64,000 nt of DNA from the IMG/VR virus record IMGVR_UViG_3300029267_004162, positions 62,001 through 126,000 of that record. One strand, written 5' to 3'. Positions 1-64,000 of the stretch are shown one piece after another. Numbering within the stretch: the first letter of the stretch is position 1; every line of letters begins with the position of its first letter. The translations under genes and the position numbers were made by a program. The notes below the pieces were generated by a model. That model did not search any database. It had not been told where the DNA came from and worked only from the letters and a program-made list of their open reading frames with translations.

Positions 1-570
1 GCTAGCAGCTTTTTCACTAGGTGATCCGCTGTTGTTAACTTCCATATACAACTTACTGGCCACACTATCGTACCAGGTAACAACGAAGTACCAAGTCGTA
101 GCATCTATCAATCCCCCAACATTGAGGTCACAACGAAGGGTACCGCCGCCATTCATCAGATACATACGGAGGGCGGCTTCACTGGGACCTTCCCCAATAG
201 CCCAGAAAAATTCATTATCTTTGAAGGCGAAAATTTGCCAATCTGTACTGGTGCCGCTAGTATGAAGAACATCAGCGTATATCCAGCAAGCCATGGTGAA
301 GCTGTCGCCACCACAGTGAATGTTATCAGCACTAGGGCAACTCAGATAAGATCCATCGCCCTCTGAGGTGTGAACGGCAAAATCTAGTTTACCGCTAGCT
401 CTAGTTGGGTTATTAGTAGGCGATAAATCGTTGCTACCATAACTGTCGGCTCTTGTACCGCTAGCTTCTTCGAACTTCCAATAGGAAGATAGACTATCAG
501 TGGGGAATAATGGGGGTGGGGTATCAACGAATAATTTGTTCAAATAGGGTGGTGGGTCTCCCCATGGCAT
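1..570 (-). CDS. LamG/concanavalin A-like domain virion protein (3' end runs off the window)
   Basis: Not in the ORF track; translated by hand from ATG at 570 with SD CAGGAG: MPWGDPPPY...SYWKFEEASGTRADSYGSNDL...SFTMACWIY...TWYFVVTWYD...KLYMEVN, a typical LamG-like jelly-roll pattern; open to position 1. Confidence 0.75.
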   Translation of the reverse strand, partial: MPWGDPPPYLNKLFVDTPPPLFPTDSLSSYWKFEEASGTRADSYGSNDLSPTNNPTRASGKLDFAVHTSEGDGSYLSCPSADNIHCGGDSFTMACWIYADVLHTSGTSTDWQIFAFKDNEFFWAIGEGPSEAALRMYLMNGGGTLRCDLNVGGLIDATTWYFVVTWYDSVASKLYMEVNNSGSPSEKAAS

Positions 571-584
571 ATCAAATCTCCTGT

Positions 585-759
585 CTAGTAGTCGAGGCCA
601 CTACCTTCGTTCCAAAGGGTAGTTCGTTCTGAAGTGGTAAGTGCTTTTTTTCCAAAAACTGAATCCGTCAACGAGACTTGTGTAATACTGATCAGTTCCT
701 GTCGCTGCTCCTATCAAGAAAGGACAAATTAGGCTTCCCCTGTCTTTATACGGCTGCAT
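585..759 (-). pseudogene. Frameshifted C-terminal fragment of a LamG-like domain
   Basis: Hand translation gives PFLIGAATGTDQYYTSLVDGFSFWKK, then a +1 shift at an A7 run (645-651) gives ALTTSERTTLWNEGSGLDY*, matching the usual LamG C-terminal motif. Confidence 0.6.
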
Positions 760-761
760 GG

Positions 762-1085
762 TTAATAAAGGCCCCTTTGATGGGTATCAAATTTCAGACT
801 AGCAAAAGTGCTGCTGACACCAGAGTGGGTGGTTTTTTTGAGGGCACGAAATTGAGACAAGGAATCAGCTACTGCCGCACAAAAACGAATTCCTTTCTTC
901 TCCATGTGTGCCTCCACACCGATGCACACTCCAGGTTTAGAAGCGTAAACCCCCACTAGTAGACCAATTTCTGGGGGTTCGGTGGAAGGATGAAAATGAT
1001 GCACATGAAAACACCCGCTTGTGGGAAGTTGAGCTAAAAACCGTCTGGTTAAATCTCTCGATAATTCCAAGATGAGTTTGTTCAT
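762..1085 (-). CDS. Hypothetical protein
   Basis: ORF track; 5' end lies inside the 79-bp direct repeat. Confidence 0.55.
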   Translation of the reverse strand: MNKLILELSRDLTRRFLAQLPTSGCFHVHHFHPSTEPPEIGLLVGVYASKPGVCIGVEAHMEKKGIRFCAAVADSLSQFRALKKTTHSGVSSTFASLKFDTHQRGLY

Positions 1086-1103
1086 AGCCTATTTCCATCC
1101 CGC
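1025..1103. repeat. 79-bp direct repeat, copy 1
   Basis: 77/79 identical to 2144-2222; both mismatches are synonymous in the MNKLILELSRDLTRRFLAQL frame. Confidence 0.95.
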
Positions 1104-1119
1104 GTTTTCATAGCCTCGT

Positions 1120-2121
1120 TTAGCCCCAGTACCAATCGACAAGTCCTTCAAAGGTCTTAGAGGCAGTTTTGATAGTCCCCCTCGACGGAAGATAGGGTTT
1201 TAAGGGTTTTACAGAGTTGTAAGTCCGTGCTGGGGTAGTACGAATGGTGACTCCACCTACTGCATCGATAGCAGAATCATGCAGCATTTTCTCTGCCTTC
1301 TTTTTGCTAATAGGACTCCGCGCTACCCTCTTTTTATACAAGGCCTCAATTTTCTTACCCTCAACCTTTATCTTGTTAGCTTCTTTTTTATCCCTAGCAA
1401 CGGCTACAAAAACAAGGCTGGTCCCTTTGGGCGTTCGCTTACGAATTTGCGGTCTTCCCGGACCACCCTGAGCATTACTCGTTTTTTTGCCGTCGAGCCT
1501 AACAAACCATTTAAGGGTCTTATTCAAAGCAGATATAAAAGGTCGGTCAAATTCATGAGGGTAACCACTCTGTATAAACATGGTAGTTACACTGGCCCCG
1601 GTAGATACAGAAAGGTCTTCCTCCACCCTCATCTTATTCACTATCGCCTTGGGTGCCCCTTTTCCTGGAGCCCAGTCTATATCTACACCTTCAACCAATG
1701 TCAGCAAAGTATCGAGAACATTATTGAAATTACCGGGACCCTTTGTTCCACTAAAGGTGTAAGTATCAAAATCTATTGATCCTACCTGGTCATCGGTAAC
1801 TGAATCATAGAAACCAGCAAAACGGCTTTTCATTGTTTTAACTTCAGTCTTCTTCTTACCACGAGCGAACAGAGGTAGAAGTTCCTTATAGGCCTCCTCC
1901 GTCAAACTAGCAGAGTGTTTAATTCTACCCTTTAGAATTAATATATATTCGCCAGAATAGGATATTGTACCACCGCTTTCATGCATCTCATCAACCGAGC
2001 TAGTCTCTGGAAAGACCTTTATTGTAAGTTCATCGGTAGATGCGGAACGGAGGGCTTCTGCCTTGCTAAATAAGTCAGCGGCCTTTTGTTCAAAAAAATC
2101 AGCTAAAAGTTCGATATTCAT
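1120..2121 (-). CDS. Hypothetical protein, candidate internal head protein, flanked by direct repeats
   Basis: 333-aa ORF with SD AGGAG; N-terminal LADFFEQKAADLFSKAEAL motif shared with two other ORFs; basic C-terminal half. Confidence 0.7.
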   Translation of the reverse strand: MNIELLADFFEQKAADLFSKAEALRSASTDELTIKVFPETSSVDEMHESGGTISYSGEYILILKGRIKHSASLTEEAYKELLPLFARGKKKTEVKTMKSRFAGFYDSVTDDQVGSIDFDTYTFSGTKGPGNFNNVLDTLLTLVEGVDIDWAPGKGAPKAIVNKMRVEEDLSVSTGASVTTMFIQSGYPHEFDRPFISALNKTLKWFVRLDGKKTSNAQGGPGRPQIRKRTPKGTSLVFVAVARDKKEANKIKVEGKKIEALYKKRVARSPISKKKAEKMLHDSAIDAVGGVTIRTTPARTYNSVKPLKPYLPSRGTIKTASKTFEGLVDWYWG

Positions 2122-2143
2122 GTTAACTCCTACTTTCTTTCAT

Positions 2144-2222
2144 GAAGTTGAGCTAAAAACCGTCTAGTTAAATCTCTTGATAATTCCAAGATGAGTTTGT
2201 TCATAGCCTATTTCCATCCCGC
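2144..2222. repeat. 79-bp direct repeat, copy 2
   Basis: 77/79 identical to 1025-1103; overlaps a 24-aa truncated ORF (2130-2204) whose TAG overlaps the SD of the 333-aa gene. Confidence 0.95.
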
Positions 2223-2459
2223 TTGTTGTAATGTTTGCATGGCCTTCTGCCGGGTCTTATTATTCTTCTGATGTTTGGGGTCGGTAAATTCGATATCAAC
2301 AACCCGTTTTCCTGGCTTGGAAAGCCCAGCACAGATCACGTCTTTCCCTCGGTATACTTTTACGTAGCCATCCTCTTCAACCACTTTCCAAATAGTAGAT
2401 TCGAGAGAATAGAGAAGTTCTGTCCAACTCTTCTTCATGGTAGCGAATCCTAACCCCAT
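2208..2459 (-). CDS. Hypothetical protein (start may be 2438)
   Basis: ORF track; packed in the minus-strand operon. Confidence 0.6.
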   Translation of the reverse strand: MGLGFATMKKSWTELLYSLESTIWKVVEEDGYVKVYRGKDVICAGLSKPGKRVVDIEFTDPKHQKNNKTRQKAMQTLQQAGWK

Positions 2460-3538
2460 CGAGGGATATGGGCCTTTCTGGTTCTAACAGCTACTACCGC
2501 TTGAATTCCCGTGTCATATCGGTATTGTTTCTTGGCTGCTGGTAGGGTGCCGGCGGCTCCACCTCCCCCACCATCGGCTCCAATGTCCCTCTCTAATCGA
2601 CCAAGCTCTTCACTGAGAAAACTCAGGTGATCATATTCGAGGGTGATGGTCTGACCACCATACGAAAATTGCATGTCACCTTCGAGTAGATACTGCGTTC
2701 TGAGAGTCCACCACGCAGCGGCTTCCACGAGAAAATGCTCGAACCATTGCCAGGGGAAATTGCTGAAAGTCCAAGTGCTAAAGGGGTGTACGCGATTTAC
2801 ATAATTGAGAGCCTTTACATAATTGTTGCATAGCTCTCCATCGCTATACGCTTGGATAATCCCAGCCTGTTTTTGGATTTTGTCTACGTAAACTCGCAGT
2901 TGTTTGATCAGACTGAACATAACGTGAGGTGCTGACCAGACGATATCGACTACCCGTTCAAAAGGCTTTCCGGTGAGTGGACGGTACTTCCAATAGATGA
3001 GGTATTCACCTCGCGTCAAACCAGGCAGTGAAAGCGTATAGCGGTACTGATCGGGTTCCTGTACTTCAATAACCTTGTTGCTGATTGCGTAGGTACCGAT
3101 TGAAGTAGGTGTTGGGAACTTGATGCCTTCCAAACTGCCGATGTATTCCACTTGAACAGATAAATCCACCACTGGAAAATCAGAGAACATTTCCCAGACG
3201 TCGGATTCGTTTTCCATCACGAAACCAACTTGCTTGTACTCTTCTGTTATGGGGTGGGCTACTACCACGAAAAAGCGAGAGATGGTATCCGTGTGGTCCC
3301 CACCACCGTATGTATAGGTCCACTCTATTTGGTGAGCCCCGAAAGTGGGATAACTGGGAACAGTCCAATCAAAAGCATACGCCTGAGGACCGGCCAAAGT
3401 GGCGGGGCCTTGCGTCAGGGTAGTGGTATTGGGATCCCGAATTACTACCTGCACCGCCCCATCTGGTACATGGGGAAGCGTTTCCCGAAAAGTAGTCTCC
3501 TTTTCGGGGAGTAGATTAGGTATGATTTGGTGAGCCAC
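2450..3538 (-). CDS. Putative neck / head-tail adaptor protein
   Basis: 362 aa, GTG start with GGAG SD; beta-rich N-terminus and helical C-terminus (LRVYVDK...YSDGEL...ALNYVN...QFSYGGQTITLEYD) resembling large-phage neck proteins. Confidence 0.5.
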   Translation of the reverse strand: MAHQIIPNLLPEKETTFRETLPHVPDGAVQVVIRDPNTTTLTQGPATLAGPQAYAFDWTVPSYPTFGAHQIEWTYTYGGGDHTDTISRFFVVVAHPITEEYKQVGFVMENESDVWEMFSDFPVVDLSVQVEYIGSLEGIKFPTPTSIGTYAISNKVIEVQEPDQYRYTLSLPGLTRGEYLIYWKYRPLTGKPFERVVDIVWSAPHVMFSLIKQLRVYVDKIQKQAGIIQAYSDGELCNNYVKALNYVNRVHPFSTWTFSNFPWQWFEHFLVEAAAWWTLRTQYLLEGDMQFSYGGQTITLEYDHLSFLSEELGRLERDIGADGGGGGAAGTLPAAKKQYRYDTGIQAVVAVRTRKAHIPRWG

Positions 3539-3553
3539 CTAAATCTCCTTGGG

Positions 3554-3736
3554 TTAGCGATCAAGACCGCCCCGACGACGTTTTCGTTTATTCTGCTTAA
3601 TAAATTTCCTCACCAGAGGATCCTTACTAAGTTTGCGCATCCGCCGTTCGGCTTCCTCCAAGACTTCCTCGGTGATTTCCCCACCCAATCCCATAGATAC
3701 ACTAACTTCTTCAGCAAAGCGCTTGATAGCACTCAT
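3554..3736 (-). CDS. Small basic hypothetical protein
   Basis: 60 aa, SD GGAG, KRKRRR tail. Confidence 0.55.
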   Translation of the reverse strand: MSAIKRFAEEVSVSMGLGGEITEEVLEEAERRMRKLSKDPLVRKFIKQNKRKRRRGGLDR

Positions 3737-3755
3737 CTTTTCTTCTCCGGTTGTG

Positions 3756-4574
3756 TCAGTCGTTCATCGTATCAAAAACTTCTTTGACCATTAGGGAAGC
3801 CTCAACATCAGAGACTACTTTACCTGTCGGTTTAGTCATTTGATACGCCTTATGAATAGTCCATTGCTCCCCGGTTGCGTGGGGTACTAGGCAAACTCCC
3901 CTTTTCTTGGGGAAAACTACCAAGATTTTGTTGTGATCGGATTGAATTTGAACTGGGCCTCCAAAGCGCTTTGTGCGATGGCGGTTGTCCCAAATAGCCT
4001 GAGCAACGGCAGTATCTGCTAATTGAGGCTTTTTGTTCGGGGGATCATCACCCCCACAAGAGGCTTCCCCTGAATTATACAAAGGGCTAGGTGATTGAAA
4101 CCGGCTATCACGACCTGTGCCCTGTGGTTGGGGGTTGGTTTGCCAATGAGGGGGATTGCCCCGGCCAGGACCAAATGGTAGAGGACTACGCCACCGCCAA
4201 GGAGCGGTTTGAGTATCATTATCGACGCGTGGACGGCGATACCAAGGTTTAGTGAAGTGCCAAGGCATCGCACCAGATGGATCCAAAATAGATTTGGCCA
4301 AGAGAGCAGCTAGACGCGATCTACATCGTTGCTTTCGTTGTTCTTGACGACTTTCTAGTGAAGCAGCCAGTTGTTTTGCAGTTTTGATCCATCGTGGAGC
4401 ATGAAGATCATCCATGGCCTCTTTGATTACTTTACAAATTCGCAAAGCAGCCTTACGCTTGGATGGACTTGTTGAGGGATTTCTAGCGAGTTTGTACAAA
4501 CCCTGAGAGGTTTGATACAGGATGGTTTGCGCCTCGACTAGATCTTTGATAATATTACTCATCAGCATTCTCAT
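3756..4574 (-). CDS. Hypothetical protein
   Basis: 272-aa ORF, Pro/Arg-rich middle segment. Confidence 0.65.
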   Translation of the reverse strand: MRMLMSNIIKDLVEAQTILYQTSQGLYKLARNPSTSPSKRKAALRICKVIKEAMDDLHAPRWIKTAKQLAASLESRQEQRKQRCRSRLAALLAKSILDPSGAMPWHFTKPWYRRPRVDNDTQTAPWRWRSPLPFGPGRGNPPHWQTNPQPQGTGRDSRFQSPSPLYNSGEASCGGDDPPNKKPQLADTAVAQAIWDNRHRTKRFGGPVQIQSDHNKILVVFPKKRGVCLVPHATGEQWTIHKAYQMTKPTGKVVSDVEASLMVKEVFDTMND

Positions 4575-5664
4575 CCAATTCAGTAACTTCAGGGTCCGGT
4601 GACGCTGCCGCCCTTTGCTTTTTGGTATTGGAAATGGCTTTGACTAAGCAACCATTAGCTACTGTGAAGAAGGGGTCTTCAGCCAGGCGGACTACCTTGG
4701 CTTGGAAAGGCAGACTAAATTGAGACAGTACCTCACGGAAACGCTCAATGAAACCAGGTACACAAGCCGTTCCCCCGGCTACTACAATTTCAAGCGGGCT
4801 ATCTATCTGAGTTTCCAATTTGTTGAATTCATTGGAGAGCTGTTTCAAAACCCCCTGGATCATCTCGGTATACGCATGGGTCAAGGCTAGTTTCTTGAGG
4901 TCTGTTGGATTCTTCTCTCGAAGATCAAGTTCTTTTTCTTTGAATCGCTGTAAAACCGAGACTTCCATGTCCAGCATGTTGGCTGCTTGCTGATCAATCC
5001 AATCACCAGATTGAGCAATCGAGAACATAATCAATGGCAGTTTTTTCCATGCCATACATATATTAACCATCCCAGCTCCGCACGAGATAGAAATCCCGGA
5101 GAAGGGGTGTTCACCCTCTTCATCCTCAGCCACGGGGCACTCACTAAAGATGATAGCCAGTGCTTCCGGAATGCACTCAACCTGGTAACCCAGGCTCATA
5201 AAGAACCCAGTCATGATAGCCTGGTGAAAAGTGACCGTGATATTGGGGTTATCAATGGGTTGGGCGGGAGCGCAATACACCAAGTGTTGGTTCTTGCAGG
5301 GCTGACCGAGCAAATTGCGGAGAATTTGCTGGATAATGGCGATACTGAGTTTTTCTCCACCTGTGTTCAGGATTCCATGACGCATAGGACGGCGAAGAGC
5401 ACCTACTCGGGTAGCAACGATATCAGTAGCATCACCCCCCAGGGACAGAGTGTTTTTCAGGCGAATAGCGTCCTCCCCTACCACATAGTAGTCGCCATCT
5501 TGTTGAACAAAGGACCAGTCGTTTTCACGCAGAAACTCCTCCGTGTCAACGGTAGACGCTGCCTGTAAAAAACAGTTGCGTTCTTGGGTGAATTCTGTAT
5601 CCCCTTCGTCAGACAATTTGCTTTTGACTAAAAAGGCGGTACCTACATCTAATCCAATGGCCAT
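4555..5664 (-). CDS. Actin-like ATPase (MreB/MamK/ParM/FtsA superfamily)
   Basis: All five actin-fold motifs in order: IGLDVGT (phosphate 1), IPEALA (connect 1), ISCGAGMVN (phosphate 2), VVAGGTA (adenosine), PFFTVANG (connect 2). Confidence 0.85.
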   Translation of the reverse strand: MAIGLDVGTAFLVKSKLSDEGDTEFTQERNCFLQAASTVDTEEFLRENDWSFVQQDGDYYVVGEDAIRLKNTLSLGGDATDIVATRVGALRRPMRHGILNTGGEKLSIAIIQQILRNLLGQPCKNQHLVYCAPAQPIDNPNITVTFHQAIMTGFFMSLGYQVECIPEALAIIFSECPVAEDEEGEHPFSGISISCGAGMVNICMAWKKLPLIMFSIAQSGDWIDQQAANMLDMEVSVLQRFKEKELDLREKNPTDLKKLALTHAYTEMIQGVLKQLSNEFNKLETQIDSPLEIVVAGGTACVPGFIERFREVLSQFSLPFQAKVVRLAEDPFFTVANGCLVKAISNTKKQRAAASPDPEVTELDENADE

Positions 5665-5673
5665 CTTAGCTCC

Positions 5674-6225
5674 TTATAGTTCGTCAGCCAAATCCGCTGC
5701 CCGGCTTTTCTTCTTTGTTTTTTTCTTCTTCTTTTTACCCTGACCCTTGAGGCCCGATTGATCAATGGACTTCTGGGTAATTTCAGCTAACAGATGTGGG
5801 TCAACGGAAGTACCACTTTCCAGAGCACCTTCTACTGATCCACTTGTTACCGTTGTTGTAGATTGACCGATTTGGTTTTTGATACCCAGCAAGAGGTCTT
5901 TCAACTCAGCTACTTGGGCATTAGCTTTTTCTTCGGCTCTTTTGTCGATTATTGTTGCCAACTTATCCAAATCAATTTCGGCTGAATGGTTATGTTGATG
6001 GGTTACTTTTCTTCCAACGACGGTTTTTGGTTTTTGATCTACTACCAGACGAAGTTTTTTCTCTCGGATCAAACGACGAAGTGTTTCGCTCGCACGAAGC
6101 TTCTTCCGAGAGATAAACTCTTCCAGATCTACGGTACGATTTTGGCCGATCTCTACATTCAATTCGGGAATGAAGACCGGACCAGGATTGGGATTGAAAA
6201 TGGTGTACAAGCCACTCGTCCTCAT
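5674..6225 (-). CDS. Hypothetical protein, candidate actin adaptor
   Basis: 183 aa, 9 bp upstream of the actin gene; small N-terminal domain resembling ORF 11151-11408, a helical segment and a poly-Lys tail. Confidence 0.65.
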   Translation of the reverse strand: MRTSGLYTIFNPNPGPVFIPELNVEIGQNRTVDLEEFISRKKLRASETLRRLIREKKLRLVVDQKPKTVVGRKVTHQHNHSAEIDLDKLATIIDKRAEEKANAQVAELKDLLLGIKNQIGQSTTTVTSGSVEGALESGTSVDPHLLAEITQKSIDQSGLKGQGKKKKKKTKKKSRAADLADEL

Positions 6226-6548
6226 TAGTATTCTTCAGTAGCCAGGTTGGATCGAATTCTAGTGACCAATTCGCCAATTTCCCGCAAAACACATTCTAGT
6301 CGATGAAAGGAATCTGCGTAACCATGTTCTGCTTCATATTCAGCGGCTTTCCGGATGATTTTCTCAGATTCATCCAATATGGACTTGGAATCGCACAATA
6401 ATTGTCTTGCACGTAAAAGACCAGAACGAACTGCTCTTTCTCCCACTAGTGTTCGGTTTCCCAAAGAAACCGATTTGGCCCATACCCTCTTTGCCTTCTG
6501 TAAAAGCAATCCCGCAGCAGACAGCAGAGACATTTCCGCTGGAGTCAT
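6225..6548 (-). CDS. Hypothetical helical protein
   Basis: ORF track; TAATG coupling to the next gene. Confidence 0.6.
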   Translation of the reverse strand: MTPAEMSLLSAAGLLLQKAKRVWAKSVSLGNRTLVGERAVRSGLLRARQLLCDSKSILDESEKIIRKAAEYEAEHGYADSFHRLECVLREIGELVTRIRSNLATEEY

Positions 6549-6603
6549 GGGGACACCATTTTCACCCCGGAGCGATAACGCTGGCTAGGGTTCCACAATC
6601 CTC

Positions 6604-7056
6604 TTATGGTAGGGGCCAGACTACGGTCCCGTCAACTAATTTGACCTCGTCAGTGGTCTCCCAATTGACATTGAAAAACACCTTCACTGGGTCTCCACCA
6701 TCTTCAACAACGTCCATATTACAATCTATCTTGTCCTCACCGCTAGGTTTATCAAAGGTGAGAGTTATTTCTGAGGCGGTTACGTCAACCTGACAGTCGG
6801 TTGCTGATGACTTAGCAATGTTATCAGCGGTCAGATTGGTTCCTGTGATGGTGATTATCTGCTGAGTGGCTATCCCATAGAAAGGGTCATGTATTAGAAA
6901 ATCGTTTGGTGATTTTTCAAACAAGACACCACACTTATCAAAGAAATCAAAGGCTTCTGCGAGAACAAATTCCTCCTCATCACTTATTGCCGGTACGTTA
7001 GGGTATTGATCATTTGTCTGCCGCATACTCGAAGCGGTTAAAGATTGAATATTCAT
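6604..7056 (-). CDS. Hypothetical virion-associated protein
   Basis: 150 aa acidic, beta-rich; SD AGGAG; follows a fibre gene. Confidence 0.6.
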   Translation of the reverse strand: MNIQSLTASSMRQTNDQYPNVPAISDEEEFVLAEAFDFFDKCGVLFEKSPNDFLIHDPFYGIATQQIITITGTNLTADNIAKSSATDCQVDVTASEITLTFDKPSGEDKIDCNMDVVEDGGDPVKVFFNVNWETTDEVKLVDGTVVWPLP

Positions 7057-7064
7057 AATTGCTC

Positions 7065-8669
7065 CTATGTCGCAAAATTGCCATGTGATACATTACCAGG
7101 AAAAGTCCCATCCGCAGGGGAGAAGTTAAAACTAGAATATGCACTAACGGTACTGTTGGATATCGTGATAGTACAGTTGGAACCTGCCGGTCCTTGGTAC
7201 CCTGTTCCTCCGGTTAGATAGATACTAGTACCACCTCGGGAGTGTCCAAACAGCGGAAGACTAGATGTACCGGATCCATTTTGAATTACCTGTCCACCCC
7301 AGGTTAGGGTGGATTGTTGAGCAACATGGGCAAAGCCATCGTATTGGTTGACTCGGAGACTACTGAATGAACAACTAGCTCGGTTGATGATATACAAGAA
7401 TATAGACGATAGCGTCCCAGGACCTTGCACACGACCACTAAAGGTAAAATTGCCTTGGCTAGAATCAAGCTGAATGAAGTAGCCTGAACTAGAAAAGGGG
7501 ATTGTGGCGGTACTTGAAATACCAACTTCAATACAACTCGCTGAGTAACCATAGAACATCTTCATAGAACCGGGTGTGGTAACTGTTAAAGAACCTAGTC
7601 CAGCTCGGTAATAAGAACCCATGGATACTTTGACCCCATATGCACCAATCGAGGTTAGTGACAGGTCACCACTCTGTTCCAGATAGGATCCGTATTGAAC
7701 ATCCAACGCGTTTGTGACATCGCTAATAGTAATGTCACACAGGAGGAAAGCTCGCGAACGTTTCACCACGAAGCCCACAGTGTTAGCAACACCAGGCCCG
7801 GTGAAATTTAAATCCTGTTGGATATTAGCAGAGGAAAACTCATTTACCCAAAATCCTACCCACCCGGTGATACCACCATTATGAGTAATGGTGATGGTAG
7901 TTGAATCATCTTCACCATAAAAACAACTACCGTTGATTACCTGAATACCTGTTTTGTCTGTGGGTACCCGGACTTGAAGATTGTCCTGAATAGTGAAAAC
8001 GGAGTTTTTATCAACTTGGATACCAAAAGTAGGAGATGAAGTCTGTCCTACTCGAAGTTCAGTGAGGGCTGTGTATCGACTGTTTTCACATAGTATGCCC
8101 ACTGCTGAAGTGTCAACCTCTACGATTCCATCACTTTGTACTACCGCACCATGATTGAGGACAAAAGCGTTGGCAGCACCGGTATTGGCGTAAAGATCCT
8201 TCAAAATCACGTTACAGTTTGCGAAGGTCGATTGAGAATTGAGAACAGTGCCACTGCCTCCAAAACTGGTGTAGTTACCTTCGATTGTAAGAGAGCCATT
8301 TGGTCCTACTGGAATACCCTGAAGATCAAATCCCGCAAAGGAAGCAGTTTCTTTGATATCAATGAGCACAGCAGCATCTATGCATCTGCCTTGTAGGTCT
8401 TGGATCGCCCTGTTGATGGTAGCATAGGCGGTTCCAGAAGTAGAGCCATCACCAGTGGTATCATTACCAGCCGCTCGGACATAAATGGTGAGAGCGGTAC
8501 TAATCGCACCTTCATTGGCCCACACTGATCCATCGTAAACGCGAAGACCAGCTACATTCTGGTTGAAGTACACCCTTCCTGCGGTTCCAACTGGATCAAC
8601 CGCCAAATTTTCGAATCGGGGGTTTATTAGATAACCCCCAGCTAATTGAAGATCACCATTCAAAAGCAT
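7065..8669 (-). CDS. Tail fibre / tailspike with pectin-lyase-like beta-helix
   Basis: N-terminal GRVYFNQ...LRVYDGSVW anchor motif, IYVRAAGNDTTGDGS...YATINRAI beta-helix cap, then repetitive G/S/V/I-rich strands. Confidence 0.7.
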   Translation of the reverse strand: MLLNGDLQLAGGYLINPRFENLAVDPVGTAGRVYFNQNVAGLRVYDGSVWANEGAISTALTIYVRAAGNDTTGDGSTSGTAYATINRAIQDLQGRCIDAAVLIDIKETASFAGFDLQGIPVGPNGSLTIEGNYTSFGGSGTVLNSQSTFANCNVILKDLYANTGAANAFVLNHGAVVQSDGIVEVDTSAVGILCENSRYTALTELRVGQTSSPTFGIQVDKNSVFTIQDNLQVRVPTDKTGIQVINGSCFYGEDDSTTITITHNGGITGWVGFWVNEFSSANIQQDLNFTGPGVANTVGFVVKRSRAFLLCDITISDVTNALDVQYGSYLEQSGDLSLTSIGAYGVKVSMGSYYRAGLGSLTVTTPGSMKMFYGYSASCIEVGISSTATIPFSSSGYFIQLDSSQGNFTFSGRVQGPGTLSSIFLYIINRASCSFSSLRVNQYDGFAHVAQQSTLTWGGQVIQNGSGTSSLPLFGHSRGGTSIYLTGGTGYQGPAGSNCTITISNSTVSAYSSFNFSPADGTFPGNVSHGNFAT

Positions 8670-8684
8670 ATTTTTCTCCTGGGT

Positions 8685-9251
8685 TCAATGACCGGAATTT
8701 TCAAGTCCATGGAAGTTCCTCTCAGGATCGGATCCGACAGGAAACAAGAAACTCTCTTCATGAAGAGAGGGAGCAGCGGATAAACCTGATTCACCACATG
8801 CTGAATTCAAACCTCTTGAAACAGCCCGAGCAATGGCCAACACTGCACGAGCTTCATCCTTTTCTATCAATCCTGAGTAGAAAGTATTGAAATAACCCAC
8901 GGTACTGGTCATAACCCCATCTACAACCACCACAACGACGGGCTGAATATTGGGTGTAAGAGGGAGTTTATCCAAAGCTTCCAGAGTTAGCTGACGGAGT
9001 TGTTCAAACGTAGCATTGGGATCATCCCAGTCTTCCAACGCCTCCGCCACATAACTCACCCCCATACAAATTTCTGGCTTATGATTGGCCACTTCCGGGG
9101 AAGTAAAGGCTATGCGAGCACCAGTTGCACTGACGTGTTCAATGATGGGGCTAACTACGGTCCAATTGGTGGAAGCACAGCCACCACTTAGACTAATCAG
9201 TCCGAGCAATAGAGCAGTTACAATAGCATGAGATACAGTAGGTATTACCAC
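8685..9251 (-). CDS. Putative lipoprotein
   Basis: Hydrophobic N-terminus ending LSGGC (lipobox-like). Confidence 0.55.
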   Translation of the reverse strand: MVIPTVSHAIVTALLLGLISLSGGCASTNWTVVSPIIEHVSATGARIAFTSPEVANHKPEICMGVSYVAEALEDWDDPNATFEQLRQLTLEALDKLPLTPNIQPVVVVVVDGVMTSTVGYFNTFYSGLIEKDEARAVLAIARAVSRGLNSACGESGLSAAPSLHEESFLFPVGSDPERNFHGLENSGH

Positions 9252-9262
9252 GATAAACTCCT

Positions 9263-9742
9263 TTAGACAACCAGTCCGGCATGTTTTAGTATCTGAGAAT
9301 CCCGAAACGTCAAACCTGTTAATTCACCTAGTATCAATGCCCCCTCGGTAGCATCCATCTCTTCCGTGTATTCAAACCCAAGAAAATACTGGGGTGCGTC
9401 TGGATTAATATCCACTGATCCTGGAATCTGAATGGACAGCATTTGTCCAGCAACGACTGAGAAGCTCTTGACAGTGCATGATATCCCCTCATCAGGAGTT
9501 TGAGAAGCAGCCTTCTTTTCTTTGTAGTGCCACACTAGTTTTCCTGGTACGGTCCCATTGCCGCCGGCATGAATCAGATTCAATCTAGGCTGGTGAATTG
9601 AAGTCAGCTTTCGTAGGCTAAGAGAGTCGGACAACGGAGCCCACTGTTCATTACCTAAGTTAATGTCCTTGTTAACCGGGAGTTTCATAATGAGTGATAC
9701 TGGTAGTAACTGTAGATCTGACAAACCATTTCCTCCTACCAC
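9263..9742 (-). CDS. Hypothetical protein
   Basis: ORF track; operon packing. Confidence 0.6.
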   Translation of the reverse strand: MVGGNGLSDLQLLPVSLIMKLPVNKDINLGNEQWAPLSDSLSLRKLTSIHQPRLNLIHAGGNGTVPGKLVWHYKEKKAASQTPDEGISCTVKSFSVVAGQMLSIQIPGSVDINPDAPQYFLGFEYTEEMDATEGALILGELTGLTFRDSQILKHAGLVV

Positions 9743-9744
9743 CG

Positions 9745-10119
9745 TTAGTTATTAACGTCGGGTTCCTCTAACACGAGGGATGCTCTTCCATCATGGGTCG
9801 CATCCTTGTATAATTCCCTATCTAAGACTTCGGGCTGTATGATCCCCGAATACTGCCCCGAATTAACATCAACAAAAATAGAAATGTCATCAAAGTTTTC
9901 TACCTTAAGACGATGGAAGTAAATCCGGAATACGTTATCACTATTAACTTGTTGGGGATAGAAGTACATCTCTGCTATGGGTAATTGACCCCGCCGAACC
10001 TGAACTAAGCCCAAAGTAACTAGAGAGGAGACGAAAGCACCATCTTCCATCAGGTAGGTGTAAACCGCCACTTCCTTACTTTGAGGGTGGATTTCAGCAG
10101 TACCATGCAGAGTGGCCAT
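9745..10119 (-). CDS. Hypothetical protein
   Basis: ORF track; TAATG coupling. Confidence 0.65.
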   Translation of the reverse strand: MATLHGTAEIHPQSKEVAVYTYLMEDGAFVSSLVTLGLVQVRRGQLPIAEMYFYPQQVNSDNVFRIYFHRLKVENFDDISIFVDVNSGQYSGIIQPEVLDRELYKDATHDGRASLVLEEPDVNN

Positions 10120-10385
10120 TACAAAATACTTCCATCGGGATTAGCTCGGGTGTATTCTACCCTCAGTGGTTGTAGGCGTTGTTCTATGTCCATTTTTACC
10201 ACGGCGGGAATGATTCCCCCAGAATACCTGACTTCAACCACCCTAGATGATTGGCCATGTACGATAGCCAATATATGATGACGGCCCACATATTGCTGGG
10301 CCAATAACACTAGTATGGTGTCATCTTCAGGAAATTCTTGACGTAGAGCCACATCAACCTCGACTAAGCATACTGTTTGAACCAC
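10119..10385 (-). CDS. Hypothetical protein
   Basis: ORF track; operon packing. Confidence 0.55.
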   Translation of the reverse strand: MVQTVCLVEVDVALRQEFPEDDTILVLLAQQYVGRHHILAIVHGQSSRVVEVRYSGGIIPAVVKMDIEQRLQPLRVEYTRANPDGSIL

Positions 10386-10726
10386 GCTAGGGCTTCACGA
10401 CAGGCCTCATTATGATGTTTAATTTCAAAATCTTGAACCACCATATCTTGAGGTGGCTTAAATCTCCCGATGGTTTCAACACCATTATAGACCCCAAAGA
10501 TCATCGTGACTATTTCATTCGCAAATTCTGTAGCTGATCGAAGGCCTTCGCCATGGAAAACTTCCATGTAGAAAGTCTTATCAACACCATCATGTGTTTT
10601 GGAAGCGGTCACATTGATGAAGGAGGAATCCACTTCTCTTTGGAGCCTGTATCCCCGACTCTTAAGGAGTTGTGAAACATCCCTTAGGAAAGTCCCAGCA
10701 AACTGGGTAACGATTTGAAGACTCAT
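10364..10726 (-). CDS. Hypothetical protein
   Basis: ORF track; ATGA coupling to the HNH gene. Confidence 0.65.
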   Translation of the reverse strand: MSLQIVTQFAGTFLRDVSQLLKSRGYRLQREVDSSFINVTASKTHDGVDKTFYMEVFHGEGLRSATEFANEIVTMIFGVYNGVETIGRFKPPQDMVVQDFEIKHHNEACREALAWFKQYA

Positions 10727-11151
10727 AATTTTCTTCCAATTTGAAGGTTAGCCTGTCGATCTAGGATAGCCTGGATAAACCGAACATAGCTGGTTTCTCC
10801 AGCCGCCCTGGATTGTTCCTTCAACTTGAGGATTGTTCCAGGAGATAGGTTCAAACGAACTTGTTTCGTCTCGACCTCATCTGGTTCAATTATCTTATCA
10901 GCGATCGTCCGGGCCAAACTGAAACACAGTTGATATTTGGGTGATCCTGGCATCCATTTGGTACTGACCAGGGAAGAAGCGGCTCCAGAATTGCTGATCA
11001 ATTTTAAAGCCACGGCATGAATCAACCGATGACAATTGGGGCAAATATCGGTTAGATTGTGTTGCTCATCGGATCCCCCAAAAGCCTGGGGGATCTTGTG
11101 ATGTTCTTCACCAACCGGACAAAGTTCGGTACAGAGACCGCACCGAATCAT
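10723..11151 (-). CDS. HNH endonuclease with C-terminal ribbon-helix-helix-like segment
   Basis: CGLC...HHKIPQAFGGSDEQHNLTDICPNCHRLIH; start moved to the ATG at 11151 (TGATG overlap). Confidence 0.85.
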   Translation of the reverse strand: MIRCGLCTELCPVGEEHHKIPQAFGGSDEQHNLTDICPNCHRLIHAVALKLISNSGAASSLVSTKWMPGSPKYQLCFSLARTIADKIIEPDEVETKQVRLNLSPGTILKLKEQSRAAGETSYVRFIQAILDRQANLQIGRKL

Positions 11152-11408
11152 CAGACGATAACTAGTTGACGCGACAGGATGGCGTCTTTTAGTTTCTTGT
11201 TGCCTTTGAGGACACCGCCTGGGGCTTTCTTGCACAAATCTACAGATTGACCGGATTGAATTATGATCCGGGTCTTCTTAAATTCACCACCTTTTTTATG
11301 GTCAATGAACTCAACCGGGATAGAAATCTCACCAGCTACGGTACTACGAACGGTGCAAGCACCAGCGTTCAACTTCTCAACTAATTTGCCAAACATTGAA
11401 GTTGCCAA
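11151..11408 (-). CDS. Small hypothetical protein downstream of tape measure
   Basis: 85 aa, TTG start with AGGAG SD; IQSGQSVDL...LKDAILSRQLVIV resembles the N-terminus of ORF 5674-6225. Confidence 0.6.
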   Translation of the reverse strand: MATSMFGKLVEKLNAGACTVRSTVAGEISIPVEFIDHKKGGEFKKTRIIIQSGQSVDLCKKAPGGVLKGNKKLKDAILSRQLVIV

Positions 11409-11419
11409 GGTACATCTCC

Positions 11420-14400
11420 TTATATACGAGTCTTCTTGGAATTCTGCTGAATAAAGTCGTTAGTTTTACTTAGAGTGTGTGGGAAATTCTTGACCTTAAT
11501 GACCAATTTTCCGTTCTCAAACGTGGCTTCTCCATCCACACCTTCTCCTCCTCTTTGTACTGATCCAGCGGAGGTTTCTTTAGGAGGTATGTACATTGTT
11601 GGAGGTTGATTATACGTGGTGGCTTCTCCGAATGGCCTGTCAGGCTTAATACTCGGATTAGGTGCCAAGGGTGACCCCGACAATGCTCTAGCTCGTAATA
11701 GATAAGCCTGGCTTTCCTCTCTGGCTTTTTCCAGATTCTCCTTGACTTTGCGAACCCATTCACTGTCCTTATTTTCATCCCCTTCCAATTCACCGAGAAG
11801 CTTTCTTTTTCTCTCGGCTATGGCTTCACGTTCTTTGGCATTGAGAGTATTGACATTCTCATCGGCCTTCATGTAACGTTCTTCCGCAGTCTGGGATTTT
11901 TCGGCTTGTTCTTGTAAACCTTGCAATCGATCAAACTGCTCAGAACGGAATTGCTGCTCATTAGCTAACAGCGATTGAGCCTTGTCCTCGCCAAACACGG
12001 TAGCAAAATATTTCTTGACTATCTCCGGATCAGCCCCTTCAGCCAACATCCCTAGGGCTTCATCGGTCATCCTAACCAATTCCTGCTGTTGCTTGAGTTC
12101 CTTTTCGGCTATCGCTTTCTTTTCCTTAGACTCAGTTATGCGAGTTGTTAATTCCTTAGCAGTAGCCACCCCAGCGTTTTTGAGCAGTTCCAATCGCTTT
12201 CTTTCGAAATCTCTCCTGATTCCGAAAGTAGCCTCATAGATCAAACTCTCTTCGGCTTCACCCAAGGCACGTTCACGCGTATCCTCTATTCGACGCTGTT
12301 CTCTATCTGCCTTCTTTTGAACCCCGGCTGCTTGACGACGACCCATTATGAGTTTCTGACCTTTTTCATACGCGGCTTTACGACCTAGAAGAGCATGCAC
12401 CTCTCCGGTTTCAGCTATTAACAGGGAACCCTTGGAGGTATACTCATTGATAGTCTGAATGGATTGCAATTTTTTCTGAAGTTCTTCATCGGTCAGTTCG
12501 GCTTCTTTCTTTCCTTTCAACGCCCCCAGTGTTCGGAAAGCAGTTTGTAGCATCAGCATTTTGTCATCAAGTTCGGTTACTTCTCTAAGGCCTTCATCAG
12601 TCCTAACCGTTTTAGAAAGGCCCCTTTGTTGTAACAGAATTCCAAATTGATCGGCTGACATCCGAGCGGATTCCTGTACCAAATCTTGGATGTCTTGATT
12701 ATATTTTTCGATTTCTCGCTTGGCTGTAGTTTTTCTACTACCATACGAATCCCCCTGCCAATCCTCCATAGCCGATTTACCCAATCCTGTGATAGATCCC
12801 TTATCCAGATACAAGTGTTCAAATTGGGCGGCTAATTCCAAACGTCGAGCGGCTGCTAGGGTTTCCTCTGCCAAAGCTGAATTACCAGCTTCTGCGGCTG
12901 CACGAAGTGAAGTGGAAAGGTCCATCAATTTCTGCTGAGTAATGGTAGTCTGTTCATTGGTTGCTATTTGAGCGGTAATTTTCTTTTGCTCATTTTCCAG
13001 ATATTGACGAGTTAGATCGTCGTTGTACCCGGCCAAACGTTGAGATACTTCGGCTTCTCTTATACGAAGCCGGGCCAAATCACGTTGGGCTTTTTTGGAT
13101 TTCTCTACGGCTTTGAGTTCAATCAAATCCGCTTCGGTTCGCATATTTTCTAGTTTAGCAGCTCGTTTGGGATCAGCCATGACATCCATAAATGCATCAG
13201 CGGCTGAGCCTCCCATTTTATGCCCCAATGCACCCCCACCAAAACCACCGATAATTCCACCGACCACACCACCAATAGCTGTTCCAATGATGGGGACCAC
13301 CGATCCTACAGCAGCCCCGGCCATAGCTCCAGTAGCCATTCCACCCATTCCGCCAATAACCCCACCTGCTGCACCCCCTACACCACGAGCAGCTCCACCA
13401 TATTGAGCGGTTGCTAATTCGGTCAACCCTGCGGTAGCCTCTTTCTTCTGATCTTGTAGAGTTCGCAAGAGTGCCAGATTACCATCGGCCTTGGCTTGTT
13501 CGATATCCAGATTGAGTTGAGAAACTTCTCTCTGCTTGATGGTGATTTGTTCGGTATCACTCAAAGCATCGATCACACCTTTAGTGGCTACGCCCATTTC
13601 CACTAGTCCCAATGCAAGTCCAATTGGTCCTAGAGCTTTACCGGCCCCTTTCAAGCCCACGGCGGCTCCACCTTGTAGTGCTCCAGCACCAGCTTTAGTC
13701 GCTTGTAAAGCTTTACCAGGTATCTGACCAGCGCCACGAATACGCGAGCCCCAACGAGCAGCAAAACCACCAGTTTTTGTTGCGGCTCCTGTTGCAGCGG
13801 CTCCCCCACCTCGACCACCAAGTTTACCTGCTAGACCCGGTATCCCACCGGCTTTTTGCAACAAAGCAGTCCCGGCCACAGTGGCAATTAGAGCATACAG
13901 TATACCCGTATGGCTCTTTAGTTCCTCCCAAATGGATTCCAGGTACATACCTGGTTTGGCTCGTCGGAGAATATCCGCGACTTCCTCCATAGGCTCAATA
14001 ACTTCTTCACGAGCCTCATCTCCCAGCAAACCCATGTCCTTGATGTGTTTTGTGAAATCCTCCCGGCCGTACTCAGCTACTTTGGCCAGCTCTAAAGCGG
14101 TTTCTTCAGTACCACCAATCATGGCTTTGATAGCCCGGACATTACTTTGCTGGGCGAATCCAAAGATTTCATCCAGCCACGTTCTATTTTCACCCATCAA
14201 TTGTTGTTGGGTCTTTTGATTCTTGCGAACTAGATCAAAATTAGCCTGACTGATCGTGTACATGTCTGCACGACCTTCCTTCATCAGGCCAGTTTGCATA
14301 GCCAACTGTTTAGCGACTATCAATTGCTGATTATATTCTTCAGTACCAGCCTTTAACCCAGCGGTAAGTTTGGTAACCAACACAGATTCAATTTCTGTAC

Positions 14401-15787
14401 GATCAGTCAAACCACTCGTAATCTGGTTAATTTCCCTTTGCATCTGTAAGGCATACCGAATGCCCATAGGCATTTCTTTAGCAGAATCTCCCAGTAACAT
14501 TTCGGTCAGATCACGAGCACGTTTAAGAGCTGTCTCCTGGCTATACCCGAATTCCTTTAGTTGACCAGTAAAACCAGTAAAGATACGAGAAACGGTCTGA
14601 GTGCTAGAACCAAAATCACCCATCGTTTGAACGAGATCAAACAATACCTTATTGACAGCATCGATCTCCATGCGTCTAACACCCGTCTCCTGTAGACGGT
14701 CGTTCATTTGAGTCACAGAGTTAGATATAGCAAATAGATTACGAGAAGCATCGGTAGCTGACATCCCAACAGTGTTTTTGAGATGCGCTAATAGATCCAC
14801 CATCGTATCTGTCTCGGTTTGGAACGTCCGAGACAGTAAGATTACGTCTTCAGTCAAGCTTCTCAGTTCTGATCGTGTTGCTGGAATGATCTTATCCCAC
14901 ACACTCTTTTGAATCTCGGAAACCTTATCGAACTCCATTCCCCAAGTTCGCGTTAGTTCAGCGGCATCAGCCCGGAGTTTATCGGTTCGACCAAACACTC
15001 CAGATGACATATCATAAAAATCAGCAGTGGCCTCTCGGAGGCGGGTGGCTGCTGCTTCAGGGTCACTAAATTCTTGACCGCTAATGCCGAACGCCATGGC
15101 TCCCCCAATTCCAAATTCGGCTGCCTTGCCACGGGTCTCCAGAGCGGTACTAATAGCTCCGGCTACAGTCATAACCTGCAACAGGGGTCCTGTTAGCTCT
15201 CGGAGGTAAGAACCAATTTCTTGGGAAGCGCGTCCACCACCCCCACCACCATATCCCCCACCACCACTGTCGTAATCATCTCCCCCGCCACCAGCACCCC
15301 CTGCACCTGCCCCAGCACCTATACCCTCAACAAATCGACCTTTAGTGTCACGACTCCGAGAAGACAGATCCTCACGTCGTAAACGTTTGCGAAGTTTGTG
15401 CTCATCCATCATAGTATTGATGATGGAACCACGGGCTCGAATTTCTTTCCCTGTTGAGTCTACTTGCCTCTGCTGAATTTTGATCCCGGCCTGATCCAGT
15501 CTCATAGACCGGAATCCTAATGCCAAGGCAGTACGCCCCATCATCAGACGGGTTTGATCTAGTTTTCTCCCAGCTTCTCCATATTGAGCCGCTGTAGCTG
15601 ACATTTGGTCAAAGGCAGCAGAGACCCCCATGGTTCGGCTAGAAAGGAGATCTAGATTATTCCATAGCTGATCAACCGCCGTTCCTGGGGCTCCTCCGGG
15701 ATCAACTGAATAACGAGTTGCACCGGGTACATCCCCACCACCAGACGGGGTATTCGGTAATTCAGGTTCTTTGGGGTGCATTGGCAA
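11420..15787 (-). CDS. Tail tape measure protein
   Basis: 1455 aa, long helical/coiled-coil sequence with Gly/Ala-rich hydrophobic block (GAAVGSVVPIIGTAIGGVVGGIIGG) in the tail module. Confidence 0.8.
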   Translation of the reverse strand: MPMHPKEPELPNTPSGGGDVPGATRYSVDPGGAPGTAVDQLWNNLDLLSSRTMGVSAAFDQMSATAAQYGEAGRKLDQTRLMMGRTALALGFRSMRLDQAGIKIQQRQVDSTGKEIRARGSIINTMMDEHKLRKRLRREDLSSRSRDTKGRFVEGIGAGAGAGGAGGGGDDYDSGGGGYGGGGGGRASQEIGSYLRELTGPLLQVMTVAGAISTALETRGKAAEFGIGGAMAFGISGQEFSDPEAAATRLREATADFYDMSSGVFGRTDKLRADAAELTRTWGMEFDKVSEIQKSVWDKIIPATRSELRSLTEDVILLSRTFQTETDTMVDLLAHLKNTVGMSATDASRNLFAISNSVTQMNDRLQETGVRRMEIDAVNKVLFDLVQTMGDFGSSTQTVSRIFTGFTGQLKEFGYSQETALKRARDLTEMLLGDSAKEMPMGIRYALQMQREINQITSGLTDRTEIESVLVTKLTAGLKAGTEEYNQQLIVAKQLAMQTGLMKEGRADMYTISQANFDLVRKNQKTQQQLMGENRTWLDEIFGFAQQSNVRAIKAMIGGTEETALELAKVAEYGREDFTKHIKDMGLLGDEAREEVIEPMEEVADILRRAKPGMYLESIWEELKSHTGILYALIATVAGTALLQKAGGIPGLAGKLGGRGGGAAATGAATKTGGFAARWGSRIRGAGQIPGKALQATKAGAGALQGGAAVGLKGAGKALGPIGLALGLVEMGVATKGVIDALSDTEQITIKQREVSQLNLDIEQAKADGNLALLRTLQDQKKEATAGLTELATAQYGGAARGVGGAAGGVIGGMGGMATGAMAGAAVGSVVPIIGTAIGGVVGGIIGGFGGGALGHKMGGSAADAFMDVMADPKRAAKLENMRTEADLIELKAVEKSKKAQRDLARLRIREAEVSQRLAGYNDDLTRQYLENEQKKITAQIATNEQTTITQQKLMDLSTSLRAAAEAGNSALAEETLAAARRLELAAQFEHLYLDKGSITGLGKSAMEDWQGDSYGSRKTTAKREIEKYNQDIQDLVQESARMSADQFGILLQQRGLSKTVRTDEGLREVTELDDKMLMLQTAFRTLGALKGKKEAELTDEELQKKLQSIQTINEYTSKGSLLIAETGEVHALLGRKAAYEKGQKLIMGRRQAAGVQKKADREQRRIEDTRERALGEAEESLIYEATFGIRRDFERKRLELLKNAGVATAKELTTRITESKEKKAIAEKELKQQQELVRMTDEALGMLAEGADPEIVKKYFATVFGEDKAQSLLANEQQFRSEQFDRLQGLQEQAEKSQTAEERYMKADENVNTLNAKEREAIAERKRKLLGELEGDENKDSEWVRKVKENLEKAREESQAYLLRARALSGSPLAPNPSIKPDRPFGEATTYNQPPTMYIPPKETSAGSVQRGGEGVDGEATFENGKLVIKVKNFPHTLSKTNDFIQQNSKKTRI

Positions 15788-16733
15788 TTAAATCCGCTTT
15801 ATTGGCTCGACCATCAGCATCAAAAGACTTTTGTGTGGTAGCCTGATCTTGTGGTGTCCCGACTGGAACCGATTGCATAATTTGCACGAAGGTGCGTTTA
15901 TCCAAGTTCCAGAGTTCTACCAAACCAGGCTTATCTGAACCACGGTACATTTGGTGTTCACTAACTGTGTGAGCTTGTTCAACTGTCAAGGTACGATCCT
16001 GAGTAGCCTTCACTACCTCGGCTTGTTCTCGAACTTCAGGATCTTGAGAAAGAGAGGCTTGTTTGACAGCTACTTGCTGATCTAACTGTCTTTGTTCTTT
16101 GGCTTCCGCGATCTTAGGAGCTAGTGAACGTTTGATTTCCTTCAGAATGCGGGGCTCAATAACTTGTGCCAGAGGAACTCTGATTTCACTAGTAGATTCA
16201 ACGATATTGGCTCCCTCACTAGCGGCTAGATCATCAGCACTCCACAATACTCCAAGAGATTTTTCTAACCGCTCCATTTGCTGAGCACTTTGATAACTCT
16301 GGAAGATAGAGCGAAGTCGGTTGGTTAGATAGTTGACTCGGACTGGATCTCCTAGACCAGCAAAACTTTTGCTGATCTTCCAAGCCGAATCCAGTATCTG
16401 TTCATAGTCAGGTAAAGGAAACACTTGGAGCAGAGCCAACGAAATGCCTGTTACCAATGCATAGGGAACCTGATAGTACGAATTAGCCAGGTCCAAAAAA
16501 CTTTGCGGACCGGTTACGATTTCTGGCCCAATGGAATAAGTTAGAGCGCTACAAACAGCACACTCTCTATCAGGGGCGGAGTAAAACAGATCAGAGTAGG
16601 TGGAAAACCGATCAAAAGTCCATTCCGTGAAAACTATGCCCTTCCAATTCCAACGACGGGGGTTAATGCCCCCAAATTCCAAGAGAACTTGTCGTTGGAG
16701 AGCCTCAGTAGTAGTGGTAGGGGCGGTGGTCAC
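15762..16733 (-). CDS. Putative tail assembly chaperone
   Basis: Position immediately upstream of tape measure; GTGA overlap with preceding ORF. Confidence 0.45.
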   Translation of the reverse strand: MTTAPTTTTEALQRQVLLEFGGINPRRWNWKGIVFTEWTFDRFSTYSDLFYSAPDRECAVCSALTYSIGPEIVTGPQSFLDLANSYYQVPYALVTGISLALLQVFPLPDYEQILDSAWKISKSFAGLGDPVRVNYLTNRLRSIFQSYQSAQQMERLEKSLGVLWSADDLAASEGANIVESTSEIRVPLAQVIEPRILKEIKRSLAPKIAEAKEQRQLDQQVAVKQASLSQDPEVREQAEVVKATQDRTLTVEQAHTVSEHQMYRGSDKPGLVELWNLDKRTFVQIMQSVPVGTPQDQATTQKSFDADGRANKADLIANAPQRT

Positions 16734-17374
16734 AGGTTACCACGTTGTAGAATTTCTTTCTGGCTAGCTACTTGAGCCGAGTGATCTTCAGGATGTTGGG
16801 ATGGTGGTGTTTGGTCACTCGCCTCGCTCAGTTGAGCCTTAACTTCCTCTCGTGTAGCATCCTCTTCTGTCGGTTGAGCGGGTGCTGCGGCGGCGGCTTC
16901 AGATTCTACTTTCGTTTGCAGAGAGTCTAAAAACTGCGTATCCATGAAGGTCTTATGACCATCCATCATCATGTTGTAGGCTGCAACTACTACATCGACG
17001 GGAAGTTGATCAACCACGTCCAGTAGATTATTAGCGATGACATGACGAAGGTTGGTATGCCAGACCCAAAAGTCCAGTTTGGTATAATCACCCGGATAGC
17101 CAAGTTCGACGGGATCGATATCCAATTCATCAAATATCAAAACCGGTTCTTCATCGCGAAGACGAACCTGATAAGTAGCCATGGCTAAAGTTCTACGGGC
17201 GGCTGATTGGATTTGACTCATCCGGCTGGTACCATCCACACCAGCAGCCACCCAACGAGCAGGCTCTCCACTGAGAGGGTAGCAGTTGAAGAAATACCCC
17301 GGTAAAATTTCTACCCATACGAAAGCTGCTTCACCGTTGAGTCGGTTTACTAGATCATCTAGTATGCGTGGCAC
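16730..17374 (-). CDS. Putative tail assembly chaperone
   Basis: Acidic 214-aa ORF two genes upstream of tape measure; SD GAGGAG. Confidence 0.45.
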   Translation of the reverse strand: MPRILDDLVNRLNGEAAFVWVEILPGYFFNCYPLSGEPARWVAAGVDGTSRMSQIQSAARRTLAMATYQVRLRDEEPVLIFDELDIDPVELGYPGDYTKLDFWVWHTNLRHVIANNLLDVVDQLPVDVVVAAYNMMMDGHKTFMDTQFLDSLQTKVESEAAAAAPAQPTEEDATREEVKAQLSEASDQTPPSQHPEDHSAQVASQKEILQRGNL

Positions 17375-17392
17375 AACCTTACTCCTCTGTGT

Positions 17393-17968
17393 TTACCGGT
17401 CTAAAGTTTTGTTGTACTGAGCGACTTCTTTTTTTAGTCTCTCATAATCCTTCCGCGTGTTTTTTACGATTACCTCATCATCAGCCGTCTTTTGAGATTT
17501 TTGCATCCTCCTCAATAGCTGACTCATTCCGTGGACCATCTGATTGATGTCTTCTAGCACCTCAGGAGATGGTCCCTTGGCCTTTTTCTTGGCCTTTTTA
17601 CCCTTCTTGGCTACCTGGGGCTTACTCTTGGTCTTCCTAGCCTTCCTGGGGGTTTTCTTGACCTTCTTTTTGACCTTTTTCTTGGCTGCTGCCAAAGCAA
17701 AAGATTCGACATCAGTGATAGCGGTGGCGCCCGGAGAGGGGCCGAAAAGCTGCCAAGGAGCCCGCTTTCGCTTCTTGGCGAAACGAACCACCTCAGCCAA
17801 AAACTGCTTCATGCGGTCACCGGATAGTTTCCGCGTAACCGGGTCACCCTCAGATCGTTGGAGGGTGACCCGGACAGAATGGGGATCGAGAGTCTGGATT
17901 AGACAGGAATTCTTTTGATCCCCAAATAAGACTCGTTGATTAGAACTTCTAACCCAGTAGTAACTCAT
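17393..17968 (-). CDS. Lys-rich (histone H1-like tract) hypothetical protein
   Basis: AAAKKKVKKKVKKTPRKARKTKSKPQVAKKGKKAKKKAK; start moved to MSYYW. Confidence 0.65.
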   Translation of the reverse strand: MSYYWVRSSNQRVLFGDQKNSCLIQTLDPHSVRVTLQRSEGDPVTRKLSGDRMKQFLAEVVRFAKKRKRAPWQLFGPSPGATAITDVESFALAAAKKKVKKKVKKTPRKARKTKSKPQVAKKGKKAKKKAKGPSPEVLEDINQMVHGMSQLLRRMQKSQKTADDEVIVKNTRKDYERLKKEVAQYNKTLDR

Positions 17969-18040
17969 AGCAATCTCTATCAAACATGTTCTTCTAGTCA
18001 GCGATAAGACCACCTAGTTTACTCACGGTTTTCTCCAATT

Positions 18041-18523
18041 TCAAAAGATGAAAGCGTACCCATCTTGGGCACCCGCAAAATCAATTTCCAGGGTGTCAGG
18101 ACCCATAACTCGTATGGCGTTGGGGAACAACAAAGTATCTGCGTTGTCATAGACCGCCACGTCTGCGAACTGCTGGCCCAGACCATGTGAAATTGTCCAG
18201 GTAGTAGCGGCTGCGCCTTGTATGTGATGATACGTAGGAACGGATGATCCAACGATGTCAATCACAAATACCGTTCCTGCCTGGGGCGAGGAGAAGGTAG
18301 CAACTGAATTGTTGACTGTTAGCACCAACGAATTGGGGTATAGCTCTTGGAATGCCGAATCAAAGAAACGGCAAACCACCTCTTTACCTAGATGGTGAAC
18401 GATATTCCATGTGGGCGATGGGGTAGTAAATTCGTATCGCTCCAGGAAGATACCTTCGGCCAGATGATGCTCACCTAATACTAGGTTGTATCCGGGATAA
18501 GTTGTATGAACGCGATTTAGCAC
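18041..18523 (-). CDS. Tail-fibre-associated protein with two TW-x-I-x-H-x-LG modules
   Basis: TWNIVHHLG...QAGTVFV and TWTISHGLG...QDGYAFI; a third copy (VWTITHGFG...QAGRATL) lies in the 1007-aa protein. Confidence 0.7.
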   Translation of the reverse strand: MLNRVHTTYPGYNLVLGEHHLAEGIFLERYEFTTPSPTWNIVHHLGKEVVCRFFDSAFQELYPNSLVLTVNNSVATFSSPQAGTVFVIDIVGSSVPTYHHIQGAAATTWTISHGLGQQFADVAVYDNADTLLFPNAIRVMGPDTLEIDFAGAQDGYAFIF

Positions 18524-18532
18524 GTTGATCTC

Positions 18533-19228
18533 CTAGTCGTAAGGGTCAAATGATACATCATAAGCGTAGAAGCACCAATCGACGTTTACCTTTTGGTATA
18601 GTAGGTTCTTAAAGGTAACCACAAAACCACAAACGTTGGGGTCGCAGTAAGGCACAACCTCTGATCTGGTTATGGAATCATCGTCGGTAATTATTACGAG
18701 GTCTGCCTCGGTGAAGTTTTGTGGGAACTCATATCCCTCAAACGCCACCCCATACACACCATTTTCTAATTGACCTACTACATAGCCATAACCATTGAAG
18801 GCGGTTCCGTCGTTATTGACACACCCTAGGGCTACAGCATAAAGGTCTTCGCCATCAGCGCCATCGGTACCATCAGCGCCATCTGTTCCATCAGCGCCAT
18901 CTGTTCCATCAGCGCCATCTGTTCCATCAGCGCCATCTGTTCCATCTGTTCCATCGGTACCATCTGTTCCATCAGCACCATCAGCACCATCAGCACCATC
19001 AGCACCATCAGCACCATCAGCACCAGTTTCACCCTGGGGTCCTGCTTCACCTTGAAGGCCGGGCAGGCCCTGAAGAAGAGGTGGTCTATTAGCCTCTTGG
19101 GCATTATCGATTACTTCACTAATGAATGCGGCAGTTCCGACTCCTAATAGGTCTACACCAGAGACGGGGCATCCCCCGCTAAGAACCGGAATAAGAACAA
19201 GTGCCAATACAATACAATAACGTTTCAT
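18533..19228 (-). CDS. Collagen-like lipoprotein
   Basis: Signal peptide MKRYCIVLALVLIPVLSGGC, 25 Gly-X-Y triplets, small C-terminal beta domain. Confidence 0.8.
   Translation of the reverse strand: MKRYCIVLALVLIPVLSGGCPVSGVDLLGVGTAAFISEVIDNAQEANRPPLLQGLPGLQGEAGPQGETGADGADGADGADGADGADGTDGTDGTDGTDGADGTDGADGTDGADGTDGADGTDGADGEDLYAVALGCVNNDGTAFNGYGYVVGQLENGVYGVAFEGYEFPQNFTEADLVIITDDDSITRSEVVPYCDPNVCGFVVTFKNLLYQKVNVDWCFYAYDVSFDPYD
18845..19069 (-). repeat. 9-bp-periodic collagen-coding repeat (mostly GAD/GTD)
   Basis: CCATCAGCA / CCATCTGTT / CCATCAGCG units on the plus strand; 225 bp = 25 triplets. Confidence 0.9.
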
Positions 19229-19239
19229 TGCGGATTCCT

Positions 19240-22200
19240 TTAGTAAACACCCTGTTCATCCGGGACCAAATAACGACCCAGGACCGGTGCGATGAACGCT
19301 TGAGCAGGAGTAATCTCTCCAAAACCAGACCGATTTACACCGGTAAACAATTTGAGGACACCTGCATCATTGACCAGGTTAACCAAGGCGACTAGACCCG
19401 AAGTAATAGGAGGTAGACCAGTGAGAGTAGCCCTACCAGCCTGCGGGGTAGACCAAGTAACACGAGTTACTGATTCGTCTATGTTTTCCACAGAGTTGGG
19501 GAATACATCGGTCCAGGTACCCATGACATCTTCATAGAACTTGGCAGTCACAACACGTGTGCCGAATCCATGTGTGATGGTCCATACGGTAGATGGAATG
19601 GTTTGATTATGAACCAATTGACTACCGGTGTCACTCTTAGGCTCAAGCAAGTCACCCTTGGGATAAGCAAGAGCGGTTACCTTATCGATCCACACCCCGG
19701 CTATAGGAATATCTGACACGAAGGGATAAGACTTCAAGTCCATGACTGCGGTATCACCACGCACATACAGGGATGGGTCAAGAGCAGCGTTGCGACCAGC
19801 ATCACCAATGATGTGTTTAACACCACCGAACTGAGGGAAGACCTGACCAATGGGGGTCAAGTAATTGGCACCCGGATTAGCTGTACCATCTGTTGTGGCT
19901 ATAAAGCGACCTTCAGATAAGAAGTAAAGCTGATCAGCGGTAGCTGTGGAGAGAAGCTGGAATTGTTCTTGTCTGGGCAACATGTTGTACCAGACTCGAA
20001 TTATATCTGATTGATCCAGGTGACGGCTTTGGATTACACCTAGGTAAGCACTAGGTGCCACACCTGTTACCAGACTACCGTTTCGTGTTCCCGTGGTGGT
20101 TTGATAAACAAAGCTGCCTACCTCCAAGTTGCCTCCGGCTGGAACCGGACCAACTCGATCACGGGTTAACATGCGAACGAAGCCACGCATTCCCGGACGC
20201 CAATCAAGATAAACCTGACCTGGTTCCATGGGATGAATGGTCAGGGTATCGCCCGGATTAATGGCTCCACTAAAAGCACTATCAACCTCGACTTCTTGCG
20301 TGGTGTGATCATAGGCAATGATGAGACGAAGCTCTCCAGCCGAACCGGTAGACGAGCCAATAACCTGTAACCATTCACCCACGTACGATCCAGCAACAGT
20401 AGAACCGCTGGTCAAGATGACATGCGTAGGAGCACCACCGGGTGTGGAGCTAGTGGCAACGCCATTGAAAGTAAAGTTATCCAGATTAACCAAGTCCCCA
20501 TCGATAAGGGGATAAGCAGTAGAACCATCTTCAGCTAGAAGGGGCAGGCCCTCGGTAACGTGGCGGAAACCACCGCCAGCGGGATAAAGAATTTGACACC
20601 AGATTACGCAAGTTTCACCGGAGTGAGCAGCGTGATCAGTTACATCGACCACACAAGCTGCTGAACTAGTGCCCAGGCCGCTCCAAGGAGTTGACAGAAC
20701 CACTGACGAAATGTTACCTGATGCGTCCACCCAATGCATAATTGGGGCTGTAGTATGGACATATGGGTCTCCGCTCAGAGAAGTTGTATTCAGAGTAACT
20801 GCTCGACTGGAGGGGTCATATGTCAGGAGATTAGCGGGATTTTCTGAGCCAGGTAGACCTTGAGTAAAGCGGCTCACCATATCCATGAGATTAGCTTTAT
20901 CTGACCAGTGATTTCGGCAGTTGTCTGGGAACATGGTCAGAGAAGCATCATTACCCTCATCCAGCCAAACACCGACTTGGTGTCCAGCACCGAAAGGATT
21001 GTTAGTCCCAATGCCCCCGCCTGTTAGCATGTTGGTACCTCGGATACCATTTCCAGAGATGGCACCAGAAGCAACACCAAACTCATCCTCTCCCCAATCC
21101 ACCACGTTTTGGCCAGACAGTAAAGCCTGCGACATGGATTCCATGATAGTTGAAAGGCCATTCAACAGCACTGTATGACGGAAGTCACAAATGTCCTGAG
21201 GATAGACCACATCAAAGAATTGGGCGTCTGGACGACCGTTCTGGCCACCACCACCGGCTAGACTGCCTTGGGTACCATCAGCGGTATTCAGGGCAGAACC
21301 ATTGCCATTGGTATGACTCCAAATGTCTTGGTTACGACGGTGGATACCACACAGAGGAATAGCGTAGACAAAACCATCGACAGTTTCTAGACCAGAACCA
21401 GTTTTGTCTCCAGCCCCACCAGTACCAGCCCGGAATAACATGGTATCACCCAACAGTTCATTCATCTGCTGGAAGATTTTACCAGAGACGGGTGCGCCAG
21501 TTGCGCCACGTGCCTCAACGGCTGCGTTATCGATACCGAATGGTGTAGCACCGGCTGGATCGAGCCAATCAGCACTGGCTGGACCATCAATTACACGAAC
21601 ACGATATCGGATTTGGAAATATTGGCCATTGGTTTGGTGGCCAATGGTACTTACTACGGCAGGATCCACAGGATCAGCAACTGAGCCACCAACGTAATCA
21701 ACGTTGCCATACGGGAAGAACGTTGGACTGGTAGTGCTGACTTCTTCCATCCAGACTTCTAGGAAGACCAAGTCCTGCCGATACCCAGTTCCAGGGGCGG
21801 CTGACAAAGTAATAGGGAATTCCCAACCGCTGGTATCGTCTTGAATCAACGACAGAAGAGTGCCATTGACCAGAGCCAATGGTGCTTCTCGGCCAATATC
21901 GTGGCGAGCGAGCAGGAATTGATTGGCGACGGTTAGATCACAATAGACACCAGGGAATGCGGGAGTAAGACCAGCAAAGGGTCTACGTGAACCCAAATTA
22001 GTGAAACCGCTCTTACCAAGTGCTTGGGCCAAACCGCGAAGACGACCCAAGGCGTTTTCACCACTAGCAAGTAAACTACTAGCAGAGGAAACAGGTTCCC
22101 AGGCGGAATTGCCACCCACATAGAAAACACCTGCACCAATGTCATACAGGAGCCTACCTAGATCGGCAGGATTACTGTAGGTAGGGAGAGAATTAGGTGG

Positions 22201-22263
22201 AACGGAAGTATCCACCCTCTGGACGATGATTGGCCCAGTTGCTTCAATTTTATGAAACTTCAT
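19240..22263 (-). CDS. Large tail fibre / baseplate-associated structural protein
   Basis: 1007 aa, G/S/T/P-rich; RQDLVFLEVW...YRVRVIDG and YAIPLCGIHRRN...RPDAQFFD motifs typical of myovirus fibre/baseplate proteins. Confidence 0.7.
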   Translation of the reverse strand: MKFHKIEATGPIIVQRVDTSVPPNSLPTYSNPADLGRLLYDIGAGVFYVGGNSAWEPVSSASSLLASGENALGRLRGLAQALGKSGFTNLGSRRPFAGLTPAFPGVYCDLTVANQFLLARHDIGREAPLALVNGTLLSLIQDDTSGWEFPITLSAAPGTGYRQDLVFLEVWMEEVSTTSPTFFPYGNVDYVGGSVADPVDPAVVSTIGHQTNGQYFQIRYRVRVIDGPASADWLDPAGATPFGIDNAAVEARGATGAPVSGKIFQQMNELLGDTMLFRAGTGGAGDKTGSGLETVDGFVYAIPLCGIHRRNQDIWSHTNGNGSALNTADGTQGSLAGGGGQNGRPDAQFFDVVYPQDICDFRHTVLLNGLSTIMESMSQALLSGQNVVDWGEDEFGVASGAISGNGIRGTNMLTGGGIGTNNPFGAGHQVGVWLDEGNDASLTMFPDNCRNHWSDKANLMDMVSRFTQGLPGSENPANLLTYDPSSRAVTLNTTSLSGDPYVHTTAPIMHWVDASGNISSVVLSTPWSGLGTSSAACVVDVTDHAAHSGETCVIWCQILYPAGGGFRHVTEGLPLLAEDGSTAYPLIDGDLVNLDNFTFNGVATSSTPGGAPTHVILTSGSTVAGSYVGEWLQVIGSSTGSAGELRLIIAYDHTTQEVEVDSAFSGAINPGDTLTIHPMEPGQVYLDWRPGMRGFVRMLTRDRVGPVPAGGNLEVGSFVYQTTTGTRNGSLVTGVAPSAYLGVIQSRHLDQSDIIRVWYNMLPRQEQFQLLSTATADQLYFLSEGRFIATTDGTANPGANYLTPIGQVFPQFGGVKHIIGDAGRNAALDPSLYVRGDTAVMDLKSYPFVSDIPIAGVWIDKVTALAYPKGDLLEPKSDTGSQLVHNQTIPSTVWTITHGFGTRVVTAKFYEDVMGTWTDVFPNSVENIDESVTRVTWSTPQAGRATLTGLPPITSGLVALVNLVNDAGVLKLFTGVNRSGFGEITPAQAFIAPVLGRYLVPDEQGVY

Positions 22264-22270
22264 CTAGTTT

Positions 22271-22321
22271 CTCCTTCGTGGTAACTTGTCCCGATTCAAC
22301 ACCATGTTGAATCGTCGAAGG
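22271..22321 (-). promoter_or_regulatory. Structured 5' leader occluding the SD, copy 1
   Basis: CCTTCG-A-[CGATTCAACA TGG TGTTGAATCG]-GGACAAGTTACCA-CGAAGG-AG, 7 nt before the ATG of the 1007-aa gene. Confidence 0.75.
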
Positions 22322-22330
22322 TACATAGAC

Positions 22331-23371
22331 CTAATGGACTGGTTTTTGTTGCCCCTTCCGACGAATAGCTTGATTCAAGGCTTTGTTCTGTGTGACGAGT
22401 TTACGAATTTCAGTTTGTCCGCTTGCTAGACCTTTGAGTATTTCCAGCATCCTATCGATAGATTTCTCCAATCTCTTGATGTCACCCTTACCCCGGAGAA
22501 AATCAAAGAGCCCCGATTGAATAGGAGTGCTTTCTACTATTTCTGATACCGTGGCTAGTTCAGCGTAGATTCGATCCCACGGATCTGGATGGCATTCGGC
22601 CAGCAACAAACATTGTGAGGCCAATACTGATTTGATAGGCCCGGACTGATTACCAATTACTTGAACTGGGCAATTTAGGGCCATGGCTACGTTTTGTGGA
22701 GCTTGTTGTTCAAATGGGCTACTGTGCCACTTCCAATACAAAGACCCCGACCCAGGCTGACTGAGCGTGTCCCTGATCTTCTGGCCATTATCTCGATAAG
22801 GGATTTTCTGGGAGCCAAACCAGAATTCGGCGATTTGGGATCCAGTTTGGCCTCGCCAAACATCAAACCCTTTCTTCCTGATTTCCTCTAGATCGGGGGT
22901 TTGATTGAGGAGGTGATAGGTAGCTTGGCTTGGGGACTCCATCACCTCTAGTACAATGGCATCCCCAGGTAAACCGGGGAATTCGACCAACAAACGATTT
23001 GGGAACCCTTTGGTTTTCTGTCCCAGAAACCTGGACTCCCGAAGTGGTTTCGGACCGATCATCTGTCTAACTGATTCAATAATCGGGGTTGCCCAGTTTT
23101 TTGGATTGGAAGAGACCACACGGCGCTGCTCACCAGCCAAAGTGATAACAGCCGAAAGGCTTTTATTTTTTTGTAATAGAACAACCAAATCACTAGGACG
23201 AAAATGGACACCAACTTCAAAAGGTTTCTTGCCCACAGCCGCTTTGTATAGCAGAGTGAGTATCCCTTTGTTTTGTTTAGCAGAATAAATCTCGGCTTGG
23301 TTAGTGACCAGCCTTATTTCGCGGAGCAAGGGCTTGACTAAATTGGTTTTGATTCGCTTTAAGACAGTCAT
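22331..23371 (-). CDS. Hypothetical protein
   Basis: 346-aa ORF, C-terminal coiled coil. Confidence 0.7.
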   Translation of the reverse strand: MTVLKRIKTNLVKPLLREIRLVTNQAEIYSAKQNKGILTLLYKAAVGKKPFEVGVHFRPSDLVVLLQKNKSLSAVITLAGEQRRVVSSNPKNWATPIIESVRQMIGPKPLRESRFLGQKTKGFPNRLLVEFPGLPGDAIVLEVMESPSQATYHLLNQTPDLEEIRKKGFDVWRGQTGSQIAEFWFGSQKIPYRDNGQKIRDTLSQPGSGSLYWKWHSSPFEQQAPQNVAMALNCPVQVIGNQSGPIKSVLASQCLLLAECHPDPWDRIYAELATVSEIVESTPIQSGLFDFLRGKGDIKRLEKSIDRMLEILKGLASGQTEIRKLVTQNKALNQAIRRKGQQKPVH

Positions 23372-23379
23372 TATAAGAC

Positions 23380-23961
23380 CTACTTATTGGGGGTACCGAT
23401 TGGACCCTCGGTCCGTTCCCTTGCCCATTTTCCACTATAACCTTTACCCCAGGTATTAGTGCCTTGGCGGAAAGTACGTCCACCCATTGTACGAACTTGC
23501 ATCCGACGATCACGAGCAGACATACCCGCCATGCCTTTGCCAAAACGACCCTGAGGACTGGTATTCCATCCGCGTCCCAAGTAGCTACGTTCGAATGGCT
23601 GGTGGGGCATGGTAGCTACGAATCCAATATAATGTAATTGGTTATCGAATAGCCCCTTTTCAATACCCACTCGAAGCTTGTCATACAACAGAGCAATTTT
23701 GTTGAGAGGATTCATGCCCACTTCGATCACAATAGGATCTGAAGCGAACTGGACTGCTGCTCTTGCTGGCCACGGCATAGTTCCGTGCTCAAATCGCATA
23801 GCAGACATCCAGTGGTGTGGAATGTCCTTGAATTGCGCACTGAGAGTATACTGCGGCATCATCAGATAGAAGATACCCCAGTCATTATGGAATCCCTCAA
23901 ATATGGGATTCGGAATATGCTGTAGTTGCAAATCAGGACGAATAGTGAGGGTCTGTGACAT
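23380..23961 (-). CDS. Hypothetical protein with Arg/Gly-rich tail
   Basis: Start moved to MSQTL (SD AAGGAG inside the structured leader). Confidence 0.7.
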   Translation of the reverse strand: MSQTLTIRPDLQLQHIPNPIFEGFHNDWGIFYLMMPQYTLSAQFKDIPHHWMSAMRFEHGTMPWPARAAVQFASDPIVIEVGMNPLNKIALLYDKLRVGIEKGLFDNQLHYIGFVATMPHQPFERSYLGRGWNTSPQGRFGKGMAGMSARDRRMQVRTMGGRTFRQGTNTWGKGYSGKWARERTEGPIGTPNK

Positions 23962-23969
23962 ACTAAAAA

Positions 23970-24015
23970 CTCCTTCGTGGTAACTTTGTCCCGGCACCAC
24001 TTAGCCGTCGAAGGA
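23970..24015 (-). promoter_or_regulatory. Structured 5' leader occluding the SD, copy 2
   Basis: TCCTTCG-A-[CGGC TAAGTGGT GCCG]-GGACAAAGTTACCA-CGAAGGA-G, 8 nt before the ATG at 23961. Confidence 0.75.
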
Positions 24016-24020
24016 AAGGG

Positions 24021-25289
24021 TTATTGTGATTGTTGTTCTATATAAGTCTTAATTCTGTTTACAAATTGCTTATAATTGGTCTTCCCCTCCGTAAAGACAA
24101 ACACTCTATAGCCTGCTTTTTTCAATTTCGACATTTTAGTTTTAATAGCCTGTTGTCTTTTCTTATCCCCATAGAGGAAATCGGACTGGTGCGCGGTTCC
24201 ATCATACTCCACCACCAGGTTTAATTTGTGATTAATGGCATCTACGACTGCCCGAAGATTATCTATGCCAGGGGATTTCCTTCGTTCAAAAAGAACACCT
24301 GTATCACGTTGCAAAGTGCTGATAAATGTTTCTTCGGCTCCACTACTAATCTTGGTCAGACCTAATCGCCGAATAAACTCTGACCAATTCCCAAAGACAT
24401 GTTCTGCATGGGCAGCAGTGTACCGTTTACTATGTTTGTTAAAGAGGGGACGAGTCAAGAACTCTCTTCCCGTGTCTTGCTTGATCAGTTTTACGATCCG
24501 GCGACCTTCCAACATCAAAGCCATATCTGGCTTCACCAAGGAACGGTCCATAATTTTGTGTGTTTTGACATCTTGAGTTTTGGTGATATAAGTGGTGTGT
24601 TGTTCCGGTACAAAAACATCTTCCCACCCCTTAGTGGTTTTACACCGAAAAATGTACCCCAACCGAGCGTGGCCATCTAGTAGAACAACTGAGTGTTTCT
24701 CATCAGCTTTCTTAGTTTTACGAAGTTTATGGCCTTTTCGTAAACTTAACTTGGTTTGAATCCGGTCACGACCCGTATTGAGGCCATAAGCGATAGCCTC
24801 TGGTACCCACACCTTAATTTTGTCGTCTACGAATTGAACTTGAACCAAACCACGTTTGGGATTAAAATCAATTGTCTTTGCCCAGAACCATGCTAATCCA
24901 CCTGTCTTAGCAGCTACGGGATTGTCATTTTTATCGAGCCAGATTTTGACCTTCTTATTTAAGGATCGTTTAAGAGTCCACTTACGGGCCTTGTCTTGAA
25001 CTACTCGATAAACTGTCATAGGACGAATAGTAGAGTATTCACCACCAGGACTAGCCATTCCTACTGCCATCGCTTGGAGATCATGGCGAGTATAAAATCC
25101 TGGAGCAGGACCAAGCCCAATCTTCTCTAAAGCCTCGACAAACCGAGAGAATTGACTCCGCTTGGGAAACCTATGCACATATTCTGGCCAAGTAGTAGAG
25201 GTGGTGGGTCGACCTTTTCCCGGCCAATCCAAAAACTCTTCTAGGTGAATACTGGTACCTATGCGTTGTAGTAGCTGAGTGAAAGTCAT
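24021..25289 (-). CDS. Protein with C-terminal Vsr/DUF559-like PD-(D/E)xK nuclease domain (homing-endonuclease-like)
   Basis: AEHVFGNWSEFIRRLGL repeat-like segment, then SSGAEE...VDAINHKLNLVVEYDGTAH...K...LKKAGYRVFVF. Confidence 0.65.
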   Translation of the reverse strand: MTFTQLLQRIGTSIHLEEFLDWPGKGRPTTSTTWPEYVHRFPKRSQFSRFVEALEKIGLGPAPGFYTRHDLQAMAVGMASPGGEYSTIRPMTVYRVVQDKARKWTLKRSLNKKVKIWLDKNDNPVAAKTGGLAWFWAKTIDFNPKRGLVQVQFVDDKIKVWVPEAIAYGLNTGRDRIQTKLSLRKGHKLRKTKKADEKHSVVLLDGHARLGYIFRCKTTKGWEDVFVPEQHTTYITKTQDVKTHKIMDRSLVKPDMALMLEGRRIVKLIKQDTGREFLTRPLFNKHSKRYTAAHAEHVFGNWSEFIRRLGLTKISSGAEETFISTLQRDTGVLFERRKSPGIDNLRAVVDAINHKLNLVVEYDGTAHQSDFLYGDKKRQQAIKTKMSKLKKAGYRVFVFTEGKTNYKQFVNRIKTYIEQQSQ

Positions 25290-26164
25290 TAGTACATCAC
25301 ATCAATAGGAACATCGAATTCGTCTTCCAGAGCGATTTTGAGACGACTGTCTCGATACCCGGAAATCCAGTAGAGATAGACGACTTCATTCTTTCTCTTC
25401 AACCATCGCTTGATTTGATCTAGTTTAACCAAGCGATGTTGGGATTTACCAAAGAAAATTATTGCACGAACTGCGTGCCCACCCGTACTAAGTTGAAGTT
25501 TTTCAATTCCCTCGTAATCTTCTATGATGGTTTGTGGATCGTAGTGATCACCCATCAAAGCATAGCTGTGTCCACCGGCTAAGCCCTTTTTGAAAGGGGG
25601 CGCACCTTTAATTTCAATCCAGTGAGAATCAATTGTCTTAGGAAGACGGGTGGCAAAAGCCCGAGGGACCCTAAAAGTCTGATAAGACCTACCGTCTTCG
25701 GCTTTGTTGCCCCTCCTCAGAGGCTTCTTAACGACCGCCGATGCCGTTGTATCTAGTTTTTTAGTTAAACTTTCTACCTCTCGAAAGAGGGTGGGGAGAA
25801 AAGCCCGTTTGTCTTTGGGTTTGATCACCCTCTTTTGAGTATTAATAGAAATTACAGCCTTAGTGATTTTAGGATCACCACGAGAAGGATGACGCATTTC
25901 TGCCCGTGACACGTGGATGTGAAATTCGATGAGTTGAATTCGCTTACGCCATTCTGCTTTTAAGTAAGCAGAAAACACCCTGCCATCGTATTCCAAAGGA
26001 TCCCGAATATCGATATCCTGAAACCCAAGTCTCTGTAATTCAATAACTAATGGTCGCAAATAGTCAAGAGTGTATTGTTCCAGTAAAGACTCAATAAGGT
26101 TTTCCACCGTTTGAGTCGTAGCGGTCAGATAAGCAACGGCTGTACTAAACATACTAAACCCCAA
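25289..26164 (-). CDS. Hypothetical protein (start may be 26152)
   Basis: 291-aa ORF; TAATG coupling. Confidence 0.65.
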   Translation of the reverse strand: MGFSMFSTAVAYLTATTQTVENLIESLLEQYTLDYLRPLVIELQRLGFQDIDIRDPLEYDGRVFSAYLKAEWRKRIQLIEFHIHVSRAEMRHPSRGDPKITKAVISINTQKRVIKPKDKRAFLPTLFREVESLTKKLDTTASAVVKKPLRRGNKAEDGRSYQTFRVPRAFATRLPKTIDSHWIEIKGAPPFKKGLAGGHSYALMGDHYDPQTIIEDYEGIEKLQLSTGGHAVRAIIFFGKSQHRLVKLDQIKRWLKRKNEVVYLYWISGYRDSRLKIALEDEFDVPIDVMY

Positions 26165-27497
26165 TTACGAATCCGGAGTCCGTGACCCCAATGTCAGAGT
26201 GTAAGTAGCCCTCATTAACATGTGGCCAATAAGGTTTCATGATAGGTGGCTCAAACAGAATGTCATAGTCCTGCCACAACCGATCATCATTAGCCACTAA
26301 CAGGACACTGAATTGCATATACCCGAGGGGTAAACTAGGTTGCAATCCCGAAATAGCAACTGGGGCTCCTGTTTCACTGCGAATAGTTACCCGAATTGAT
26401 TCAACGGGTTTCTCCAATAGGGAAGGCCCTAAAAACCGCAGAACCTCTTGCCCAGAAAAGGTTCTCTCTTGTATGGGATTGGGATAGAACTGTACCTGGA
26501 TACTAGCAGTCTGATTACAACGAACGCTGGCCAGGTAGTAATCTACCTGATGATTAGGCCAAACAGGATTACAAGTAGTTTCGATTGTACAAGAGTGATC
26601 TGTAGTGGTAGCGGGATGCATCCACAAGTTGCTACCATCAAAGTCCAGTTCACCCCGAAGTAAATCCCAAAGAAGCATGTTTCCTGCATCGATGGGTTGG
26701 TTTAAAACGACCAACTCTTGCTTGGTACCTGGCGGTGTTAATTCCTGCTCAAAGAACAGGGCTTTAGTGGGACTGTATAAGCGAACAGTCCAGTAGCAGG
26801 TATAGTCCAGTTTCAAGTGGGTAGCTATCGGCAATTCCAAAATGAAGGGACTCTGCGGCAGGTTATTCATCAACAGAAACTGTTCGCTCTCATAGTAAGG
26901 AGAGGCTAACAGATAAACCTCTTGGTCTAAATCCTTGTTGTGGATGATCTGCCGAACTATCAGTTCTGTTTCATCTTCCCCATAGTTGACCCGCTCGACT
27001 TCAAAAATTGAATCCCCGATTTGGACTCGGTCATGGCGAATGAAAGGATAACCACCATCAGACAGAGAAGGACGCACTCGAAAAGCGTGGTCCGAGATGA
27101 TGTCTACCAATTCTAGGGGGGCGGCTGCTAAGTTAGCCCAAAACTGGTTACTAACTTCCTCTCTTAAGCCTGGGGTAATCACACAAGCCCCGGTGGAATC
27201 AGTCCCCTCATAGGTGTGTTGATTACCGTTGATGTCCAAAATCGAGCCTGGGTCAGCCCCACAACTATTGAAAAAACGGACTGTGGAATTACCCACGGGA
27301 TACATGGCGTCAAAACGATTGCTAGTTCCTGGCCCCATCACGATAGGATTAGACCCCACCGTTTTCAGAAACCTCCCTCTTGTAAGAGAGAAATCCGAAA
27401 TACACAGTTGGTGGAAGTTACCCCGGTAAATGGGTAAAACTTCCACCAACGGTATAACGGATTGGTCTAATTCTTTCTTAAGAAAAGAAGAAGGCAA
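26154..27497 (-). CDS. Hypothetical, probably tail/baseplate structural protein
   Basis: 447-aa beta-rich ORF directly downstream of tail tube gene. Confidence 0.55.
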   Translation of the reverse strand: MPSSFLKKELDQSVIPLVEVLPIYRGNFHQLCISDFSLTRGRFLKTVGSNPIVMGPGTSNRFDAMYPVGNSTVRFFNSCGADPGSILDINGNQHTYEGTDSTGACVITPGLREEVSNQFWANLAAAPLELVDIISDHAFRVRPSLSDGGYPFIRHDRVQIGDSIFEVERVNYGEDETELIVRQIIHNKDLDQEVYLLASPYYESEQFLLMNNLPQSPFILELPIATHLKLDYTCYWTVRLYSPTKALFFEQELTPPGTKQELVVLNQPIDAGNMLLWDLLRGELDFDGSNLWMHPATTTDHSCTIETTCNPVWPNHQVDYYLASVRCNQTASIQVQFYPNPIQERTFSGQEVLRFLGPSLLEKPVESIRVTIRSETGAPVAISGLQPSLPLGYMQFSVLLVANDDRLWQDYDILFEPPIMKPYWPHVNEGYLHSDIGVTDSGFVIGV

Positions 27498-27505
27498 AAT
27501 GGATC

Positions 27506-28096
27506 CTATCCATTGGATGTGAGATGACGAACCACATAGTTAATAGTAACCGAAGCTCGAACGGCGGGGTCAGATTCTGCCCCAAATTCATCGAGGGTCT
27601 TTTCTGTAAACCAACAACCACGATAGGTCCAAACACGATGATTGCCGTTTCCGCGCATCCAGACTTCATTACACTGGAAAGCTTGGGTTTGATCGCAAAG
27701 GTCGGACCATTCGACTGTCGGGTTGTCACGACCTTGGCCAACTGGGGCAAACCCCTGATCAACCGAGGCACCAAAAATGGTTTCTACTTCAGACAACCAG
27801 GTTTCAACGCGAGTACAAGTAATCTGACGACCAGATTCTTTACCAGGAACATAATCGATTGGACGGCCCCACGTTTGACTATTCAGCTCGTAAATGTGTA
27901 TACCTTCACGAGAAGCAAACGTAGGATTCCACCCTTGAATCCGACCAATGATCTCACCAGCCGCACCATTGGCCCCAACTTGAATGGAGATGCCGTGGTA
28001 AGTTTTGGTCATGTCCAGAACAACAGTCTGGTCAGCGGCGCCAGTTTGGACACCAAAAGTATTGGCTGCTGGATGCGGTGTGGCTTGAGCTGCCAA
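27506..28096 (-). CDS. Tail tube protein
   Basis: 196 aa, SD AGGAGG; IGRIQGWNP...IYELNS...IDYVPG...ITCTRVETW...WTYRGCWF pattern of contractile tail tubes. Confidence 0.7.
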   Translation of the reverse strand: MAAQATPHPAANTFGVQTGAADQTVVLDMTKTYHGISIQVGANGAAGEIIGRIQGWNPTFASREGIHIYELNSQTWGRPIDYVPGKESGRQITCTRVETWLSEVETIFGASVDQGFAPVGQGRDNPTVEWSDLCDQTQAFQCNEVWMRGNGNHRVWTYRGCWFTEKTLDEFGAESDPAVRASVTINYVVRHLTSNG

Positions 28097-28126
28097 GGTA
28101 CACCTCCTTATTCTAGAGAACTAACC

Positions 28127-28342
28127 TTATTTCGTAGGCATCCCGGTTGTCGCGTGGGGCGAATATCCGGCTGCTAGAAGACGGCTAATAGAAATCGCTA
28201 CGTCAGCGGGAATTTCTGCGTAATTACTCTTTTGCAAAGTATCAGTCAAAACACAATTGGTAGGTGGAGTATATGGGCTACCGTCGTCATATACAACATG
28301 ACCAACCCATTCGATATTAACGGTATTGAAAATTAGTCGCAT
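28127..28342 (-). CDS. Small hypothetical protein
   Basis: 71 aa with AGGAG SD. Confidence 0.55.
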   Translation of the reverse strand: MRLIFNTVNIEWVGHVVYDDGSPYTPPTNCVLTDTLQKSNYAEIPADVAISISRLLAAGYSPHATTGMPTK

Positions 28343-28411
28343 CCATTTTCTCCTGTTATTGAATTAGCGACTGGAACTAGTAAATTTCCTAAATACGCTA
28401 CGACCGAACTC

Positions 28412-28996
28412 TCAACTGTTCGATGCCCTCAACTCATCTCGCAAAGCAGTGTCGCCGTATTCTTTTTCATCCTGAGCCAATGAGGCTTGGATTACCAACT
28501 GAGATGGACGACCCGTTTGCTTGAAGTGTTGCAGCTTAGTTAGGAAATTGGTAAACCGGGATACATCTAGAGTGGGCGATTTCTCGCCTAGTCCAAGAGC
28601 ATACCGCAAAATGGTCTCGGGAGTCACATCCATACGCTCTTGTGGGGAAGTATATGGTGCTGTTCGTTCTCCCTGTGATCGTAATTGATCGGCTTGGGAA
28701 AGCAATTTTGCTGCTTTCTTTTCCATCGCACTGGCGAGTTGCAATAATTTGCTGGACATTCGAATATTCTCCGATTTAATTTTAGGTTGTGACCAACCCT
28801 GGGGAAGTTCCCTATTTCTTGATACTTCAATTCGTTTGTAGATATCAGTAGCTAAGCCATAGGCGTTGGCCTTTTTTAAGACCTGCTTGGCTTCTTCATG
28901 GGAAAGAATCTTACGTTTAGCGATGGAAGAAGCAGCAGCCTTAACTGCTTTTTTCCAACTCTCCTCGTTTCTTTTTGTTTTGACAAATGCTGGCAT
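28412..28996 (-). CDS. Hypothetical two-part protein (ChaB-like N-terminus; internal start at 28759)
   Basis: MPAFVKTKRNEESWKKA...AYGLATDIYKRI, then in-frame ATG with GGAG SD starting MSSKLLQLASAMEKKAAKLLSQADQL. Confidence 0.6.
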   Translation of the reverse strand: MPAFVKTKRNEESWKKAVKAAASSIAKRKILSHEEAKQVLKKANAYGLATDIYKRIEVSRNRELPQGWSQPKIKSENIRMSSKLLQLASAMEKKAAKLLSQADQLRSQGERTAPYTSPQERMDVTPETILRYALGLGEKSPTLDVSRFTNFLTKLQHFKQTGRPSQLVIQASLAQDEKEYGDTALRDELRASNS

Positions 28997-29015
28997 ATAC
29001 TTTCAGATTTTAAAA

Positions 29016-29106
29016 GGGGGCGAAGAGAGATTCGAACTCCCACGGCCCGTTCAACTAACGGGGTGCTACCCAAGTCGCTTTTCAACACGATTACATCATT
29101 CGCCCC
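29016..29106 (-). tRNA. Atypical tRNA-like element (8-bp acceptor, 5-bp T stem, no canonical D/anticodon arms)
   Basis: GGGGCGAA/TTCGCCCC stem, GGGAG-TTCGAAT-CTCTC T arm, CCCGTT/AACGGG hairpin; intergenic; no encoded CCA; anticodon not assignable. Confidence 0.5.
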
Positions 29107-29108
29107 AG

Positions 29109-29768
29109 TTAGACGATTCCAGCACGCTTATTTAGGATATACAGGGCTGATCTAGCTTTTACCATGTTCTTAGTGCCTTCAACTAGTTTGCGAACGACAG
29201 CAATAAGCCATTTGACTGCAGCTTTTGCCATGTCTCGCAATCCGGATTCTACACTAACTTCCAATCTGGTAAATTCGGTTGTTTTTTCCAGACTAGCGTG
29301 CAGAGCATCCATGATTTGTCGTTGGGCAGCACTCAGTTTATTGAAGGCTTTTTCATAGAGAGACTTCCAAGAAACGGTGGTACGCGAGTTTGTTTTGATC
29401 GCGACCAATTGAGAATCAGTTTTGAAGGTTTCAACCTCTGCTTTATCAGCGGCTTTGAGAATTTTGGCCTCTACAGTATCTCGTCTCGCAATCGCTTCTT
29501 CTAGATCCGCTTTCATCTTCCGAATCTTCTCGTTAAAACTTAAAAACTCATCACACAGTTTTTCGACACCCTTCGCATTCTTAATCTTCGTAACTTTGGG
29601 AACTTTTGGTTTCGGAGCCTTGGTAATCTTTTTCTGCACACTTTCGATGTCCAGATCAGATTCCAATTCCTCATCGTCGGGTCGTATCCATTTTGCACGA
29701 TCCCCCTTCTTCTTGGGCTTAACGGCGGATTTGAGCAAAAAACCATTTGTGTCTGAGTATCGAATCAT
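29109..29768 (-). CDS. Basic coiled-coil hypothetical protein (candidate internal head protein)
   Basis: Lys-rich; start moved to MIRYSD. Confidence 0.65.
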   Translation of the reverse strand: MIRYSDTNGFLLKSAVKPKKKGDRAKWIRPDDEELESDLDIESVQKKITKAPKPKVPKVTKIKNAKGVEKLCDEFLSFNEKIRKMKADLEEAIARRDTVEAKILKAADKAEVETFKTDSQLVAIKTNSRTTVSWKSLYEKAFNKLSAAQRQIMDALHASLEKTTEFTRLEVSVESGLRDMAKAAVKWLIAVVRKLVEGTKNMVKARSALYILNKRAGIV

Positions 29769-29772
29769 TTGT

Positions 29773-30135
29773 TCACCTAATAGACCCAAATTCTTTTAGT
29801 TGAACAGCCGCATCAAGATGCTGCTGCATAATCTGAAGGTTACGCATCCCTCTTTCTGTGTAGCTATCTCGATCACGAGATGAAGCCAGCTTAAGTTGCT
29901 TTTCTACTAGCGTTTGTCGCCTTCGAATTTCTGGAAGGTCTAACTTCGCGAGCCAAGCGATCAGCTTTTTGTGCTGGCCCTGAGTGAGTTTCTGAAGATC
30001 ATGCGGATAGTTCCCCCGAGACCAGATCCCCTTGTAAGTCTTGACCGTAATGCCATCTTCAGTTAGCTTAGCGGCAGCACTGAGAAGCAGATGGGCCTTA
30101 GCTTCCAGTTTATCAGCGAGATTATGATGTCGCAT
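29773..30135 (-). CDS. Hypothetical protein with shared N-terminal motif
   Basis: Start moved to MRHHNLADKLEAKAHLLLSAAAKL (SD GAGGA). Confidence 0.65.
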   Translation of the reverse strand: MRHHNLADKLEAKAHLLLSAAAKLTEDGITVKTYKGIWSRGNYPHDLQKLTQGQHKKLIAWLAKLDLPEIRRRQTLVEKQLKLASSRDRDSYTERGMRNLQIMQQHLDAAVQLKEFGSIR

Positions 30136-31126
30136 AAACTTCCTCTCTACACATTCTTTCATCAGGGAAATTGTCGCAGTACCATCCAACATGGCCAGCC
30201 ATTTCTCCGCGACTTAACTCCTTGGGGAGGTTCACCTTGAATATCTTTTTGAAGATAAGCGGATAAATGGTAACTTCAGTTGGAAAAGCCGATCCCACCC
30301 ACGCCAAAGAGGGCATTCCTACTCCAATCATGATAGCGGGAATAACCGCGTTCTCTATGGTTTCAACAATGGCGATGGCCACCCCAATTTTCCAACCGTG
30401 AATCTTAACCATCTCTTTGACATATTTGTAGATGGTCTTGGGATTCATACCATGGATAACCCCTTTACCCACATGCATGATCGTTTCTTCTGTGATTTTG
30501 TGTTCGACTTGGTCGTGAACTCGTCGAATTAGGAGTTTACGTTCAAAGTTGGTTGGTTGTCGCCCCTTCTTCTCTGCAAACTTGTCCACGGCCTCTTGGA
30601 TCTCATTATTCATCACCGCCTTGATCACCTTGGGGGCAACGTGTTCGAGAACTTCATCCATAGCATCATCAATATCCTTGCGGAAGAACTTGACGAATTG
30701 CTTAAGGGCCAGAGGTAACGGTAAGGAAAGAGTCTTCCATAACCGTTTTACAGCTTTGTTATGCTGGAATTTCCTCCCCAGCGTACCTAATTTTCTCTTT
30801 CCTGTCCTAGCCCAATCCCGTAGACCAGCCTCCAGTTCAATCTCTTCTATTAAAGAAACCAATTCTGGAGTCATTTTTATCGACGCATCTACGTCGGCCG
30901 GTTTTTTGTCTAGAATGGCCCGGAGTTTCTTGGAGAGACCCTTCATAAAAGCCTTTAGAACTAGAGAACGGATCTGTTTTGAGTCTAAATCAGTCCCCTC
31001 CTTAAGAATCCTTGCCTGATCAGCAACAGCGTTAACCGCAGCTTGAACCACCTCTTTTTCAATCATATCCGCTGGTTTGTCAGTAGTCTCGGATGTGGCT
31101 TTGGTTTTAGCTTTGCTTTGTGACAT
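30122..31126 (-). CDS. Hypothetical protein with C-terminal hydrophobic hairpin
   Basis: Start moved to MSQSKAK (SD AGGA); IGVAIAIVETIENAVIPAIMIGVGMPSLAWVG; directly downstream of capsid gene. Confidence 0.7.
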   Translation of the reverse strand: MSQSKAKTKATSETTDKPADMIEKEVVQAAVNAVADQARILKEGTDLDSKQIRSLVLKAFMKGLSKKLRAILDKKPADVDASIKMTPELVSLIEEIELEAGLRDWARTGKRKLGTLGRKFQHNKAVKRLWKTLSLPLPLALKQFVKFFRKDIDDAMDEVLEHVAPKVIKAVMNNEIQEAVDKFAEKKGRQPTNFERKLLIRRVHDQVEHKITEETIMHVGKGVIHGMNPKTIYKYVKEMVKIHGWKIGVAIAIVETIENAVIPAIMIGVGMPSLAWVGSAFPTEVTIYPLIFKKIFKVNLPKELSRGEMAGHVGWYCDNFPDERMCREEVYATS

Positions 31127-31140
31127 GTGTGTTTCCTGAT

Positions 31141-31174
31141 AAAATAAAGACCGGTGGGGCCGAAGCCCCACCAG
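31141..31174 (-). terminator. Rho-independent terminator after major capsid gene
   Basis: GGTGGGGC-TTCG-GCCCCACC stem with cUUCGg tetraloop followed by TCTTTATTTT. Confidence 0.9.
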
Positions 31175-31199
31175 TCCAGGGGGAGGAGGAAGGTCTGGT

Positions 31200-32315
31200 C
31201 TAGATCTTCACCCCGCGAGCAATCGCATTGACATTAGGCAGACACGTCGCGTAGATTGACGAGAGGAACCAACCCTTGGCGGGACGACCAATATTGTACT
31301 GGTCAACGGGCTCACTCTTCAATGGCTGACGCACAAAGTGCTTGCCAAGTGACTTCGGTGTACTGAGGAAATAGGTTTCACCCGGACGCAAGACGCGGAG
31401 GTCATGATTGACGAACGCATCAGTAATCAGGGTAACACCCAAAATCGAACCCAAAACACCAGTCAGAACCAACTCATGCTTAGTCACTGGATCGAACCAG
31501 TTGGCGAAATCCGTTTGACCAATGATGTCATTCCAAAGGTCTGAAGCCAGCAGGGCTGTGCTGACAGGCAGACCACGAGACGCGATTAGGTTGCGCAACG
31601 TTTGGAAGAACGCCGGGGTAAAGGTGGAGAAGAAAATTTGGTTTCCACTAGCGCTAACCGCAACATTCAAGAGGCGACGCAATACCGCGTCTTCCTGAAC
31701 CTGCACACGCTCTTGGCCATCTTCCAGGCGCTCGGTGAGGAGATCACCAGCAACTTGGCTGATTTCCTTGTCTTCCACCAGTACATGACTGGTGATGTAA
31801 TACTCTGGCGGGTAGAAATACTGCTCACGAGGAGTGGTAACGAATGGCTTAAAGCCACCCTGACCCTCGACGTGGGCTACCGCCCAATTCTTCCGAATAC
31901 GAGCGCGAGGAAGCTGACCAGCCGCCAATTCAGATTCATCGATGACCCGACGCAGGAAACCCTGACGACGAACGTGATCATAGATCAAATCCGAAACTTC
32001 TTCACCCAAGAGACGCCACTTTTCCCCAGTCGTATCACTGAGTGCTTCAGAAAGCAACTCGATACGCTCTTCCGAAAGAGTTTGAGGGGTCTGTTCCATG
32101 ACTTCGCCGCGAGCGGCCATGTCAATTAGACCATTAATGGCAGAAAGGAGTTCAGTGCGATTACCGGCATTGAATTCGCCATTAGCACCCACCATCGCGG
32201 TGGCTGATTGGCGAACCTTGCCAGTCTTTGGATCCCTGAAGGTACCCTTCAGGGAAGTAACGGGTTCGCCCTTTTTGGTGACGAACTTACGACGATATGG
32301 ATTGTTCACTTTCAT
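31200..32315 (-). CDS. Major capsid protein (HK97-fold, large-phage type)
   Basis: 371 aa from MKVNNPY (SD GAGG); RRQGFLRRV...PPEYYIT...QVQEDAVLRRLL...LGSILGVTLITD pattern; follows scaffold/decoration genes and has its own terminator. Confidence 0.8.
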   Translation of the reverse strand: MKVNNPYRRKFVTKKGEPVTSLKGTFRDPKTGKVRQSATAMVGANGEFNAGNRTELLSAINGLIDMAARGEVMEQTPQTLSEERIELLSEALSDTTGEKWRLLGEEVSDLIYDHVRRQGFLRRVIDESELAAGQLPRARIRKNWAVAHVEGQGGFKPFVTTPREQYFYPPEYYITSHVLVEDKEISQVAGDLLTERLEDGQERVQVQEDAVLRRLLNVAVSASGNQIFFSTFTPAFFQTLRNLIASRGLPVSTALLASDLWNDIIGQTDFANWFDPVTKHELVLTGVLGSILGVTLITDAFVNHDLRVLRPGETYFLSTPKSLGKHFVRQPLKSEPVDQYNIGRPAKGWFLSSIYATCLPNVNAIARGVKI

Positions 32316-32398
32316 ATCCTCACAGTTGTTGGTTAATCGTTCACTAGGTACACGGGTGTGAATCAGTAACAACAGTGAAATTACAGCAGAGATAAATA

Positions 32399-32446
32399 GC
32401 GGGATGAGGATTCGAACCTACGAATAGACCCAGAACATCTTCCCGC
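32399..32446 (-). ncRNA. 48-nt mini tRNA-like element (acceptor + D-like hairpin + T loop, no anticodon arm)
   Basis: GCGGGA/TCCCGC stem enclosing AGAT-GTTCTGG-GTCT and AGG-TTCGAAT-CCT. Confidence 0.45.
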
Positions 32447-32451
32447 GATAC

Positions 32452-32477
32452 AGGTGGGGGCAAAATTGCCCCCACCT
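32452..32477. terminator. Strong GC-rich hairpin (terminator or processing stem)
   Basis: AGGTGGGGGCAA-AA-TTGCCCCCACCT perfect inverted repeat; U-tract weak. Confidence 0.6.
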
Positions 32478-32488
32478 TAAAGTCTTGA

Positions 32489-33040
32489 TTAGTCGTCTTT
32501 TTCCAGCAGCGCTTTCAAAGCCGCTGCAACAGGACGATATCGTTTACTATACTGCTTGATCTTGGCCTTGTTACGCTTGCGGCGTAATTTAGCCAAACGG
32601 TAAGCTTTGGGATCAGTGCGCTTCAGCCCACCACGAGCCGCAGTGCGCTTACGCTTTCTGGCGGCGGCTGCTTTTGCTTTGGCAGAACGTCGTTTGACGC
32701 TCTCCAGACCACTCAGCCAGGTAGCGACTTCCTGAGCGTCGTCTTCGCTACCATCGCTCAGAACATCCAGTACATCGGTAAGGCTGTAATTACTTTCCAA
32801 TTCATCATCACCAGGACTGTCCTGATCATCACCACTGGTAAGATACTCGATGAGATCATCCATCATCTCTTCGTCAGCCATATCGTCGTCGTCGTCTTCA
32901 TCACTGGTCTCTTCTTCATCACGGTTCAGAAGATCCTTGATGTCTTCCTCGTCTAGACCCTCGATGAGTTCATTAACCTCATCCGATGAATCATCCAGAT
33001 CCAGATCGCCGAGAAGTTCCTGCAACATTTCCATATCCAT
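32489..33040 (-). CDS. Acidic/basic bipartite protein (scaffold or internal head protein)
   Basis: Asp/Glu-rich N-terminal two thirds, Lys/Arg-rich tail after LES; SD AGGAG; directly upstream of capsid gene. Confidence 0.65.
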   Translation of the reverse strand: MDMEMLQELLGDLDLDDSSDEVNELIEGLDEEDIKDLLNRDEEETSDEDDDDDMADEEMMDDLIEYLTSGDDQDSPGDDELESNYSLTDVLDVLSDGSEDDAQEVATWLSGLESVKRRSAKAKAAAARKRKRTAARGGLKRTDPKAYRLAKLRRKRNKAKIKQYSKRYRPVAAALKALLEKDD

Positions 33041-33049
33041 GGTTATCTC

Positions 33050-33727
33050 CTATTCATCGTCTTCGTCGTCTTCGTCCTCTGCGTTGAGGAGATTTTGAAG
33101 AATCTCAAAGTCCTCTTCCGCAGAGTCATCATCCGACAAAGCAGCTATTAGGTCGTCTTCAACGGCTTCTAAGGCAATGGATTGACTGTTTTCAACAATT
33201 ACCTTAACTAAGGATTCTTCTCCATCGGCTGAAAGAACACTAGCAATAATGTAACCATCACCCGTAGCCGAATCCAAATTGATGAAGTGAGGATCAACTG
33301 ATTCAGTTAGATTGTCTGGGTTCTTTTCGTCCCAACTTGTCGAAATTAAACCAGCGATAAGGGGGTCTTCTTCAGAATGAGTCTCAAGATCCTCGGAAAT
33401 ACCAAGATCTTCATTAAACTTGAGACTAATTTCCTCGATTTGAGCAGTAATCGTTCCAACCTTGGTGAGTAGTTGCTCTAGTTGTTTAAAAGGAACCGCT
33501 TCAATTGCATTGGCGGCTCTACAAAGAGCACCAGCTTCAAGCTGAATGTCTTCGCTTTCCTTATCATCATTATCTAGAGTATCCCTAGCGGCCGTTAGGA
33601 AGGCGGCTATCGGATTCAAGGCTTCGGATTGCAACTCCTGTACCGCTTTGATAGAGCTTTTTACAACTTTATCGAGGCTGAGAAGAAGGTCCAACTTTGG
33701 TGCAACTCGTTTCATATCGTCGTTCAT
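33050..33727 (-). CDS. Acidic head-assembly/scaffold-like protein
   Basis: 225 aa, helical, acidic tail; SD AGGAGG. Confidence 0.6.
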   Translation of the reverse strand: MNDDMKRVAPKLDLLLSLDKVVKSSIKAVQELQSEALNPIAAFLTAARDTLDNDDKESEDIQLEAGALCRAANAIEAVPFKQLEQLLTKVGTITAQIEEISLKFNEDLGISEDLETHSEEDPLIAGLISTSWDEKNPDNLTESVDPHFINLDSATGDGYIIASVLSADGEESLVKVIVENSQSIALEAVEDDLIAALSDDDSAEEDFEILQNLLNAEDEDDEDDE

Positions 33728-33751
33728 ACTGACCTCCTTTTCTACTACTAA

Positions 33752-34498
33752 TTAGTAGTTGGTGTCGTAAGCAACGCCGAGGAAAGGGTCACCTGCGGTT
33801 GGAAGTTTGATGATCTGCGCATCTGCCCAAGTCCAACCAGTACCGGTTTGAGTTAGAATGGCACCAGCAGTGATCTTAACAGCGGTGTTAAGAGCCCACT
33901 CGGAAGCGGTGTCATACTGTAGTGTGTAAATTTCACACTTACCGGCAAGAATGGGTACCTGCTGGAAGATGTCAGAGGCGTTACGGAAGTCGAACGACTC
34001 GCCGAACAAACTGAGAACCTCAGCCATGGTGGGCTCGTAACGATAAGCAATAACTAGCTCATCATCGGCACTGAATCCACCAAGCAGAGTAATTACACCA
34101 GTTGCGGGGACAAAGGTGAAGTTACCTGGAGGAACCAGGTAAGCTGCAGTGGTCTTGTTGTAGATACTAACCGAACCCACAACAATGTTGGTGTAAGCCA
34201 ACTGAATTACAAACGGAGCAACCGAAGGAACCTGCGCCGTTTCACCAGCTACAGGAACATAAACGGCGGAGGGCTTGTCCACTTGGACCATGCCCAGAAC
34301 TTCTTTGCTGGAGTTGTCAAATGGCTCGACTAGACTACCACCATCTGGGGCGGCGGTACTGGAGCGTTGGGCAACGAGCAAGTCTTGAGTAAATGCGGCT
34401 GAAGAAGCTAGAGGCAATTCATACTTCGCACCAATACGTGAACGAACTGTGTCTAGCATGTATGGGGCGGTATTATACGGGGGCTGTCCACCTGCCAT
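33752..34498 (-). CDS. Head decoration / minor capsid protein
   Basis: 248 aa beta-rich; YTLQYDTASEW...PTAGDPFLGV ending; between scaffold and capsid genes. Confidence 0.6.
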   Translation of the reverse strand: MAGGQPPYNTAPYMLDTVRSRIGAKYELPLASSAAFTQDLLVAQRSSTAAPDGGSLVEPFDNSSKEVLGMVQVDKPSAVYVPVAGETAQVPSVAPFVIQLAYTNIVVGSVSIYNKTTAAYLVPPGNFTFVPATGVITLLGGFSADDELVIAYRYEPTMAEVLSLFGESFDFRNASDIFQQVPILAGKCEIYTLQYDTASEWALNTAVKITAGAILTQTGTGWTWADAQIIKLPTAGDPFLGVAYDTNY

Positions 34499-34508
34499 GT
34501 GTTATCTC

Positions 34509-35360
34509 CTAGTCTTGGGTACCACGAAGAGTTTGACGGAACCGATCACGCACATCTTGCGGTTGCCCGCCGTTTCCAGTTGTCAAACTAACAGAATTGT
34601 CCTCAAGTTGAGAAGCCAGACTCTGAGTATCTTCATTGCCCTCTTCGAGGACAGCAGCACTCATGTCTTTCTTCTCTAACATCCCAATTTGAGATTCCAA
34701 TTCACTCAATGCATCCTCGGACAAATTCATCCATTCTACGGCCTTAGAGACCAGAGTTTGGAGAGTTTCCTGACCACCTTCTTCAAATATACTTTCCACG
34801 ATGGTGTAGGGGTTAGCCACCCCATTGCTGGAAAGGACATCAAAGAAGTGGGCCTTGAGCGGATTGTCCACCAAGTTCTTGGCCATTGCTGAGTTGGCCA
34901 TCTCGGCCGCTCGCGTAAACCGCTTGATGAAGGTGTCCCTAATTTGGCCTTCGTCAACGCCAGATTTTTCAATCTGAACTACATGGCCATTACTGATGAT
35001 ATTCGCCTTAACTGATTCTAAAGCATTCTTCCAAGTGTTCTGAGTCTTGACGGCTTCCAATACCGCCGATTTGTACTCAGAACTGGAAAAATACGAAGCG
35101 ATCGCATCTGAATTGTCCTGATCAGATAGACAGATAGTGGCAACTGGATCAACACCTTCGCAGATGACCCAGGAGACATTTCCATCCTGTGAACGGACCA
35201 TAAACATATCGGTCGATTCGCTGGTATCCAACCGCTTTACTACTTCCGAAAGCAGATTAGTGTCATCGCCTAGTGGGGGTGATCCCACTGGTTCTGCGTC
35301 TGCCTTGATAGCACTAAGACGGCCTTCTACCTCTTCCCGAAGGGCAGAAATATTCGGCAT
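34509..35360 (-). CDS. Putative prohead scaffold/core protein
   Basis: 283 aa acidic helical protein, first gene of the head operon; SD AGGAG. Confidence 0.55.
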   Translation of the reverse strand: MPNISALREEVEGRLSAIKADAEPVGSPPLGDDTNLLSEVVKRLDTSESTDMFMVRSQDGNVSWVICEGVDPVATICLSDQDNSDAIASYFSSSEYKSAVLEAVKTQNTWKNALESVKANIISNGHVVQIEKSGVDEGQIRDTFIKRFTRAAEMANSAMAKNLVDNPLKAHFFDVLSSNGVANPYTIVESIFEEGGQETLQTLVSKAVEWMNLSEDALSELESQIGMLEKKDMSAAVLEEGNEDTQSLASQLEDNSVSLTTGNGGQPQDVRDRFRQTLRGTQD

Positions 35361-35708
35361 TTCAACGCTCCTAACATGGTAACAATTTTTGATGTATGCT
35401 TATATCGCCAAAGAAAATTGGCAGCTAATATCGCCAAAGGAAATTGGCAAGCTGTTACCAGCTCGTGGTAACAAACACTAAAGTTGTATCATCAGGAGAT
35501 GATCTGCGTCGTCTGAGTCGGTCTATCTGACCTCCCAACGATGCAGAAATGGGGAGGGATCACTAAAATTACACCTCTAAAAGAGGCTCACTTCTATTTA
35601 CGAGTGTGTTACAGGAAGGAAATTTGAGGCTAATTGGTAGGCTAAAAACCTACTTGGTACACCGCCGCCTCTTCTTTTCGGGAGAGATTAAGTGGAGCAC
35701 GTTTCTTC
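35361..35708 (-). promoter_or_regulatory. Hairpin-rich non-coding region upstream of the head operon
   Basis: Longest intergenic gap; 22-bp tandem repeat (35402-35423, 35428-35449), TGTTACCA-N5-TGGTAACA palindrome (35453-35473), further short stems. Confidence 0.65.
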
Positions 35709-36407
35709 TTAGCCATTAACCGACTCAATCAAGATATGTAGGTCATTGAGATCGGTGAATTCATGATCTGGCCTGTGGGTGCCAATATCATAAATGCGGT
35801 TGGCTCTATTTACCCACCCACTACAAATACCCGCCCGAATTGCGCCCCCTACGTCACTATATAGTGAATCACCAACATGAATGACGTGTTCACGTCGCCA
35901 GCCAGTAAATTCAAGTGCATCCTCGAAAATGCGTGGATTGGGCTTGTAAGAACGAGAGTCCTCGGATGTTACCACCCCAGTTACTTGAATATCATGCAGT
36001 GCCAACGCCTGATCCACATCGGCTCGGTCAGTATTTGATACTATGCAAATAGGCGTGCAAAAATTCGCCAGAAAAGACCTCACTTCTGGCTGCAACGGTG
36101 GATTCTTACAAGACACGACTAAGGTTTTGACGTATGGAACTGGATCAAGATCAACGATACCTATCGCTGCCATCGTTTCCCGTAACGTTTGCACCTCGAT
36201 CTCGAATAGCGTCAGGAAGTTGCCATCGTTATGATAGTCTACGGCCCTCAAAAACTTTTCACCCCAGGCAACACTAAGCTTGGATGGTGACAATTCGATG
36301 CCCGTATCTCTAATGATGGTGGCACATACCATCTCAACAGCGGCGCGATCACCAGCCGTGAGCGTCCCATACATATCCATGAATACGCCATCAAATCTCG
36401 TCATCAT
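35709..36407 (-). CDS. HAD-superfamily (subfamily IA) hydrolase
   Basis: DMYGTL, VSN, YKPNPRIF, HVGDSLYSDVGGA motifs. Confidence 0.9.
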   Translation of the reverse strand: MMTRFDGVFMDMYGTLTAGDRAAVEMVCATIIRDTGIELSPSKLSVAWGEKFLRAVDYHNDGNFLTLFEIEVQTLRETMAAIGIVDLDPVPYVKTLVVSCKNPPLQPEVRSFLANFCTPICIVSNTDRADVDQALALHDIQVTGVVTSEDSRSYKPNPRIFEDALEFTGWRREHVIHVGDSLYSDVGGAIRAGICSGWVNRANRIYDIGTHRPDHEFTDLNDLHILIESVNG

Positions 36408-36427
36408 CTCGTCATCATCTCGTCATC
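36395..36427. repeat. Three exact 11-bp tandem copies (ATCTCGTCATC) across the HAD start codon
   Basis: Read directly: 36395-36405, 36406-36416, 36417-36427. Confidence 0.9.
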
Positions 36428-36437
36428 GAGTAACAGT

Positions 36438-36812
36438 TTATGGTCTGGATTCATCAATTGCCTTTTGTTCTACCACTTGCGGACCTTTGTTGACTAGACG
36501 AATGCAACACTTTTTAAATTTCTTTCCGCTACCACAGGGACACGGGCGATTACGCAAACAATTCTTAACCTGTCTTATCTCGGTTACATCTTTATTCTGA
36601 CAAGCCTTGTCATATGCTTTCTGTAAACGAGGCTTTAAAGCCCCCTCGTCTTCTTCCCCTATAAACTCTCTCGTTACCCTTTTGGCTTCTGTTATATTTC
36701 CGGCGACTTCACTTTCAGAGGTGGTACCGCCCGGACTGGTTCTGTCAACGCTGGTTTCTTCATGCATTTTTGTTGTTCCTTTATTCGTTGTTTTTCTGCT
36801 TGTTTTAACCAA
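36438..36812 (-). CDS. SEC-C motif protein (start uncertain; overlaps TGT 3' end)
   Basis: RNRPCPCGSGKKFKKCC. Confidence 0.75.
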   Translation of the reverse strand: MVKTSRKTTNKGTTKMHEETSVDRTSPGGTTSESEVAGNITEAKRVTREFIGEEDEGALKPRLQKAYDKACQNKDVTEIRQVKNCLRNRPCPCGSGKKFKKCCIRLVNKGPQVVEQKAIDESRP

Positions 36813-38560
36813 ATTTTCTTGGCTTTTTGCTGCAGAGTCTTCTGTACCTTGGCATTCCCTTTTCCTCTACCGGTTCGTCCCCTCTTTTTCTCCACTTCTC
36901 TTTTAGAGAATTTGTGTTTAGTGGATAATTTACCAGTTGCAGTGGCCCGCAAATCCTGGATGTATGCCAAATAGCCCTTGTTATTTTTAACCTCTTTCCA
37001 CCAATTTTGGACTAACGGAGGAAACTGACCTAAAACTGCCGGGTCATCCATATTCATATAGAGAGGCATCAATTCTAAATTACTTCCCTCCCTAACCCCC
37101 GTCATCACTGGGTCTCCATCTTCATCCATTAAGTCCCGATCTTCACTAAACACGATATCAGGTTTTAAACTAGACTTCTTTCGAGTTTCAGCGTAATACA
37201 AACTACGAAATTCCTGAAAACCCGCATCCACCCCATATTCGATGGTGTGTTCTACATAAGCCACTAATTTGGCTGAACTAGTCCCGAAAGTCTTTTTGAC
37301 CCATTGATAATAATCTTCATAATCACTTTTTTTGGCCGTCTCATGAAGTAAGTTAGTGAAATTATTTAATGCCCAGATGTTATGAATAGCTAAATACGGA
37401 CCAATTTTAGTATTCTCGCTCCAGAAGGGGTCCATAAATCCAAGAGAGGAACAAACAGGACAAGCACATGTGGTTGGCAACCGACCCATGTGAGCAAAAT
37501 CATTCAGCGGAACTCCGTGGTTGTTTTTCTTGGTTTTTCCGTCTAGATGAAATTCAGTTCCAATCCGATCCGTTGAAATATATCCAGAGGGGTGTTGGAT
37601 GAGTATTTTACGGTGACCTACCCCTAGAAACTGACTGCTGGAATCGCAAGTAACCCGAATTTCCATTCGTTTAGCGAACCACGCCATAGCAGGCATAATC
37701 TTGATTCCCGATACTCCCAGGACATGGACCCATTTGGCCTCTCTTTCTGTTGCTACCAAAAGGGCTCCTCTTAGGGCGGAAGCAAAATCTTGAGAATCCC
37801 CAGAACCTGCACTAGCCCACCCAAAGAATTGTGGGCGATCAACCACATCAATCCATCGCCTTTGATCATCTGGGGTACAACTATGCACGATGTTAAAGAC
37901 CTTTAGATCAGGTCTCATGTTAGCAGTGTAACAATCAGCGAATTGCGATTGTAAATGAGAGAGGGTAGAAAAAATATCTTTTTGTCCAAAATCAGTTCCC
38001 TCTCGGGGAGGCGCGTCCAAAATCAAAGCATAGTCAGAGGTTTGGTTTTGCCATTCAATAACTGCCTTCGGATCAAGATAATCAACTGTTCTAACTCGAA
38101 GTTGATACCCTCCGGAATCCGTCATATGCACCAGGCCTGATGTCTTAGCCCAGTTGGTTCTCTGGTTTTTTCTAATTCCATATGCAGCAGAACTAAGAAT
38201 GATCCCGACTTGCCTGTTAATAGATCCTTCTTCACAGAAAGGGTCTAATTCATGAACTACGTCAAAATCCCGTGGGTCAAACGGAGCCATGGAAGGGTAA
38301 GAAACAGAACTCCGACCAAAATTGTTTAAGAACACGGTGCGATCGGGAAGATCGTATATTTGAATTTGGTTGTTTAGTTTATGATAACCCACTCCGAACC
38401 GAGAAACATGATCTATTTGTTTCTTAAACCGTACTCCAATAGACGGGTGAAAGGAAACTTCCGCTCCAGCCATGATCCAAGTAAGTCCACCCGGATCGGC
38501 GTCAGTGCCAAAAGTCCCTAGGATTTCGTCTCGTCGAGAAGTCAAAATTACTGCCTGCAT
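36692..38560 (-). CDS. TGT/DpdA-like 7-deazaguanine transglycosylase
   Basis: HMTDSGGYQ, ILDAPP, WVHVLGVSG, VTCDSSS and zinc site CACPVC...HN; N- and C-terminal extensions. Confidence 0.85.
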   Translation of the reverse strand: MQAVILTSRRDEILGTFGTDADPGGLTWIMAGAEVSFHPSIGVRFKKQIDHVSRFGVGYHKLNNQIQIYDLPDRTVFLNNFGRSSVSYPSMAPFDPRDFDVVHELDPFCEEGSINRQVGIILSSAAYGIRKNQRTNWAKTSGLVHMTDSGGYQLRVRTVDYLDPKAVIEWQNQTSDYALILDAPPREGTDFGQKDIFSTLSHLQSQFADCYTANMRPDLKVFNIVHSCTPDDQRRWIDVVDRPQFFGWASAGSGDSQDFASALRGALLVATEREAKWVHVLGVSGIKIMPAMAWFAKRMEIRVTCDSSSQFLGVGHRKILIQHPSGYISTDRIGTEFHLDGKTKKNNHGVPLNDFAHMGRLPTTCACPVCSSLGFMDPFWSENTKIGPYLAIHNIWALNNFTNLLHETAKKSDYEDYYQWVKKTFGTSSAKLVAYVEHTIEYGVDAGFQEFRSLYYAETRKKSSLKPDIVFSEDRDLMDEDGDPVMTGVREGSNLELMPLYMNMDDPAVLGQFPPLVQNWWKEVKNNKGYLAYIQDLRATATGKLSTKHKFSKREVEKKRGRTGRGKGNAKVQKTLQQKAKKIWLKQAEKQRIKEQQKCMKKPALTEPVRAVPPLKVKSPEI

Positions 38561-38571
38561 TGGTTCTTGCT

Positions 38572-39189
38572 TCAGCGACCAGAGTTAACCAGATCAATTC
38601 TAGATGATCCGGCCAGAGCACCGGTCTCCACAAGCGTAAATTCCCGAGCGGCCCTCGGTATACAAAGATTGTGTGCCGCATTACCATCGCGATCCAAGAC
38701 CGCGTGGCAATTGGGGCACGTCCATTTCCTCATACATAACGATAAAGAATCAACTTTAAACCCACAGTGATGACAAATCTTACTGGAGGGGTAAAACCGA
38801 TCCCGAACTACGAGAGATGATCCAGAGGCTTCGCATTTGTAAATTAATTGCCTGCGGAATTCACTCCAAGAGGCATCACTGATATGGCGGGCTAGAGCGT
38901 GGTTTTTGATCATGCCGGCCACGTTTAGGTCCTCGATGCAAATCTCTTGGAACATGTTGGACAACTGAGTAATCAGTTTGTGCAGGAAGTCTTGGCGGTG
39001 ATTGGTGATTCGCCAGTGATGACGAGCCAGTGTCGCTGCTGATTTCCTTCTGTTGTTAGAACCTTTTTGTTTACGGCTATGACGGCGAGACAACTTACGA
39101 AGTTTAGTCAAACCCTTGCCTAAAGCTTTGATGGGTTTCTTCTTGATGAACCTCCGAAAAGATGGGGTCGGAAAGTCTCTCGTTTACAT
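38572..39189 (-). mobile_element. tnpB: Truncated TnpB (IS200/IS605/IS607 OrfB) remnant
   Basis: SRKQKGSNNRRK, ICIEDLNVAGM, FYPSSKICHHCG, WTCPNCHAVLDRDGNAA; RuvC-I and N-terminal domains missing; in-frame ATG-TAA at 39189-39184. Confidence 0.85.
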
Positions 39190-39222
39190 TTGAACCCTCC
39201 TCGGCTAATTCTGGCACCCCAT

Positions 39223-40485
39223 TTACGCAACCACGCCTTGGCACATTACTGATTTGATTGGATTCCAGTCAGCCCCAACATCCGTCAGGTAGTACACTCC
39301 CGCTCCTTCAATCTTTGTTGTACATTCATACAAATTTTTAACGGATTCAGGGATGTCCTGACCAAAAGCTGTTACAAGGCAAATATCTTCGGAGGCTTCG
39401 GATGCCAAGAAATGGCCGTTTTTTGTTATCCCGGCGGTATTGGAAATTGCCCATTTATTTGTATCTTGGGGTGGAGTGCTCACTAAATATTGTAAGGCTG
39501 GGATACCATTTTTGATCAAAACCGAAGCAAAATACTTCGAGCGAACCGGGAATTCCTTCATGCCCTCCCATAACCCAAAGAGCAATTCAGTATAACTAAA
39601 AGCGCAAGCCGCCACCTGGGCTTCAGTAGGATGTGGCATACGGGTAGTGTATTCTAAGAAATACATTTCCCCATCCGGAGTAACCATACAGTTGATATCG
39701 AAAAACCCTACGTGTCCTCTTATTTTGACCTCATGTGCTCGCATGAGATCGCCAATCGGAAAGGACAGTTGATCCAATTCCGTCCAGGTCATAAATTGAC
39801 CACAAGATCCTGATTCCCCAGTCATCTCAGTGGACCTGATCTGTTTAGGGTACCGTCGCTTGTATTCTTGAATCATGGTAAAAGGTTGTAGGAATTTGCC
39901 CTCTGCCCCCATGAACCCACCGAATCCAACTTCTTCACCTTCTATAAACTCTTGGTATACGGCACCCTGAAAATTAGTGGTCTTCAAAAACAAATCGCGT
40001 TTGTACAGCACCATTGTTCGGATAGAATTGCCCGGAAATCGTTGCTTAACCACATACTGATTTTCATCGAACTTAACCACTACTTTATCACCAGGAAACA
40101 TTTGTGCTTTATCTGGATCAGTAGTCGTCCGAGGAATTTTTATCCAGGGAGCCAACTTTTTGATAAACATAGCAGCAAACCCACGATCTAGTTCTAGTCT
40201 AGCACCAAGATCAACTGCTCGAATTTGCTGAGCTTCCCCCAGATTTGAAAAATGGTCTACGTAAAAAATCAAATCCGAAGGTCGGGAAATCTCTTTTACG
40301 CCCTCCCCCAACTGCCGCCAAGTCGAATACCACCGGATAGACATTCCAGGAGGTAAAACTTTTTCTTCGTCTGGGGGTTCGGGGGCCACTACATGAAAAA
40401 ACACCTCCACCGTGTCTTTAATCAAAGCAATAGCCAAAGCAAAGGGACACCAGTCCCCCACGAAATGAACTCTCCGAGTAGTCAT
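39223..40485 (-). CDS. PurD-like ATP-grasp amine ligase
   Basis: LELDRGFA, VVVKFD, QEFIEGEEVG, QEYKR, TGESG, GFFDINCM, YFLEYTTRMPHPT: divergent GAR-synthetase pattern. Confidence 0.8.
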   Translation of the reverse strand: MTTRRVHFVGDWCPFALAIALIKDTVEVFFHVVAPEPPDEEKVLPPGMSIRWYSTWRQLGEGVKEISRPSDLIFYVDHFSNLGEAQQIRAVDLGARLELDRGFAAMFIKKLAPWIKIPRTTTDPDKAQMFPGDKVVVKFDENQYVVKQRFPGNSIRTMVLYKRDLFLKTTNFQGAVYQEFIEGEEVGFGGFMGAEGKFLQPFTMIQEYKRRYPKQIRSTEMTGESGSCGQFMTWTELDQLSFPIGDLMRAHEVKIRGHVGFFDINCMVTPDGEMYFLEYTTRMPHPTEAQVAACAFSYTELLFGLWEGMKEFPVRSKYFASVLIKNGIPALQYLVSTPPQDTNKWAISNTAGITKNGHFLASEASEDICLVTAFGQDIPESVKNLYECTTKIEGAGVYYLTDVGADWNPIKSVMCQGVVA

Positions 40486-41216
40486 ACCAATTCCTTTGGT
40501 TTAACATCATACTCAGTTGAATCCTGGCCTTCAGCAGTCATAAAAGCCCAGTGCCTACCTCGACAAGCAAAACAACCACCACAATGATCTGATTTGCTAT
40601 TTTGAAAACAAGACACCGTCGTTTCCAATGGAGCCCCCAATGCTCTACCCAAACGAACAACTGCGGCTTTGTCTAGCCCAGCTAACGCATCGATCATTCC
40701 AAAATGGACTGCTGTTCCAGGGTGATTTTCGTGATAAGGTGTAAAATCGTTGTACAAAGAGCCGATTTCTCCACGGAATTCACTAGAATCCATAGTATCA
40801 AACACACCCCCAAGAAATTCATTCGTAAAATCTTTAGTGGCCGGGTCATTCATTCCAGAACCCCCAGTATCAGCATCCATCTCGCCAGTGTATACTTTTT
40901 CCACACCTATCTTTTCAGCCATCGCCAAAGCAAGGGAGTATTGAAATAACTTGAACCCAGGAATGTAATTACTTCCTGGAATTTGCAACTTGTCCAAAAC
41001 ATCCCGCATATCCACACGAGTCAATTTAAGACCAAGAAGACATGCAATTCTATTCTGCGATTCAACGACCTTTTCTTGTCCCCATAAATTCAGCGATAAC
41101 AATAGGGGGTAGGCCCCGGCTTTCTGGAGCATAGCAGCTACCACAGTGGAATCCAAACCGCCGCTAAAAAGTACCAGAGATTTGTAAACTTGCGTATGTG
41201 TATGCGTGTGGGTCAA
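40482..41216 (-). CDS. Divergent QueC paralogue (PP-loop ATPase)
   Basis: SGGLDS and SCF...HCGGCFAC retained; canonical VPxRN replaced by IPGFK and YPDCR absent. Confidence 0.8.
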   Translation of the reverse strand: MTHTHTHTQVYKSLVLFSGGLDSTVVAAMLQKAGAYPLLLSLNLWGQEKVVESQNRIACLLGLKLTRVDMRDVLDKLQIPGSNYIPGFKLFQYSLALAMAEKIGVEKVYTGEMDADTGGSGMNDPATKDFTNEFLGGVFDTMDSSEFRGEIGSLYNDFTPYHENHPGTAVHFGMIDALAGLDKAAVVRLGRALGAPLETTVSCFQNSKSDHCGGCFACRGRHWAFMTAEGQDSTEYDVKPKELV

Positions 41217-41932
41217 ACGAGAGCCTCCGGAGTATCTTTACTCTTCTTAACCATAGCGATGAAATGCAAACAGCATTCTATTTGATTACGGGGAAACCCC
41301 AAGTGTTCAACACAATACCGAATTACTTGATCGGAATCTAAAGATTTAGTGTGCGTCCCAGCGCGACCCATGATGGTAAGTTTACCTCCACGAGTACCAG
41401 CCACCAACTGCTCCATGGATTCCTTCACAAGTCTCCTGGTGAAAATAAACCGGGAAGTGATGTGTTCTTGGGTTAGACAATAGGCCAGTTGTTTTCCATA
41501 CACTTCAGCATCAAAAGAATCGGCGTGAAATTTGTACAGGGTTTGGGGTGTAGTCGCAACACCCTGACGAATAACAGCACCATTGCATAGGGAAGCCCTC
41601 CCCGGAATAGAATAATCTTGTTCGACGCCCCAAAGATCAAAAGCAAGGAACATAAAAGAGGGGTCGATAATCCAGCGGTGGTCCACCAGCAAAATTGAGT
41701 GGGTCAATTGCCCCTTCACTTCCACAACTACTAGTTGGCCTTGTCCCAACAGTTGTTGTGCCTGTCGGGCTAAGTGAAAGCAGTTTCCTGATTTGGCCCC
41801 GTAGGCCAAATCTTTTTGAGGATAATCCGGGGTGCCTCTTCCCTTGGCAAGAGCCGTGATCTTAGAGATGGTCTCAAATAACCAGGTTTGAGGATTCAGT
41901 TTTTCTACGGCCTGTTGCAAAAAAGAAGTCAT
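41213..41932 (-). CDS. Arylamine N-acetyltransferase / transglutaminase-like Cys-His-Asp protein
   Basis: SGNCFHL...THSILLVD...WIIDPSF triad spacing like the NAT family. Confidence 0.6.
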   Translation of the reverse strand: MTSFLQQAVEKLNPQTWLFETISKITALAKGRGTPDYPQKDLAYGAKSGNCFHLARQAQQLLGQGQLVVVEVKGQLTHSILLVDHRWIIDPSFMFLAFDLWGVEQDYSIPGRASLCNGAVIRQGVATTPQTLYKFHADSFDAEVYGKQLAYCLTQEHITSRFIFTRRLVKESMEQLVAGTRGGKLTIMGRAGTHTKSLDSDQVIRYCVEHLGFPRNQIECCLHFIAMVKKSKDTPEALV

Positions 41933-41936
41933 GGTA

Positions 41937-42398
41937 TCACCTCAAATGAGGTTCGAGGGTGGGGAAAGTACCAAATCTATCTGATGCCCATTGTGCCCAC
42001 TCCTCACTGTGTCTCTGTGCGAATGGTTGGATGGCTATGCCCCCACGAGAATTAAAACACCCAATTACTTCAACATACTTGGGGGTCAACAAACTCATCA
42101 AATCTTCGACTATGACGTTGACAACTGCTTCGTGGAAAGCTCCATGATTTCTAAAACTGCCCAGGTAAAGCTTCAGAGCTTTGCTCTCGACTAAACGCTC
42201 CTGAGGAACATAATTGATGTAGATCGTACCCCAATCAGGTTGACTGGTGACGGGACAAATACTGGAGAATTCTGAACAGATCAAGCGAATCCAAAATACC
42301 GACTCCCGTGATGGGCTGGGTACATGTTCTAGAAGTTCAGGATTGTACTGTTGAGTCTGGGAACCAAATCCGGAATTACCTGAGCCTAAATGATTCAT
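41937..42398 (-). CDS. queF: NADPH-dependent preQ0 reductase (type I QueF)
   Basis: EFSSICPVTSQPD, QueF motif ESKALKLY, FHE, FNSRGGI. Confidence 0.93.
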   Translation of the reverse strand: MNHLGSGNSGFGSQTQQYNPELLEHVPSPSRESVFWIRLICSEFSSICPVTSQPDWGTIYINYVPQERLVESKALKLYLGSFRNHGAFHEAVVNVIVEDLMSLLTPKYVEVIGCFNSRGGIAIQPFAQRHSEEWAQWASDRFGTFPTLEPHLR

Positions 42399-42717
42399 TA
42401 TCTTCTGCCAACCTTTCCACTAAACTAGCGACTCGTTTGCAAATCCATTGAATATCATGATCAGTTAACTGCGATGGATCAGCTCGACCCAGTAAAAGCA
42501 GTTTTTGAAGTCGCTGCCATATAGCTTTATGAACAGCGGACTCAACGTGTTCTGAAAGCAGACGGATACTACCGGCTTCCCCCGGAACCATGTCATTACA
42601 GGTGAATAGGCAGTCCTTGTACAGACACCCGTAGTATTCACCACGTGGATTCCATGCGAAATGATCCCGGTTACAAATTGGACAACTAACAGCGGTCATT
42701 TCAGTCCTGATTGACAA
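42376..42717 (-). CDS. Small zinc-ribbon protein
   Basis: CPIC...YYGCLYKDC. Confidence 0.55.
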   Translation of the reverse strand: MSIRTEMTAVSCPICNRDHFAWNPRGEYYGCLYKDCLFTCNDMVPGEAGSIRLLSEHVESAVHKAIWQRLQKLLLLGRADPSQLTDHDIQWICKRVASLVERLAEDNESFRLR

Positions 42718-42750
42718 GAGGGATTGTTGTGATACATCAACTTCCTTTTA

Positions 42751-43539
42751 CTAACGATTAGGACACAAAATCAGACCACTGCGAATCTCCAGTTCTTCCA
42801 GCGTAACAGTGTAGTTCTGAAAGTTGGCCTTGCGAGGTGTATCCTGGGGCAAAAGATAAGCTGTCGGAGTTTCCCCTCTGATCATCACGATTTTCCAAAA
42901 AGCGGAGGGAACACAGTGGGGTTCATCTGCTCCAGGTAATTGAGGCATGCTATCGTCTTCGAATAGTGGGCCGGTGAGAATCCAGGTTTCCCCATGTTCC
43001 CATGTCAGTTCTCGCACGTAGATTTCCAATCCTAGCCAAGTTCCCTGATTGAGACCAGGATACTGAGGTGCGATGTTGCTCAGATAGTTTACTTGAGAAG
43101 CATCTTTGGACCCCCGGAAAGAAGCCAATGGAGCTAGGTGACCCCGATCAAAATCACTGGCTCCCTTGTAGTCGGCTGGTTCCAAAGTTTCAGCCGGATC
43201 CAATAGAGGATCACTTCTCCACACCCGAGCTAAATCCAGTGTTCCTCTTGTTTTACTGGGGGTTAAGTGATAAGCCACCCAGTCTGCTAGCTTGGTTTCG
43301 ATGTTAGCACTAAGGGCGTAAGATTCACGCACAACAATGACATTGGTTTCGGGGGTGCCGATTGGACAACCAAAAAGGAAATGTTCACATCGAATCTGAC
43401 CGGTGGGGAAGGGGATGGGAGCAACAGCCATTAAAGGCTTGGGGGTAGAAACGGTGAGCGTCAAGAATGCCCGGATGAGGATGATGAGACAAATCGAGCA
43501 CACAATCCACGTACAAGTCCGACGGGGTTTAGTCGACAT
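42751..43539 (-). CDS. DNA/RNA non-specific endonuclease (NucA/EndA family) with N-terminal membrane anchor
   Basis: ADWVAY, FDRGHLAP, NYLSNIAPQ..LNQGTW..LE, VPSAFWK; start moved to MSTKPRR. Confidence 0.9.
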   Translation of the reverse strand: MSTKPRRTCTWIVCSICLIILIRAFLTLTVSTPKPLMAVAPIPFPTGQIRCEHFLFGCPIGTPETNVIVVRESYALSANIETKLADWVAYHLTPSKTRGTLDLARVWRSDPLLDPAETLEPADYKGASDFDRGHLAPLASFRGSKDASQVNYLSNIAPQYPGLNQGTWLGLEIYVRELTWEHGETWILTGPLFEDDSMPQLPGADEPHCVPSAFWKIVMIRGETPTAYLLPQDTPRKANFQNYTVTLEELEIRSGLILCPNR

Positions 43540-44068
43540 GAAGTTTCTCCCAACCGGTTTCTGGATAGTACACGCGATTGCCATCAAAAATGTAAATTAG
43601 CATATAGTCGTCCCCCAAGTTGCTATTGGTGAAACATCTGTGTCCGCCTTCATAAATCAACAGGTAATTCCCACCGCCAATCCACATCCAGCTATCAGTC
43701 ACGAAATTCCACAGATACAGTTCTTTGCTAAACCACGTGTAATAGCTGTATTTCTTGCATTTTTTATAACCCGGCGGTATTACATATACTGAATCATCCC
43801 TGGTCACTTCTAAAACTGGAGTCGTTTCTATCTTTTGACACTTCCTCATTTTCAGACACTGTTTACAGGTAACGCGCTGCCAATGGGGGCTGGTACGACT
43901 CTCACTTGCCCAAAACTCCAACCCACATACCGCAAAATCATACGAGCCATAATTAACTACCCTCCCGCCTTGATATCCTCGGTCTCTACGTTTCCGCTTA
44001 TGTATAATCTTTCGCTTCTCTAAAGGCTGCGGGCTACTTACCGTCATCTCATTTCCTAACCGGGCCAT
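43529..44068 (-). CDS. Hypothetical protein
   Basis: ORF track; VTCKQC. Confidence 0.5.
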   Translation of the reverse strand: MARLGNEMTVSSPQPLEKRKIIHKRKRRDRGYQGGRVVNYGSYDFAVCGLEFWASESRTSPHWQRVTCKQCLKMRKCQKIETTPVLEVTRDDSVYVIPPGYKKCKKYSYYTWFSKELYLWNFVTDSWMWIGGGNYLLIYEGGHRCFTNSNLGDDYMLIYIFDGNRVYYPETGWEKLHVD

Positions 44069-44717
44069 AGACGGTAGGATCGGTTACCTCGGCTAACCGA
44101 AATGCCTCTCGTCGTTCCACACAGGTTCCACATTTACCGCAATGAGTGACTTGTCCTTTGTAGCATGACCATGTCTCCCCGAAGGGCACGTGTAATTCAT
44201 GACCGAGACGGCATATCCTGGTTTTATCATACCGAAGAAAGGGAGTCCAAATAGGTACCGGATAATAATGACACACATCAGCGATCTGAGACAAGGCTAT
44301 CACAAAGGCTGGTCTACAGTCTGGGTAGATGGAGTGATCCCCAGCGTGAGCAGCATAAGCCACGGCGTCATATTTCTCATTGATGCAACACCCAATAGCG
44401 ATCGATAACATGATCATATTACGATTGGGAACTACCGTGGTCTGCATATTCTTGTCAGCATAATGCCCCTCCGGCACCACCGTTGCTGAATCCATCAAAG
44501 CGTTATCGCCCAAGAGTTGACCCACGGAACGTAAGTCTAAGATATGATGGGGACACTTATACTCGATTGCCAAAGCGGCTGCGGCTTCGATCTCCCGTCG
44601 TCCGTGTTTCTGACCGTAATTGAAGGTCAAACACTGACAAGTATGGCCTTGTGCCAATAAACTGGCCAGAAGTACAGTAGAATCCATCCCACCGGATAGG
44701 GATACAATCACTTTCAC
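44049..44717 (-). CDS. queC: 7-cyano-7-deazaguanine (preQ0) synthase
   Basis: SGGMDS, YGQKH, VVPNRN, YPDCR, TWSCY...HCGKCGTC; GTG start at 44717 with GGAGG SD. Confidence 0.95.
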   Translation of the reverse strand: MKVIVSLSGGMDSTVLLASLLAQGHTCQCLTFNYGQKHGRREIEAAAALAIEYKCPHHILDLRSVGQLLGDNALMDSATVVPEGHYADKNMQTTVVPNRNMIMLSIAIGCCINEKYDAVAYAAHAGDHSIYPDCRPAFVIALSQIADVCHYYPVPIWTPFLRYDKTRICRLGHELHVPFGETWSCYKGQVTHCGKCGTCVERREAFRLAEVTDPTVYGPVRK

Positions 44718-45658
44718 TGGGGTGCCTCCGCCAACATCGGAATTTCCGAGGACACGGCTCGAAGAATATCGCGTTTGTATTCCCCTGCCACATCGGGAGT
44801 CCCCAGGGACAAAGATTTGCACTGCTTTTCATAAGCGGTTTGCATCAGAAACAGGATCATCAACGTTATGGGATCAAACTTCTTAAATCCAGGTAGGGAC
44901 CATACTTCTACCAGACGTAGTTGGTCCGTCTCCTGGAAATATAAGATCAACCCCAGTGGTTTGCCCTCGAATTCGAGTACCAGAGCCTCTGCGTGAATTC
45001 CGGCCAGAATCAAATAGTCCCAACGTGATTTGTTGGTCGTCGCCCATTTGGTAAGAGGGGTCTCTTTTAGAGGCGAAGTAAGATGTTGCAATTCCCCAAA
45101 CCAAAAATCTGGGGTCTTTGGCTGACTTACCACCTTGGGGCTAAACTTTCGCCAGGTCGTTCGAGTATAACGACAATCAGTACCTTTCAAGTGGCTCTCA
45201 AAATCAGAAGCGGCAAGAGGTAAAATCAATTCTGTCTGAGTCGGAATCCCCTCCCCATACAGCAGCTTGATCAGAGATTCAAAATCGGGGCCACTTAAAG
45301 CCAGGAGGTTTCTAGTCAAGCCGAGGTTGTTCAAAGGAAAGACTAGCAGTGGAGTGTAGCCATCATCCTTCATCTCTGATACACGAACAATGCCACTCTG
45401 CTCCCGTTTAGCAATTAGATGAAGGATACCGGGTGGAACATCCAAATTAATAGGGTTTAGGCCCTGAATTCCCCTCATTAAAACATCAGACCATTCTTGG
45501 TGGTGTTCAACCAAAAAACACCGGCCATCACGTTCTACTCGTGTACCTAGCTGGGGACGAGGGGGTTTATCCCGTTTAACAACCAATCGTTTAGATCGTG
45601 TTTTCTTCTTAACGGCTGGTTTTGATGGTAATGACGACGACGTCATGTTATCTCTCAA
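44714..45658 (-). CDS. GNAT/Fem-like acyltransferase-domain protein
   Basis: C-terminal LVLEFEGKPLGLILY...LMILFLMQTAYEKQCKSLSLG...EYKR; GTGA-coupled to queC. Confidence 0.55.
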   Translation of the reverse strand: MRDNMTSSSLPSKPAVKKKTRSKRLVVKRDKPPRPQLGTRVERDGRCFLVEHHQEWSDVLMRGIQGLNPINLDVPPGILHLIAKREQSGIVRVSEMKDDGYTPLLVFPLNNLGLTRNLLALSGPDFESLIKLLYGEGIPTQTELILPLAASDFESHLKGTDCRYTRTTWRKFSPKVVSQPKTPDFWFGELQHLTSPLKETPLTKWATTNKSRWDYLILAGIHAEALVLEFEGKPLGLILYFQETDQLRLVEVWSLPGFKKFDPITLMILFLMQTAYEKQCKSLSLGTPDVAGEYKRDILRAVSSEIPMLAEAPQ

Positions 45659-45718
45659 TATGGAGGTGTGGAGCAGAGCAGAGATAAGGGATTTCCCTAC
45701 CCTGCCCCACGGAGCGGG

Positions 45719-46012
45719 TCACGTTGTAGGAGACGACTGGTGTTGAAGTTCCCTATCCCAGAGTAAAATCTCAGACAACCATTGCCATTGTTGTTTCGGA
45801 TCGAGACGATCTAAAACCGATTGCGTTATTTCGGAACAAACAACAGTAATACCGAAGGCGAGGAATTCCTTACCATCCTGGTTCTTCACAAGTGGAACCC
45901 CCTTTCTTCCACCAGCTTTTCCATACATCTCAACGAAGGTTCCAATCACATATCCCTCAGTGAAATCATTTGAGCGGACGATTACTTTTGAACCAACGAG
46001 TAGTTCCATCAT
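45719..46012 (-). CDS. Hypothetical protein
   Basis: ORF track; TAATG coupling. Confidence 0.6.
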   Translation of the reverse strand: MMELLVGSKVIVRSNDFTEGYVIGTFVEMYGKAGGRKGVPLVKNQDGKEFLAFGITVVCSEITQSVLDRLDPKQQWQWLSEILLWDRELQHQSSPTT

Positions 46013-48237
46013 TACTTCCCTGAAATTGGAATAACGCGATGGACATGTTTACCCCTCAACATCTGCTTGTCCATCTCTATCGGAGTGTGCAACCCATCTT
46101 TTTGGACCAAATAGTTCTCTGCCGGGGCAAGAACGTCCAAGCGGAATCTCCTGAACTTCCAGGTATCAATAATCTTGGGATCATCCCCATCCTGTACCGT
46201 GTTGATAATTGATTTTGAAGCCTTGACTTCTGAAGTACCAGAAAACATCTTCCATCCCTGCGGGACTACAGTTACGTCTTTAATGGGATTTTTCCTGCCA
46301 TTCAATTGATGGCTCCACCCGCGAAATAGTCCCTCAGAGAACCGGTGTTTCCTCAACCACTCGTAGGTCATCATGGTGGTTGAACCATCTTTATACCGGA
46401 TGACTACCAATGCCTTTGGTCTAATACCAACTGCGAAAGTAATTGTCTTATTCTTAGGATACACCTTTTCAAAATAATTACTCTCAACATGGGGGTAACA
46501 GACCAGGTAATTGTCCTCGGAAATCAATAATACCAAATCATCTGCATCGGATATCAGATTCACCGGACACATGGCTTCGTGAGTGGAAAAACCAGGACAC
46601 TCAAAACTGAAGTGTTGTTCCTGGTACCCATCCGAGTGTATAATGCTGAAGAACCTAGCGGCTCGAATTATATGATAATCATTCACTTTCTTCTTGGTCT
46701 TGAAGGAAGTAAACTCATCAGTCGTAGACCTCAATTTCCCATCGACTAAAACAATTCCATAGCTAATCATCCGGGTGTCTAGACCAGTTTCTTCGTTTCC
46801 ATCAAAATCCACCCCCAGAATTTTAGTTCGCCTTTCATCTCCAAATTTCTTAGTGAATTCCTTAAGTTCACGAATGATAACACCAGGAATATCTTGTAAA
46901 TCAATTTGGTAGGATTTTAGTTCCTGCAAAAACCCATCCCGTTTGTCGGTTAAAGATTGTTTGTTCCCTTTTAGGATAGAACGAATTTGACAAGTTAAGA
47001 TGTACTCAGCCTGACGCAGGTTCAATCCAATAGACTTAAGCCACTCAATGGCCGTCTTTTCTGTCCCCTGAGTAAGCTTATCCAATTCAGTTCTATTGGC
47101 GATGACAGCTAAAACTGCTTCTACCTTTTCGATTTCCCACTGAATCTTTGTAATCCAGTCCTCAAGCCGGGTTCGAACTACCCGTCGCCGGAACCGATAC
47201 CAATCTTTTAACAGCCCCTGCAGACCAGCGTACCGGATGCGAGCAGTTTTTCCATTGGCTTGGGACCGATCAAACACTGTAAATTCATAGTGTTCTTTAT
47301 ACCCTCGAAGCATGGGTTCTATTTTAGTGGACAGAACCTGGGGATCATCGGCCATAATGATCAGTTTGATAGTGGTAGTGCTTTGATCCAAGACTGAGAT
47401 AATCCCCTGCTCAGCCATTTCTTTAATTTCGGAGTTATCAATCCATTTATTAAGATTGGTACCCGGTGGGAATCCAGTAATTACTAACGCTTGGGTACCA
47501 TCATTCATGTCCTCGTAATGATAGTTAGCGTTATAATAACACGTTCCTTTGCCCTTCTTGTACAAGGCGGGTAGGATTTCTGGATTGGTAAGCACTCCAC
47601 CCGTCGATTGGTCTGGCCCCCGAAGAACTCTTAGTAAGGATTTGGTCTTAGCCTTAGGGTTCTTAACAAATAAAATGCAAGTACGACAAACATCGCGCAA
47701 GTTGTGAGAAGGAATCGACCCTGCCACCCCCACGGCTATACCAGTGTAACCGTTCAACAACAACAGAGGAACAGGAGCAGGGAGGACAGTTGGCTCTTTG
47801 TCGGTTTGATCATAGTTGTTTGCCATACGCACATACTGGATGTCTCGAAATAGTTCCCACCCAAACTCGGAGAGCTTAGCTTCTATGTACCTAAACGCTC
47901 CATGAGGTTCCCCATGAGGACTACCCCAATTCCCCTGCCCTTCGAACAGAGGGTATCTGGTTTTCCAGTGCTGTGTTAATACAGCGAGAGCTTCCCCGAT
48001 TGACAAATCCCCATGGGGGTGGTAATTACCCATGGTTTCACCGATAATCTTGGCCGATTTCCGGAAATAACCAGAGGGTCTCAAACCCAGTTTAAAAGCG
48101 GCATAAGCTACTCTACGTTGAACGGGTTTCAATCCATCTCTTACATCAGGAATAGCCCGTTCTTCGGCCACATACAAAGCGTAATCTCTTAACCCGGTTT
48201 CCACAACAGCGGTCAAGGGTTTTTGTTGGGTTTTCAA
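46012..48237 (-). CDS. gyrA: Type IIA topoisomerase subunit A (GyrA/ParC)
   Basis: RAIPDVRDGLKPVQRR, KSA..IGETMGNYHPHGD, GQGNWGS, catalytic RY; divergent C-terminal domain. Confidence 0.92.
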   Translation of the reverse strand: MKTQQKPLTAVVETGLRDYALYVAEERAIPDVRDGLKPVQRRVAYAAFKLGLRPSGYFRKSAKIIGETMGNYHPHGDLSIGEALAVLTQHWKTRYPLFEGQGNWGSPHGEPHGAFRYIEAKLSEFGWELFRDIQYVRMANNYDQTDKEPTVLPAPVPLLLLNGYTGIAVGVAGSIPSHNLRDVCRTCILFVKNPKAKTKSLLRVLRGPDQSTGGVLTNPEILPALYKKGKGTCYYNANYHYEDMNDGTQALVITGFPPGTNLNKWIDNSEIKEMAEQGIISVLDQSTTTIKLIIMADDPQVLSTKIEPMLRGYKEHYEFTVFDRSQANGKTARIRYAGLQGLLKDWYRFRRRVVRTRLEDWITKIQWEIEKVEAVLAVIANRTELDKLTQGTEKTAIEWLKSIGLNLRQAEYILTCQIRSILKGNKQSLTDKRDGFLQELKSYQIDLQDIPGVIIRELKEFTKKFGDERRTKILGVDFDGNEETGLDTRMISYGIVLVDGKLRSTTDEFTSFKTKKKVNDYHIIRAARFFSIIHSDGYQEQHFSFECPGFSTHEAMCPVNLISDADDLVLLISEDNYLVCYPHVESNYFEKVYPKNKTITFAVGIRPKALVVIRYKDGSTTMMTYEWLRKHRFSEGLFRGWSHQLNGRKNPIKDVTVVPQGWKMFSGTSEVKASKSIINTVQDGDDPKIIDTWKFRRFRLDVLAPAENYLVQKDGLHTPIEMDKQMLRGKHVHRVIPISGK

Positions 48238-48291
48238 TTTCTCTGCCTTACCTGTGTTGTTGTTTTTCTCTCTCTTTTAATAACGAAATTC

Positions 48292-48975
48292 CTAGCCCGC
48301 ACGCCAAAGGGAGCCGTGTTTGAAAGGTCGTTTCAAAAACTCCGGAAAAAGACCTTGACCGAATAATATCCGATGGAAACACTCTGCTTCCATCTTAGCC
48401 CCGGTCAAAGCATTGTGGGGACGCGGTTCTGGACTCAAACCACACCAGGTAATTGTATCGTTGGAGTTGATATCGCTTCGATCTCCACGAAGAGGAATTC
48501 TTTGACCCAACCCTCTTCGAATTACATAGGAAGTGGAATGCAGATCAACTGATCTATAACCCGTGTGAAAACGCAGCCCACAACGAGTCATGGCATTCAT
48601 CATGAATTCAATATCGAACATAGGGTTTTCACCCGCGATAGTACGATCTTTTATAGGTTGAACCCATTCTATGAAGTGTTCGAGAACATCCTGTAGGAGA
48701 GGCAACTGAGGACTTCTGATCTGCTTTATTGTGAATCCGTTGATTTTCATCGCCTCTTTTGTAATCTCAACCGGACCCGAATACAAGTGGGGTGATTTGT
48801 ATTTTTGTACTATTCCTGGAATGGGCTCAGGCTTTGGAACGGGTTCCCACACTTCAGGAACCCGAACCTCTGCGTAGAAGAGACGGGAGGGGTTTTCAAA
48901 ATCTACCGCACCTATTGAGACCATGGCGCATTTTTGCCGATCTACTCCAGTCGTCTCCACATCAAGCACAATCAT
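48292..48975 (-). CDS. DEDDh 3'-5' exonuclease (DnaQ-like)
   Basis: LDVETTG, GENPMFD, HNALTGA; start moved to MIVLD. Confidence 0.85.
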   Translation of the reverse strand: MIVLDVETTGVDRQKCAMVSIGAVDFENPSRLFYAEVRVPEVWEPVPKPEPIPGIVQKYKSPHLYSGPVEITKEAMKINGFTIKQIRSPQLPLLQDVLEHFIEWVQPIKDRTIAGENPMFDIEFMMNAMTRCGLRFHTGYRSVDLHSTSYVIRRGLGQRIPLRGDRSDINSNDTITWCGLSPEPRPHNALTGAKMEAECFHRILFGQGLFPEFLKRPFKHGSLWRAG

Positions 48976-48976
48976 G

Positions 48977-49333
48977 TTATAGCTTCCACCAAAGACCTTC
49001 CCCGTCAATGCGCATCACAGTCGCCGTTCCTTCCAACCCAGAGACAGTGCTTAATTCAAAAGTGTCTCCTGAGTTAAGACCTTCCATTGCAAAATTAGGT
49101 TTAGTGAGGACTCCACGAGTTACTAAAGACGTGGGATAACGAAGCGATCCACAATTCAAACAACGATTCTCTATGATAGCGACATGTTCACAACCTCTGG
49201 CTGGCGCTCCCGCCACTTGCCCAGGACATTTAATCCATTTGTAAAGAAGATATGACCAGTAACGACCTTGCGGAAATGTGCCTGTTGCTACAATCATGTT
49301 GCACCTCTCATCGTATGAGTAGTTAGGATGCAA
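48977..49333 (-). CDS. Hypothetical protein with Cys cluster
   Basis: ORF track. Confidence 0.5.
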   Translation of the reverse strand: MHPNYSYDERCNMIVATGTFPQGRYWSYLLYKWIKCPGQVAGAPARGCEHVAIIENRCLNCGSLRYPTSLVTRGVLTKPNFAMEGLNSGDTFELSTVSGLEGTATVMRIDGEGLWWKL

Positions 49334-49652
49334 TTTTCTCTAAGGTCGCATCCATAGAACCCTGACATCCCAAAACACGATCATCAGCCCCATAGGAAGT
49401 GATTTGATCTTTCTTCCACTCGGCTTTTTCAAAGTGACTACGATAGACAGCCGCTTTACCGGTCTCATCCACTAGCTTCGCTAGTTGAAAAGCTTCTTCC
49501 CTACTGTGACCACAGGTTTCAGCCAGCATCCGAACCACATACTCATACGTGTGGTAGTCATCGTTCCACAGGATAACGGTCCATTCGGGAGATAACTGGG
49601 TTTCAACAACGGGAACGGGAGCGAGAGTGGGGGTGGCGGCTGATGAAGTCAT
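49323..49652 (-). CDS. clpS: ClpS N-end-rule adaptor
   Basis: VILWNDDYHTYEYVVRML...EEAFQLA..VDETGKAAV. Confidence 0.9.
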   Translation of the reverse strand: MTSSAATPTLAPVPVVETQLSPEWTVILWNDDYHTYEYVVRMLAETCGHSREEAFQLAKLVDETGKAAVYRSHFEKAEWKKDQITSYGADDRVLGCQGSMDATLEKIAS

Positions 49653-50737
49653 TTGATTCTCTCCAACATTGACATAGGCTTATCTTGAGCCCACACCTCC
49701 AGGAAATAGGTCAACACGAAGATGCTGAAACCATTTCTCTCGAAGTGATAATGAGCGGCGTGAAACAGACTGTTTAGCTCAATCAGAGTACCCACCCCAG
49801 CTTTGGGGAAATAGGCCTTTTCTTTGTCTTTCTTGGTGCCATGACACTGGCGGTTAATTTCTGCTCGTAGGATTATCAAGATAGTTCGAATCACCCGAAC
49901 CGGATCTTCCAGGATGCCTTTACATACGTCGTAGAGTTCTTGATTGCTCTTAGTCAAGAAAGCAACAATTACTGCCCGCGATTTGGCTTGATCGTAATAC
50001 CCTGAACTATCCAGGATTGCTTTGGTCTTGACTGTCTTCCCACCCGAATACAACCAGCAAGTCTCCAACAACTGCAAGGCGTCCCTGCAGTGACCGCGAG
50101 ACAGGGTAACGATCATCCTGACCGCTTCCTTAGTTATCTTGATCTTCTCTTTAGCGGCGATCTTAGAAATGTGAGCCATCAAGTCTTCTTCATTCAGAGT
50201 ATTGATCTGAATGGGGATAGCCCGAGATTTGATGGTGTCTAGAACTTGGTGGGCTTCCGTGGTACATAGTACGAAAACATCACTGGTTTTTCTTCCACCA
50301 CGTTCTTCTTCAAAGACCTTTAGTAGTGCAGCAGCCCCATCTTTGGTCAAGGCATGACATTCATCCAAAACGACGATTCTTTTGGGCCACCGGCATTTAA
50401 AATTCAACTTGGCCTTGAGGTCCCGAACATCATCGATACCTCGATTAGAAGCGGCGTCTATTTCGAGCAGCCCATCTGAAGCATCTCGATCTACTGCCTT
50501 ACAATGATCACACTTTCCACAAGCAACCAGTGGACCCTTATCGCAATTCAAATAGCGAGCCAACAGACGAGCACTGGTAGTCTTTCCGCTTCCGTGACTA
50601 CCATAGAACAAGAACATTCTAGGTAAATCGTCGAACTCAGCATACCTGCTGAGGACACCCTTTAGGATTTTCTGTACATGTGGTTGCCCGGCCAGATCAT
50701 CTATTGTTTTTGGTCTGTAATCAAGTGCTAATGGCAT
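49649..50737 (-). CDS. dnaX: DNA polymerase III gamma/tau clamp-loader subunit
   Basis: YRP, GSHGSGKTT, CGKCDHC, EIDAASNRGIDDVR, LDECH, TIKSR, GHCRDA. Confidence 0.92.
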   Translation of the reverse strand: MPLALDYRPKTIDDLAGQPHVQKILKGVLSRYAEFDDLPRMFLFYGSHGSGKTTSARLLARYLNCDKGPLVACGKCDHCKAVDRDASDGLLEIDAASNRGIDDVRDLKAKLNFKCRWPKRIVVLDECHALTKDGAAALLKVFEEERGGRKTSDVFVLCTTEAHQVLDTIKSRAIPIQINTLNEEDLMAHISKIAAKEKIKITKEAVRMIVTLSRGHCRDALQLLETCWLYSGGKTVKTKAILDSSGYYDQAKSRAVIVAFLTKSNQELYDVCKGILEDPVRVIRTILIILRAEINRQCHGTKKDKEKAYFPKAGVGTLIELNSLFHAAHYHFERNGFSIFVLTYFLEVWAQDKPMSMLERIK

Positions 50738-50762
50738 CGCTCCTCCTCCTCAGTCTATCCGA

Positions 50763-51173
50763 TTATGTTTGAAGCTCGGGGAAGATACAGAATCCTGCTT
50801 TGAGAAGGTCATTCTGTGTAGCAGAGACCCCCGACTCTATAATTGCGTGATCTAAATGCACGTGGATTTCATGTTGTGAATCTTGCCAAGTTACGGAAGA
50901 TATTTCACAAAACACAACTACCCCAAGCGATTCAAAGGCGATTAACGTTTCTTCGTTTGGAAATCCAGGTAACGTCCCTTCTTTAGCCAATAGTATTCCA
51001 CCGGATTCAACGAGATACAAACATTTTACCACTGGTTGCTGCTTTTCAATTTGTCGGGTTTGCACCATAGGTGTCTTTTGAATTAGCGGCAAGAATGTCA
51101 AAAACAGTATGACGATGATGCCGACTACGATTAGAACTTCAACAAAGGACATTCCCTTTACCATTACTTTCAT
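50763..51173 (-). CDS. Prepilin-type N-terminal cleavage/methylation protein
   Basis: KG|MSFVEVLIVVGIIVILF: Gly-1, Glu+5 and hydrophobic helix. Confidence 0.65.
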   Translation of the reverse strand: MKVMVKGMSFVEVLIVVGIIVILFLTFLPLIQKTPMVQTRQIEKQQPVVKCLYLVESGGILLAKEGTLPGFPNEETLIAFESLGVVVFCEISSVTWQDSQHEIHVHLDHAIIESGVSATQNDLLKAGFCIFPELQT

Positions 51174-52216
51174 CTATTCTCCTTGCAATCCGCCACGCAA
51201 GACACGTCTACTTCCAGGGCCGTGCATAGCCTGTCCTTTAGCGTAGCTAAGTTTACACCATAGTGGGCGGCTAACTCTTGTATCGAGTCCTGCCTTCCAC
51301 CAGTGTGTTCTAGGGGAAATGCCAGCCGCCCGTTGATCACATCACACAAGAATTTATTCTCTGGGGAATTGGCTCCAAATTGACCACGAAGTTCATCGAT
51401 CATATCGACTATTCTAAAACCTTCTTCAGCGGTAGAAGGGAGAATCTGACTATGGGTACACTGTTCTTGTGGTGAGTGAGTGGCATCGATTGATTGAGTT
51501 CGAACGCGGAATCCATTTGATCTACTATAGGTATGGTAAGACCGTTTAACAGCACTGTAATAACGCGCCCGATCACACATATGAGAGTTAGCTACAAAAG
51601 TGATGATTTTTTGACCTTCGGTCATTCCCGCCCAGTGCCGCCAAAACAAATTAACGACTGCTTTATACCGAATTTCTCCTATGAAATCATCGGCACAACA
51701 ATACATATCAATCAAATATTTGTATTTATGACCCCGACAAAGGGACATGGTGATCTGAGTTATATATGGGTCATACCGGGTAACCAAATCATGATAAGTG
51801 GGAGCCGGTTGAATCATCATCTCAGGATCGGGGTAGTAGAGAATCTTGGGACAACCCTGCTTTACCCACCAGTGGGCAAGGATATCGAAATCTTGAGGTT
51901 TGGCTTGGAAAAACCGTACGGCCCGCGAAGGGGTCATGGATTCATAATAGAAGACAGCAAAAAAAGCCATACTGGCCCGGAGAGATGACTCAGAAGTGGT
52001 GATACCCCTCTTAAAATCACTGGTAGATTCCCAGACCACCCCATTCTTACCAAGAAATTTGCTCCTTAGGTTAGCAAAGCGGACCCCAGTTTGTCCTAGT
52101 CCACACGCCTCGCAAAACATTAGATTGACAAATTTTTGGATCTCACCCCTAGGGGCCGCCCCCACCACTTCTGCCCTAAATTTCCGCAACGCCTGGACGA
52201 TCAAGGTAACCCTCAC
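51170..52216 (-). CDS. Putative phage sigma-factor-like protein
   Basis: YDPYITQI...ADDFIGE...DRARYY..VKR (region 2-like) and SIQELAAHYGVNLATLKDRL (region 4 HTH); preceded by a consensus promoter. Confidence 0.45.
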   Translation of the reverse strand: MRVTLIVQALRKFRAEVVGAAPRGEIQKFVNLMFCEACGLGQTGVRFANLRSKFLGKNGVVWESTSDFKRGITTSESSLRASMAFFAVFYYESMTPSRAVRFFQAKPQDFDILAHWWVKQGCPKILYYPDPEMMIQPAPTYHDLVTRYDPYITQITMSLCRGHKYKYLIDMYCCADDFIGEIRYKAVVNLFWRHWAGMTEGQKIITFVANSHMCDRARYYSAVKRSYHTYSRSNGFRVRTQSIDATHSPQEQCTHSQILPSTAEEGFRIVDMIDELRGQFGANSPENKFLCDVINGRLAFPLEHTGGRQDSIQELAAHYGVNLATLKDRLCTALEVDVSCVADCKENR

Positions 52217-52254
52217 TTTCGCCTTGGCTCTGATTTATCCCTTACTCCATCCCC

Positions 52255-52283
52255 ATTATATCAGATGGGAACCCTTTTGTCAA
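52255..52283 (-). promoter_or_regulatory. Consensus sigma70 promoter with extended -10
   Basis: TTGACA-AAAGGGTTCCCATCTGA(17)-TATAAT. Confidence 0.9.
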
Positions 52284-53205
52284 GTAGTCTAGACAACTTC
52301 TTTGAGACTTCTTGTAGGATTTCTTGGGTACCCTCAGTTGGCTCATTTCCTAGGAGGATTTCTTCCCACAATGGGCTGGAAAGAGCGTCCAAAACACCTC
52401 CGGGGAGCTGCCTCCCTGGACGACCACTAAACATCCGGGGAGTGCCTTCCACAGTCGAGGCGCCGCAGAATACTAACACTTCGCCGTACATCTTCATGTC
52501 TAAACCCAAAGAAGTGGCTTGGTCTTGAAAAGTTTGGTGTAATTTTTTAACCCCCTGTACTAAATCCCGAATTGGAATTAAGAATTTCCGCTCTAACATG
52601 ATACAGGGTGAAGGCTGATCCGTGGTGATTGATTCTGGTATAAGGGTGGGTTCTATCCCTAAGATAGATTGGATCAATCCAGATTCAGCAGACCCAAGGA
52701 ATTGAATGGCTTCTTCATAGTGGTGTCTGGCTTCCCCAGCGGTTATGTTTAAAGCAGTAGCTATGGATTCAATGGACCGATGTTCATCAATATCACAATG
52801 TGATGCTTTGTATTTGGTATAGCCCGGACATTCCGTTTTCTGACATGGGGTTATCATGATAATTTCCCCAAGGGGAGGACAAAAAAACCATTCTTCTCTT
52901 GGTAAAATACTCTGCCCGATTTTTACCAAGTATTTGCATAATCTAGGATAGTATTCGTAAAGAGAAGACACTGTCTCTGCAACACTTGGAGTCAATTCAT
53001 CTAGAAAATCAAAGAATTCATCCGAGAATAAAGCCCAGAAATCATATTTGTACAATTTACTTTTGGGGATAGTCAGAGAGGGTAAATCATATGTTTTTGC
53101 GATCTGATTGAAAGCTCGCATGTCCAAGTTGATCAGACACATGAAGACAAGAATATCTAGACGATTTCCAGGTACGTCATACTTTTTATACAGATCATCA
53201 AACAC
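52261..53205 (-). CDS. Hypothetical protein with sigma region 4-like HTH
   Basis: SIESIATALNITAGEARHHYEEAIQFL preceded by a Cys cluster. Confidence 0.6.
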   Translation of the reverse strand: MFDDLYKKYDVPGNRLDILVFMCLINLDMRAFNQIAKTYDLPSLTIPKSKLYKYDFWALFSDEFFDFLDELTPSVAETVSSLYEYYPRLCKYLVKIGQSILPREEWFFCPPLGEIIMITPCQKTECPGYTKYKASHCDIDEHRSIESIATALNITAGEARHHYEEAIQFLGSAESGLIQSILGIEPTLIPESITTDQPSPCIMLERKFLIPIRDLVQGVKKLHQTFQDQATSLGLDMKMYGEVLVFCGASTVEGTPRMFSGRPGRQLPGGVLDALSSPLWEEILLGNEPTEGTQEILQEVSKKLSRLLDKRVPI

Positions 53206-53208
53206 CGA

Positions 53209-54012
53209 TCACCTCGTACTGGTTGTTCCACTTTTCAGAATACGAAATGGAGGGGTTGTTATGCCCTTTGGATAATACCGCGAGAGAATAGAATAGAATT
53301 GATCTTCATCAGCGTCCCCCTCAATTCTTTCCCCGCCCTTAGAGGTAGTCATTGTGAATGTACCCACATCGGGGTGTTGTATCTCGATTATGCCATCGAA
53401 GAAAACGATGGTTGTGTTTTCTATGGCCATGTCGGCGATATGAATGGCCAGGGGTACCATATCATCAGGGAAGAGTCCAATGATACGGTAGATTCCAAGA
53501 GAGAGCGTTTCAATCCCTGAGCCTAGTTGCTTTTCTCCCTGCGGTCCAACCACCTGAGAGTGAGAAGCAAATGCACGGGTAAACCGGCGGGAAGGAAAAG
53601 TGGTGCCATCCTCTCGAATAGGCTCCACCAGTTTAAAGCTCTCTTCCAACTCGGCATCCGTAATATCTGGCTCGTAAAACCGGGCTCTGAGTTCTTCACT
53701 ATCAGTGGAGTAAAGATCATACTGAATCGTCACTTCAGGAATTTCTTGATCAGGTTCAAGTGGAACTCGATCAAGTGTACAACGATAAATCTGCACCCCC
53801 TTATCGTCGGTGGTTCTTCCAACTGATACACGATAGGTCGGCACCAAGCAATACTCAATTATCTTCTTGAGTAAATGAGCGGGGTTATCCTCCACCACCC
53901 TTGCTTCTGAACGGCTCAGAATCATTCCAGAATCCGTCAACAACCATGGAACTAAAATCATTGCATTTCCTACCCTATAGAGAGATAAACCCGACAGATT
54001 TATACCATTCAA
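53209..54012 (-). CDS. Hypothetical protein (start uncertain)
   Basis: 267-aa ORF. Confidence 0.6.
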   Translation of the reverse strand: MNGINLSGLSLYRVGNAMILVPWLLTDSGMILSRSEARVVEDNPAHLLKKIIEYCLVPTYRVSVGRTTDDKGVQIYRCTLDRVPLEPDQEIPEVTIQYDLYSTDSEELRARFYEPDITDAELEESFKLVEPIREDGTTFPSRRFTRAFASHSQVVGPQGEKQLGSGIETLSLGIYRIIGLFPDDMVPLAIHIADMAIENTTIVFFDGIIEIQHPDVGTFTMTTSKGGERIEGDADEDQFYSILSRYYPKGITTPPFRILKSGTTSTR

Positions 54013-54976
54013 CAGTAGAGATAACTCCTGCTGAGAGGGGCGTCTTTGGTTGATACCCCAATTGAAGTTTAGCTTTACTAATGTCGGCTATGTAATAAGT
54101 TACTTCACCACGAAGAGGATCAGTGAACGTAACGACTGGTTCTTTACCAATGGAGAGACTAAGTAAATTCACCAGATCCCACAAGGTACTACCCCGCCCA
54201 TAGGCAAGGTTGAACGTAGCACCAACTACAGTGCCATGTCTTTTATGATTGGCCAGAAGTGCTCGCATTGCTCTGGTCAACCCATCAATGGCGTCATCGA
54301 TGTAAGTAAAGTCCAAAGTCTTGTTTTTTCCAAAGACTTCGATTGGTTCTCCCTTACTAATTCTCTTAGCAAAGAGGGGGATAACTCGTTCCATTCGTTC
54401 TAAGTCATTGTCATATCGACCATAGACGTTACTGAAACGAACGATAACAAAAGGCAGATCGTAACTCTTATGACAAGCATGGAGCATAGCCTCTCCAGCT
54501 AGTTTGGTAGCCGAGTAGGGACTTTCCTGAGCTTGAATATGAGCGTCGTCTTCCCGAACAGACCTCACTTCAAATTCTGGCTTATTTCCATACACCTCCC
54601 GGGAACTAGCAAAGACAACCGGCGTGTTATGACGACGACACGCCTCGGCCACCCGATAAATAGACATGAAATTAGACACTGCTCTATCAGGATATTCTAC
54701 TAATTCGTGAACTTTGGCATACGCGGCTAAATGAATCACCACGTCAGCCCATTCCATTAGGGGGCTGAGATCAAAAGAGGACTCAGCAATATCGCCTCTG
54801 TAAAAATCTTTTACGACAGCGGATTGGGATAAATCCCACCAAGGAAAACTGTTTTTATCGATACCAATAGCCTGGTATTTCTCCGGACCTTGTTGTTCCA
54901 ACCACCGAATAAGGTTACTACCAATTTGCCCGCTAGCCCCGGTTATCACTACTTTAGTTGGTTCCACTACATTCAC
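53975..54976 (-). CDS. NAD-dependent nucleotide-sugar epimerase/dehydratase (extended SDR)
   Basis: ITGASGQIG, SSREVYG, PYSATK (YxxxK), RFSNVYG, DFTYIDD; start approximate. Confidence 0.9.
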   Translation of the reverse strand: MNVVEPTKVVITGASGQIGSNLIRWLEQQGPEKYQAIGIDKNSFPWWDLSQSAVVKDFYRGDIAESSFDLSPLMEWADVVIHLAAYAKVHELVEYPDRAVSNFMSIYRVAEACRRHNTPVVFASSREVYGNKPEFEVRSVREDDAHIQAQESPYSATKLAGEAMLHACHKSYDLPFVIVRFSNVYGRYDNDLERMERVIPLFAKRISKGEPIEVFGKNKTLDFTYIDDAIDGLTRAMRALLANHKRHGTVVGATFNLAYGRGSTLWDLVNLLSLSIGKEPVVTFTDPLRGEVTYYIADISKAKLQLGYQPKTPLSAGVISTVEWYKSVGFISL

Positions 54977-54978
54977 CC

Positions 54979-55644
54979 TTAAATAGCGCCCCATTTTTGT
55001 AAGCGAACAAACGCATATAAAGCAATGCAACCGGCATCAGCTTCGTGATCCGTTTGGGCTTCAGGAAAGTAATCTCTACTAGTCATTTCATATTGATTTA
55101 GGATCACTGTCTTCCACATAGCGGCTGTGAAGACATCGACAGGTCTTTTAGAAGTGGCTACTATCGCACCAATTAACAGATTAATTGGTTCAATGTCCCC
55201 CGTTGCTTTACCCCGCTTAGAATATCGTTCGATAGCCAATAACTGCGGATTTTGAGCAGTGTGTTTAACACACTTTTTTAACTCTTCCTGGACAACCCGA
55301 AAACCATCATGACAAATGCTTTTCTTAAATTTTTTAGTGGTCTTTAATAAGCCAGAAGCCAAACTCCGGTATTGGTCACTTTCGAAATCCGTGACCTCAA
55401 CCATGTGCCAACCAAAATGTTTAGTACCAGGATCCAATCCCAGAATAATCGTAGGCACCAAAAATTCAACACCTTCCCATAAACCGCGAGAAGGTTGTTC
55501 AGAAGGGGCTGGAAGGTTTAACTCTGATTGCGACTTCGTTTTCTTCTTTACCTTCCCCATGTTACCTTTCTTTTTGGCGAGTTTTTTTGCAGTAAGTTTC
55601 TTTCTTGGTTTGTCTAATTTGTCCTTCGCACCCTGTGGTGGCAC
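54979..55644 (-). CDS. RuvC-like Holliday junction resolvase
   Basis: ILGLDPGTKHFG, LAIE, DHEADA; Lys-rich N-terminal extension. Confidence 0.8.
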   Translation of the reverse strand: MPPQGAKDKLDKPRKKLTAKKLAKKKGNMGKVKKKTKSQSELNLPAPSEQPSRGLWEGVEFLVPTIILGLDPGTKHFGWHMVEVTDFESDQYRSLASGLLKTTKKFKKSICHDGFRVVQEELKKCVKHTAQNPQLLAIERYSKRGKATGDIEPINLLIGAIVATSKRPVDVFTAAMWKTVILNQYEMTSRDYFPEAQTDHEADAGCIALYAFVRLQKWGAI

Positions 55645-55665
55645 TCTACACCTCGATTACCCAGA

Positions 55666-56652
55666 CTATTTCACTCGGGCAAGGGGTTCGTCGGTTTGAA
55701 TCATTCTGACTTGTACATCATCGAATATTCGCCCACCATCAGTGGTTCTATCTCCCCATTGCGATTCGAGAGGATGCAAAGGCATTCCTCCGGTCAACAA
55801 TGGTTGCAGAGGCTCGTGTGATACGATTTTGAAGCGATAGTCGGTTCCACCGTTGGCATCGATGTGTTCAAAGAAATCATTTAGTCTGACATCTGGAGTC
55901 TCAGAATAGTTGATAGCCAGATTGTATGTCTCTAAAATTGGTACGATTCCTAGATCATCTCGTTCTCGGGAGAAGTTAAACTTGGGTATGTCTCCCCGAA
56001 TAGCTGGGAATTCAACATTCTGATACCGGAATTTCAAACCTGAGATTTCAGGTCTTGGATGAGTGGCATCACTGCGAGCCATAGTAACCATGAACTTGAC
56101 TCGAGTAGCCTGCCGGAATGCATCGACAAAAGTATCATCTAAAACATCCAGCCAAGTAACCCCATCGAATGTAGCCTCAACCGTGACTCCCCCCGAGGTC
56201 AACACATCCACCAAGTCCAAACCCCAGTTGTTAACCAGCGGAACCCAATCAGATTGAACCGTCGTCAAAACGGCAGTGGAATCCATACGGAATGATGGAT
56301 GGTGCTTCCCTTGACTATAATCCCATTTCCCATTAACCGAATAAGTGGTCGTGTTGGGTTGAATAGGTAGGATGGTTTTGAATCCTCGTTTAGAATACCC
56401 TGGAAGTATCCCTACCCCATGACATAGTTGACAAGTATCGGGGGTATCAAATTCAGCCTCCTTACACGGACAAGGTTCCTGTTGTTGAATAGTCCAAACG
56501 TAAAACCATTCAGGAAGCACACGAGCTGCCTCATCCAGATTGGCTCGAATTCGCTCCATCAAAAATTTGCTGGTATTGGTTACATGGACTCTCTTTTGCT
56601 GAGTCCCATGGTGGTGCTCGTTGTGTCGTTGACGACTAGTTCGTGCGGGCAT
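55666..56652 (-). CDS. Putative neck/head-closure structural protein with zinc finger
   Basis: PCPC...CQLCHGVG..PGY then beta-rich body; coupled to the hub gene. Confidence 0.45.
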   Translation of the reverse strand: MPARTSRQRHNEHHHGTQQKRVHVTNTSKFLMERIRANLDEAARVLPEWFYVWTIQQQEPCPCKEAEFDTPDTCQLCHGVGILPGYSKRGFKTILPIQPNTTTYSVNGKWDYSQGKHHPSFRMDSTAVLTTVQSDWVPLVNNWGLDLVDVLTSGGVTVEATFDGVTWLDVLDDTFVDAFRQATRVKFMVTMARSDATHPRPEISGLKFRYQNVEFPAIRGDIPKFNFSRERDDLGIVPILETYNLAINYSETPDVRLNDFFEHIDANGGTDYRFKIVSHEPLQPLLTGGMPLHPLESQWGDRTTDGGRIFDDVQVRMIQTDEPLARVK

Positions 56653-59294
56653 TAGTATCTGCTCCCTATTGCGGAGATCATATCTTTATCCTGCCGACTC
56701 AAATTCTCCAGCAACAGTTTGACAGCAGCCATTATGCGAGATCGCCAGACAGAAGTAGAAGTAACATCGTCTGGGCCATGCCCATATTGATCCATGATCT
56801 GGGCCATTGACTCAGTGGGAACATACCCATTTAGAGCGTATAGGAGTTCATCTATTTCTTCACTAGCGATACCTGATTGCTCCAGCAATTGGGTGGTTTT
56901 AGCCGTAGCCAATTGGATTGCTGAATCAACCATTGCTCTGGGGTCTCCCAATTCTCTGGCTCGATCCATCGTCTGGTTCATCAATTCGACCCCCAATTCG
57001 GGGGTGTAAGAACCAGCTACTTTAGCCTCATCAATGAGACCAGTCAGCACATCAACAGTGTCTCCCACAACCGTTGATCCTGCAAATGAATCAGGATATG
57101 CATCCACGAGAGATTGGGCTGTTTGATTGTCCATGGCCGTCAAACCCATGCGATCGTTACCCACAGTACCAGAATCAGGAGACAAAGCGGTCCAATTGGG
57201 GTTCCCGCCACTAGTAGCTTGTATTACTTTTTTCAGGGGATCAGTCGCCTTTTGGGGTAATCCTGCGTTCTCTACAGATTTTGCAGTATCTGATGATAGG
57301 GGTGTGTCAAAATTAGAACTAGGACCACCCCCGGTGTACCCAGGAAAAGAAGCTACTGCATCGGCGGGGTTTAAGGAGCGTGCTGCCCCCAGTTCCCCCG
57401 GAGAAACCAGTCCTACTTTTTGGAGGTCTTTAGAAGCAGACCACAAAATCCCCGGCGTGGGGTCGGCGCATAAACCATTTTCAGTGTTTTGGCCGATCTC
57501 GAAATCTTTGAAGCTGAAAATTTCAGTAAATCCAAAGGGGGAGCCGTCCGTATCCATCCCAATCAATGTGTGCATCTTTTCTCTGGGATTGTAGGTGCGG
57601 AGATTACTGATGGACAGCCCACTAGTCAAGGTTCCACTAGTCATGTCAATCGAATCTTCTACGGAAGTGATGATCCCATAAGTGTTCACCCATTCCAAGA
57701 AAACAGGCTTGTTGGGCAAGAACAATCGCCAAGGTAAGGTACCAACATCATAGGTAAAAGCGTTGGAAATGGATTCGGATAACCGCAACATTCCCACCCG
57801 GCGTAAAATGTCACAGTCAAAAACGTAGGGGAATGAATAAGTGTCCTGGTTAACTCCATACCTCAAAATCAAAGAAGGAATATGAATGATGACCCGCTTA
57901 AACTGAGTAGCCTCTTGTCCACTCTCATCGGTCAGATAATTCAGCATTCCTCCAGTGACAATAACTGACGTGCGCACATTGTCTGGAGTCTCGGTGTATT
58001 TGATCGCATCTTCTTGATCAGGTCTTCCAATTATGAGGGTATCTTGATAACCTGCATACAACTGCGGATAAATGTCCCACTGAGGATATTCAAATACTGG
58101 ATCTCCTAGAGGACTGATCCAAAACCGATACATCAAACGTTCGATGTACCCCTCGATTATATCCAAACGAGTCGCCCAATCAACCTCTTCTCTGTTAACT
58201 CCAGAAACATCCCCAATATTCCGGAACCCAAAGGAGTTCTTGGGGTAGAGCACTCTAGGACGAATGTTCTCACCATGAGGGCTCCAACTCCCACCATAGT
58301 AAGAATTTTCCCCGATTTCTTTAACCTCGGATAGCGTTAAGGCTTGAGATTGATCTCCAGTCAAAAGGCGGTCATACCAAGGAGTCCAATCTGAGCTTAG
58401 ATCGGGGGTAAAAACGTCAACCTTTTCCCCATCGGCGTATGCTTGAGCAATCCGGCCAACCCCATCTAGGATGATTTCCCCTGCCCCCGTTTCTTCAGCG
58501 GCTTTTCTCCCCTGAGTTACCTTACCTAGCAGGATTAACTCTACCACCCCGAGTAAGGTGAGAGTGGTAACAATGCTAGAAAAGCTATGGCCCTCCTGTA
58601 CAAAACGAGTATCACTGAACAAAGACTCGGTTAAGAACTCTGCCGCCGGCCCCTCGTCCATCACCTTTTGGAAAGAGACTGCACTCCCCGGTGCAAAAAC
58701 AGGACTTCCCCCTCGGACCTCCTCAGCAGTGAGAACTGGATTTTGGGCCACTCTTTGTTTTTGTAAGATACCACGAAGGTCAATACAAGTCAGTGTCAGG
58801 GGTTCTGCTTTCTCGGAGATTTCCCCAGAGACCTCATTGACATAACCGCAGAAAAAAGGAATCCAGACACGATCTGATTCAGATTTGAACCTATCCCCTA
58901 CCCAGGGCAATCTCATGAAAACCCTAACCGTGTCGTTCTTGTGGAGAATGAAATTCCACTCGTTTAAGGACCAACGACTAGTCCGGTATTTGGGATCATA
59001 GAAATTGTTGATGGTCTTGTACTGATAGAGACGATATTTGGTGGACTCATCTACTTGAGGGTCAGTGTGATTACGGAACTTTCCCTGTAAATTATCCGGT
59101 GTTAAAACCCACCCGTAATTAGCATTGGCAATCGAAATGGAACAACTACCAATGTCCCCATCAGACATGGTTCGAGATACAGTTTGGATGTAGGGTGTGA
59201 TGTCAATTCCTTGAACATACACCCGAACATCCAATAACTGTACGATGGAACCTAGTTCTTGTTCAGCAAGAACTGTCCGCTGAGGTATGGCCAC
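56652..59294 (-). CDS. Putative baseplate hub protein with degenerate lytic-transglycosylase-like C-terminus
   Basis: VRVYVQGIDIT...FFCGYVNEV...LTCIDLRGIL...TRLDII...FWISPLGDPVFEYP...RYGV hub pattern; VIQATSGGNP...MGL. Confidence 0.6.
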   Translation of the reverse strand: MAIPQRTVLAEQELGSIVQLLDVRVYVQGIDITPYIQTVSRTMSDGDIGSCSISIANANYGWVLTPDNLQGKFRNHTDPQVDESTKYRLYQYKTINNFYDPKYRTSRWSLNEWNFILHKNDTVRVFMRLPWVGDRFKSESDRVWIPFFCGYVNEVSGEISEKAEPLTLTCIDLRGILQKQRVAQNPVLTAEEVRGGSPVFAPGSAVSFQKVMDEGPAAEFLTESLFSDTRFVQEGHSFSSIVTTLTLLGVVELILLGKVTQGRKAAEETGAGEIILDGVGRIAQAYADGEKVDVFTPDLSSDWTPWYDRLLTGDQSQALTLSEVKEIGENSYYGGSWSPHGENIRPRVLYPKNSFGFRNIGDVSGVNREEVDWATRLDIIEGYIERLMYRFWISPLGDPVFEYPQWDIYPQLYAGYQDTLIIGRPDQEDAIKYTETPDNVRTSVIVTGGMLNYLTDESGQEATQFKRVIIHIPSLILRYGVNQDTYSFPYVFDCDILRRVGMLRLSESISNAFTYDVGTLPWRLFLPNKPVFLEWVNTYGIITSVEDSIDMTSGTLTSGLSISNLRTYNPREKMHTLIGMDTDGSPFGFTEIFSFKDFEIGQNTENGLCADPTPGILWSASKDLQKVGLVSPGELGAARSLNPADAVASFPGYTGGGPSSNFDTPLSSDTAKSVENAGLPQKATDPLKKVIQATSGGNPNWTALSPDSGTVGNDRMGLTAMDNQTAQSLVDAYPDSFAGSTVVGDTVDVLTGLIDEAKVAGSYTPELGVELMNQTMDRARELGDPRAMVDSAIQLATAKTTQLLEQSGIASEEIDELLYALNGYVPTESMAQIMDQYGHGPDDVTSTSVWRSRIMAAVKLLLENLSRQDKDMISAIGSRY

Positions 59295-59306
59295 CTCTAT
59301 CTCCGG

Positions 59307-60380
59307 TTAATCGTCATCATCTTCTAGACCTGGGAGCACGCCGCCAGGGGTTGCAGGTGCCAAAGAGGTCTTCTTTTTCTTTTTCTTCTTATCACTTTTC
59401 TTGGTGATTTTCTTACCACTCTTGCTGCTTTTCTTACTACTCTTACTGCTTTTCTTTTTTCTCTTGGGCGGAGTCTCTTCTGTTTCCTCGGAGTCTTCGT
59501 CTTCGTCGCCCACGAAATGATAATCGGGTTTCTTGTGAATGGTATGAACTGCCTTTAAGGTGGGATCAACTTGATCCTTAGTCATGAGATTCGCGGCAGT
59601 TGCCCAATCCACAATCTCTGGCACAAGTTTGAACGGAACATACCCATTTGCAAACATGGAGATAAGGGTATCTCTGTAATCCCCGGTAGTGGTCTTAGCA
59701 TTGTGGGTACCAGGAATCAGGGCAGCATACACCTTACCCAAATCGATCAGTTCATATTCACATTCTTCTTCAGTAAGAGCACAATTGGGATCAGGTTCAG
59801 AACCGGCCGGACACAACGCGATAGACACATTCTTACGCGATGTTTGGTCCAGGCCAACCGTCAATTCCAGATCATAACCCTTCTTCTTACCAGTGGGCTT
59901 ACGCCCCTTGATACGATTCATGGCCTTGTTCAACTCTTTGACATTGTACCAGTTAAGCCACAAGAGTTGAATTGGGTCTGCCGCCCCCGAGTCTTGTAAT
60001 TCTCGGTTGATCATGTTGATAACATCAGCAACCGATGGCTTAGACCTCTTAGCAGGAAGAAAAGCACACGCCAGGCAATGCCATTCGTGTGTCTCATCAT
60101 CCATCCGTTCAGCTTCAGGATCCCAACGAGAACAAATGAGTGGGAATACTTTGTTGTTTTTGGTGGTAATCCAATGCCGCCGAAGCGGTAGGATATTCCC
60201 CAGCAGTCTGATACGAATGACCGTATCTACAGCGTGATCGTGAAGATTGAAAACTCTCCCACCATCCCGAAGCTCATCCATGTAAGTGGGCTGACGATTC
60301 TCGTCCTGAGTCCCTTCCTTGGTTTTGGACACATCTTTCCCAGCGTAGGCACCTGATGATGCCGAAGTCTTAAATGCCAT
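59307..60380 (-). CDS. Single-stranded DNA-binding protein (gp32-like)
   Basis: IRIRLL...RRHWI...PLIC...CLAC...GYDLEL; acidic DDDD terminus. Confidence 0.65.
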   Translation of the reverse strand: MAFKTSASSGAYAGKDVSKTKEGTQDENRQPTYMDELRDGGRVFNLHDHAVDTVIRIRLLGNILPLRRHWITTKNNKVFPLICSRWDPEAERMDDETHEWHCLACAFLPAKRSKPSVADVINMINRELQDSGAADPIQLLWLNWYNVKELNKAMNRIKGRKPTGKKKGYDLELTVGLDQTSRKNVSIALCPAGSEPDPNCALTEEECEYELIDLGKVYAALIPGTHNAKTTTGDYRDTLISMFANGYVPFKLVPEIVDWATAANLMTKDQVDPTLKAVHTIHKKPDYHFVGDEDEDSEETEETPPKRKKKSSKSSKKSSKSGKKITKKSDKKKKKKKTSLAPATPGGVLPGLEDDDD

Positions 60381-60446
60381 CAGATCTTCTCCTATTGGCC
60401 TCTACACGTCCATATCAGGACTCTAAACGGCCATAGATGGCGTAAT

Positions 60447-60893
60447 TCACTCTGATATTGTCTTAATTCTTTGTACTAGTTTGCGGTTGGTCTGGGCTTG
60501 AAGGATAAACTCCCTCAGTTTTTTAGAATTAGCAGCTTTCCTAATTTTAGGAACGAACCCACAAAGCATAGCAAGTCTAAGCAGTTCCTGAGGGTGAAAA
60601 CGCGATAACTGAGCACGCTTGTAAGGAAACCCCTTACGGCGGTGTAAGTCCAAAACCTCATTATAGCATTCGGTTTGTTGAGCGATTGCGCACAATTGAC
60701 AAAAGGTGTCCTTAAGAGTGTTTAGACATTTAGAAGCACGCAGTGTTTCCCGGAATGGCTTGTTTCTCCTAGCCTCTTGTTTGATAATCTCTTTCAATTC
60801 AAAGATGGCTACTGGAGGATCGGGGGATTTCCCCAATAATCTGGCTTTGATCCCTTTTACATCGGCCTCTAGCGACTTGAGTCTTGATTCCAC
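60447..60893 (-). CDS. Hypothetical basic protein
   Basis: 148 aa with Cys cluster; directly downstream of consensus promoter. Confidence 0.6.
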   Translation of the reverse strand: MESRLKSLEADVKGIKARLLGKSPDPPVAIFELKEIIKQEARRNKPFRETLRASKCLNTLKDTFCQLCAIAQQTECYNEVLDLHRRKGFPYKRAQLSRFHPQELLRLAMLCGFVPKIRKAANSKKLREFILQAQTNRKLVQRIKTISE

Positions 60894-60932
60894 AGCAGTG
60901 TCCCCAAAAAAGCCACGTTACCAAAAAACCCC

Positions 60933-60961
60933 ATTATACCACAAAAGAGTCCCTTTGTCAA
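60933..60961 (-). promoter_or_regulatory. Consensus sigma70 promoter with extended -10
   Basis: TTGACA-AAGGGACTCTTTTGTGG(17)-TATAAT. Confidence 0.9.
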
Positions 60962-61407
60962 GTATTTCTCTTGGGTATTAGCATCCAGCCAAGAATGAGA
61001 GGGGCCAAACAGATTAGTAACATGCCACGATTCACGATGAGAGTCCAGATAACAAGCTCATGCATAGCTTTCCACGTCTGAATCACGTTGTTATCGTCGC
61101 GGATTTTAACTTGGTGGATTCTCTGCCAAATTTCTCGTTCAATACAAGTGAATTCTTGCTCAGTCCAAATTTGCGTCGGAGACGGGGTATTGGCGCATAA
61201 CGCAATCGCAGCGTTAATGGAATCCTCTATAATCGCAAACGTTTTATCGTCTATGGATTCCGGAAATTCAATTTTTGCATTACGGATCTCATCCCGTTGT
61301 TCAAACATCTTAAAACGGATGCGGTATCGCAGGAATGGAGCCAGTACGCTTTCGTACAAATAACACACCAACATGTACACACCGATGAAGGCGATAACAA
61401 TGGTCAT
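60958..61407 (-). CDS. Membrane protein
   Basis: Hydrophobic helices at both termini; ATGA coupling. Confidence 0.65.
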   Translation of the reverse strand: MTIVIAFIGVYMLVCYLYESVLAPFLRYRIRFKMFEQRDEIRNAKIEFPESIDDKTFAIIEDSINAAIALCANTPSPTQIWTEQEFTCIEREIWQRIHQVKIRDDNNVIQTWKAMHELVIWTLIVNRGMLLICLAPLILGWMLIPKRNT

Positions 61408-62510
61408 TGCCGCCCCTCCTCGTTTGCAACTCCAAGTAAGGTTGCAATGCGAGTCGCGGCCTTACCATCCCCAAAAGTAGTAACAGGGGTGGTGTATTGT
61501 TGCCGGTCTCCTAAGATGCTCTCAAAAACACTTACTATCTCATCCTTGCCCAAGGCCGGATCAACTAATTTCCCGCATTGCAAAGCGGCCGGTCGTTCAG
61601 TGGCCGCTCGAAGCACGACAAAGGGTACACCCAAACACGCGCATTCTTCTTGTATTCCCCCGCTGTCGGTTAAGACCACATAACTTGCTAACATGCTTTG
61701 AACAGTTTCGCGATACGACAAGGGTTCAGTTAGTGTGACCCCATATCGAGCACGATCTGCGGGAGAGATTATGGCCTTAACTTCTTGTCTAATTGCGGGG
61801 TTGGGATGAAGAGGCCACACGAATTCTACATCATGGTATTTTTGGGCCAACTGTTTCACTGATTCGGCAATGGTCCTCATGAACGGCCAGTTTTCCCTAC
61901 GATGGGCAGTTATAAGAGCTTGGTTTAGTTCTGGTTCCTCAGTGATTTCGCTCCGCATCAAAAAGAGTGCGTCAACGACTGTGTTCCCCACTACTTCGAT
62001 TTTACCCTTTACGCCTTCTCTGATTAACTGCGTTTTCTCAACTTCACTAGGACAAAAATGGTGGGTGGCTATATCTGCCATCAGAACCCGGTTCAGTTCT
62101 TCAGGAAAGGGATTGTGCTGATAAGTTCGTAAACCAGCTTCAACGTGTCCAACAACTTCGATCCCGGCCAACTTAGCAGCAAGCCCCATTGCTAGTACAG
62201 TTAGTGTGTCACCTTGAACCAGAACCGCATCGATGGTGCCAATGAGTGAAGCTAAGAAATTGGAGCACAAGCGAAGCATTTCACCAAACTGGTGAGCAAG
62301 AGTCGGGCTATTCTGATATTGTCTATTCGCTCGGGCATTCAGATAAAAACTTTTAGGTGACTGAATACTGAATTCCTTCAGGAAACTATCCAAATCATCA
62401 TGCTGGCCAGTATTCACAAAAGCAACATCGGCACCCCGTTCTTGCAAGGCCAAGTAAACCGGAATCATCTTGATTGCTTCTGGTCTTGTCCCAATAGTAA
62501 CTAGAATCAT
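61404..62510 (-). CDS. wecB: UDP-N-acetylglucosamine 2-epimerase (non-hydrolysing)
   Basis: GTRPEAIKM, TGQH, VQGDT, HVEAGLRT, PFPEELNR, GNTVVDAL, TAHRREN, TDSGGIQEE, TERP, FGDGKA. Confidence 0.93.
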   Translation of the reverse strand: MILVTIGTRPEAIKMIPVYLALQERGADVAFVNTGQHDDLDSFLKEFSIQSPKSFYLNARANRQYQNSPTLAHQFGEMLRLCSNFLASLIGTIDAVLVQGDTLTVLAMGLAAKLAGIEVVGHVEAGLRTYQHNPFPEELNRVLMADIATHHFCPSEVEKTQLIREGVKGKIEVVGNTVVDALFLMRSEITEEPELNQALITAHRRENWPFMRTIAESVKQLAQKYHDVEFVWPLHPNPAIRQEVKAIISPADRARYGVTLTEPLSYRETVQSMLASYVVLTDSGGIQEECACLGVPFVVLRAATERPAALQCGKLVDPALGKDEIVSVFESILGDRQQYTTPVTTFGDGKAATRIATLLGVANEEGRQ

Positions 62511-62519
62511 CGAACTTCC

Positions 62520-62822
62520 TCAATACACACATACCGTTTTGGGGGAATGGATGGGAACAAGGATAGATGTAGCTCGTTCAGCCGAAGTCAAGGCAGTCTC
62601 TTGATGCTGAACCAGTTTCTCGGGGTCTCTCGATGCCACAATTTGGATTTTTTGGCCATTCCAATAAGCTAAGGCGGCACCACCAGGAACTCGTTTTTCC
62701 AACTCATCCCGTTGAAACTCAATTACCTCAAGTCCGTAATTGGCATATTCTAAATCATTCATACAACACCTATTGATGCCATTTAATGGCTTGCAATACG
62801 GCTTCAGATAAATCCTGATCAA
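62520..62822 (-). CDS. Hypothetical protein
   Basis: ORF track; start uncertain. Confidence 0.45.
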   Translation of the reverse strand: MIRIYLKPYCKPLNGINRCCMNDLEYANYGLEVIEFQRDELEKRVPGGAALAYWNGQKIQIVASRDPEKLVQHQETALTSAERATSILVPIHSPKTVCVY

Positions 62823-64000
62823 AGGTGGGGTTCAAGTCCACCGATTCTCGGACGGTCATATGCATGTTAGTATGACATCGTTCCATAGCCTCAGCAATCG
62901 ATTCCACTGACACAACAACTTCGGGAAAGATAATACCATCTTCACGAGTAACCAGTTTGTCCACTTTGATCAACTCCCCATACTTGGGGGTGATGAATTC
63001 GTTCATAGGAGGATGGTCTGTTGTCACCGTAGGAATACCGGCGAATATAGCTTCAGGTAAACACAGTCCCAAACCATCTAATTTAGAGGGGTATACGTGA
63101 ATAGCACCTAAGTTATATGGAAGCAAAAGGTCATCTTCCGTACTCTCTTCTATCCAGGTGATGGAGGAATCGCGTTCGTTCAATACTCGTTGACACTCCA
63201 AAGGTAGTTTGTCTCTGCTGGTCTGACACCAAATTCCCAATGTCCATTCGGGGTGTTCCTGGAGCAGTTTATCAAAAGCTAAGATCAGTTTATCTGTTCC
63301 CTTGCGGTAATTGATTCCTAACCAACCAGCATTGTGAACAAAAGTAAACCTCCTATTACGAGTCACACGTTCGAGGGGTGTGTAATAGCCCTCAAGGCCC
63401 TGGGCATCAAACCGCCAGTCCAGTTTGACATAATTGCACAGTCCTTTGATTTGAGCGGAAGCCCATTCAGTGGAGGTCAACACCAGATCATAGATGTTGA
63501 GAGCGGGCTTCCAATCCTCCTTGAAATAATCCAAGTAGGTCATAACCAAACAGTGGCCACGAAGCACAAACGGCAAGGAGAAATCATACTCCTCGTTGAA
63601 TATGACCACATCGAGGTTGTTTGCTTTCACCCAATTCAACAAATCCGTTGGCTTGATCTGATACTGGGGATAAGACGTAATCCTGGGATGTGCCCATTTA
63701 CCTGTGGTTATCGGTGGTTTGTCCTCACCATGCACACCTCCGGTTCTGGCCAAGATGTAGGTTTCAATCTGAGGGTGTCTCTCCAAAGCGCCCGCCATCA
63801 TCCTAGCTACATAAGATTGGCCACGTTCAAACCAGATGTTCACAAACCCTACACGATAAGGAGTGTTTCGACGCGATAAAAGAGGCTTGCGTCTCTTGTA
63901 TGAGGATACGACACGACCAGCATGAGCTAACTTGGTAATATTAGAACCCATTACCGCAGCTTGAACGATGTTCTCTACTTCAGCAGGACTCTCCGTAAAT
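62770..64000 (-). CDS. GT-B (GT4-like) glycosyltransferase, 5' end beyond the window
   Basis: RKGTD...YPSKLDGLGLCLPEAIFAGIPTVTTD..PMNE; frame stays open upstream of 63951 (FTESPAEVENIVQAAV) to the window edge. Confidence 0.85.
   Translation of the reverse strand, partial: FTESPAEVENIVQAAVMGSNITKLAHAGRVVSSYKRRKPLLSRRNTPYRVGFVNIWFERGQSYVARMMAGALERHPQIETYILARTGGVHGEDKPPITTGKWAHPRITSYPQYQIKPTDLLNWVKANNLDVVIFNEEYDFSLPFVLRGHCLVMTYLDYFKEDWKPALNIYDLVLTSTEWASAQIKGLCNYVKLDWRFDAQGLEGYYTPLERVTRNRRFTFVHNAGWLGINYRKGTDKLILAFDKLLQEHPEWTLGIWCQTSRDKLPLECQRVLNERDSSITWIEESTEDDLLLPYNLGAIHVYPSKLDGLGLCLPEAIFAGIPTVTTDHPPMNEFITPKYGELIKVDKLVTREDGIIFPEVVVSVESIAEAMERCHTNMHMTVRESVDLNPTFDQDLSEAVLQAIKWHQ

What the first reader, a model, noticed from the sequence alone, without database searches (positions are those of the whole stretch)
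35361..35708. Hairpin array ahead of the head operon that reuses the GTTACCA motif
Seen on the minus strand: a chain of short stems (GTAGG/CCTAC, CCTCT/AGAGG, CCTCCC/GGGAGG, ATCATC/GATGAT), the palindrome TGTTACCA-CGAGC-TGGTAACA containing the same GTTACCACGA 10-mer as the two leaders at 22-24 kb, two 22-bp tandem copies each forming GCCAA/TTGGC, and another GTTACCA 4 nt before the scaffold SD. The reverse motif TGGTAAC also lies just downstream of the promoter at 60933. Inference: a shared regulator (DNA operator or RNA-binding protein) for late genes, or an ncRNA. A lone 7-mer is expected several times by chance, so only the positioned copies count.
Basis: partly seen in the sequence, partly recalled or inferred. 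Interest (0 to 1): 0.6.

Follow-up and report, generated by a model that had tools for sequence, protein, structure and literature searches.

The report
Structured spacer before phage head genes
A 348-base non-coding gap in front of the head-assembly genes of an uncultured 263-kb phage really does hold a palindrome, a tandem repeat and several weak hairpins and is probably a local control region, but the idea that its GTTACCA word marks a shared late-gene regulator is not borne out by the genome.

Summary
One detail is wrong: the tandem unit is 26 nt, not 22.

- **The gap itself.** It is the non-coding stretch 35361-35708 (minus strand) between a HAD-hydrolase gene and the first gene of the head module.
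- **Structure.** It folds better than shuffles (z -3.1). It has 9 perfect stems of 5 bp or more against about 3.8 expected (P about 0.01-0.03).
- **Local motif cluster.** Its three copies of TGTTACCA within 97 nt form one of only five non-coding 8-mer clusters in the 262,650-bp genome.
- **Genome-wide, the motif is not special.** Outside this gap GTTACCA is not enriched in intergenic DNA (4 of 46 copies, 3-4 expected). It is not enriched upstream of start codons either (3 observed, 3.0 expected).
- **Link to the 22-24 kb leaders.** A 10-mer shared with those leaders arises by chance in about 3% of 348-nt chunks.
- **Conservation.** It cannot be tested. Only identical copies of this phage were found, and distant relatives have 50-100-nt gaps there without the word.

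My best reading is an orphan regulatory spacer where the replication/metabolism block meets the virion block. Its 3' third looks like an operator/promoter cluster for the head operon. A GUUACCA-centred RNA regulon stays possible but unproven. Interest is low to moderate.

The parts
35361..35708 (-). Whole 348-nt non-coding spacer between the HAD-hydrolase gene (35709-36407) and the first head-module gene (34509-35360)
   Evidence: All three sense frames carry 5-7 stops. RNA fold z -3.13. Among the 3 most structured of 24 long gaps. No other copy in the genome.
35637..35653 (-). Hairpin H1 (GTAGGTT / AGCCTAC, 3-nt loop); the stop codon of a possible 24-aa small ORF lies inside it
   Evidence: -7.1 kcal/mol, z -4.47, 0 of 200 shuffles as good.
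35573..35587 (-). Hairpin H2 (GCCTCT / AGAGGT) followed by a weak T-run; the only lenient terminator-like site in the 5' part
   Evidence: -6.5 kcal/mol, z -2.2. Listed by the terminator scan.
35531..35557 (-). Hairpin H3 (CCTCCC / GGGAGG, 15-nt loop)
   Evidence: -9.3 kcal/mol but z only -1.5; 21 of 200 shuffles as good.
35488..35503 (-). Hairpin H4 (ATCATC / GATGAT) with the loop TCCT, complementary to the SD core
   Evidence: -6.2 kcal/mol, z -2.1.
35453..35473 (-). Perfect palindrome TGTTACCA-N5-TGGTAACA (arms A and A'); contains the 10-mer GTTACCACGA shared with the two leaders
   Evidence: unique in the genome. -9.4 kcal/mol, z -2.8.
35398..35449 (-). Two 26-nt tandem copies (92% identical), each with a GCCAA-N6-TTGGC dyad (35433-35448 and 35407-35422)
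   Evidence: Hairpins -8.5 and -7.4 kcal/mol, z -3.3 and -2.6. The word TTGGCGATAT occurs only here.
35377..35385 (-). Third copy (A2) of TTGGTACCA's counterpart TTGTTACCA, directly ahead of the SD; it can pair with arm A' as an alternative to the local palindrome hairpin
   Evidence: repeats D6, I4. (the minimum-energy fold of the 116-nt 3' part uses A':A2). (A:A' -37.9 against A':A2 -36.3 kcal/mol).
35358..35373 (-). SD TAGGAG (35368-35373) and ATG (35358-35360) of the 283-aa head-module gene
   Evidence: The same gene start was called in the public contigs.
35642..35716 (-). Possible 24-aa small ORF whose ATG overlaps the HAD stop codon (ATGGCTAA); status unknown
   Evidence: No conservation data.
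22264..22330 (-). Leader of the 1007-aa virion-block gene: CCTTCGACG, a 10-bp hairpin, then GGGACAAGTTACCACGAAGGAG
   Evidence: the outer helix CCUUCG/CGAAGG covers the SD; z -2.5.
23962..24020 (-). Leader of the 193-aa gene: the same flanking words around a different, shorter hairpin
   Evidence: The long motif occurs only at these two places in the genome.

Best explanation
The gap is a lineage-specific regulatory spacer at the point where the replication and nucleotide-metabolism block ends and the virion block begins. All genes in both blocks run in the same direction.

Its last ~110 nt most likely form a DNA-level operator/promoter cluster for the head operon. This part holds an 8-5-8 palindrome, two 26-bp direct repeats that each carry a 5-6-5 dyad, and a third copy of the palindrome arm beside the ribosome-binding site. 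A phage factor would bind here, and one of the two phage-encoded sigma-70-family proteins may be involved.

The first ~230 nt are a run of weak hairpins on the read-through or 5'-untranslated RNA. At most they modulate RNA stability or translation.

**Shown:**
- The elements exist.
- They are more than chance locally.
- The gap is non-coding.
- It lies at the junction of the two gene blocks.
- It lacks a sigma-70 promoter, a strong intrinsic terminator and any Rfam family.

**Inferred:**
- That a protein binds the repeats.
- That transcription of the head operon starts or is controlled here.

The sharing of GTTACCA(CGA) with the two leaders at 22-24 kb is treated as possibly meaningful but unproven.
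For: **Position.**
- Downstream lie the 283-aa protein, a virion structural protein (phrog_16710) and the major head protein (phrog_2522, E 1.9e-56). The 283-aa protein is homologous to the first gene of the head operon in relatives (E 1e-11).
- Upstream lie a HAD hydrolase, a SEC-C-motif ORF, a 622-aa protein, QueC/QueF, topoisomerase II, a clamp loader and SSB. The Pseudomonas phage Lauda homologue of the 622-aa protein sits among sigma factor, SSB and UvsX genes.

**Local non-randomness.**
- Fold z -3.13.
- 9 stems against 3.8 expected.
- TGTTACCA three times in 97 nt, one of 5 non-coding 8-mer clusters in 262 kb.
- A 26-nt tandem repeat whose two differences fall outside the dyads.

**DNA-level reading.**
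- The stems are perfect Watson-Crick dyads, and the antisense strand folds at least as well as the sense strand (z -4.7 against -3.2).
- Palindrome-plus-direct-copy arrays of this same word in other viral contigs sit at evident protein-binding loci: next to primase/helicase genes, or upstream of a terminase gene.

**Other support.**
- The phage encodes two Sigma70_r2 proteins, so non-consensus promoters are expected.
- The four genes after the gap are bounded downstream by a strong GC hairpin at about 32.46 kb.
Against: - No promoter could be identified, and no recurrent late-promoter word was found in the intergenic DNA.
- None of the elements recurs anywhere else in the genome, so no regulon can be demonstrated.
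- There are no expression data and no conservation data.
- Relatives manage with 50-100-nt gaps before the homologous gene, so much of the 348 nt may be dispensable.
- Half of the stems are individually no better than chance.
- No DNA-binding protein was identified among ten small window proteins scanned.
Confidence: 0.42

Rival explanations
1. RNA-level control. The gap is the structured 5' untranslated region of the head-operon mRNA. The three copies A, A' and A2 form a two-state switch, and a protein that reads single-stranded GUUACCA next to the SD co-regulates translation of this gene and of the two genes with the 22-24 kb leaders. This is the RNA-binding-protein version of the reader's idea.
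For: - GTTACCA ends 15-16 nt before the ATG in all three genes.
- The two leaders share complementary flanks (CCUUCG/CGAAGG) that cover the SD. These enclose hairpins of different sequence and length, with 27 against 21 nt between the conserved words. That fits an RNA helix better than a fixed-spacing promoter.
- In the gap, A' can pair with A or with A2 at nearly equal energy (-37.9 against -36.3 kcal/mol), and the SD is predicted paired with probability 0.7-0.99.
- The sense strand is unusually rich in CCUC/CUCC/UCCU words: 11 against a mean of 3.2, the top 1.5% of windows.
Against: - Only three genes carry the word, and genome-wide there is no upstream enrichment.
- A positional 7-mer match from a 22-nt block is expected about 0.5-1 time by chance among 342 genes (my estimate counts).
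- The context differs. In the leaders the word lies in an internal loop; here one copy is a stem arm.
- The antisense strand folds as well or better, so nothing points to sense-strand RNA.
- The fold of the translation-start region is not unusual.
- There are no relatives to test for covariation.
Confidence: 0.25
2. Mostly non-functional DNA. The gap would be a leftover from gene loss or rearrangement, for example the lost N-terminal part of a once longer head-module gene or a scar from insertion of the HAD cassette. A recent 26-nt slippage duplication and chance stems would account for the rest.
For: - Homologues of the 283-aa protein are longer at the N-terminus: 361-364 aa in L005/L007 and 664 aa in Dickeya phage AD1. 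The alignment starts at residue 44 of ours against residue 137 or 420 of theirs.
- Gene order upstream is not conserved among relatives.
- A TnpB remnant lies 3 kb upstream.
- Single 5-bp stems are at chance level.
Against: - Decayed coding DNA should not fold better than its shuffles (z -3.1).
- It should not hold a perfect 8-5-8 palindrome plus a third copy of the arm.
- The phage is otherwise tightly packed, about 91-94% coding.
- No frame shows residual similarity to a protein, and there is no match in the phage database.
Confidence: 0.18
3. A separate small non-coding RNA gene, on either strand, lies in the gap.
For: The gap is significantly structured on both strands, and it is long for this genome.
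Against: - No Rfam family even at E up to 5, apart from one spurious hit.
- No tRNA or tmRNA.
- No sigma-70-like promoter on either strand inside the gap, and no strong terminator.
- No RNA run holds the sequence.
Confidence: 0.07
4. A DNA-metabolism site: an iteron-type replication origin or a packaging-recognition site.
For: - The gap combines a palindrome, direct repeats and an A-rich tract.
- In other viral contigs, arrays of the same 9-mer lie beside primase/helicase-like genes or upstream of a terminase gene.
Against: - There are only three copies of the word and two repeats.
- No initiator or terminase gene is adjacent.
- Cumulative GC skew turns at about 60 kb and 198-206 kb of the genome, not at 97.5 kb.
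- The number of palindrome hits in the viral collection (21) is about what I estimate chance would give, so those arrays say nothing about a shared binding protein.
Confidence: 0.05

Closest known systems
Operator/activator-site clusters upstream of phage late operons (for example the dyad TGT-N12-ACA sites of P2/P4 late promoters; recalled from memory, not tested)
   Same: A dyad-symmetric site plus additional repeats lies immediately upstream of a virion-gene operon, in a phage that encodes its own transcription factors (two sigma-70-family genes).
   Different: No promoter hexamers or transcript start are known here. The dyad is 8-5-8, not TGT-N12-ACA. The site is unique in the genome, whereas P2-type sites recur at every late promoter.
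SD-sequestering leader hairpins and translational operators (T4 RegA and gp32 operators, RNA thermometers; P22 scaffolding-protein autoregulation; recalled from memory)
   Same: Predicted helices cover the SD in the two 22-24 kb leaders and, less convincingly, in this gap. The downstream gene belongs to the head-assembly module, as the autoregulated P22 scaffold gene does.
   Different: No binding protein is known, there is no covariation evidence, and the local fold energy at the start site is ordinary.
Intercistronic processing or stabilising hairpins of phage polycistronic mRNAs (T7 RNase III sites; recalled from memory)
   Same: A series of hairpins without U-tracts lies between co-directional genes.
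   Different: The stems here are short (5-8 bp, -6 to -9 kcal/mol), far from the ~20-bp irregular duplexes of RNase III sites. Not tested experimentally.
Rho-independent terminators of this same phage
   Same: Hairpins downstream of a gene. H2 and one repeat-spanning stem pass a lenient consensus scan.
   Different: The phage's clear terminator, after the major head gene at 31148-31177, has 13 pairs, 9 of them G-C, and a U-tract. Nothing in the gap approaches that.

Membership tests
Any Rfam RNA family (riboswitch, ribozyme, sRNA, leader) | Covariance-model score at or above the family's gathering threshold | tested here: not met
   No hit in the window at gathering thresholds. At E up to 5 on 35200-35850 there was one spurious lncRNA hit at 20 bits against a threshold of 50.
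Intrinsic (Rho-independent) terminator | G+C-rich stem directly followed by a U-tract | tested here: inconclusive
   Two lenient matches with 6 pairs, 3 of them G-C, at 35573-35587 and 35418-35437. The count over 19 kb is only modestly above shuffles (28 against 19.2), and both are far weaker than the phage's own terminator at 31148-31177.
Sigma-70 consensus promoter | TTGACA-like and TATAAT-like hexamers 16-18 nt apart | tested here: not met
   None on either strand within 35361-35708. The phage's consensus promoters (TTGACA-N17-TATAATGG) lie elsewhere.
Multi-gene regulon motif (shared operator or RNA-binding site for late genes) | Motif enriched in intergenic or upstream DNA relative to coding DNA | tested here: not met
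   The 7-mer has 49 copies on both strands. Outside this gap 4 of 46 are intergenic, against 3-4 expected. GTTACC upstream of starts: 3 against 3.0 expected. It is not among the enriched intergenic 6- to 8-mers.
Multi-gene regulon motif (shared operator or RNA-binding site for late genes) | Motif and stems conserved in related phages | not testable with these tools
   Only identical copies were found. The nearest relative shares 55-58% major-head-protein identity, and its contig stops short of this region. More distant relatives have no GTTACCA at the equivalent place.
Iteron-type replication origin | Several iterons with an AT-rich unwinding element next to an initiator gene, at a skew turning point | tested here: not met
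   There are two 26-bp repeats only. The neighbours are a HAD hydrolase and a head-module protein. The skew extremes are at about 60 and 198-206 kb of the genome.
Protein-coding gene or pseudogene | Open frame or residual similarity to proteins | tested here: not met
   There are 5-7 stops in each sense frame. The longest ORFs are 23-37 aa. No DNA match in the phage collection.

The most novel reading that the evidence does not exclude
A small post-transcriptional regulon in an uncultured jumbo phage. A phage protein would read single-stranded GUUACCA placed 15-16 nt before the start codon of three virion-block genes. In the head-operon leader, the complementary arm UGGUAACA would act as a built-in switch or decoy that decides whether the SD-proximal copy is exposed.
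Probability: 0.12. Interest if true: 0.5.

Novelty: new member of a known kind. Interest (0 to 1): 0.25.

Why it matters
If the 3' cluster is a real operator, it would be a handle on how a very divergent jumbo phage switches on its head genes. This phage has no cultured relative closer than about 33% major-head-protein identity. Finding the protein that binds the cluster would identify a new regulator. As it stands, this is an ordinary, unconserved regulatory-looking spacer. Its main value is as a defined target for transcript-start mapping and DNA or RNA pull-down once the phage or its host is in hand.

Tried and rejected
**Near relatives for a conservation test.**
- Megablast and blastn of the region against the phage collection gave nothing.
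- tblastn and locus searches with the 283-aa and major head proteins gave nothing in the viral contigs.
- The word-based protein search returned only the phage itself for the 283-aa and 193-aa proteins.
- The contigs that carry the 283-aa protein are 100% identical across the gap.
- The one partial run (X5) was the same phage at low depth.

**Pattern scans.**
- The palindrome gave 21 viral hits. That is about what I estimate chance would give, and the contexts are unrelated.
- The leader word gave 0 hits.
- Palindrome plus GCCAA in the metagenome contigs gave only the phage itself and six unrelated hits.

**Origin of the HAD gene.** No close bacterial homologue was found.

**Late-promoter discovery.** k-mer enrichment in upstream and intergenic DNA returned only SD words, T-loop-like words, the early TATAATGG and a weak TATAAA signal. 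None of these explains the gap.

**Other searches.**
- Repeat copies elsewhere in the genome: none.
- Origin hypothesis: rejected on GC skew and neighbouring genes.
- Terminase families PF03237 and PF17289 were not found in the genome, so a packaging-site link could not be examined.
- One literature search gave general jumbo-phage transcriptomics but nothing on this clade.

**Technical failures.** One script timed out, and one call was mis-specified.

Full report
**Context.** The window is bases 62001-126000 of a 262,650-bp IMG/VR virus record judged complete, with 46.6% G+C.
- Its major head protein (31200-32372, minus strand; phrog_2522, E 1.9e-56) is only about 33% identical to those of Erwinia, Dickeya and Pseudomonas jumbo phages such as Alexandra and AD1.
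- All window genes lie on the minus strand.
- The finding covers exactly the gap between a HAD-family hydrolase gene (35709-36407; PF00702, E 4.7e-16) and a 283-aa gene (34509-35360).
- The 283-aa protein is homologous to the first gene of the head operon of distant relatives (E 1e-11). It is also homologous to the C-terminal part of AD1 gp140, which precedes a virion structural protein and the major head protein there, as here. 'Ahead of the head operon' is therefore right. 'Scaffold' is plausible but untested.

**Check of the observation.** Every stem, the palindrome, the repeats and the motif copies are present at the stated places.
- Correction: the tandem unit is 26 nt (35398-35449, 2.0 copies, 92% identity), not 22.
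- The gap is truly non-coding. Each sense frame has 5-7 stops. The only notable small ORF is a 24-aa frame whose ATG overlaps the HAD stop codon.
- As RNA the whole gap folds with z -3.13. Among 24 long gaps of the genome it is one of the three most structured, with z -3.2 on the sense strand and -4.7 on the antisense strand.
- Counting perfect stems with loops of 3-15 nt gives 9 of 5 bp or more against 3.8 +/- 1.9 in shuffles (P 0.014). It gives 3 of 6 bp or more against about 1 (P 0.06-0.12).
- Taken singly, the GTAGG hairpin (z -4.5), the first repeat hairpin (z -3.3) and the palindrome (z -2.8) stand out. The CCTCCC/GGGAGG stem does not (z -1.5).
- The array is therefore real and about twice as dense as chance, but it is made of weak hairpins (-6 to -9 kcal/mol).

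**The motif.** GTTACCA occurs 49 times on the two strands of the genome.
- Three of the seven intergenic copies are inside this gap. Outside it, 4 of 46 are intergenic, where 6.5-8.9% of the genome is intergenic, so 3-4 are expected.
TTACC occurs 9 times against 7.0 expected.
- The word is absent from the lists of enriched intergenic 6- to 8-mers. Those lists are headed by SD words such as CGAAGGAG.
- The 10-mer GTTACCACGA does occur only three times. However, a random 348-nt chunk of this genome shares an exact word of 10 nt or more with one of the two leaders in about 3% of 20,000 trials. That is not rare across a 64-kb window.
- The copy after the 60.9-kb promoter is a lone 7-mer next to a textbook TTGACA-N17-TATAAT promoter.
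- Inside the gap the reuse is not random. TGTTACCA occurs three times (two direct copies and one inverted) within 97 nt. Only 18 loci in the genome have three copies of any 8-mer within 110 nt, and only 5 of them are non-coding.

**The two leaders at 22-24 kb.** They form a genuine two-member family. Both have CCTTCGACG, a hairpin, then GGGACAA(A)GTTACCACGAAGGAG, with 17 identical bases.
- The hairpins differ in sequence and length.
- The flanking CCUUCG and CGAAGG pair across the SD in both predicted folds.
- This long motif occurs nowhere else in the genome or in the viral collection.
- In the leaders GTTACCA lies in an internal loop. In the gap one copy is a stem arm and one lies free before the SD.
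- What the three places share is the distance of the word from the start codon (15-16 nt) and, for one copy, three more bases.
- I estimate the overall coincidence as unlikely but not negligible once the post-hoc choice of the word is counted. I treat the link as possible, not shown.

**What the surroundings say.**
- Upstream of the gap lie replication, repair and nucleotide-modification genes: topoisomerase II, clamp loader, SSB, QueC and QueF.
- Also upstream are a TnpB remnant, a 622-aa protein, a SEC-C-motif ORF and the HAD gene. The Pseudomonas phage Lauda homologue of the 622-aa protein sits beside a sigma factor, SSB and UvsX.
- Downstream is the virion block.
- The gap is thus the junction of two co-directional modules, where control of late transcription would be expected.
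- The genome encodes two proteins with a Sigma70_r2 domain, so late promoters need not resemble the host consensus. No sigma-70-type promoter is present in the gap.
- Nothing there resembles the phage's clear terminator after the major head gene, which has 13 pairs, 9 of them G-C, and a U-tract.

**RNA models.**
- In the last 116-150 nt the arm A' can pair either with A (the local hairpin) or with the SD-proximal copy A2, enclosing the two repeat hairpins. The two states are nearly isoenergetic (-37.9 against -36.3 kcal/mol).
- The SD is predicted paired (0.7-0.99) whatever 5' end is assumed, but the local energy is ordinary.
- The sense strand is unusually rich in CCUC/CUCC/UCCU words (11 against a mean of 3.2; top 1.5% of windows). 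This is a post-hoc observation.
- Because the dyads are perfect Watson-Crick pairs and the antisense strand folds as well or better, nothing distinguishes an RNA role from a DNA one.

**Comparative evidence.**
- None is available at useful distance. Public data hold only identical copies of this phage, in sediment and seawater metagenomes.
- The nearest relative by major head protein (55-58% identity) is on short contigs that end before this region.
- More distant relatives have 50-100-nt gaps before the homologous gene, holding one hairpin and no GTTACCA.
- In two of them a different short word recurs a few bases before the SD of two head genes each: CTTTACC in L005 and ACTTTCCC in L007. This is suggestive of a family habit but is far too thin to count.
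- The same palindrome pattern occurs 21 times in the viral collection, about the number I estimate for chance. Where it is part of larger arrays, the contexts are unrelated: beside primase/helicase-like genes or upstream of a terminase gene. This shows only that such arrays are typical protein-binding DNA.

**Verdict.**
- My preferred reading is an orphan operator/promoter cluster for the head operon, preceded by weak RNA hairpins (confidence 0.42).
- The main rival is a translational RNA switch shared with the two leaders (0.25).
- Next comes largely non-functional leftover DNA (0.18). The N-terminally shorter 283-aa gene, compared with homologues of 361-664 aa, makes this thinkable.
- A separate ncRNA (0.07) and an origin or packaging site (0.05) have little support.
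- Nothing here departs from known kinds of phage regulatory spacers.

Noticed in passing
window 36438-36812 (minus strand): An uncalled ORF ends in a SEC-C zinc-binding motif (CPCGSGKKFKKCC; PF02810, E 1.6e-8). It overlaps the last ~120 nt of the 622-aa gene in another frame. The 43-nt motif stretch (36504-36546) alone matched dozens of unrelated contigs in all four metagenomes. It could be a separate small gene or a frameshift extension of the 622-aa protein. It means the 'gap' upstream of the HAD gene is mostly coding.
   Followed up: partly
window 32310-32488 and 28997-29108 (minus strand): Two gaps, one before the major head gene and one before the 194-aa gene, contain pieces that look like tRNA: the T-loop word GGTTCGAATCC or GAGTTCGAATC flanked by acceptor-like complementary ends. 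The first follows a strong GC hairpin. ARAGORN and Rfam (even at E up to 1) call nothing. The word GTTCGAAT is enriched in the genome's intergenic DNA (5 segments against 0.6 expected).
   Followed up: partly
window 22264-22330 and 23962-24020 (minus strand): These two leaders form a two-member family. Conserved complementary flanks (CCUUCG and CGAAGG) pair across the SD around hairpins of different sequence and length. This looks like an SD-sequestering translational operator and is worth its own study.
   Followed up: partly
window 38572-39111 (minus strand): N-terminally truncated TnpB (OrfB_IS605 plus the Cas12f1-like TNB domain; matches positions 214-360 of 403 in phrog_506). It is an IS605-family remnant 3 kb upstream of the gap.
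   Followed up: no
window 40482-42398 (minus strand): QueC-like and QueF-like genes suggest 7-deazaguanine modification of the phage DNA. A ClpS adaptor homologue lies at 49323-49652.
   Followed up: no
window 36395-36427: A perfect 11-nt tandem repeat in three copies (ATCTCGTCATC on the plus strand) spans the start of the HAD gene and places several in-frame ATG codons in a row.
   Followed up: no
genome 1-548 and 262448-262646 (outside the window); genome 40690-40952: The record's ends carry dense short repeats (CGAGGAAG-type words; fold z about -10). Another gap at 40.7 kb is as structured as the one studied here (z -4.9 and -4.3).
   Followed up: no
genome 189242-189436 (minus strand) and 59960-60145 (plus strand), outside the window: Two ORFs (275 and 386 aa) carry a Sigma70_r2 domain. 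The phage probably redirects host RNA polymerase with its own sigma factors.
   Followed up: no
window 35361-35708, sense strand: There is an excess of CCUC/CUCC/UCCU words (11 against a mean of 3.2 per 348 nt; top 1.5% of windows). Two of the stems are SD-like/anti-SD-like pairs, and one loop shows CUCCU.
   Followed up: partly

What the first reader, a model, noticed from the sequence alone, without database searches (positions are those of the whole stretch)
35709..45658. Candidate new 7-deazaguanine hypermodification pathway: preQ1 plus ATP-grasp ligase, NAT-like and GNAT acyltransferases and a second QueC
Seen: one co-oriented run of GNAT-queC ... queF-NAT-like-queC2-ATP-grasp-(tnpB)-TGT-SEC-C-HAD, with start/stop overlaps joining GNAT to queC and NAT-like to queC2 to the ATP-grasp gene. 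Established: QueC makes preQ0, a QueF with the ESKxLKLY motif reduces it to preQ1 (free primary amine), TGT/DpdA enzymes exchange such bases into tRNA or DNA, and phages are known to methylate (DpdM) or formylate (DpdN) preQ1. Inference: the three extra enzymes all belong to families that acylate amines, so this phage may build an aminoacylated or acylated preQ1 base that I do not recognise from described pathways, probably as anti-restriction armour. FolE, QueD and QueE are not in this window.
Basis: partly seen in the sequence, partly recalled or inferred. Interest (0 to 1): 0.9.

Follow-up and report, generated by a model that had tools for sequence, protein, structure and literature searches.

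The report
Jumbo-phage preQ1 locus with orphan ligases
An uncultured 263-kb marine phage carries a complete pathway for the modified guanine base preQ1 and an enzyme that probably swaps it into DNA; four rare amide-bond enzymes sit among these genes and may decorate the base in a new way, but sequence alone cannot prove this.

Summary
Window 35709-45658 is one minus-strand gene run holding a canonical QueC, a canonical QueF and a 622-aa TGT-superfamily transglycosylase. FolE, QueD and QueE lie elsewhere in the same 262,650-bp phage genome, so the phage can make preQ1 itself.

The transglycosylase belongs to a large jumbo-phage family. In 12 of 15 viral loci, that family's gene lies within 10 kb of preQ0-pathway genes.

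The four accessory enzymes hold up to different degrees:
- **ATP-grasp:** a full-length PurD-like ligase (solid).
- **"GNAT":** a FemAB/Acetyltransf_6-type double GNAT (moderate).
- **"NAT-like":** an ORFan with only a low-confidence NAT/transglutaminase-like fold.
- **"Second QueC":** not a canonical QueC. It keeps the ATP loop and zinc site but lacks the residues shown to be essential for preQ0 synthesis.

The four-gene set recurs nowhere. The ATP-grasp and QueC2 each have one known relative, and both relatives sit among deazaguanine genes in other phages. Stop/start overlaps are weak evidence, because 19% of adjacent gene pairs in this genome have them.

Best reading: a preQ1-type DNA modification system (about 0.85) whose side chain is further elaborated by amide-forming enzymes (about 0.4). 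It is a new variant of a known kind and worth an LC-MS test.

The parts
44714..45646 (-). 310-aa FemAB/Acetyltransf_6-like double-GNAT candidate with a Lys/Arg-rich N-terminal tail. The mechanical ORF starts at TTG 45658; the first ATG is at 45646.
   Evidence: PF13480 scores 14.8-16 bits, below the cut-off, but it is the only hit in the genome (E 0.002). ESM Atlas features score 0.93-0.94 to Acetyltransf_6/FemAB/LPG_synthase_C/Mig-14 clusters, and structure TM is 0.53-0.56 to the same families. No PHROG, NCBIfam, PDB or phage tblastn hit.
44049..44717 (-). Canonical QueC (7-cyano-7-deazaguanine synthase). The likely GTG start overlaps the upstream stop (GTGA).
   Evidence: PF06508 198.6 bits; TIGR00364 183 bits, above the 150 cut-off. 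SGGMDS, YGQKHGRRE, VPNRN, YPDC and the C(x)8CxxCxxC motif are all present, matching the signature in PMC13329287.
43529..44068 (-). 179-aa unknown protein with a basic N-terminus and several cysteines.
   Evidence: No significant family hit; sequence.
42751..43587 (-). DNA/RNA non-specific endonuclease.
   Evidence: PF01223 137 bits.
42376..42717 (-). 113-aa unknown protein with a CxxC...C-rich N-terminus.
   Evidence: No family hit; sequence.
41937..42398 (-). Unimodular QueF (NADPH-dependent preQ0 reductase, which makes preQ1).
   Evidence: TIGR03139 139 bits, above the 86.9 cut-off; PF14489 112 bits. The catalytic-Cys context ICPVTSQPD and the NADPH motif ESKALKLY are present.
41213..41932 (-). 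239-aa ORFan, possibly a Cys-His-Asp enzyme of the NAT/transglutaminase/papain-like fold (C51, H78, D90).
   Evidence: No homologue among 5.8 billion proteins. No Pfam, PHROG, NCBIfam, PADLOC or PDB hit. The ESM Atlas model (pLDDT 0.55) matches arylamine N-acetyltransferase clusters at TM 0.61-0.64. The AF2 single-sequence model failed (pLDDT 36), though its helix 51-62 followed by strands 75-83 and 86-89 fits the triad topology. The triad itself is inferred.
40482..41216 (-). QueC2, a non-canonical QueC-family ATP-pyrophosphatase.
   Evidence: PF06508 77 bits, but TIGR00364 only 53 bits against a cut-off of 150. It keeps SGGLDS and C(x)8CxxCxxC. It has WGQE..KVVE in place of YxQxHxxE, IPGFK in place of VPxRN, and no YPDC. 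It is equally distant from QueC, QatC and Cap9 structures. One orthologue with the same losses and insertions lies at L041:13634-14410.
39223..40485 (-). PurD-like ATP-grasp ligase (carboxylate-amine ligase fold).
   Evidence: TIGR00877 E 1e-9 over residues 94-406, but 37.7 bits against a cut-off of 288. PDB PurD 2yw2 E 3e-5. ESM Atlas model pTM 0.80, TM 0.73-0.80 to PurD over the full length, and features 0.97 to viral PurD-like clusters. One homologue is known, P0002 at 36% identity.
39196..39241 (.). 46-nt copy of the 3' end of a 201-aa gene located elsewhere in the genome (187251-187295); a rearrangement scar at the ATP-grasp stop codon.
   Evidence: read laying loose ends, blastn 93-95% identity, and sequence context.
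38572..39111 (-). C-terminal half of a TnpB (RuvC-II/III plus zinc finger). The N-terminal half is absent, so this is presumably a dead remnant.
   Evidence: PF07282 and PF01385 hits. It matches only positions ~259-425 of 458 in Cas12f/TnpB profiles. The open frame reaches only to 39183, and there is no other copy in the genome.
36692..38560 (-). 622-aa TGT-superfamily (arcTGT/DpdA-like) base-exchange enzyme of a jumbo-phage family, with a helical C-terminal extension.
   Evidence: 506 family representatives. Invariant D148-S-G-G, D182, H279, D306 and C365xC367xxC370...H393. 24 of 68 members hit PF01702. The family profile matches arcTGT 1iq8 at E 2e-18, bacterial TGT at 1e-7 to 1e-9 and DpdA 7ui4 at 1e-6. 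The AF2 model (pLDDT 82) gives TGTs and DpdA as the top 7 Foldseek hits. Its relatives are linked to que genes.
36438..36812 (-). Small basic protein with a SEC-C zinc motif; its role is unknown.
   Evidence: PF02810 34.7 bits; sequence.
35709..36407 (-). HAD-superfamily hydrolase, nearest to YjjG-type nucleotidases and type II dehalogenases. Its membership of the pathway is uncertain.
   Evidence: PF00702 60 bits; TIGR01428 and TIGR02254 hits below their cut-offs.

Best explanation
This is the insertion-and-tailoring half of a jumbo-phage 7-deazaguanine DNA-modification system.

**Core pathway (shown by family membership).** FolE, QueD and QueE, encoded elsewhere in the genome, make CDG. The canonical QueC makes preQ0, and the canonical QueF reduces it to preQ1.

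**Insertion step (inferred).** The 622-aa TGT-family enzyme exchanges guanine in phage DNA for the deazaguanine base.

**Tailoring (inferred from fold, position and two independent recurrences).** Four lineage-restricted enzymes are interleaved with these genes: a PurD-like ATP-grasp ligase, the non-canonical QueC2, a FemAB-type GNAT and a possible Cys-His-Asp acyl/amido-transferase. They would build an amide-linked extension on the side chain. The most economical version is ATP-dependent ligation of glycine or another small carboxylate to the aminomethyl group of preQ1, just as PurD ligates glycine to phosphoribosylamine. Further acyl or aminoacyl transfer or amidation by the other three would follow. 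An alternative is ligation at the carboxyl group of CDG.

The product would be a 7-deazaguanine derivative outside the eight described so far, serving as protection against host nucleases. The core is about 0.85 likely; the confidence given here is for the tailoring claim.
For: **Core**
- QueC and QueF pass NCBIfam equivalog cut-offs and carry their catalytic motifs.
- FolE, QueD and QueE are present in the genome.
- The TGT catalytic Asp residues and zinc site are invariant in the family, and the fold is confirmed.
- In 12 of 15 IMG/VR loci, the family's TGT gene lies within 10 kb of FolE/QueD/QueE/QueC homologues. Phage Motura has queC-asnB-TGT-x-queE-x-folE.
- Jumbo-phage TGTs have been predicted to act on DNA (PMC7824862).
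- PA5oct, a jumbo phage linked to this family only through an intermediate member, has DNA that resists restriction enzymes whose sites contain G (PMC12191111).

**Tailoring**
- The accessory genes are interleaved with queC, queF and the TGT gene on one strand.
- Among 5.8 billion proteins, the ATP-grasp has one relative. It lies within about 15 kb of QueE, Gat-QueC and a QueC-like gene in an unrelated phage.
- QueC2 has one orthologue, 9 kb from a TGT of the same family in a distantly related phage that also has FolE.
- PurD chemistry joins a carboxylate to a primary amine, which matches the free amine of preQ1 (established enzymology).
- There is a precedent. DpdN, the predicted preQ1 formylase, is a recruit from the purine-pathway PurN family (PMC10516641). 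No PF00551 domain exists in this genome.
- The FemAB-type fold and the basic tail of the GNAT suit an aminoacyl transfer onto a nucleic-acid-borne amine (inference).
Against: - The four accessory genes never recur as a set.
- The NAT-like and GNAT genes have no detectable relatives, so no co-occurrence test is possible for them.
- The ATP-grasp relative's phage shows no QueF and no TGT of this family in about 41 kb. A shared substrate, if any, therefore need not be preQ1.
- The QueC2 orthologue's 52-kb fragment has no ATP-grasp.
- PurD-like ATP-grasp proteins form several large viral clusters of unknown role, including the T4_Y16D type, so the fold alone does not point to deazaguanines.
- Overlapping starts are common in this genome.
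- A nuclease, two small unknown genes, a dead TnpB piece and a recombination scar interrupt the run, so it is not a clean operon.
- The fold assignments for the GNAT and NAT-like proteins rest on low-confidence models.
- There is no expression, chemistry or DNA-modification data.
Confidence: 0.4

Rival explanations
1. Plain dPreQ1 (or dPreQ0) system with passengers. The phage inserts unmodified preQ1 into DNA, as the DpdA2 of Vibrio phage VH7D does. The ATP-grasp, GNAT, NAT-like ORFan and perhaps QueC2 serve unrelated purposes, such as peptide or protein modification or other host-takeover chemistry, and sit here only because the genome is densely packed.
For: - The accessory set is not conserved. 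Relatives of the TGT family in 15 viral loci and 5 named jumbo phages show only core que genes.
- Viral PurD-like ATP-grasp clusters are widespread with no known link to que genes.
- Overlaps are common.
- The run contains clearly unrelated items: a nuclease, a TnpB remnant and a scar.
- ATP-grasp plus GNAT amidoligase sets that modify proteins are known in jumbo phages (PMC7824862).
Against: - Both accessory genes that have any relative at all find it next to deazaguanine genes.
- QueC2 belongs to a family whose known substrates are 7-deazaguanine carboxylates (PMC13329287).
- Four amide-bond enzymes lie within 6 kb of queC and queF.
Confidence: 0.3
2. Known product, new enzymes. The accessory enzymes make a derivative that is already described. 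One example is fdPreQ1 made by a formate-dependent ATP-grasp, acting like PurT or PurP and replacing the absent DpdN. Another is ADG made by QueC2 stopping at the amide.
For: - There is no PF00551/DpdN-type formyltransferase in the genome.
- There are weak secondary hits to the formate-dependent ligase PurP (NF009783 E 0.02; DUF1297 E 0.2).
- QueC2 keeps its ATP and zinc sites but lacks residues needed for the full CDG-to-preQ0 reaction.
Against: - The PurD similarity is far stronger and covers the full length.
- This reading leaves the GNAT and the NAT-like protein without a role.
- A canonical QueC and QueF are already present, which argues against stopping at ADG.
Confidence: 0.12
3. The target is RNA or protein, not DNA. 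In one version the TGT-family enzyme modifies tRNA, of host or phage, with preQ1 or a derivative. In another, QueC2 conjugates a deazaguanine carboxylate to a protein N-terminus as Cap9 and QatC do, for example to interfere with type IV CBASS or Qat immunity.
For: - The family profile is closest to archaeal tRNA-guanine transglycosylase.
- QueC2 scores as well against QatC as against QueC.
- QueC-family enzymes are known to deazaguanylate proteins (PMC13329287).
Against: - Every phage TGT-family enzyme characterised so far acts on DNA, and a DpdA is found in every phage known to carry 7-deazaguanine DNA (PMC10516641).
- QueC2 has none of the QatC-specific motifs and lacks the conserved QueC core that Cap9 retains.
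- There are no tRNA genes in the window.
- No CD-NTase-like or QatB-like partner was detected.
Confidence: 0.1

Closest known systems
Phage dPreQ1-type DNA modification systems: FolE-QueD-QueE-QueC-QueF plus DpdA, with the tailoring enzymes DpdM (methyl) and DpdN (formyl) (Cui et al. 2023, PMC10516641)
   Same: - A full preQ1 pathway is encoded by the phage.
- A TGT-superfamily enzyme is present for insertion.
- Extra enzymes lie next to queF that could derivatise the aminomethyl group.
- DpdN shows that a purine-pathway enzyme family (PurN) can be recruited for this purpose.
   Different: - There is no DpdN-type (PF00551) domain; DpdM was not tested.
- The candidate tailoring enzymes are of other folds: PurD-like ATP-grasp, FemAB-type GNAT, QueC paralogue and a possible Cys-His-Asp enzyme.
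- tblastn with the transglycosylase found none of the phages reported to carry DpdA3. It belongs to a jumbo-phage family about 500 aa long.
Jumbo-phage deazaguanine systems of the Achromobacter phage Motura and Pseudomonas phage PA5oct type (Iyer et al. 2021, PMC7824862; PMC12191111)
   Same: The same TGT family is present (directly for Motura, through intermediates for PA5oct), the setting is a jumbo phage, and the que genes are clustered or scattered around the replication genes.
   Different: Those phages show only core genes (queC, asnB-like, queE, folE, queD). None has QueF together with the ATP-grasp, GNAT, NAT-like or QueC2 genes in the regions examined.
PurD (phosphoribosylamine-glycine ligase) and viral PurD-like ATP-grasp clusters, including PF26092 T4_Y16D
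   Same: The full-length three-domain PurD architecture, the ATP-grasp hinge motif (QEFIEGEE) and the conserved Lys, Glu and Arg positions are present.
   Different: - It scores 37.7 bits against the 288-bit equivalog cut-off.
- The substrate loops are altered: QEYKR for QDHKR, MTGESG for NTGGMG, and LEYTTRMPHPTE for LEFNxRxGDPE.
- No other purine-pathway gene was seen around it.
QueC family (PF06508): canonical QueC, QatC and Cap9 (Libby et al. 2026, PMC13329287)
   Same: The PP-loop SGGxDS, the C(x)8CxxCxxC zinc site and a QueC-sized single domain are present.
   Different: - QueC2 lacks the canonical substrate residues (the His of YxQxHxxE, RN, YPDC and the zinc-region Tyr).
- It lacks the QatC-specific motifs and extensions.
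- It is not the minimal Cap9 form, which keeps the canonical core.
- Together with L041:13634-14410 it defines a small phage-only subgroup with two shared insertions.
FemABX/MprF/Acetyltransf_6 double-GNAT transferases, including the tRNA-dependent amide-forming enzymes of nucleoside-antibiotic pathways (recalled from the literature; not tested here)
   Same: The predicted double-GNAT architecture and a C-terminal Acetyltransf_6-like segment are present.
   Different: The match is below every curated cut-off. The donor (aminoacyl-tRNA or acyl-CoA) and the acceptor are unknown. There is an unusual basic N-terminal tail.

Membership tests
Canonical QueC (preQ0 synthase; PF06508 cluster 1 / TIGR00364) | Score above the TIGR00364 equivalog cut-off (150.3 bits) | tested here: met
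   QueC at 44049-44717 scores 183 bits. QueC2 at 40482-41216 scores only 53 bits and so does not meet this feature.
Canonical QueC (preQ0 synthase; PF06508 cluster 1 / TIGR00364) | The substrate and catalytic motifs YxQxHxxE, VPxRN and YPDC, and the zinc-region Tyr (mutagenesis in PMC13329287) | tested here: not met
   This row is for QueC2, which has WGQE--KVVE, IPGFK, no YPDC, and Phe in place of the zinc-region Tyr. The other QueC (44049-44717) has all of these motifs.
QueC superfamily (PF06508) | The SGGxDS PP-loop and the C(x)8CxxCxxC zinc site | tested here: met
   Both QueC and QueC2 have them. PF06508 scores are 198.6 and 77 bits against a cut-off of 22.
QatC / Cap9 protein-deazaguanylating QueC paralogues | For QatC: the specific motifs (RxRxxxF/Y, HP, P(x)4TK, C(x)19CGxCxxRR) and N- and C-terminal extensions. 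For Cap9: a minimal ~185-aa form with the canonical core, next to a CD-NTase. | tested here: not met
   QueC2 is 244 aa with a canonical-type zinc motif, no QatC motifs and no canonical core. NF041925 scores 40 bits against a cut-off of 280. No CD-NTase or Qat partner was found.
Unimodular QueF (TIGR03139) | Score above the cut-off, the catalytic Cys, and the E(S/L)K(S/A)hK(L/Y)(Y/F/W) NADPH motif | tested here: met
   139 bits against a cut-off of 86.9; ICPVTSQPD and ESKALKLY are present.
TGT superfamily (tRNA/DNA-guanine transglycosylases) | The catalytic Asp in DSGGxQ, the substrate and nucleophile Asp residues, the CxCxxC...H zinc site and the TIM-barrel fold | tested here: met
   The invariant columns are D148/S/G/G, D182, D306 and C365/C367/C370/H393. 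Foldseek to TGTs and DpdA gives E 4e-10 to 2e-6. The family profile matches arcTGT at E 2e-18. The protein alone is below the PF01702 cut-off (13 bits against 26.3).
DpdA (DNA-guanine transglycosylase) subfamilies bDpdA and DpdA1-4 | Activity on DNA rather than tRNA, and assignment to a named subfamily | not testable with these tools
   The family profile hits DpdA 7ui4 at 1e-6, weaker than its hit to arcTGT. tblastn found no DpdA3-bearing phages. DNA as the target is inferred from the literature.
PurD (phosphoribosylamine-glycine ligase, TIGR00877) | Equivalog score (288 bits), and a purine-pathway role with glycine and PRA as substrates | tested here: not met
   It scores 37.7 bits, and the substrate loops are altered. 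The PurD-like fold is met (TM 0.73-0.80).
GNAT / FemAB-like (PF13480 Acetyltransf_6) | Pfam gathering score (22 bits) and the double-GNAT fold | tested here: inconclusive
   It scores 14.8-16 bits. The ESM features (0.93-0.94) and structure (TM 0.53-0.56) consistently point to this clan, but the model pLDDT is only 0.57.
Arylamine N-acetyltransferase (PF00797) / transglutaminase-like core (PF01841) | An HMM match and a Cys-His-Asp triad on the papain-like fold | tested here: inconclusive
   Neither family hits at E<=10. The ESM model (pLDDT 0.55) has TM 0.61-0.64 to NAT clusters. AF2 failed. C51, H78 and D90 are plausible only by position.
DpdN (preQ1 formyltransferase, PurN superfamily PF00551) | Presence of a PF00551 domain near the que genes | tested here: not met
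   There is no PF00551 match anywhere in the 262,650-bp genome at E<=1.

The most novel reading that the evidence does not exclude
The phage replaces guanine in its DNA with a 7-deazaguanine that carries an amino-acyl or short peptidyl amide on the preQ1 aminomethyl group, for example glycyl-preQ1, a nucleobase analogue of glycinamide ribonucleotide. A recruited PurD homologue and a tRNA-dependent Fem-type transferase would build it. A new QueC subfamily and a Cys-His-Asp enzyme would then process it further. This would be a ninth class of natural 7-deazaguanine, and the first case of an ATP-grasp or Fem-type enzyme tailoring a DNA base.
Probability: 0.25. Interest if true: 0.85.

Novelty: new variant of a known kind. 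Interest (0 to 1): 0.6.

Why it matters
Eight natural 7-deazaguanine DNA bases are known. Each new one has revealed new enzymology and new ways for phages to escape restriction, CRISPR and glycosylase defences.

This locus gives a concrete, testable candidate for a further derivative. It offers four enzymes that can be expressed, a defined free-amine or carboxylate acceptor, and a plausible analogy to the first steps of purine synthesis.

The work also defines three things of independent use:
- a small phage-only QueC subfamily that has lost the preQ0-synthase residues;
- evidence tying a large jumbo-phage TGT family (506 representatives) firmly to que genes;
- a second uncharacterised deazapurine cluster in another phage.

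If the accessory genes turn out to be passengers, the locus is an ordinary dPreQ1 system.

Tried and rejected
**Searches that found nothing**
1. Megablast of the whole region, and tblastn of the ATP-grasp and the GNAT, against 50,697 phage records gave no match.
2. The search for related loci in IMG/VR with the ATP-grasp, alone and as a 2-sequence alignment, found nothing.
3. The NAT-like protein has no homologue and no PF00797 or PF01841 signal. Its AF2 single-sequence model was unusable at pLDDT 36, so no fold search was run on it. PDB sequence searches for the NAT-like and GNAT proteins gave only noise.
4. No preQ1 riboswitch or other Rfam family reached threshold in the window, and there are no tRNA genes.
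5. PADLOC gave no defence-system assignment beyond weak QatC/QueC hits for QueC2 and the TnpB piece.

**Leads that went nowhere**
6. Contexts of the three closest TGT relatives were contigs too short to use.
7. The 268-aa protein beside the ATP-grasp relative (L011) is not a TGT by hhalign.
8. GARS_A searches in five jumbo phages carrying the TGT family found only weak hits far from the TGT gene.
9. The sigma-70 promoter and terminator scan showed no enrichment and was not used.

**Readings considered and rejected**
10. QueC2 as a spare preQ0 synthase: its catalytic motifs are missing.
11. The overlaps as proof of an operon: the background rate is 19%.
12. The four sequencing runs as independent confirmation: identical contig sizes suggest shared data.

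Full report
**What is there**

The window is positions 62001-126000 of a 262,650-bp IMG/VR virus record that CheckV rates complete, so this is a jumbo phage. The same sequence occurs in sediment and seawater metagenome runs.

Between 35709 and 45658 every sizeable ORF lies on the minus strand. In order of transcription these are:
- a 310/314-aa protein;
- QueC;
- a 179-aa unknown;
- a non-specific endonuclease;
- a 113-aa unknown;
- QueF;
- a 239-aa protein;
- a second QueC-family protein (QueC2);
- a 420-aa ATP-grasp protein;
- the C-terminal half of a TnpB;
- a 622-aa TGT-like protein;
- a small SEC-C protein;
- a HAD hydrolase.

I measured how common such overlaps are. With a simple gene set of 320 ORFs, 53 of 284 same-strand neighbour pairs (19%) permit a 4-nt or 1-nt overlap. 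The overlaps therefore say little about function.

**The core pathway**

- **QueC (44049-44717).** It exceeds the NCBIfam equivalog cut-off (183 against 150 bits). It has every motif that Libby et al. 2026 showed to be required: SGGxDS, YxQxHxxE, VPxRN, YPDC and C(x)8CxxCxxC.
- **QueF.** It exceeds its cut-off (139 against 87 bits). It shows the catalytic cysteine context and the ESKALKLY NADPH motif of unimodular, reductase-type QueF.
- **FolE, QueD and a QueE-like radical SAM protein.** They lie 45-105 kb away in the same genome.

The phage can therefore make preQ1 from GTP on its own.

**The transglycosylase**

The 622-aa protein gets only marginal TGT hits by itself. An exhaustive HMMER search found 506 family representatives. 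In an alignment of 68 of them, the invariant columns are exactly the TGT catalytic set: D-S-G-G, two further Asp, and CxCxxC...H.

- 24 of the 68 members hit PF01702.
- The family profile matches archaeosine TGT at 2e-18, bacterial and eukaryotic TGT at about 1e-8, and the DNA enzyme DpdA at 1e-6.
- An AlphaFold model (pLDDT 82) retrieves only TGTs and DpdA as significant Foldseek hits.

Relatives occur in named jumbo phages. In Achromobacter phage Motura the gene sits in queC-asnB-TGT-x-queE-x-folE. In 12 of 15 IMG/VR loci it lies within 10 kb of FolE, QueD, QueE or QueC homologues.

DNA as the target is an inference. It rests on three things:
- the rule that phages with 7-deazaguanine DNA carry a DpdA-type enzyme (PMC10516641);
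- the prediction made for Motura-type jumbo phages (PMC7824862);
- the G-site restriction resistance of PA5oct, a phage linked to this family only through intermediate members.

I could not assign the protein to DpdA1-4. tblastn did not reach the phages reported to carry DpdA3.

**The accessory enzymes**

*ATP-grasp.* This is a full-length PurD look-alike. It matches TIGR00877 at E 1e-9 over residues 94-406 and PDB PurD at 3e-5. The ESM Atlas model (pTM 0.80) has TM 0.73-0.80 to PurD. It is far below the PurD equivalog cut-off and its substrate loops are altered, so it is PurD-like and not PurD. Several large viral clusters of PurD-like proteins exist, including the T4_Y16D type, so the fold is not in itself tied to deazaguanines.

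*The 310-aa protein.* It consistently resembles Acetyltransf_6/FemAB/MprF-type double GNATs in ESM features and structure, and weakly in Pfam. It has a strongly basic N-terminal tail.

*The 239-aa protein.* This is an ORFan. Only a low-confidence ESM model resembles arylamine N-acetyltransferase, and AF2 failed. A Cys at the start of a predicted helix, followed by His and Asp on the next strands, would fit the NAT, transglutaminase or papain fold. That fold is also used by amidases and transglutaminases, so 'acylates amines' is not established for this protein.

*QueC2.* It keeps the ATP loop and the zinc site. It has lost the His of YxQxHxxE, the RN of VPxRN, YPDC and the zinc-region Tyr. Alanine substitutions at the corresponding positions abolish QueC function. 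It also lacks the QatC motifs and the conserved core that Cap9 keeps. It is therefore a distinct QueC-family ATP-pyrophosphatase whose substrate or nucleophile has changed.

**Recurrence**

- **ATP-grasp.** It has one relative among 5.8 billion proteins, at 36% identity. That gene lies in another phage downstream of a DNA polymerase, within about 15 kb of a QueE homologue, a Gat-QueC fusion, a QueC-like gene, a GT2 glycosyltransferase, a second radical SAM enzyme and a small phosphoribosyltransferase-like protein. No QueF, no TGT of this family and no relative of the GNAT or NAT-like proteins was found in about 41 kb there.
- **QueC2.** It has one true orthologue, at 32% identity with the same motif losses and the same two insertions. 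This lies in a 52-kb fragment of a distantly related phage, 9 kb from a TGT of the same family and on the same contig as FolE. That fragment has no ATP-grasp.
- **GNAT and NAT-like proteins.** No relatives were found.

So the module as a whole is unique to this phage. The two components that can be tested are each found again among deazaguanine genes.

**Mechanism proposed**

The most economical chemistry is amide formation on the primary amine that QueF creates. PurD joins glycine to the amine of phosphoribosylamine through an acyl phosphate, and a PurD-like enzyme could do the same with preQ1. There is a precedent for borrowing purine-pathway enzymes for exactly this position: DpdN, the predicted preQ1 formylase, is a PurN-family protein. 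This genome has no such domain.

A Fem-type transferase could add a second residue, from aminoacyl-tRNA or acyl-CoA. QueC2 could amidate or ligate a carboxylate. The Cys-His-Asp protein could transfer or trim an acyl group.

The ATP-grasp relative's phage shows no QueF, so an alternative must be kept open: the carboxyl group of CDG is activated and joined to an amine. Whether tailoring happens on the free base or on DNA cannot be decided here. None of these steps is shown. I put the tailoring model at about 0.4 and the core dPreQ-type DNA modification at about 0.85.

**Rivals**

- The accessory genes are passengers (about 0.3).
- They make an already known derivative by new enzymes, for example fdPreQ1 through a formate-dependent ATP-grasp (about 0.12).
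- The target is tRNA or a protein rather than DNA (about 0.1).

**Comparison with what is known, and novelty**

The locus is a member of the known class of phage 7-deazaguanine systems. The accessory enzyme set is not described in the literature I could search. I rate it a new variant of a known kind. It is interesting enough for a bench test, but it currently rests on gene position, fold-level inference and two single-instance recurrences.

**Limits**

- Two of the four fold assignments rest on low-confidence models.
- The phage is uncultured, and no expression or chemical data exist.
- The four sequencing runs that hold the region share contig sizes and may not be independent.

Noticed in passing
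window 38572-39183 (-): Only the C-terminal ~40% of a TnpB (RuvC-II/III and zinc finger) is present, wedged between the ATP-grasp stop codon and the TGT start codon. There is no N-terminal half, no room for an omega-RNA, and no second copy in the genome.
   Followed up: partly
window 39196-39241; genome 187251-187295: A 46-nt segment covering the ATP-grasp stop codon is a 93-95% identical copy of the 3' end of a 201-aa gene 86 kb away, which lies next to a DPPF-motif methyltransferase-like ORF. The last ~6 codons of the ATP-grasp fall inside this copy, so this looks like a recombination scar. The ATP-grasp tail runs 11 residues past the last residues that align with its only homologue.
   Followed up: partly
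window 53975-55030 and 61404-62510 (-): An NAD-dependent sugar epimerase/dehydratase and a UDP-GlcNAc 2-epimerase lie upstream on the same strand, among large unknown ORFs (267-880 aa) and a clamp loader. This could be a sugar-nucleotide pathway for virion or DNA glycosylation.
   Followed up: no
window 42751-43587 (-): A non-specific DNA/RNA endonuclease is embedded between queC and queF. This would fit degradation of unmodified host DNA while the phage's own modified DNA is spared, but that is speculation.
   Followed up: no
L047:3398-18303 (= L011); Logan, JGI and ENA contigs up to about 105-113 kb: A second phage has an uncharacterised deazapurine cluster: a QueE homologue, Gat-QueC, a QueC-like gene with an SSGIDS loop, a GT2 glycosyltransferase, a 314-aa radical SAM enzyme, a small PRTase-like protein, several unknowns and the ATP-grasp homologue. 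These lie beside an intein-bearing DNA polymerase A and type II topoisomerase genes.
   Followed up: partly
L041:13634-14410 (IMGVR_UViG_3300024262_004288): This is an orthologue of QueC2. Together the two define a phage-only QueC subgroup (YxPG[FY]xLF in place of VPxRN, with two shared insertions). Here it lies between a RecA-like gene and unknown, CxxCxxCC, histidine-phosphatase and metallophosphatase genes.
   Followed up: partly
L009, L010, L014, L016 (phages Lauda, GR7B, PhiXhv-15, NCTB): In several cultured jumbo phages the TGT-family gene sits in a conserved replication block (primase ... TGT ... sigma factor ... SSB/RecA) and is annotated 'hypothetical'. Few or no que genes lie within about 8-10 kb (PhiXhv-15 has a QueD-like gene). 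Their DNA-modification status may be worth checking.
   Followed up: no
window 45550-45646, 43970-44068, 36700-36812 (-): The GNAT candidate, the 179-aa unknown and the SEC-C protein all begin with Lys/Arg-rich segments, which suggests nucleic-acid binding.
   Followed up: no

What the first reader, a model, noticed from the sequence alone, without database searches (positions are those of the whole stretch)
36692..38560. Extended TGT-like enzyme whose target (DNA or tRNA) is unclear
Seen: 622 aa, with tRNA-TGT-like DSGGYQ and CxCxxC...H zinc site, about 130 extra N-terminal residues and a long helical, Lys-rich C-terminus. The usual GxxQG of bacterial TGT appears as NIVHS. Inference: a distinct transglycosylase subfamily with an altered base pocket, possibly fitted to a bulkier preQ1 derivative.
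Basis: partly seen in the sequence, partly recalled or inferred. Interest (0 to 1): 0.65.

Follow-up and report, generated by a model that had tools for sequence, protein, structure and literature searches.

The report
Jumbo-phage DNA deazaguanine transglycosylase, divergent type
This gene of an uncultured 262-kb phage encodes a divergent TGT-fold base-exchange enzyme from a large, untested phage family outside all named DpdA groups, and it most likely swaps guanine in the phage's DNA for a preQ1-type 7-deazaguanine made by neighbouring genes.

Summary
The 622-aa ORF is real and has the TGT fold (AF2 pLDDT 82; Z 21-24 to ArcTGT/TGT). It keeps all three catalytic-type Asp (D148, D182, D306) and the Zn site (C365/C367/C370/H393).

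It belongs to none of the characterised clades. Bacterial TGT, ArcTGT, bDpdA, DpdA1, DpdA3, DpdA4 and Cap10 were each tested and not met. DpdA2 is the nearest named group, matching over the core only (E 1e-13).

It sits in a large uncharacterised family (1,192 clusters at 50% identity), mostly in jumbo-phage replication modules. Members are often embedded in FolE/QueD/QueE/QueC clusters (Motura, L011, L016) or lie next to QueC paralogues. One member is in Phage NCTB, which was listed in 2019 as having que genes but no DpdA.

In the window the gene ends a co-directional cluster of QueC, QueF, a second QueC-like gene and a PurD-like ATP-grasp ligase. The best reading is a DpdA-type DNA transglycosylase inserting preQ1 or a derivative; DNA as the target is inferred, not shown.

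The G-to-S change is unique among 108 members, and the adjacent pocket loop also deviates. The "130 extra N-terminal residues" is overstated: about 46-53 versus TGT/ArcTGT. The Lys-rich tail is specific to this protein.

The parts
36692..38560 (-). TGT-superfamily gene (622 aa), proposed DNA 7-deazaguanine transglycosylase
   Evidence: ORF; family HMM E 5e-109; AF2 pLDDT 81.7, pTM 0.83; Z 23.6 to ArcTGT, 21.1 to TGT
38201..38560 (-). Residues 1-120: beta-rich N-terminal region, equal to the TGT N-terminus plus family-specific insertions (D73, R74, D100 nearly invariant)
38102..38119 (-). DSGGYQ (148-153); D148 aligns with ArcTGT D95 / TGT D102
   Evidence: D148, G150, G151 invariant in 108 sequences; alignment to 1iq8
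38015..38017 (-). D182 in L-D-x-P, aligned with the base-binding Asp of ArcTGT/TGT
   Evidence: invariant; alignment
37880..37894 (-). NIVHS (223-227): the family N-I-x-H-G motif; H226 sits at the TGT Gln position; S227 is unique
   Evidence: N 104/108; H 99 and Q 9; G 107 and S 1
37787..37816 (-). Pocket loop A249-D258 (ASAGSGDSQD): G251A and a one-residue insertion at 254
   Evidence: aligned with AIGGLSIGE of T. maritima TGT
37643..37645 (-). D306 in T-x-D-S-S, aligned with the nucleophile Asp (ArcTGT D249 / TGT D280)
   Evidence: invariant; alignment
37382..37468 (-). Zinc site C365, C367, C370 ... H393
   Evidence: aligned with PCSCPVCS...LHN of ArcTGT
36929..37231 (-). Residues 444-544: helical C-terminal region, present in the family but weakly conserved
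36695..36928 (-). Residues 545-622: Lys-rich basic tail (pI 10.8), specific to this protein at this length
38572..39111 (-). Truncated TnpB/Cas12f-like remnant between the ATP-grasp gene and the target gene
39223..40485 (-). PurD-like ATP-grasp ligase (420 aa), candidate amide-forming tailoring enzyme
   Evidence: TIGR00877 1e-9, far below cut-off; PDB PurD 2yw2 3e-5; its only homologue lies in another phage QueC cluster
40482..41216 (-). Second QueC-like PP-loop enzyme (QueC2)
41213..41932 (-). 239-aa protein of unknown function, overlapping QueC2 by 4 nt
   Evidence: no hits
41937..42398 (-). Unimodular QueF (preQ0 to preQ1 reductase)
   Evidence: TIGR03139 139 bits against a cut-off of 86.9; Pfam QueF 1.5e-32
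42751..43587 (-). Non-specific DNA/RNA endonuclease inside the cluster
   Evidence: PF01223 9e-40
44049..44822 (-). Canonical QueC (preQ0 synthase)
   Evidence: TIGR00364 183 bits against a cut-off of 150

Best explanation
The gene encodes an active, zinc-containing TGT-fold base-exchange enzyme of a large, mostly jumbo-phage family. It acts as the phage's DpdA-type DNA transglycosylase. After replication it removes guanine from phage DNA through a covalent Asp-deoxyribose intermediate (D306 as nucleophile, D148 as acid/base, D182 and H226 reading the base). It then installs a 7-deazaguanine made by the neighbouring genes. QueC makes preQ0 from CDG, which comes from the host or from genes elsewhere in the 262-kb genome. 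QueF reduces preQ0 to preQ1. The base is probably preQ1, perhaps further tailored before or after insertion by QueC2 and/or the PurD-like ATP-grasp ligase. The basic C-terminal tail probably adds non-specific DNA affinity. The modified DNA would resist host restriction, and possibly the phage's own non-specific nuclease. Shown: fold, conserved active-site and Zn residues, family membership, gene contexts. Inferred: DNA as substrate, identity of the base, role of the tail.
For: Fold and chemistry: AF2 model pLDDT 81.7; Z 23.6 to ArcTGT, 21.1 to TGT, 18.3 to bDpdA; D148, D182, D306 and H393 invariant and C365/C367/C370 nearly invariant in 108 sequences, aligned to the catalytic and Zn residues of ArcTGT. 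Family context: full-length members lie inside QueD/QueC/QueE/FolE clusters in L011, L016 and Motura (L020). In the window's own clade, L029 has TGT-like...QueC-DUF5591(ArcS-type)-QueC, L031 has QueC directly upstream, and L032/33 have QueC about 9 kb away. Phage NCTB encodes FolE/QueD/QueE/QueC, was listed without any DpdA in 2019, and carries a full-length member at E 4e-131. The gene usually sits between primase and sigma factor/RecA, a DNA-metabolism module. Three of 64 members carry a Ros/MucR DNA-binding domain and three carry inteins. Window context: QueC and QueF both score above their curated cut-offs, with QueC2 and the ATP-grasp co-directional and tightly packed. No tRNA gene occurs in the 64-kb window. 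Literature: every tested phage TGT homologue encoded with que genes inserts a 7-deazaguanine into DNA (PMC6884629, PMC10516641), and Motura's enzyme was predicted to do so (PMC7824862).
Against: No member of this family has been assayed. Several members (GR7B, Lauda, L010/L012) have no que gene within 8-10 kb, so the family's link to deazaguanine is frequent but not universal in the DNA I could see. FolE, QueD and QueE were not found in the 64-kb window. A TnpB remnant separates the gene from the que genes. The closest solved structures are tRNA enzymes (ArcTGT, TGT) and not bDpdA. The unique G227S and the altered pocket loop could mean a different substrate or reduced activity.
Confidence: 0.68

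Rival explanations
1. It is a phage-encoded tRNA-guanine transglycosylase that inserts preQ1 or preQ0 into host or phage tRNAs to tune translation.
For: The closest solved structures and sequence profiles are tRNA enzymes: ArcTGT Z 23.6 and E 9e-12, TGT Z 21.1. It keeps the Zn subdomain that phage DpdA1, DpdA2 and DpdA3 references lack. DSGGYQ is identical to the bacterial TGT motif. Jumbo phages often carry many tRNAs.
Against: It scores far below the curated cut-offs of TGT (13 vs 26.3 bits) and TgtA (18 vs 350 bits). It has no ArcTGT C-terminal PUA-type domains; only chain residues 9-355 of 577 align. There is no tRNA gene in the window. The family sits in DNA replication modules and que clusters like the DpdAs. 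bDpdA also keeps the CxCxxC motif, so Zn does not imply tRNA. No phage TGT homologue has been shown to act on tRNA in the papers read.
Confidence: 0.08
2. It works like Cap10 of type IV CBASS: together with the QueC-like QueC2 (a Cap9 analogue) it handles a 7-deazaguanine conjugated to a protein or another amine, not free base exchange into DNA.
For: A QueC-like paralogue distinct from canonical QueC lies 2 kb away, weakly resembles QatC, and recurs near family members (L032/33). Cap9 shows that QueC-like enzymes can ligate CDG to amines. The Cap10 structure matches at Z 16.1. One subclade member (P0009) lies in a defence-island-like element.
Against: No PADLOC Cap10/CBASS hit. Cap10 is the most distant TGT-superfamily structure. 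There is no CD-NTase or M(G/S)G(G/S)GG-tailed partner among the 20 neighbours scanned. Cap10 is about 335 aa with remodelled nucleic-acid surfaces, whereas this protein has an added basic tail.
Confidence: 0.05
3. It exchanges or excises a different base, or has a non-catalytic or regulatory DNA-binding role in the replication module, unrelated to 7-deazaguanines. The que genes nearby would then serve another DpdA or only tRNA-related host takeover.
For: Several family members have no que genes within 8-10 kb and sit in a conserved primase-sigma-RecA module. The pocket differs from TGT (His for Gln; variable GG loop in the window's clade). A TnpB remnant separates the gene from the que genes.
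Against: All catalytic and base-binding Asp residues are invariant across 108 sequences, which argues for catalysis on a guanine-like base. Family members recur with que genes in both major clades. No other TGT/DpdA-like gene was detected in the window, and the phage encodes QueC plus QueF, whose products need an insertase.
Confidence: 0.12

Closest known systems
DpdA2 (Vibrio phage nt-1 YP_008125322; inserts preQ0, and for VH7D preQ1, into DNA)
   Same: Nearest named phage subfamily: hhalign probability 96.7%, E 3e-10; family HMM 1.6e-13; Foldseek 5e-10. Shares the DSGG-Q, H-G, H-x-L-G and D-S-S-x-H motifs, a similar length (464 aa) and a location next to que genes.
   Different: The match covers only the core (184 columns). 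DpdA2 has no CxCxxC zinc motif and no N-terminal beta-rich extension (DSGG at 76 vs 148). It scores 39 bits against 240-540 bits for true members.
Archaeosine tRNA-guanine transglycosylase (ArcTGT, PDB 1iq8)
   Same: Best solved-structure match (Z 23.6, 313 residues, rmsd 3.3) and best profile match (E 9e-12). Catalytic Asp triad and CxCxxC...H zinc site are aligned.
   Different: 14-15% identity. NCBIfam TgtA scores 18 bits against a cut-off of 350. The C1/C2/PUA tRNA-binding domains are absent. His replaces Gln in the pocket. Phage genomic context.
Bacterial DpdA (DNA preQ0 insertase, PDB 7ui4)
   Same: TGT fold with a retained Cys motif; acts on DNA. Z 18.3 over 320 residues; profile E 1e-6.
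   Different: No PADLOC DpdA hit for the window protein. No DpdB or Dpd restriction genes among the neighbours. More distant than ArcTGT and TGT.
TGT-like proteins of Achromobacter phage Motura and Phage NCTB (same family, untested)
   Same: Same family by HMM (Motura 7.5e-75; NCTB 3.6e-131) and by structure (Motura Foldseek 1e-24). Same N-terminal region, NIxHG motif and zinc site. Motura's gene lies inside QueD-QueC-[TGT]-QueE-FolE, and Iyer et al. 2021 predicted it to put a deazaguanine into DNA.
   Different: They are in the other major clade of the family, at 16-23% identity. They have no QueF, so a preQ0-type base is expected. They lack the long Lys-rich tail and have Gly at position 227.
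DpdA1, DpdA3, DpdA4 and Cap10
   Same: Same superfamily and fold (Foldseek/VIA hits).
   Different: DpdA1 (9g): hhalign 41%, HMM 1.6e-3. DpdA3 (phiST, 259 aa): hhalign 2.7%, HMM 0.7. DpdA4 (HVTV1_69): no HMM hit, hhalign 0.3%, and no PF20314 hit in the window protein or the 63 other members scanned. Cap10: Z 16.1, no PADLOC hit, no CD-NTase partner.

Membership tests
TGT superfamily (fold level) | (beta/alpha)8 TGT barrel with inserted Zn subdomain | tested here: met
   Z 21-24 to TGT/ArcTGT over 300-326 residues, well above generic TIM barrels at Z <=12.8
TGT superfamily (fold level) | Catalytic/base-binding Asp triad and CxCxxC...H zinc ligands | tested here: met
   D148, D182, D306, C365, C367, C370, H393 conserved and aligned to ArcTGT residues
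Bacterial tRNA-guanine transglycosylase (Tgt, PF01702) | Score above Pfam gathering threshold; GxxQGG and GGLAVGE pocket motifs | tested here: not met
   13.2 bits against a cut-off of 26.3; NIVHS and ASAGSGDS in place of the motifs
Archaeal TgtA (TIGR00432) | Equivalog score; C-terminal C1/C2/PUA domains | tested here: not met
   18.2 bits against a cut-off of 350; structural alignment ends at ArcTGT residue 355 of 577
Bacterial DpdA (Dpd system) | Match to the DpdA model; dpdB and dpdC-K neighbours | tested here: not met
   No PADLOC DpdA hit; none of the 20 neighbours scanned has a Pfam domain suggesting a Dpd-system partner, though no DpdB-specific model was run; profile to 7ui4 only 1e-6
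Phage DpdA1 (9g type) | Sequence relationship to 9g DpdA; about 300 aa, no Zn motif | tested here: not met
   hhalign 40.7%; family HMM 1.6e-3; no PHROG hit
Phage DpdA2 (nt-1 type) | Full-length relationship to nt-1 DpdA2 | tested here: not met
   Core-only homology; DpdA2 lacks the Zn motif and N-terminal extension; BLASTP E 0.003. It is the nearest named group, so a sister relationship is likely
Phage DpdA3 (phiST / Campylobacter type) | Relationship to phiST CGPG_00065 (259 aa) | tested here: not met
   hhalign 2.7%; HMM E 0.71; Foldseek 3e-3. Only one DpdA3 sequence was available
DpdA4 (archaeal virus, DUF6610) | PF20314 match; relationship to HVTV1_69 | tested here: not met
   No PF20314 hit in the window protein or the 63 other members scanned; no HMM hit; hhalign 0.3%
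Cap10 (type IV CBASS) | CD-NTase partner with N-terminal Gly-rich tail; Cap9; CBASS operon | tested here: not met
   No PADLOC hit; no CD-NTase in the neighbours; most distant TGT-type structure, Z 16.1
Unnamed jumbo-phage TGT-like family (Motura / NCTB / GR7B type) | Full-length HMM match including the N-terminal region (D73-R74, D100), DSGGxQ, NIxHG, HxLG, TxDSS, CxCPxC...HN | tested here: met
   E 5e-109 over HMM positions 6-491; every motif present except G227S; nested in the tree with SH-aLRT 95
DNA 7-deazaguanine transglycosylase (functional class) | Guanine exchange on DNA; modified deoxynucleoside in phage DNA | not testable with these tools
   Needs LC-MS/MS or exchange assays; supported only by gene context

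The most novel reading that the evidence does not exclude
The cluster makes a 7-deazaguanine not yet described in DNA. One route is an amino-acylated preQ1, for example glycyl-preQ1, formed when the PurD-like ATP-grasp ligase joins an amino-acid carboxylate to the preQ1 aminomethyl group. Another is an N-substituted 7-amido-7-deazaguanine made from CDG by QueC2 or the ATP-grasp. The uniquely altered pocket of this transglycosylase (G227S, G251A, insertion at 254) would accommodate that bulkier base. The family as a whole would then be a sixth, zinc-retaining DpdA subfamily that is the main insertase of jumbo phages.
Probability: 0.2. Interest if true: 0.8.

Novelty: new variant of a known kind. 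Interest (0 to 1): 0.55.

Why it matters
7-Deazaguanine DNA modifications let phages evade restriction enzymes and CRISPR cleavage in vitro, and their insertases (DpdA) are currently sorted into five subfamilies. This gene belongs to a much larger group (more than 1,000 clusters at 50% identity) that meets none of those definitions. The group keeps the ancestral zinc site and is typical of jumbo phages. It explains at least one phage (NCTB) that had a full preQ0 pathway but no recognised insertase. Testing one member would assign function to a widespread 'hypothetical protein' of jumbo-phage replication modules. In this phage the association with QueF, a second QueC-like enzyme and a PurD-like ligase points to a candidate pathway for a new preQ1- or CDG-derived hypermodified base. 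The same ligase recurs in an unrelated phage's Gat-QueC/QueC cluster.

Tried and rejected
- **PHROGs and PADLOC** gave no hit for the protein.
- **Megablast** of 20 kb of the window against 50,697 phage records found nothing, so the phage has no sequenced close relative.
- **DpdA3 and DpdA4 membership** was rejected by direct comparison. NC_021328 proved to be HGTV-1, not HVTV-1; the comparison was redone with NC_020158.
- **Supplementary tables of the 2023 DpdA3/4 paper** are not held. I could not check whether its authors placed NCTB or Motura proteins in one of their subfamilies.
The two genome-contig scans that ran found no relative. The patterns were narrow, so this is weak evidence of absence from cellular genomes.
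- **Closest relatives** P0002, P0004, P0008 and P0014 lie on contigs of 4 kb or less, which give no context.
- **A TGT/DpdA gene in the second ATP-grasp locus (L034):** none found within 10 kb. A 268-aa candidate was rejected (hhalign 0.3%; it looks like a SAM methyltransferase).
- **The 239-aa neighbour** is not related to the DUF5591/ArcS-type protein of L029 and has no PDB relative.
- **The C-terminal region 425-548** is too weakly conserved (16% column identity) to justify a separate fold search, so no DNA-binding fold was established for it.
- **Promoter and terminator scans** were uninformative.
- **The GyrA-like protein** gave only distant matches of about 32-34% identity to diverse phages, so host and lineage remain unassigned.
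- **Complex prediction** was not used, because no protein-protein binding claim is made.
Full report
**Observation.** The ORF at 36692-38560 on the minus strand is real and 622 aa long. The window is phage-like: every sizeable ORF is tightly packed on the minus strand and there is no tRNA gene. It comes from IMG/VR contig UViG_3300029267_004162, 262,650 bp, which has no close sequenced relative.

Direct library scans barely see the protein. Pfam TGT gives E 0.047 (13 bits against a cut-off of 26.3). NCBIfam TgtA gives 7e-4 (18 bits against 350). PHROGs and PADLOC give nothing.

- DSGGYQ at residues 148-153
- NIVHS at 223-227
- C365-x-C367-x-x-C370 followed by H393
- a C-terminal 78 residues with 32% K+R and pI 10.8

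**Fold and active site.** A sensitive profile search found 1,192 cluster representatives at E <= 1e-3, of which 742 are at <= 1e-10. Most are 450-550 aa. An AlphaFold2 model built on 108 of them is confident (pLDDT 81.7, pTM 0.83).

Against one representative per PDB cluster, the model ranks as follows:

| Structure | Z | Aligned residues |
|---|---|---|
| ArcTGT | 23.6 | 313 |
| Bacterial TGT | 21.1 | 302 |
| QTRT2 | 19.3 | 318 |
| Bacterial DNA preQ0 insertase DpdA | 18.3 | 320 |
| Cap10 | 16.1 | 279 |
| Generic TIM barrels | <= 12.8 | about 190-250 |

A family profile against PDB sequences gives the same order for the chains it detects: ArcTGT 9e-12, DpdA 1e-6, TGT about 3e-5; Cap10 was not detected. 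In those alignments D148, D182 and D306 fall on the two base/acid Asp residues and the nucleophile Asp of ArcTGT, and the Cys/His residues fall on its zinc ligands. Across 108 family members D148, G150, G151, D182, H279, D306 and H393 are invariant, and C365, C367 and C370 are nearly so. The protein therefore has everything expected of an active guanine-exchange enzyme.

**N-terminus.** The structural alignment begins at model residue 11-17 against TGT/ArcTGT residue 9-11. The '130 extra N-terminal residues' are therefore mostly the normal TGT N-terminal region enlarged by insertions. The true excess is about 46-53 residues versus TGT/ArcTGT and about 72-76 versus phage DpdA1 and DpdA2. The region is a family feature, with D73, R74 and D100 nearly invariant.

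**Which family?** I fetched one reference for each named phage subfamily and compared it with the family alignment and HMM.

| Reference | hhalign probability | Family HMM E-value | Other |
|---|---|---|---|
| DpdA1 (phage 9g) | 41% | 1.6e-3 | |
| DpdA2 (nt-1 YP_008125322) | 96.7% (E 3e-10) | 1.6e-13 | 184 core columns only; no zinc motif; no N-terminal extension |
| DpdA3 (phiST CGPG_00065, 259 aa) | 2.7% | 0.7 | |
| DpdA4 (HVTV1_69) | 0.3% | no hit | no PF20314 hit in the window protein or the 63 other members scanned |

True family members score 240-540 bits. The viral structure library agrees: family members score 1e-22 to 1e-27 (Motura 1e-24), then nt-1 DpdA2 at 5e-10, DpdA1-type at about 1e-6, phiST DpdA3 at 3e-3, and a haloviral DpdA4-like protein at 0.06. 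The protein is thus outside every characterised clade. DpdA2 is the nearest named one.

**What the family does: context evidence.**
- In cultured jumbo phages (Vibrio GR7B, P. putida Lauda, Phage NCTB) the gene sits in a conserved module of primase, TGT-like gene, small ORF, sigma factor and RecA/UvsX.
- Full-length members L011, L016 and L020 (Achromobacter phage Motura) are embedded among QueD, QueC, QueE and FolE.
- A maximum-likelihood tree puts the window protein in a five-member subclade (SH-aLRT 95) inside a 24-row clade. Motura, L011, L016, GR7B and Lauda are in the other major clade.
- Within the window's own clade, L029 has TGT-like, sigma factor, QueC, DUF5591 (ArcS-type) and QueC. 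L031 has QueC immediately upstream. L032/33 have a QueC2-type gene about 9 kb away, plus an Fpg/Nei glycosylase.
- Phage NCTB was listed in 2019 with FolE/QueD/QueE/QueC but empty DpdA and DpdA2 columns. Its gene BN7874_014 is a full-length member at E 4e-131.
- Three of 64 members carry Ros/MucR DNA-binding domains and three carry inteins.
- Iyer et al. 2021 had already inferred a deazaguanine system plus a DNA-directed transglycosylase in Motura.
- I found no experimental test of any member.

**The window's cluster.** Reading upstream from the gene:
- a TnpB remnant
- a PurD-like ATP-grasp ligase
- a second QueC-like enzyme with intact PP-loop and Cys motifs
- a 239-aa unknown protein
- a unimodular QueF above its curated cut-off
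- a non-specific endonuclease
- canonical QueC above its cut-off

No FolE, QueD or QueE was found in the 64 kb. CDG must therefore come from the host or from elsewhere in the genome. QueF implies that preQ1 is made, as in the known dPreQ1 phages Dp-1 and HVTV-1, whose QueF proteins are among the closest phage homologues.

The ATP-grasp ligase has only one detectable homologue in the 5.8-billion-protein database (36% identity). That homologue lies in a different phage, again in a cluster with Gat-QueC, QueC, a glycosyltransferase and a radical-SAM enzyme. This independent recurrence suggests the ligase tailors a 7-deazaguanine. Its chemistry (carboxylate plus amine, as in PurD) would fit acylation of the preQ1 amine or amidation of CDG. 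That is inference only.

**Pocket.**
- N is present in 104 of 108 members.
- His sits at the TGT Gln position in 99 members and Gln in 9.
- Gly227 is present in 107 of 108. The single exception is the window's Ser.
- In the next pocket loop, which aligns with TGT's GGLAVGE, the window protein has G251A (a minority state) and a one-residue insertion that 103 of 108 members lack.

So the pocket is unusual even within the family. This is compatible with a non-standard base but does not prove one.

**Tail.** Relatives end soon after the helical C-terminal region, some with short basic ends. The 78-residue Lys-rich tail is specific to this protein. Its last 76 nt overlap a small ORF with a real SEC-C zinc motif.

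**Rivals.**
- A tRNA-modifying role is suggested by the closest solved structures. The genomic contexts and the lack of ArcTGT tRNA-binding domains argue against it.
- A Cap9/Cap10-like protein-conjugation role is suggested by the QueC2 paralogue. It lacks the defining CD-NTase partner, and Cap10 is the most distant structural relative.
- A role unrelated to deazaguanines remains possible for the members that have no que genes nearby.

**Verdict.** This is a divergent member of a large, uncharacterised, zinc-retaining, mostly jumbo-phage branch of the TGT superfamily. It is most likely a DpdA-type DNA transglycosylase inserting preQ1 or a derivative (confidence about 0.68). It is a new variant of a known kind and not a categorically new system. 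The most interesting open possibility is a new tailored 7-deazaguanine.

Noticed in passing
window 38572-39111 (-): C-terminal ~40% of a TnpB/Cas12f-like protein (OrfB_IS605 + TNB domains; profile positions 259-425 of 458). It is wedged between the ATP-grasp gene and the TGT-like gene, and its stop codon lies 11 nt before the TGT-like ATG. Probably a decayed IS605-family insertion.
   Followed up: partly
window 36438-36812 (-): Small ORF with a real SEC-C zinc motif (CPCGSGKKFKKCC, PF02810 E 1.6e-8). Its likely ATG at 36767 has an AGGA upstream, so it overlaps the last 76 nt of the TGT-like ORF in another frame.
   Followed up: partly
window 39223-40485 (-); L034/L035 10001-11209: Distant PurD-like ATP-grasp ligase. 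Its only detectable homologue (36% identity) lies in an unrelated phage contig within a Gat-QueC / QueC / glycosyltransferase / radical-SAM cluster next to DNA polymerase and gyrase genes. Candidate new 7-deazaguanine tailoring enzyme.
   Followed up: partly
window 40482-41216 (-) and 44049-44822 (-): Two QueC paralogues of different types, both with intact SGGxDS and Cys motifs. The second type weakly resembles QatC and recurs near family members (L032/33).
   Followed up: partly
window 42751-43587 (-): Non-specific DNA/RNA endonuclease (PF01223, 9e-40) inside the que cluster. It might degrade unmodified host DNA.
   Followed up: no
window 41213-41932 (-), 42376-42717 (-), 43529-44068 (-), 44714-45658 (-): Four ORFs interleaved with the que genes have no significant match in any library searched. 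The 314-aa one has a marginal GNAT hit (E 0.03).
   Followed up: partly
L027 7177-12567: P0009, a member of the window's five-protein subclade, lies in an integrative-element or defence-island-like context (two integrases, HigB toxin, RT-trypsin). It sits in a tight five-gene operon with a DUF5131 protein and three unknown proteins, so the family is not restricted to lytic phages.
   Followed up: no
L013-L023: A shorter sister group (393-433 aa, no N-terminal extension, most without the zinc motif; family HMM 117-150 bits) always lies next to FolE/QueE/QueD/QueC genes. It may bridge this family and DpdA2.
   Followed up: partly
L032/L033 13845-14663: An Fpg/Nei-type DNA glycosylase is encoded 2.5 kb from the TGT-like gene in a phage replication module.
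   Followed up: no
family members in alignment A3: Three of 64 members contain inteins with LAGLIDADG domains, and three carry a Ros/MucR zinc-finger DNA-binding domain.
   Followed up: no
window 35709-36407 (-): A HAD-family hydrolase lies just downstream of the target gene (NCBIfam hits below curated cut-offs; haloacid dehalogenase type II 6e-16, YjjG-type nucleotidase 2e-13). A role in nucleotide or base metabolism is possible.
   Followed up: no
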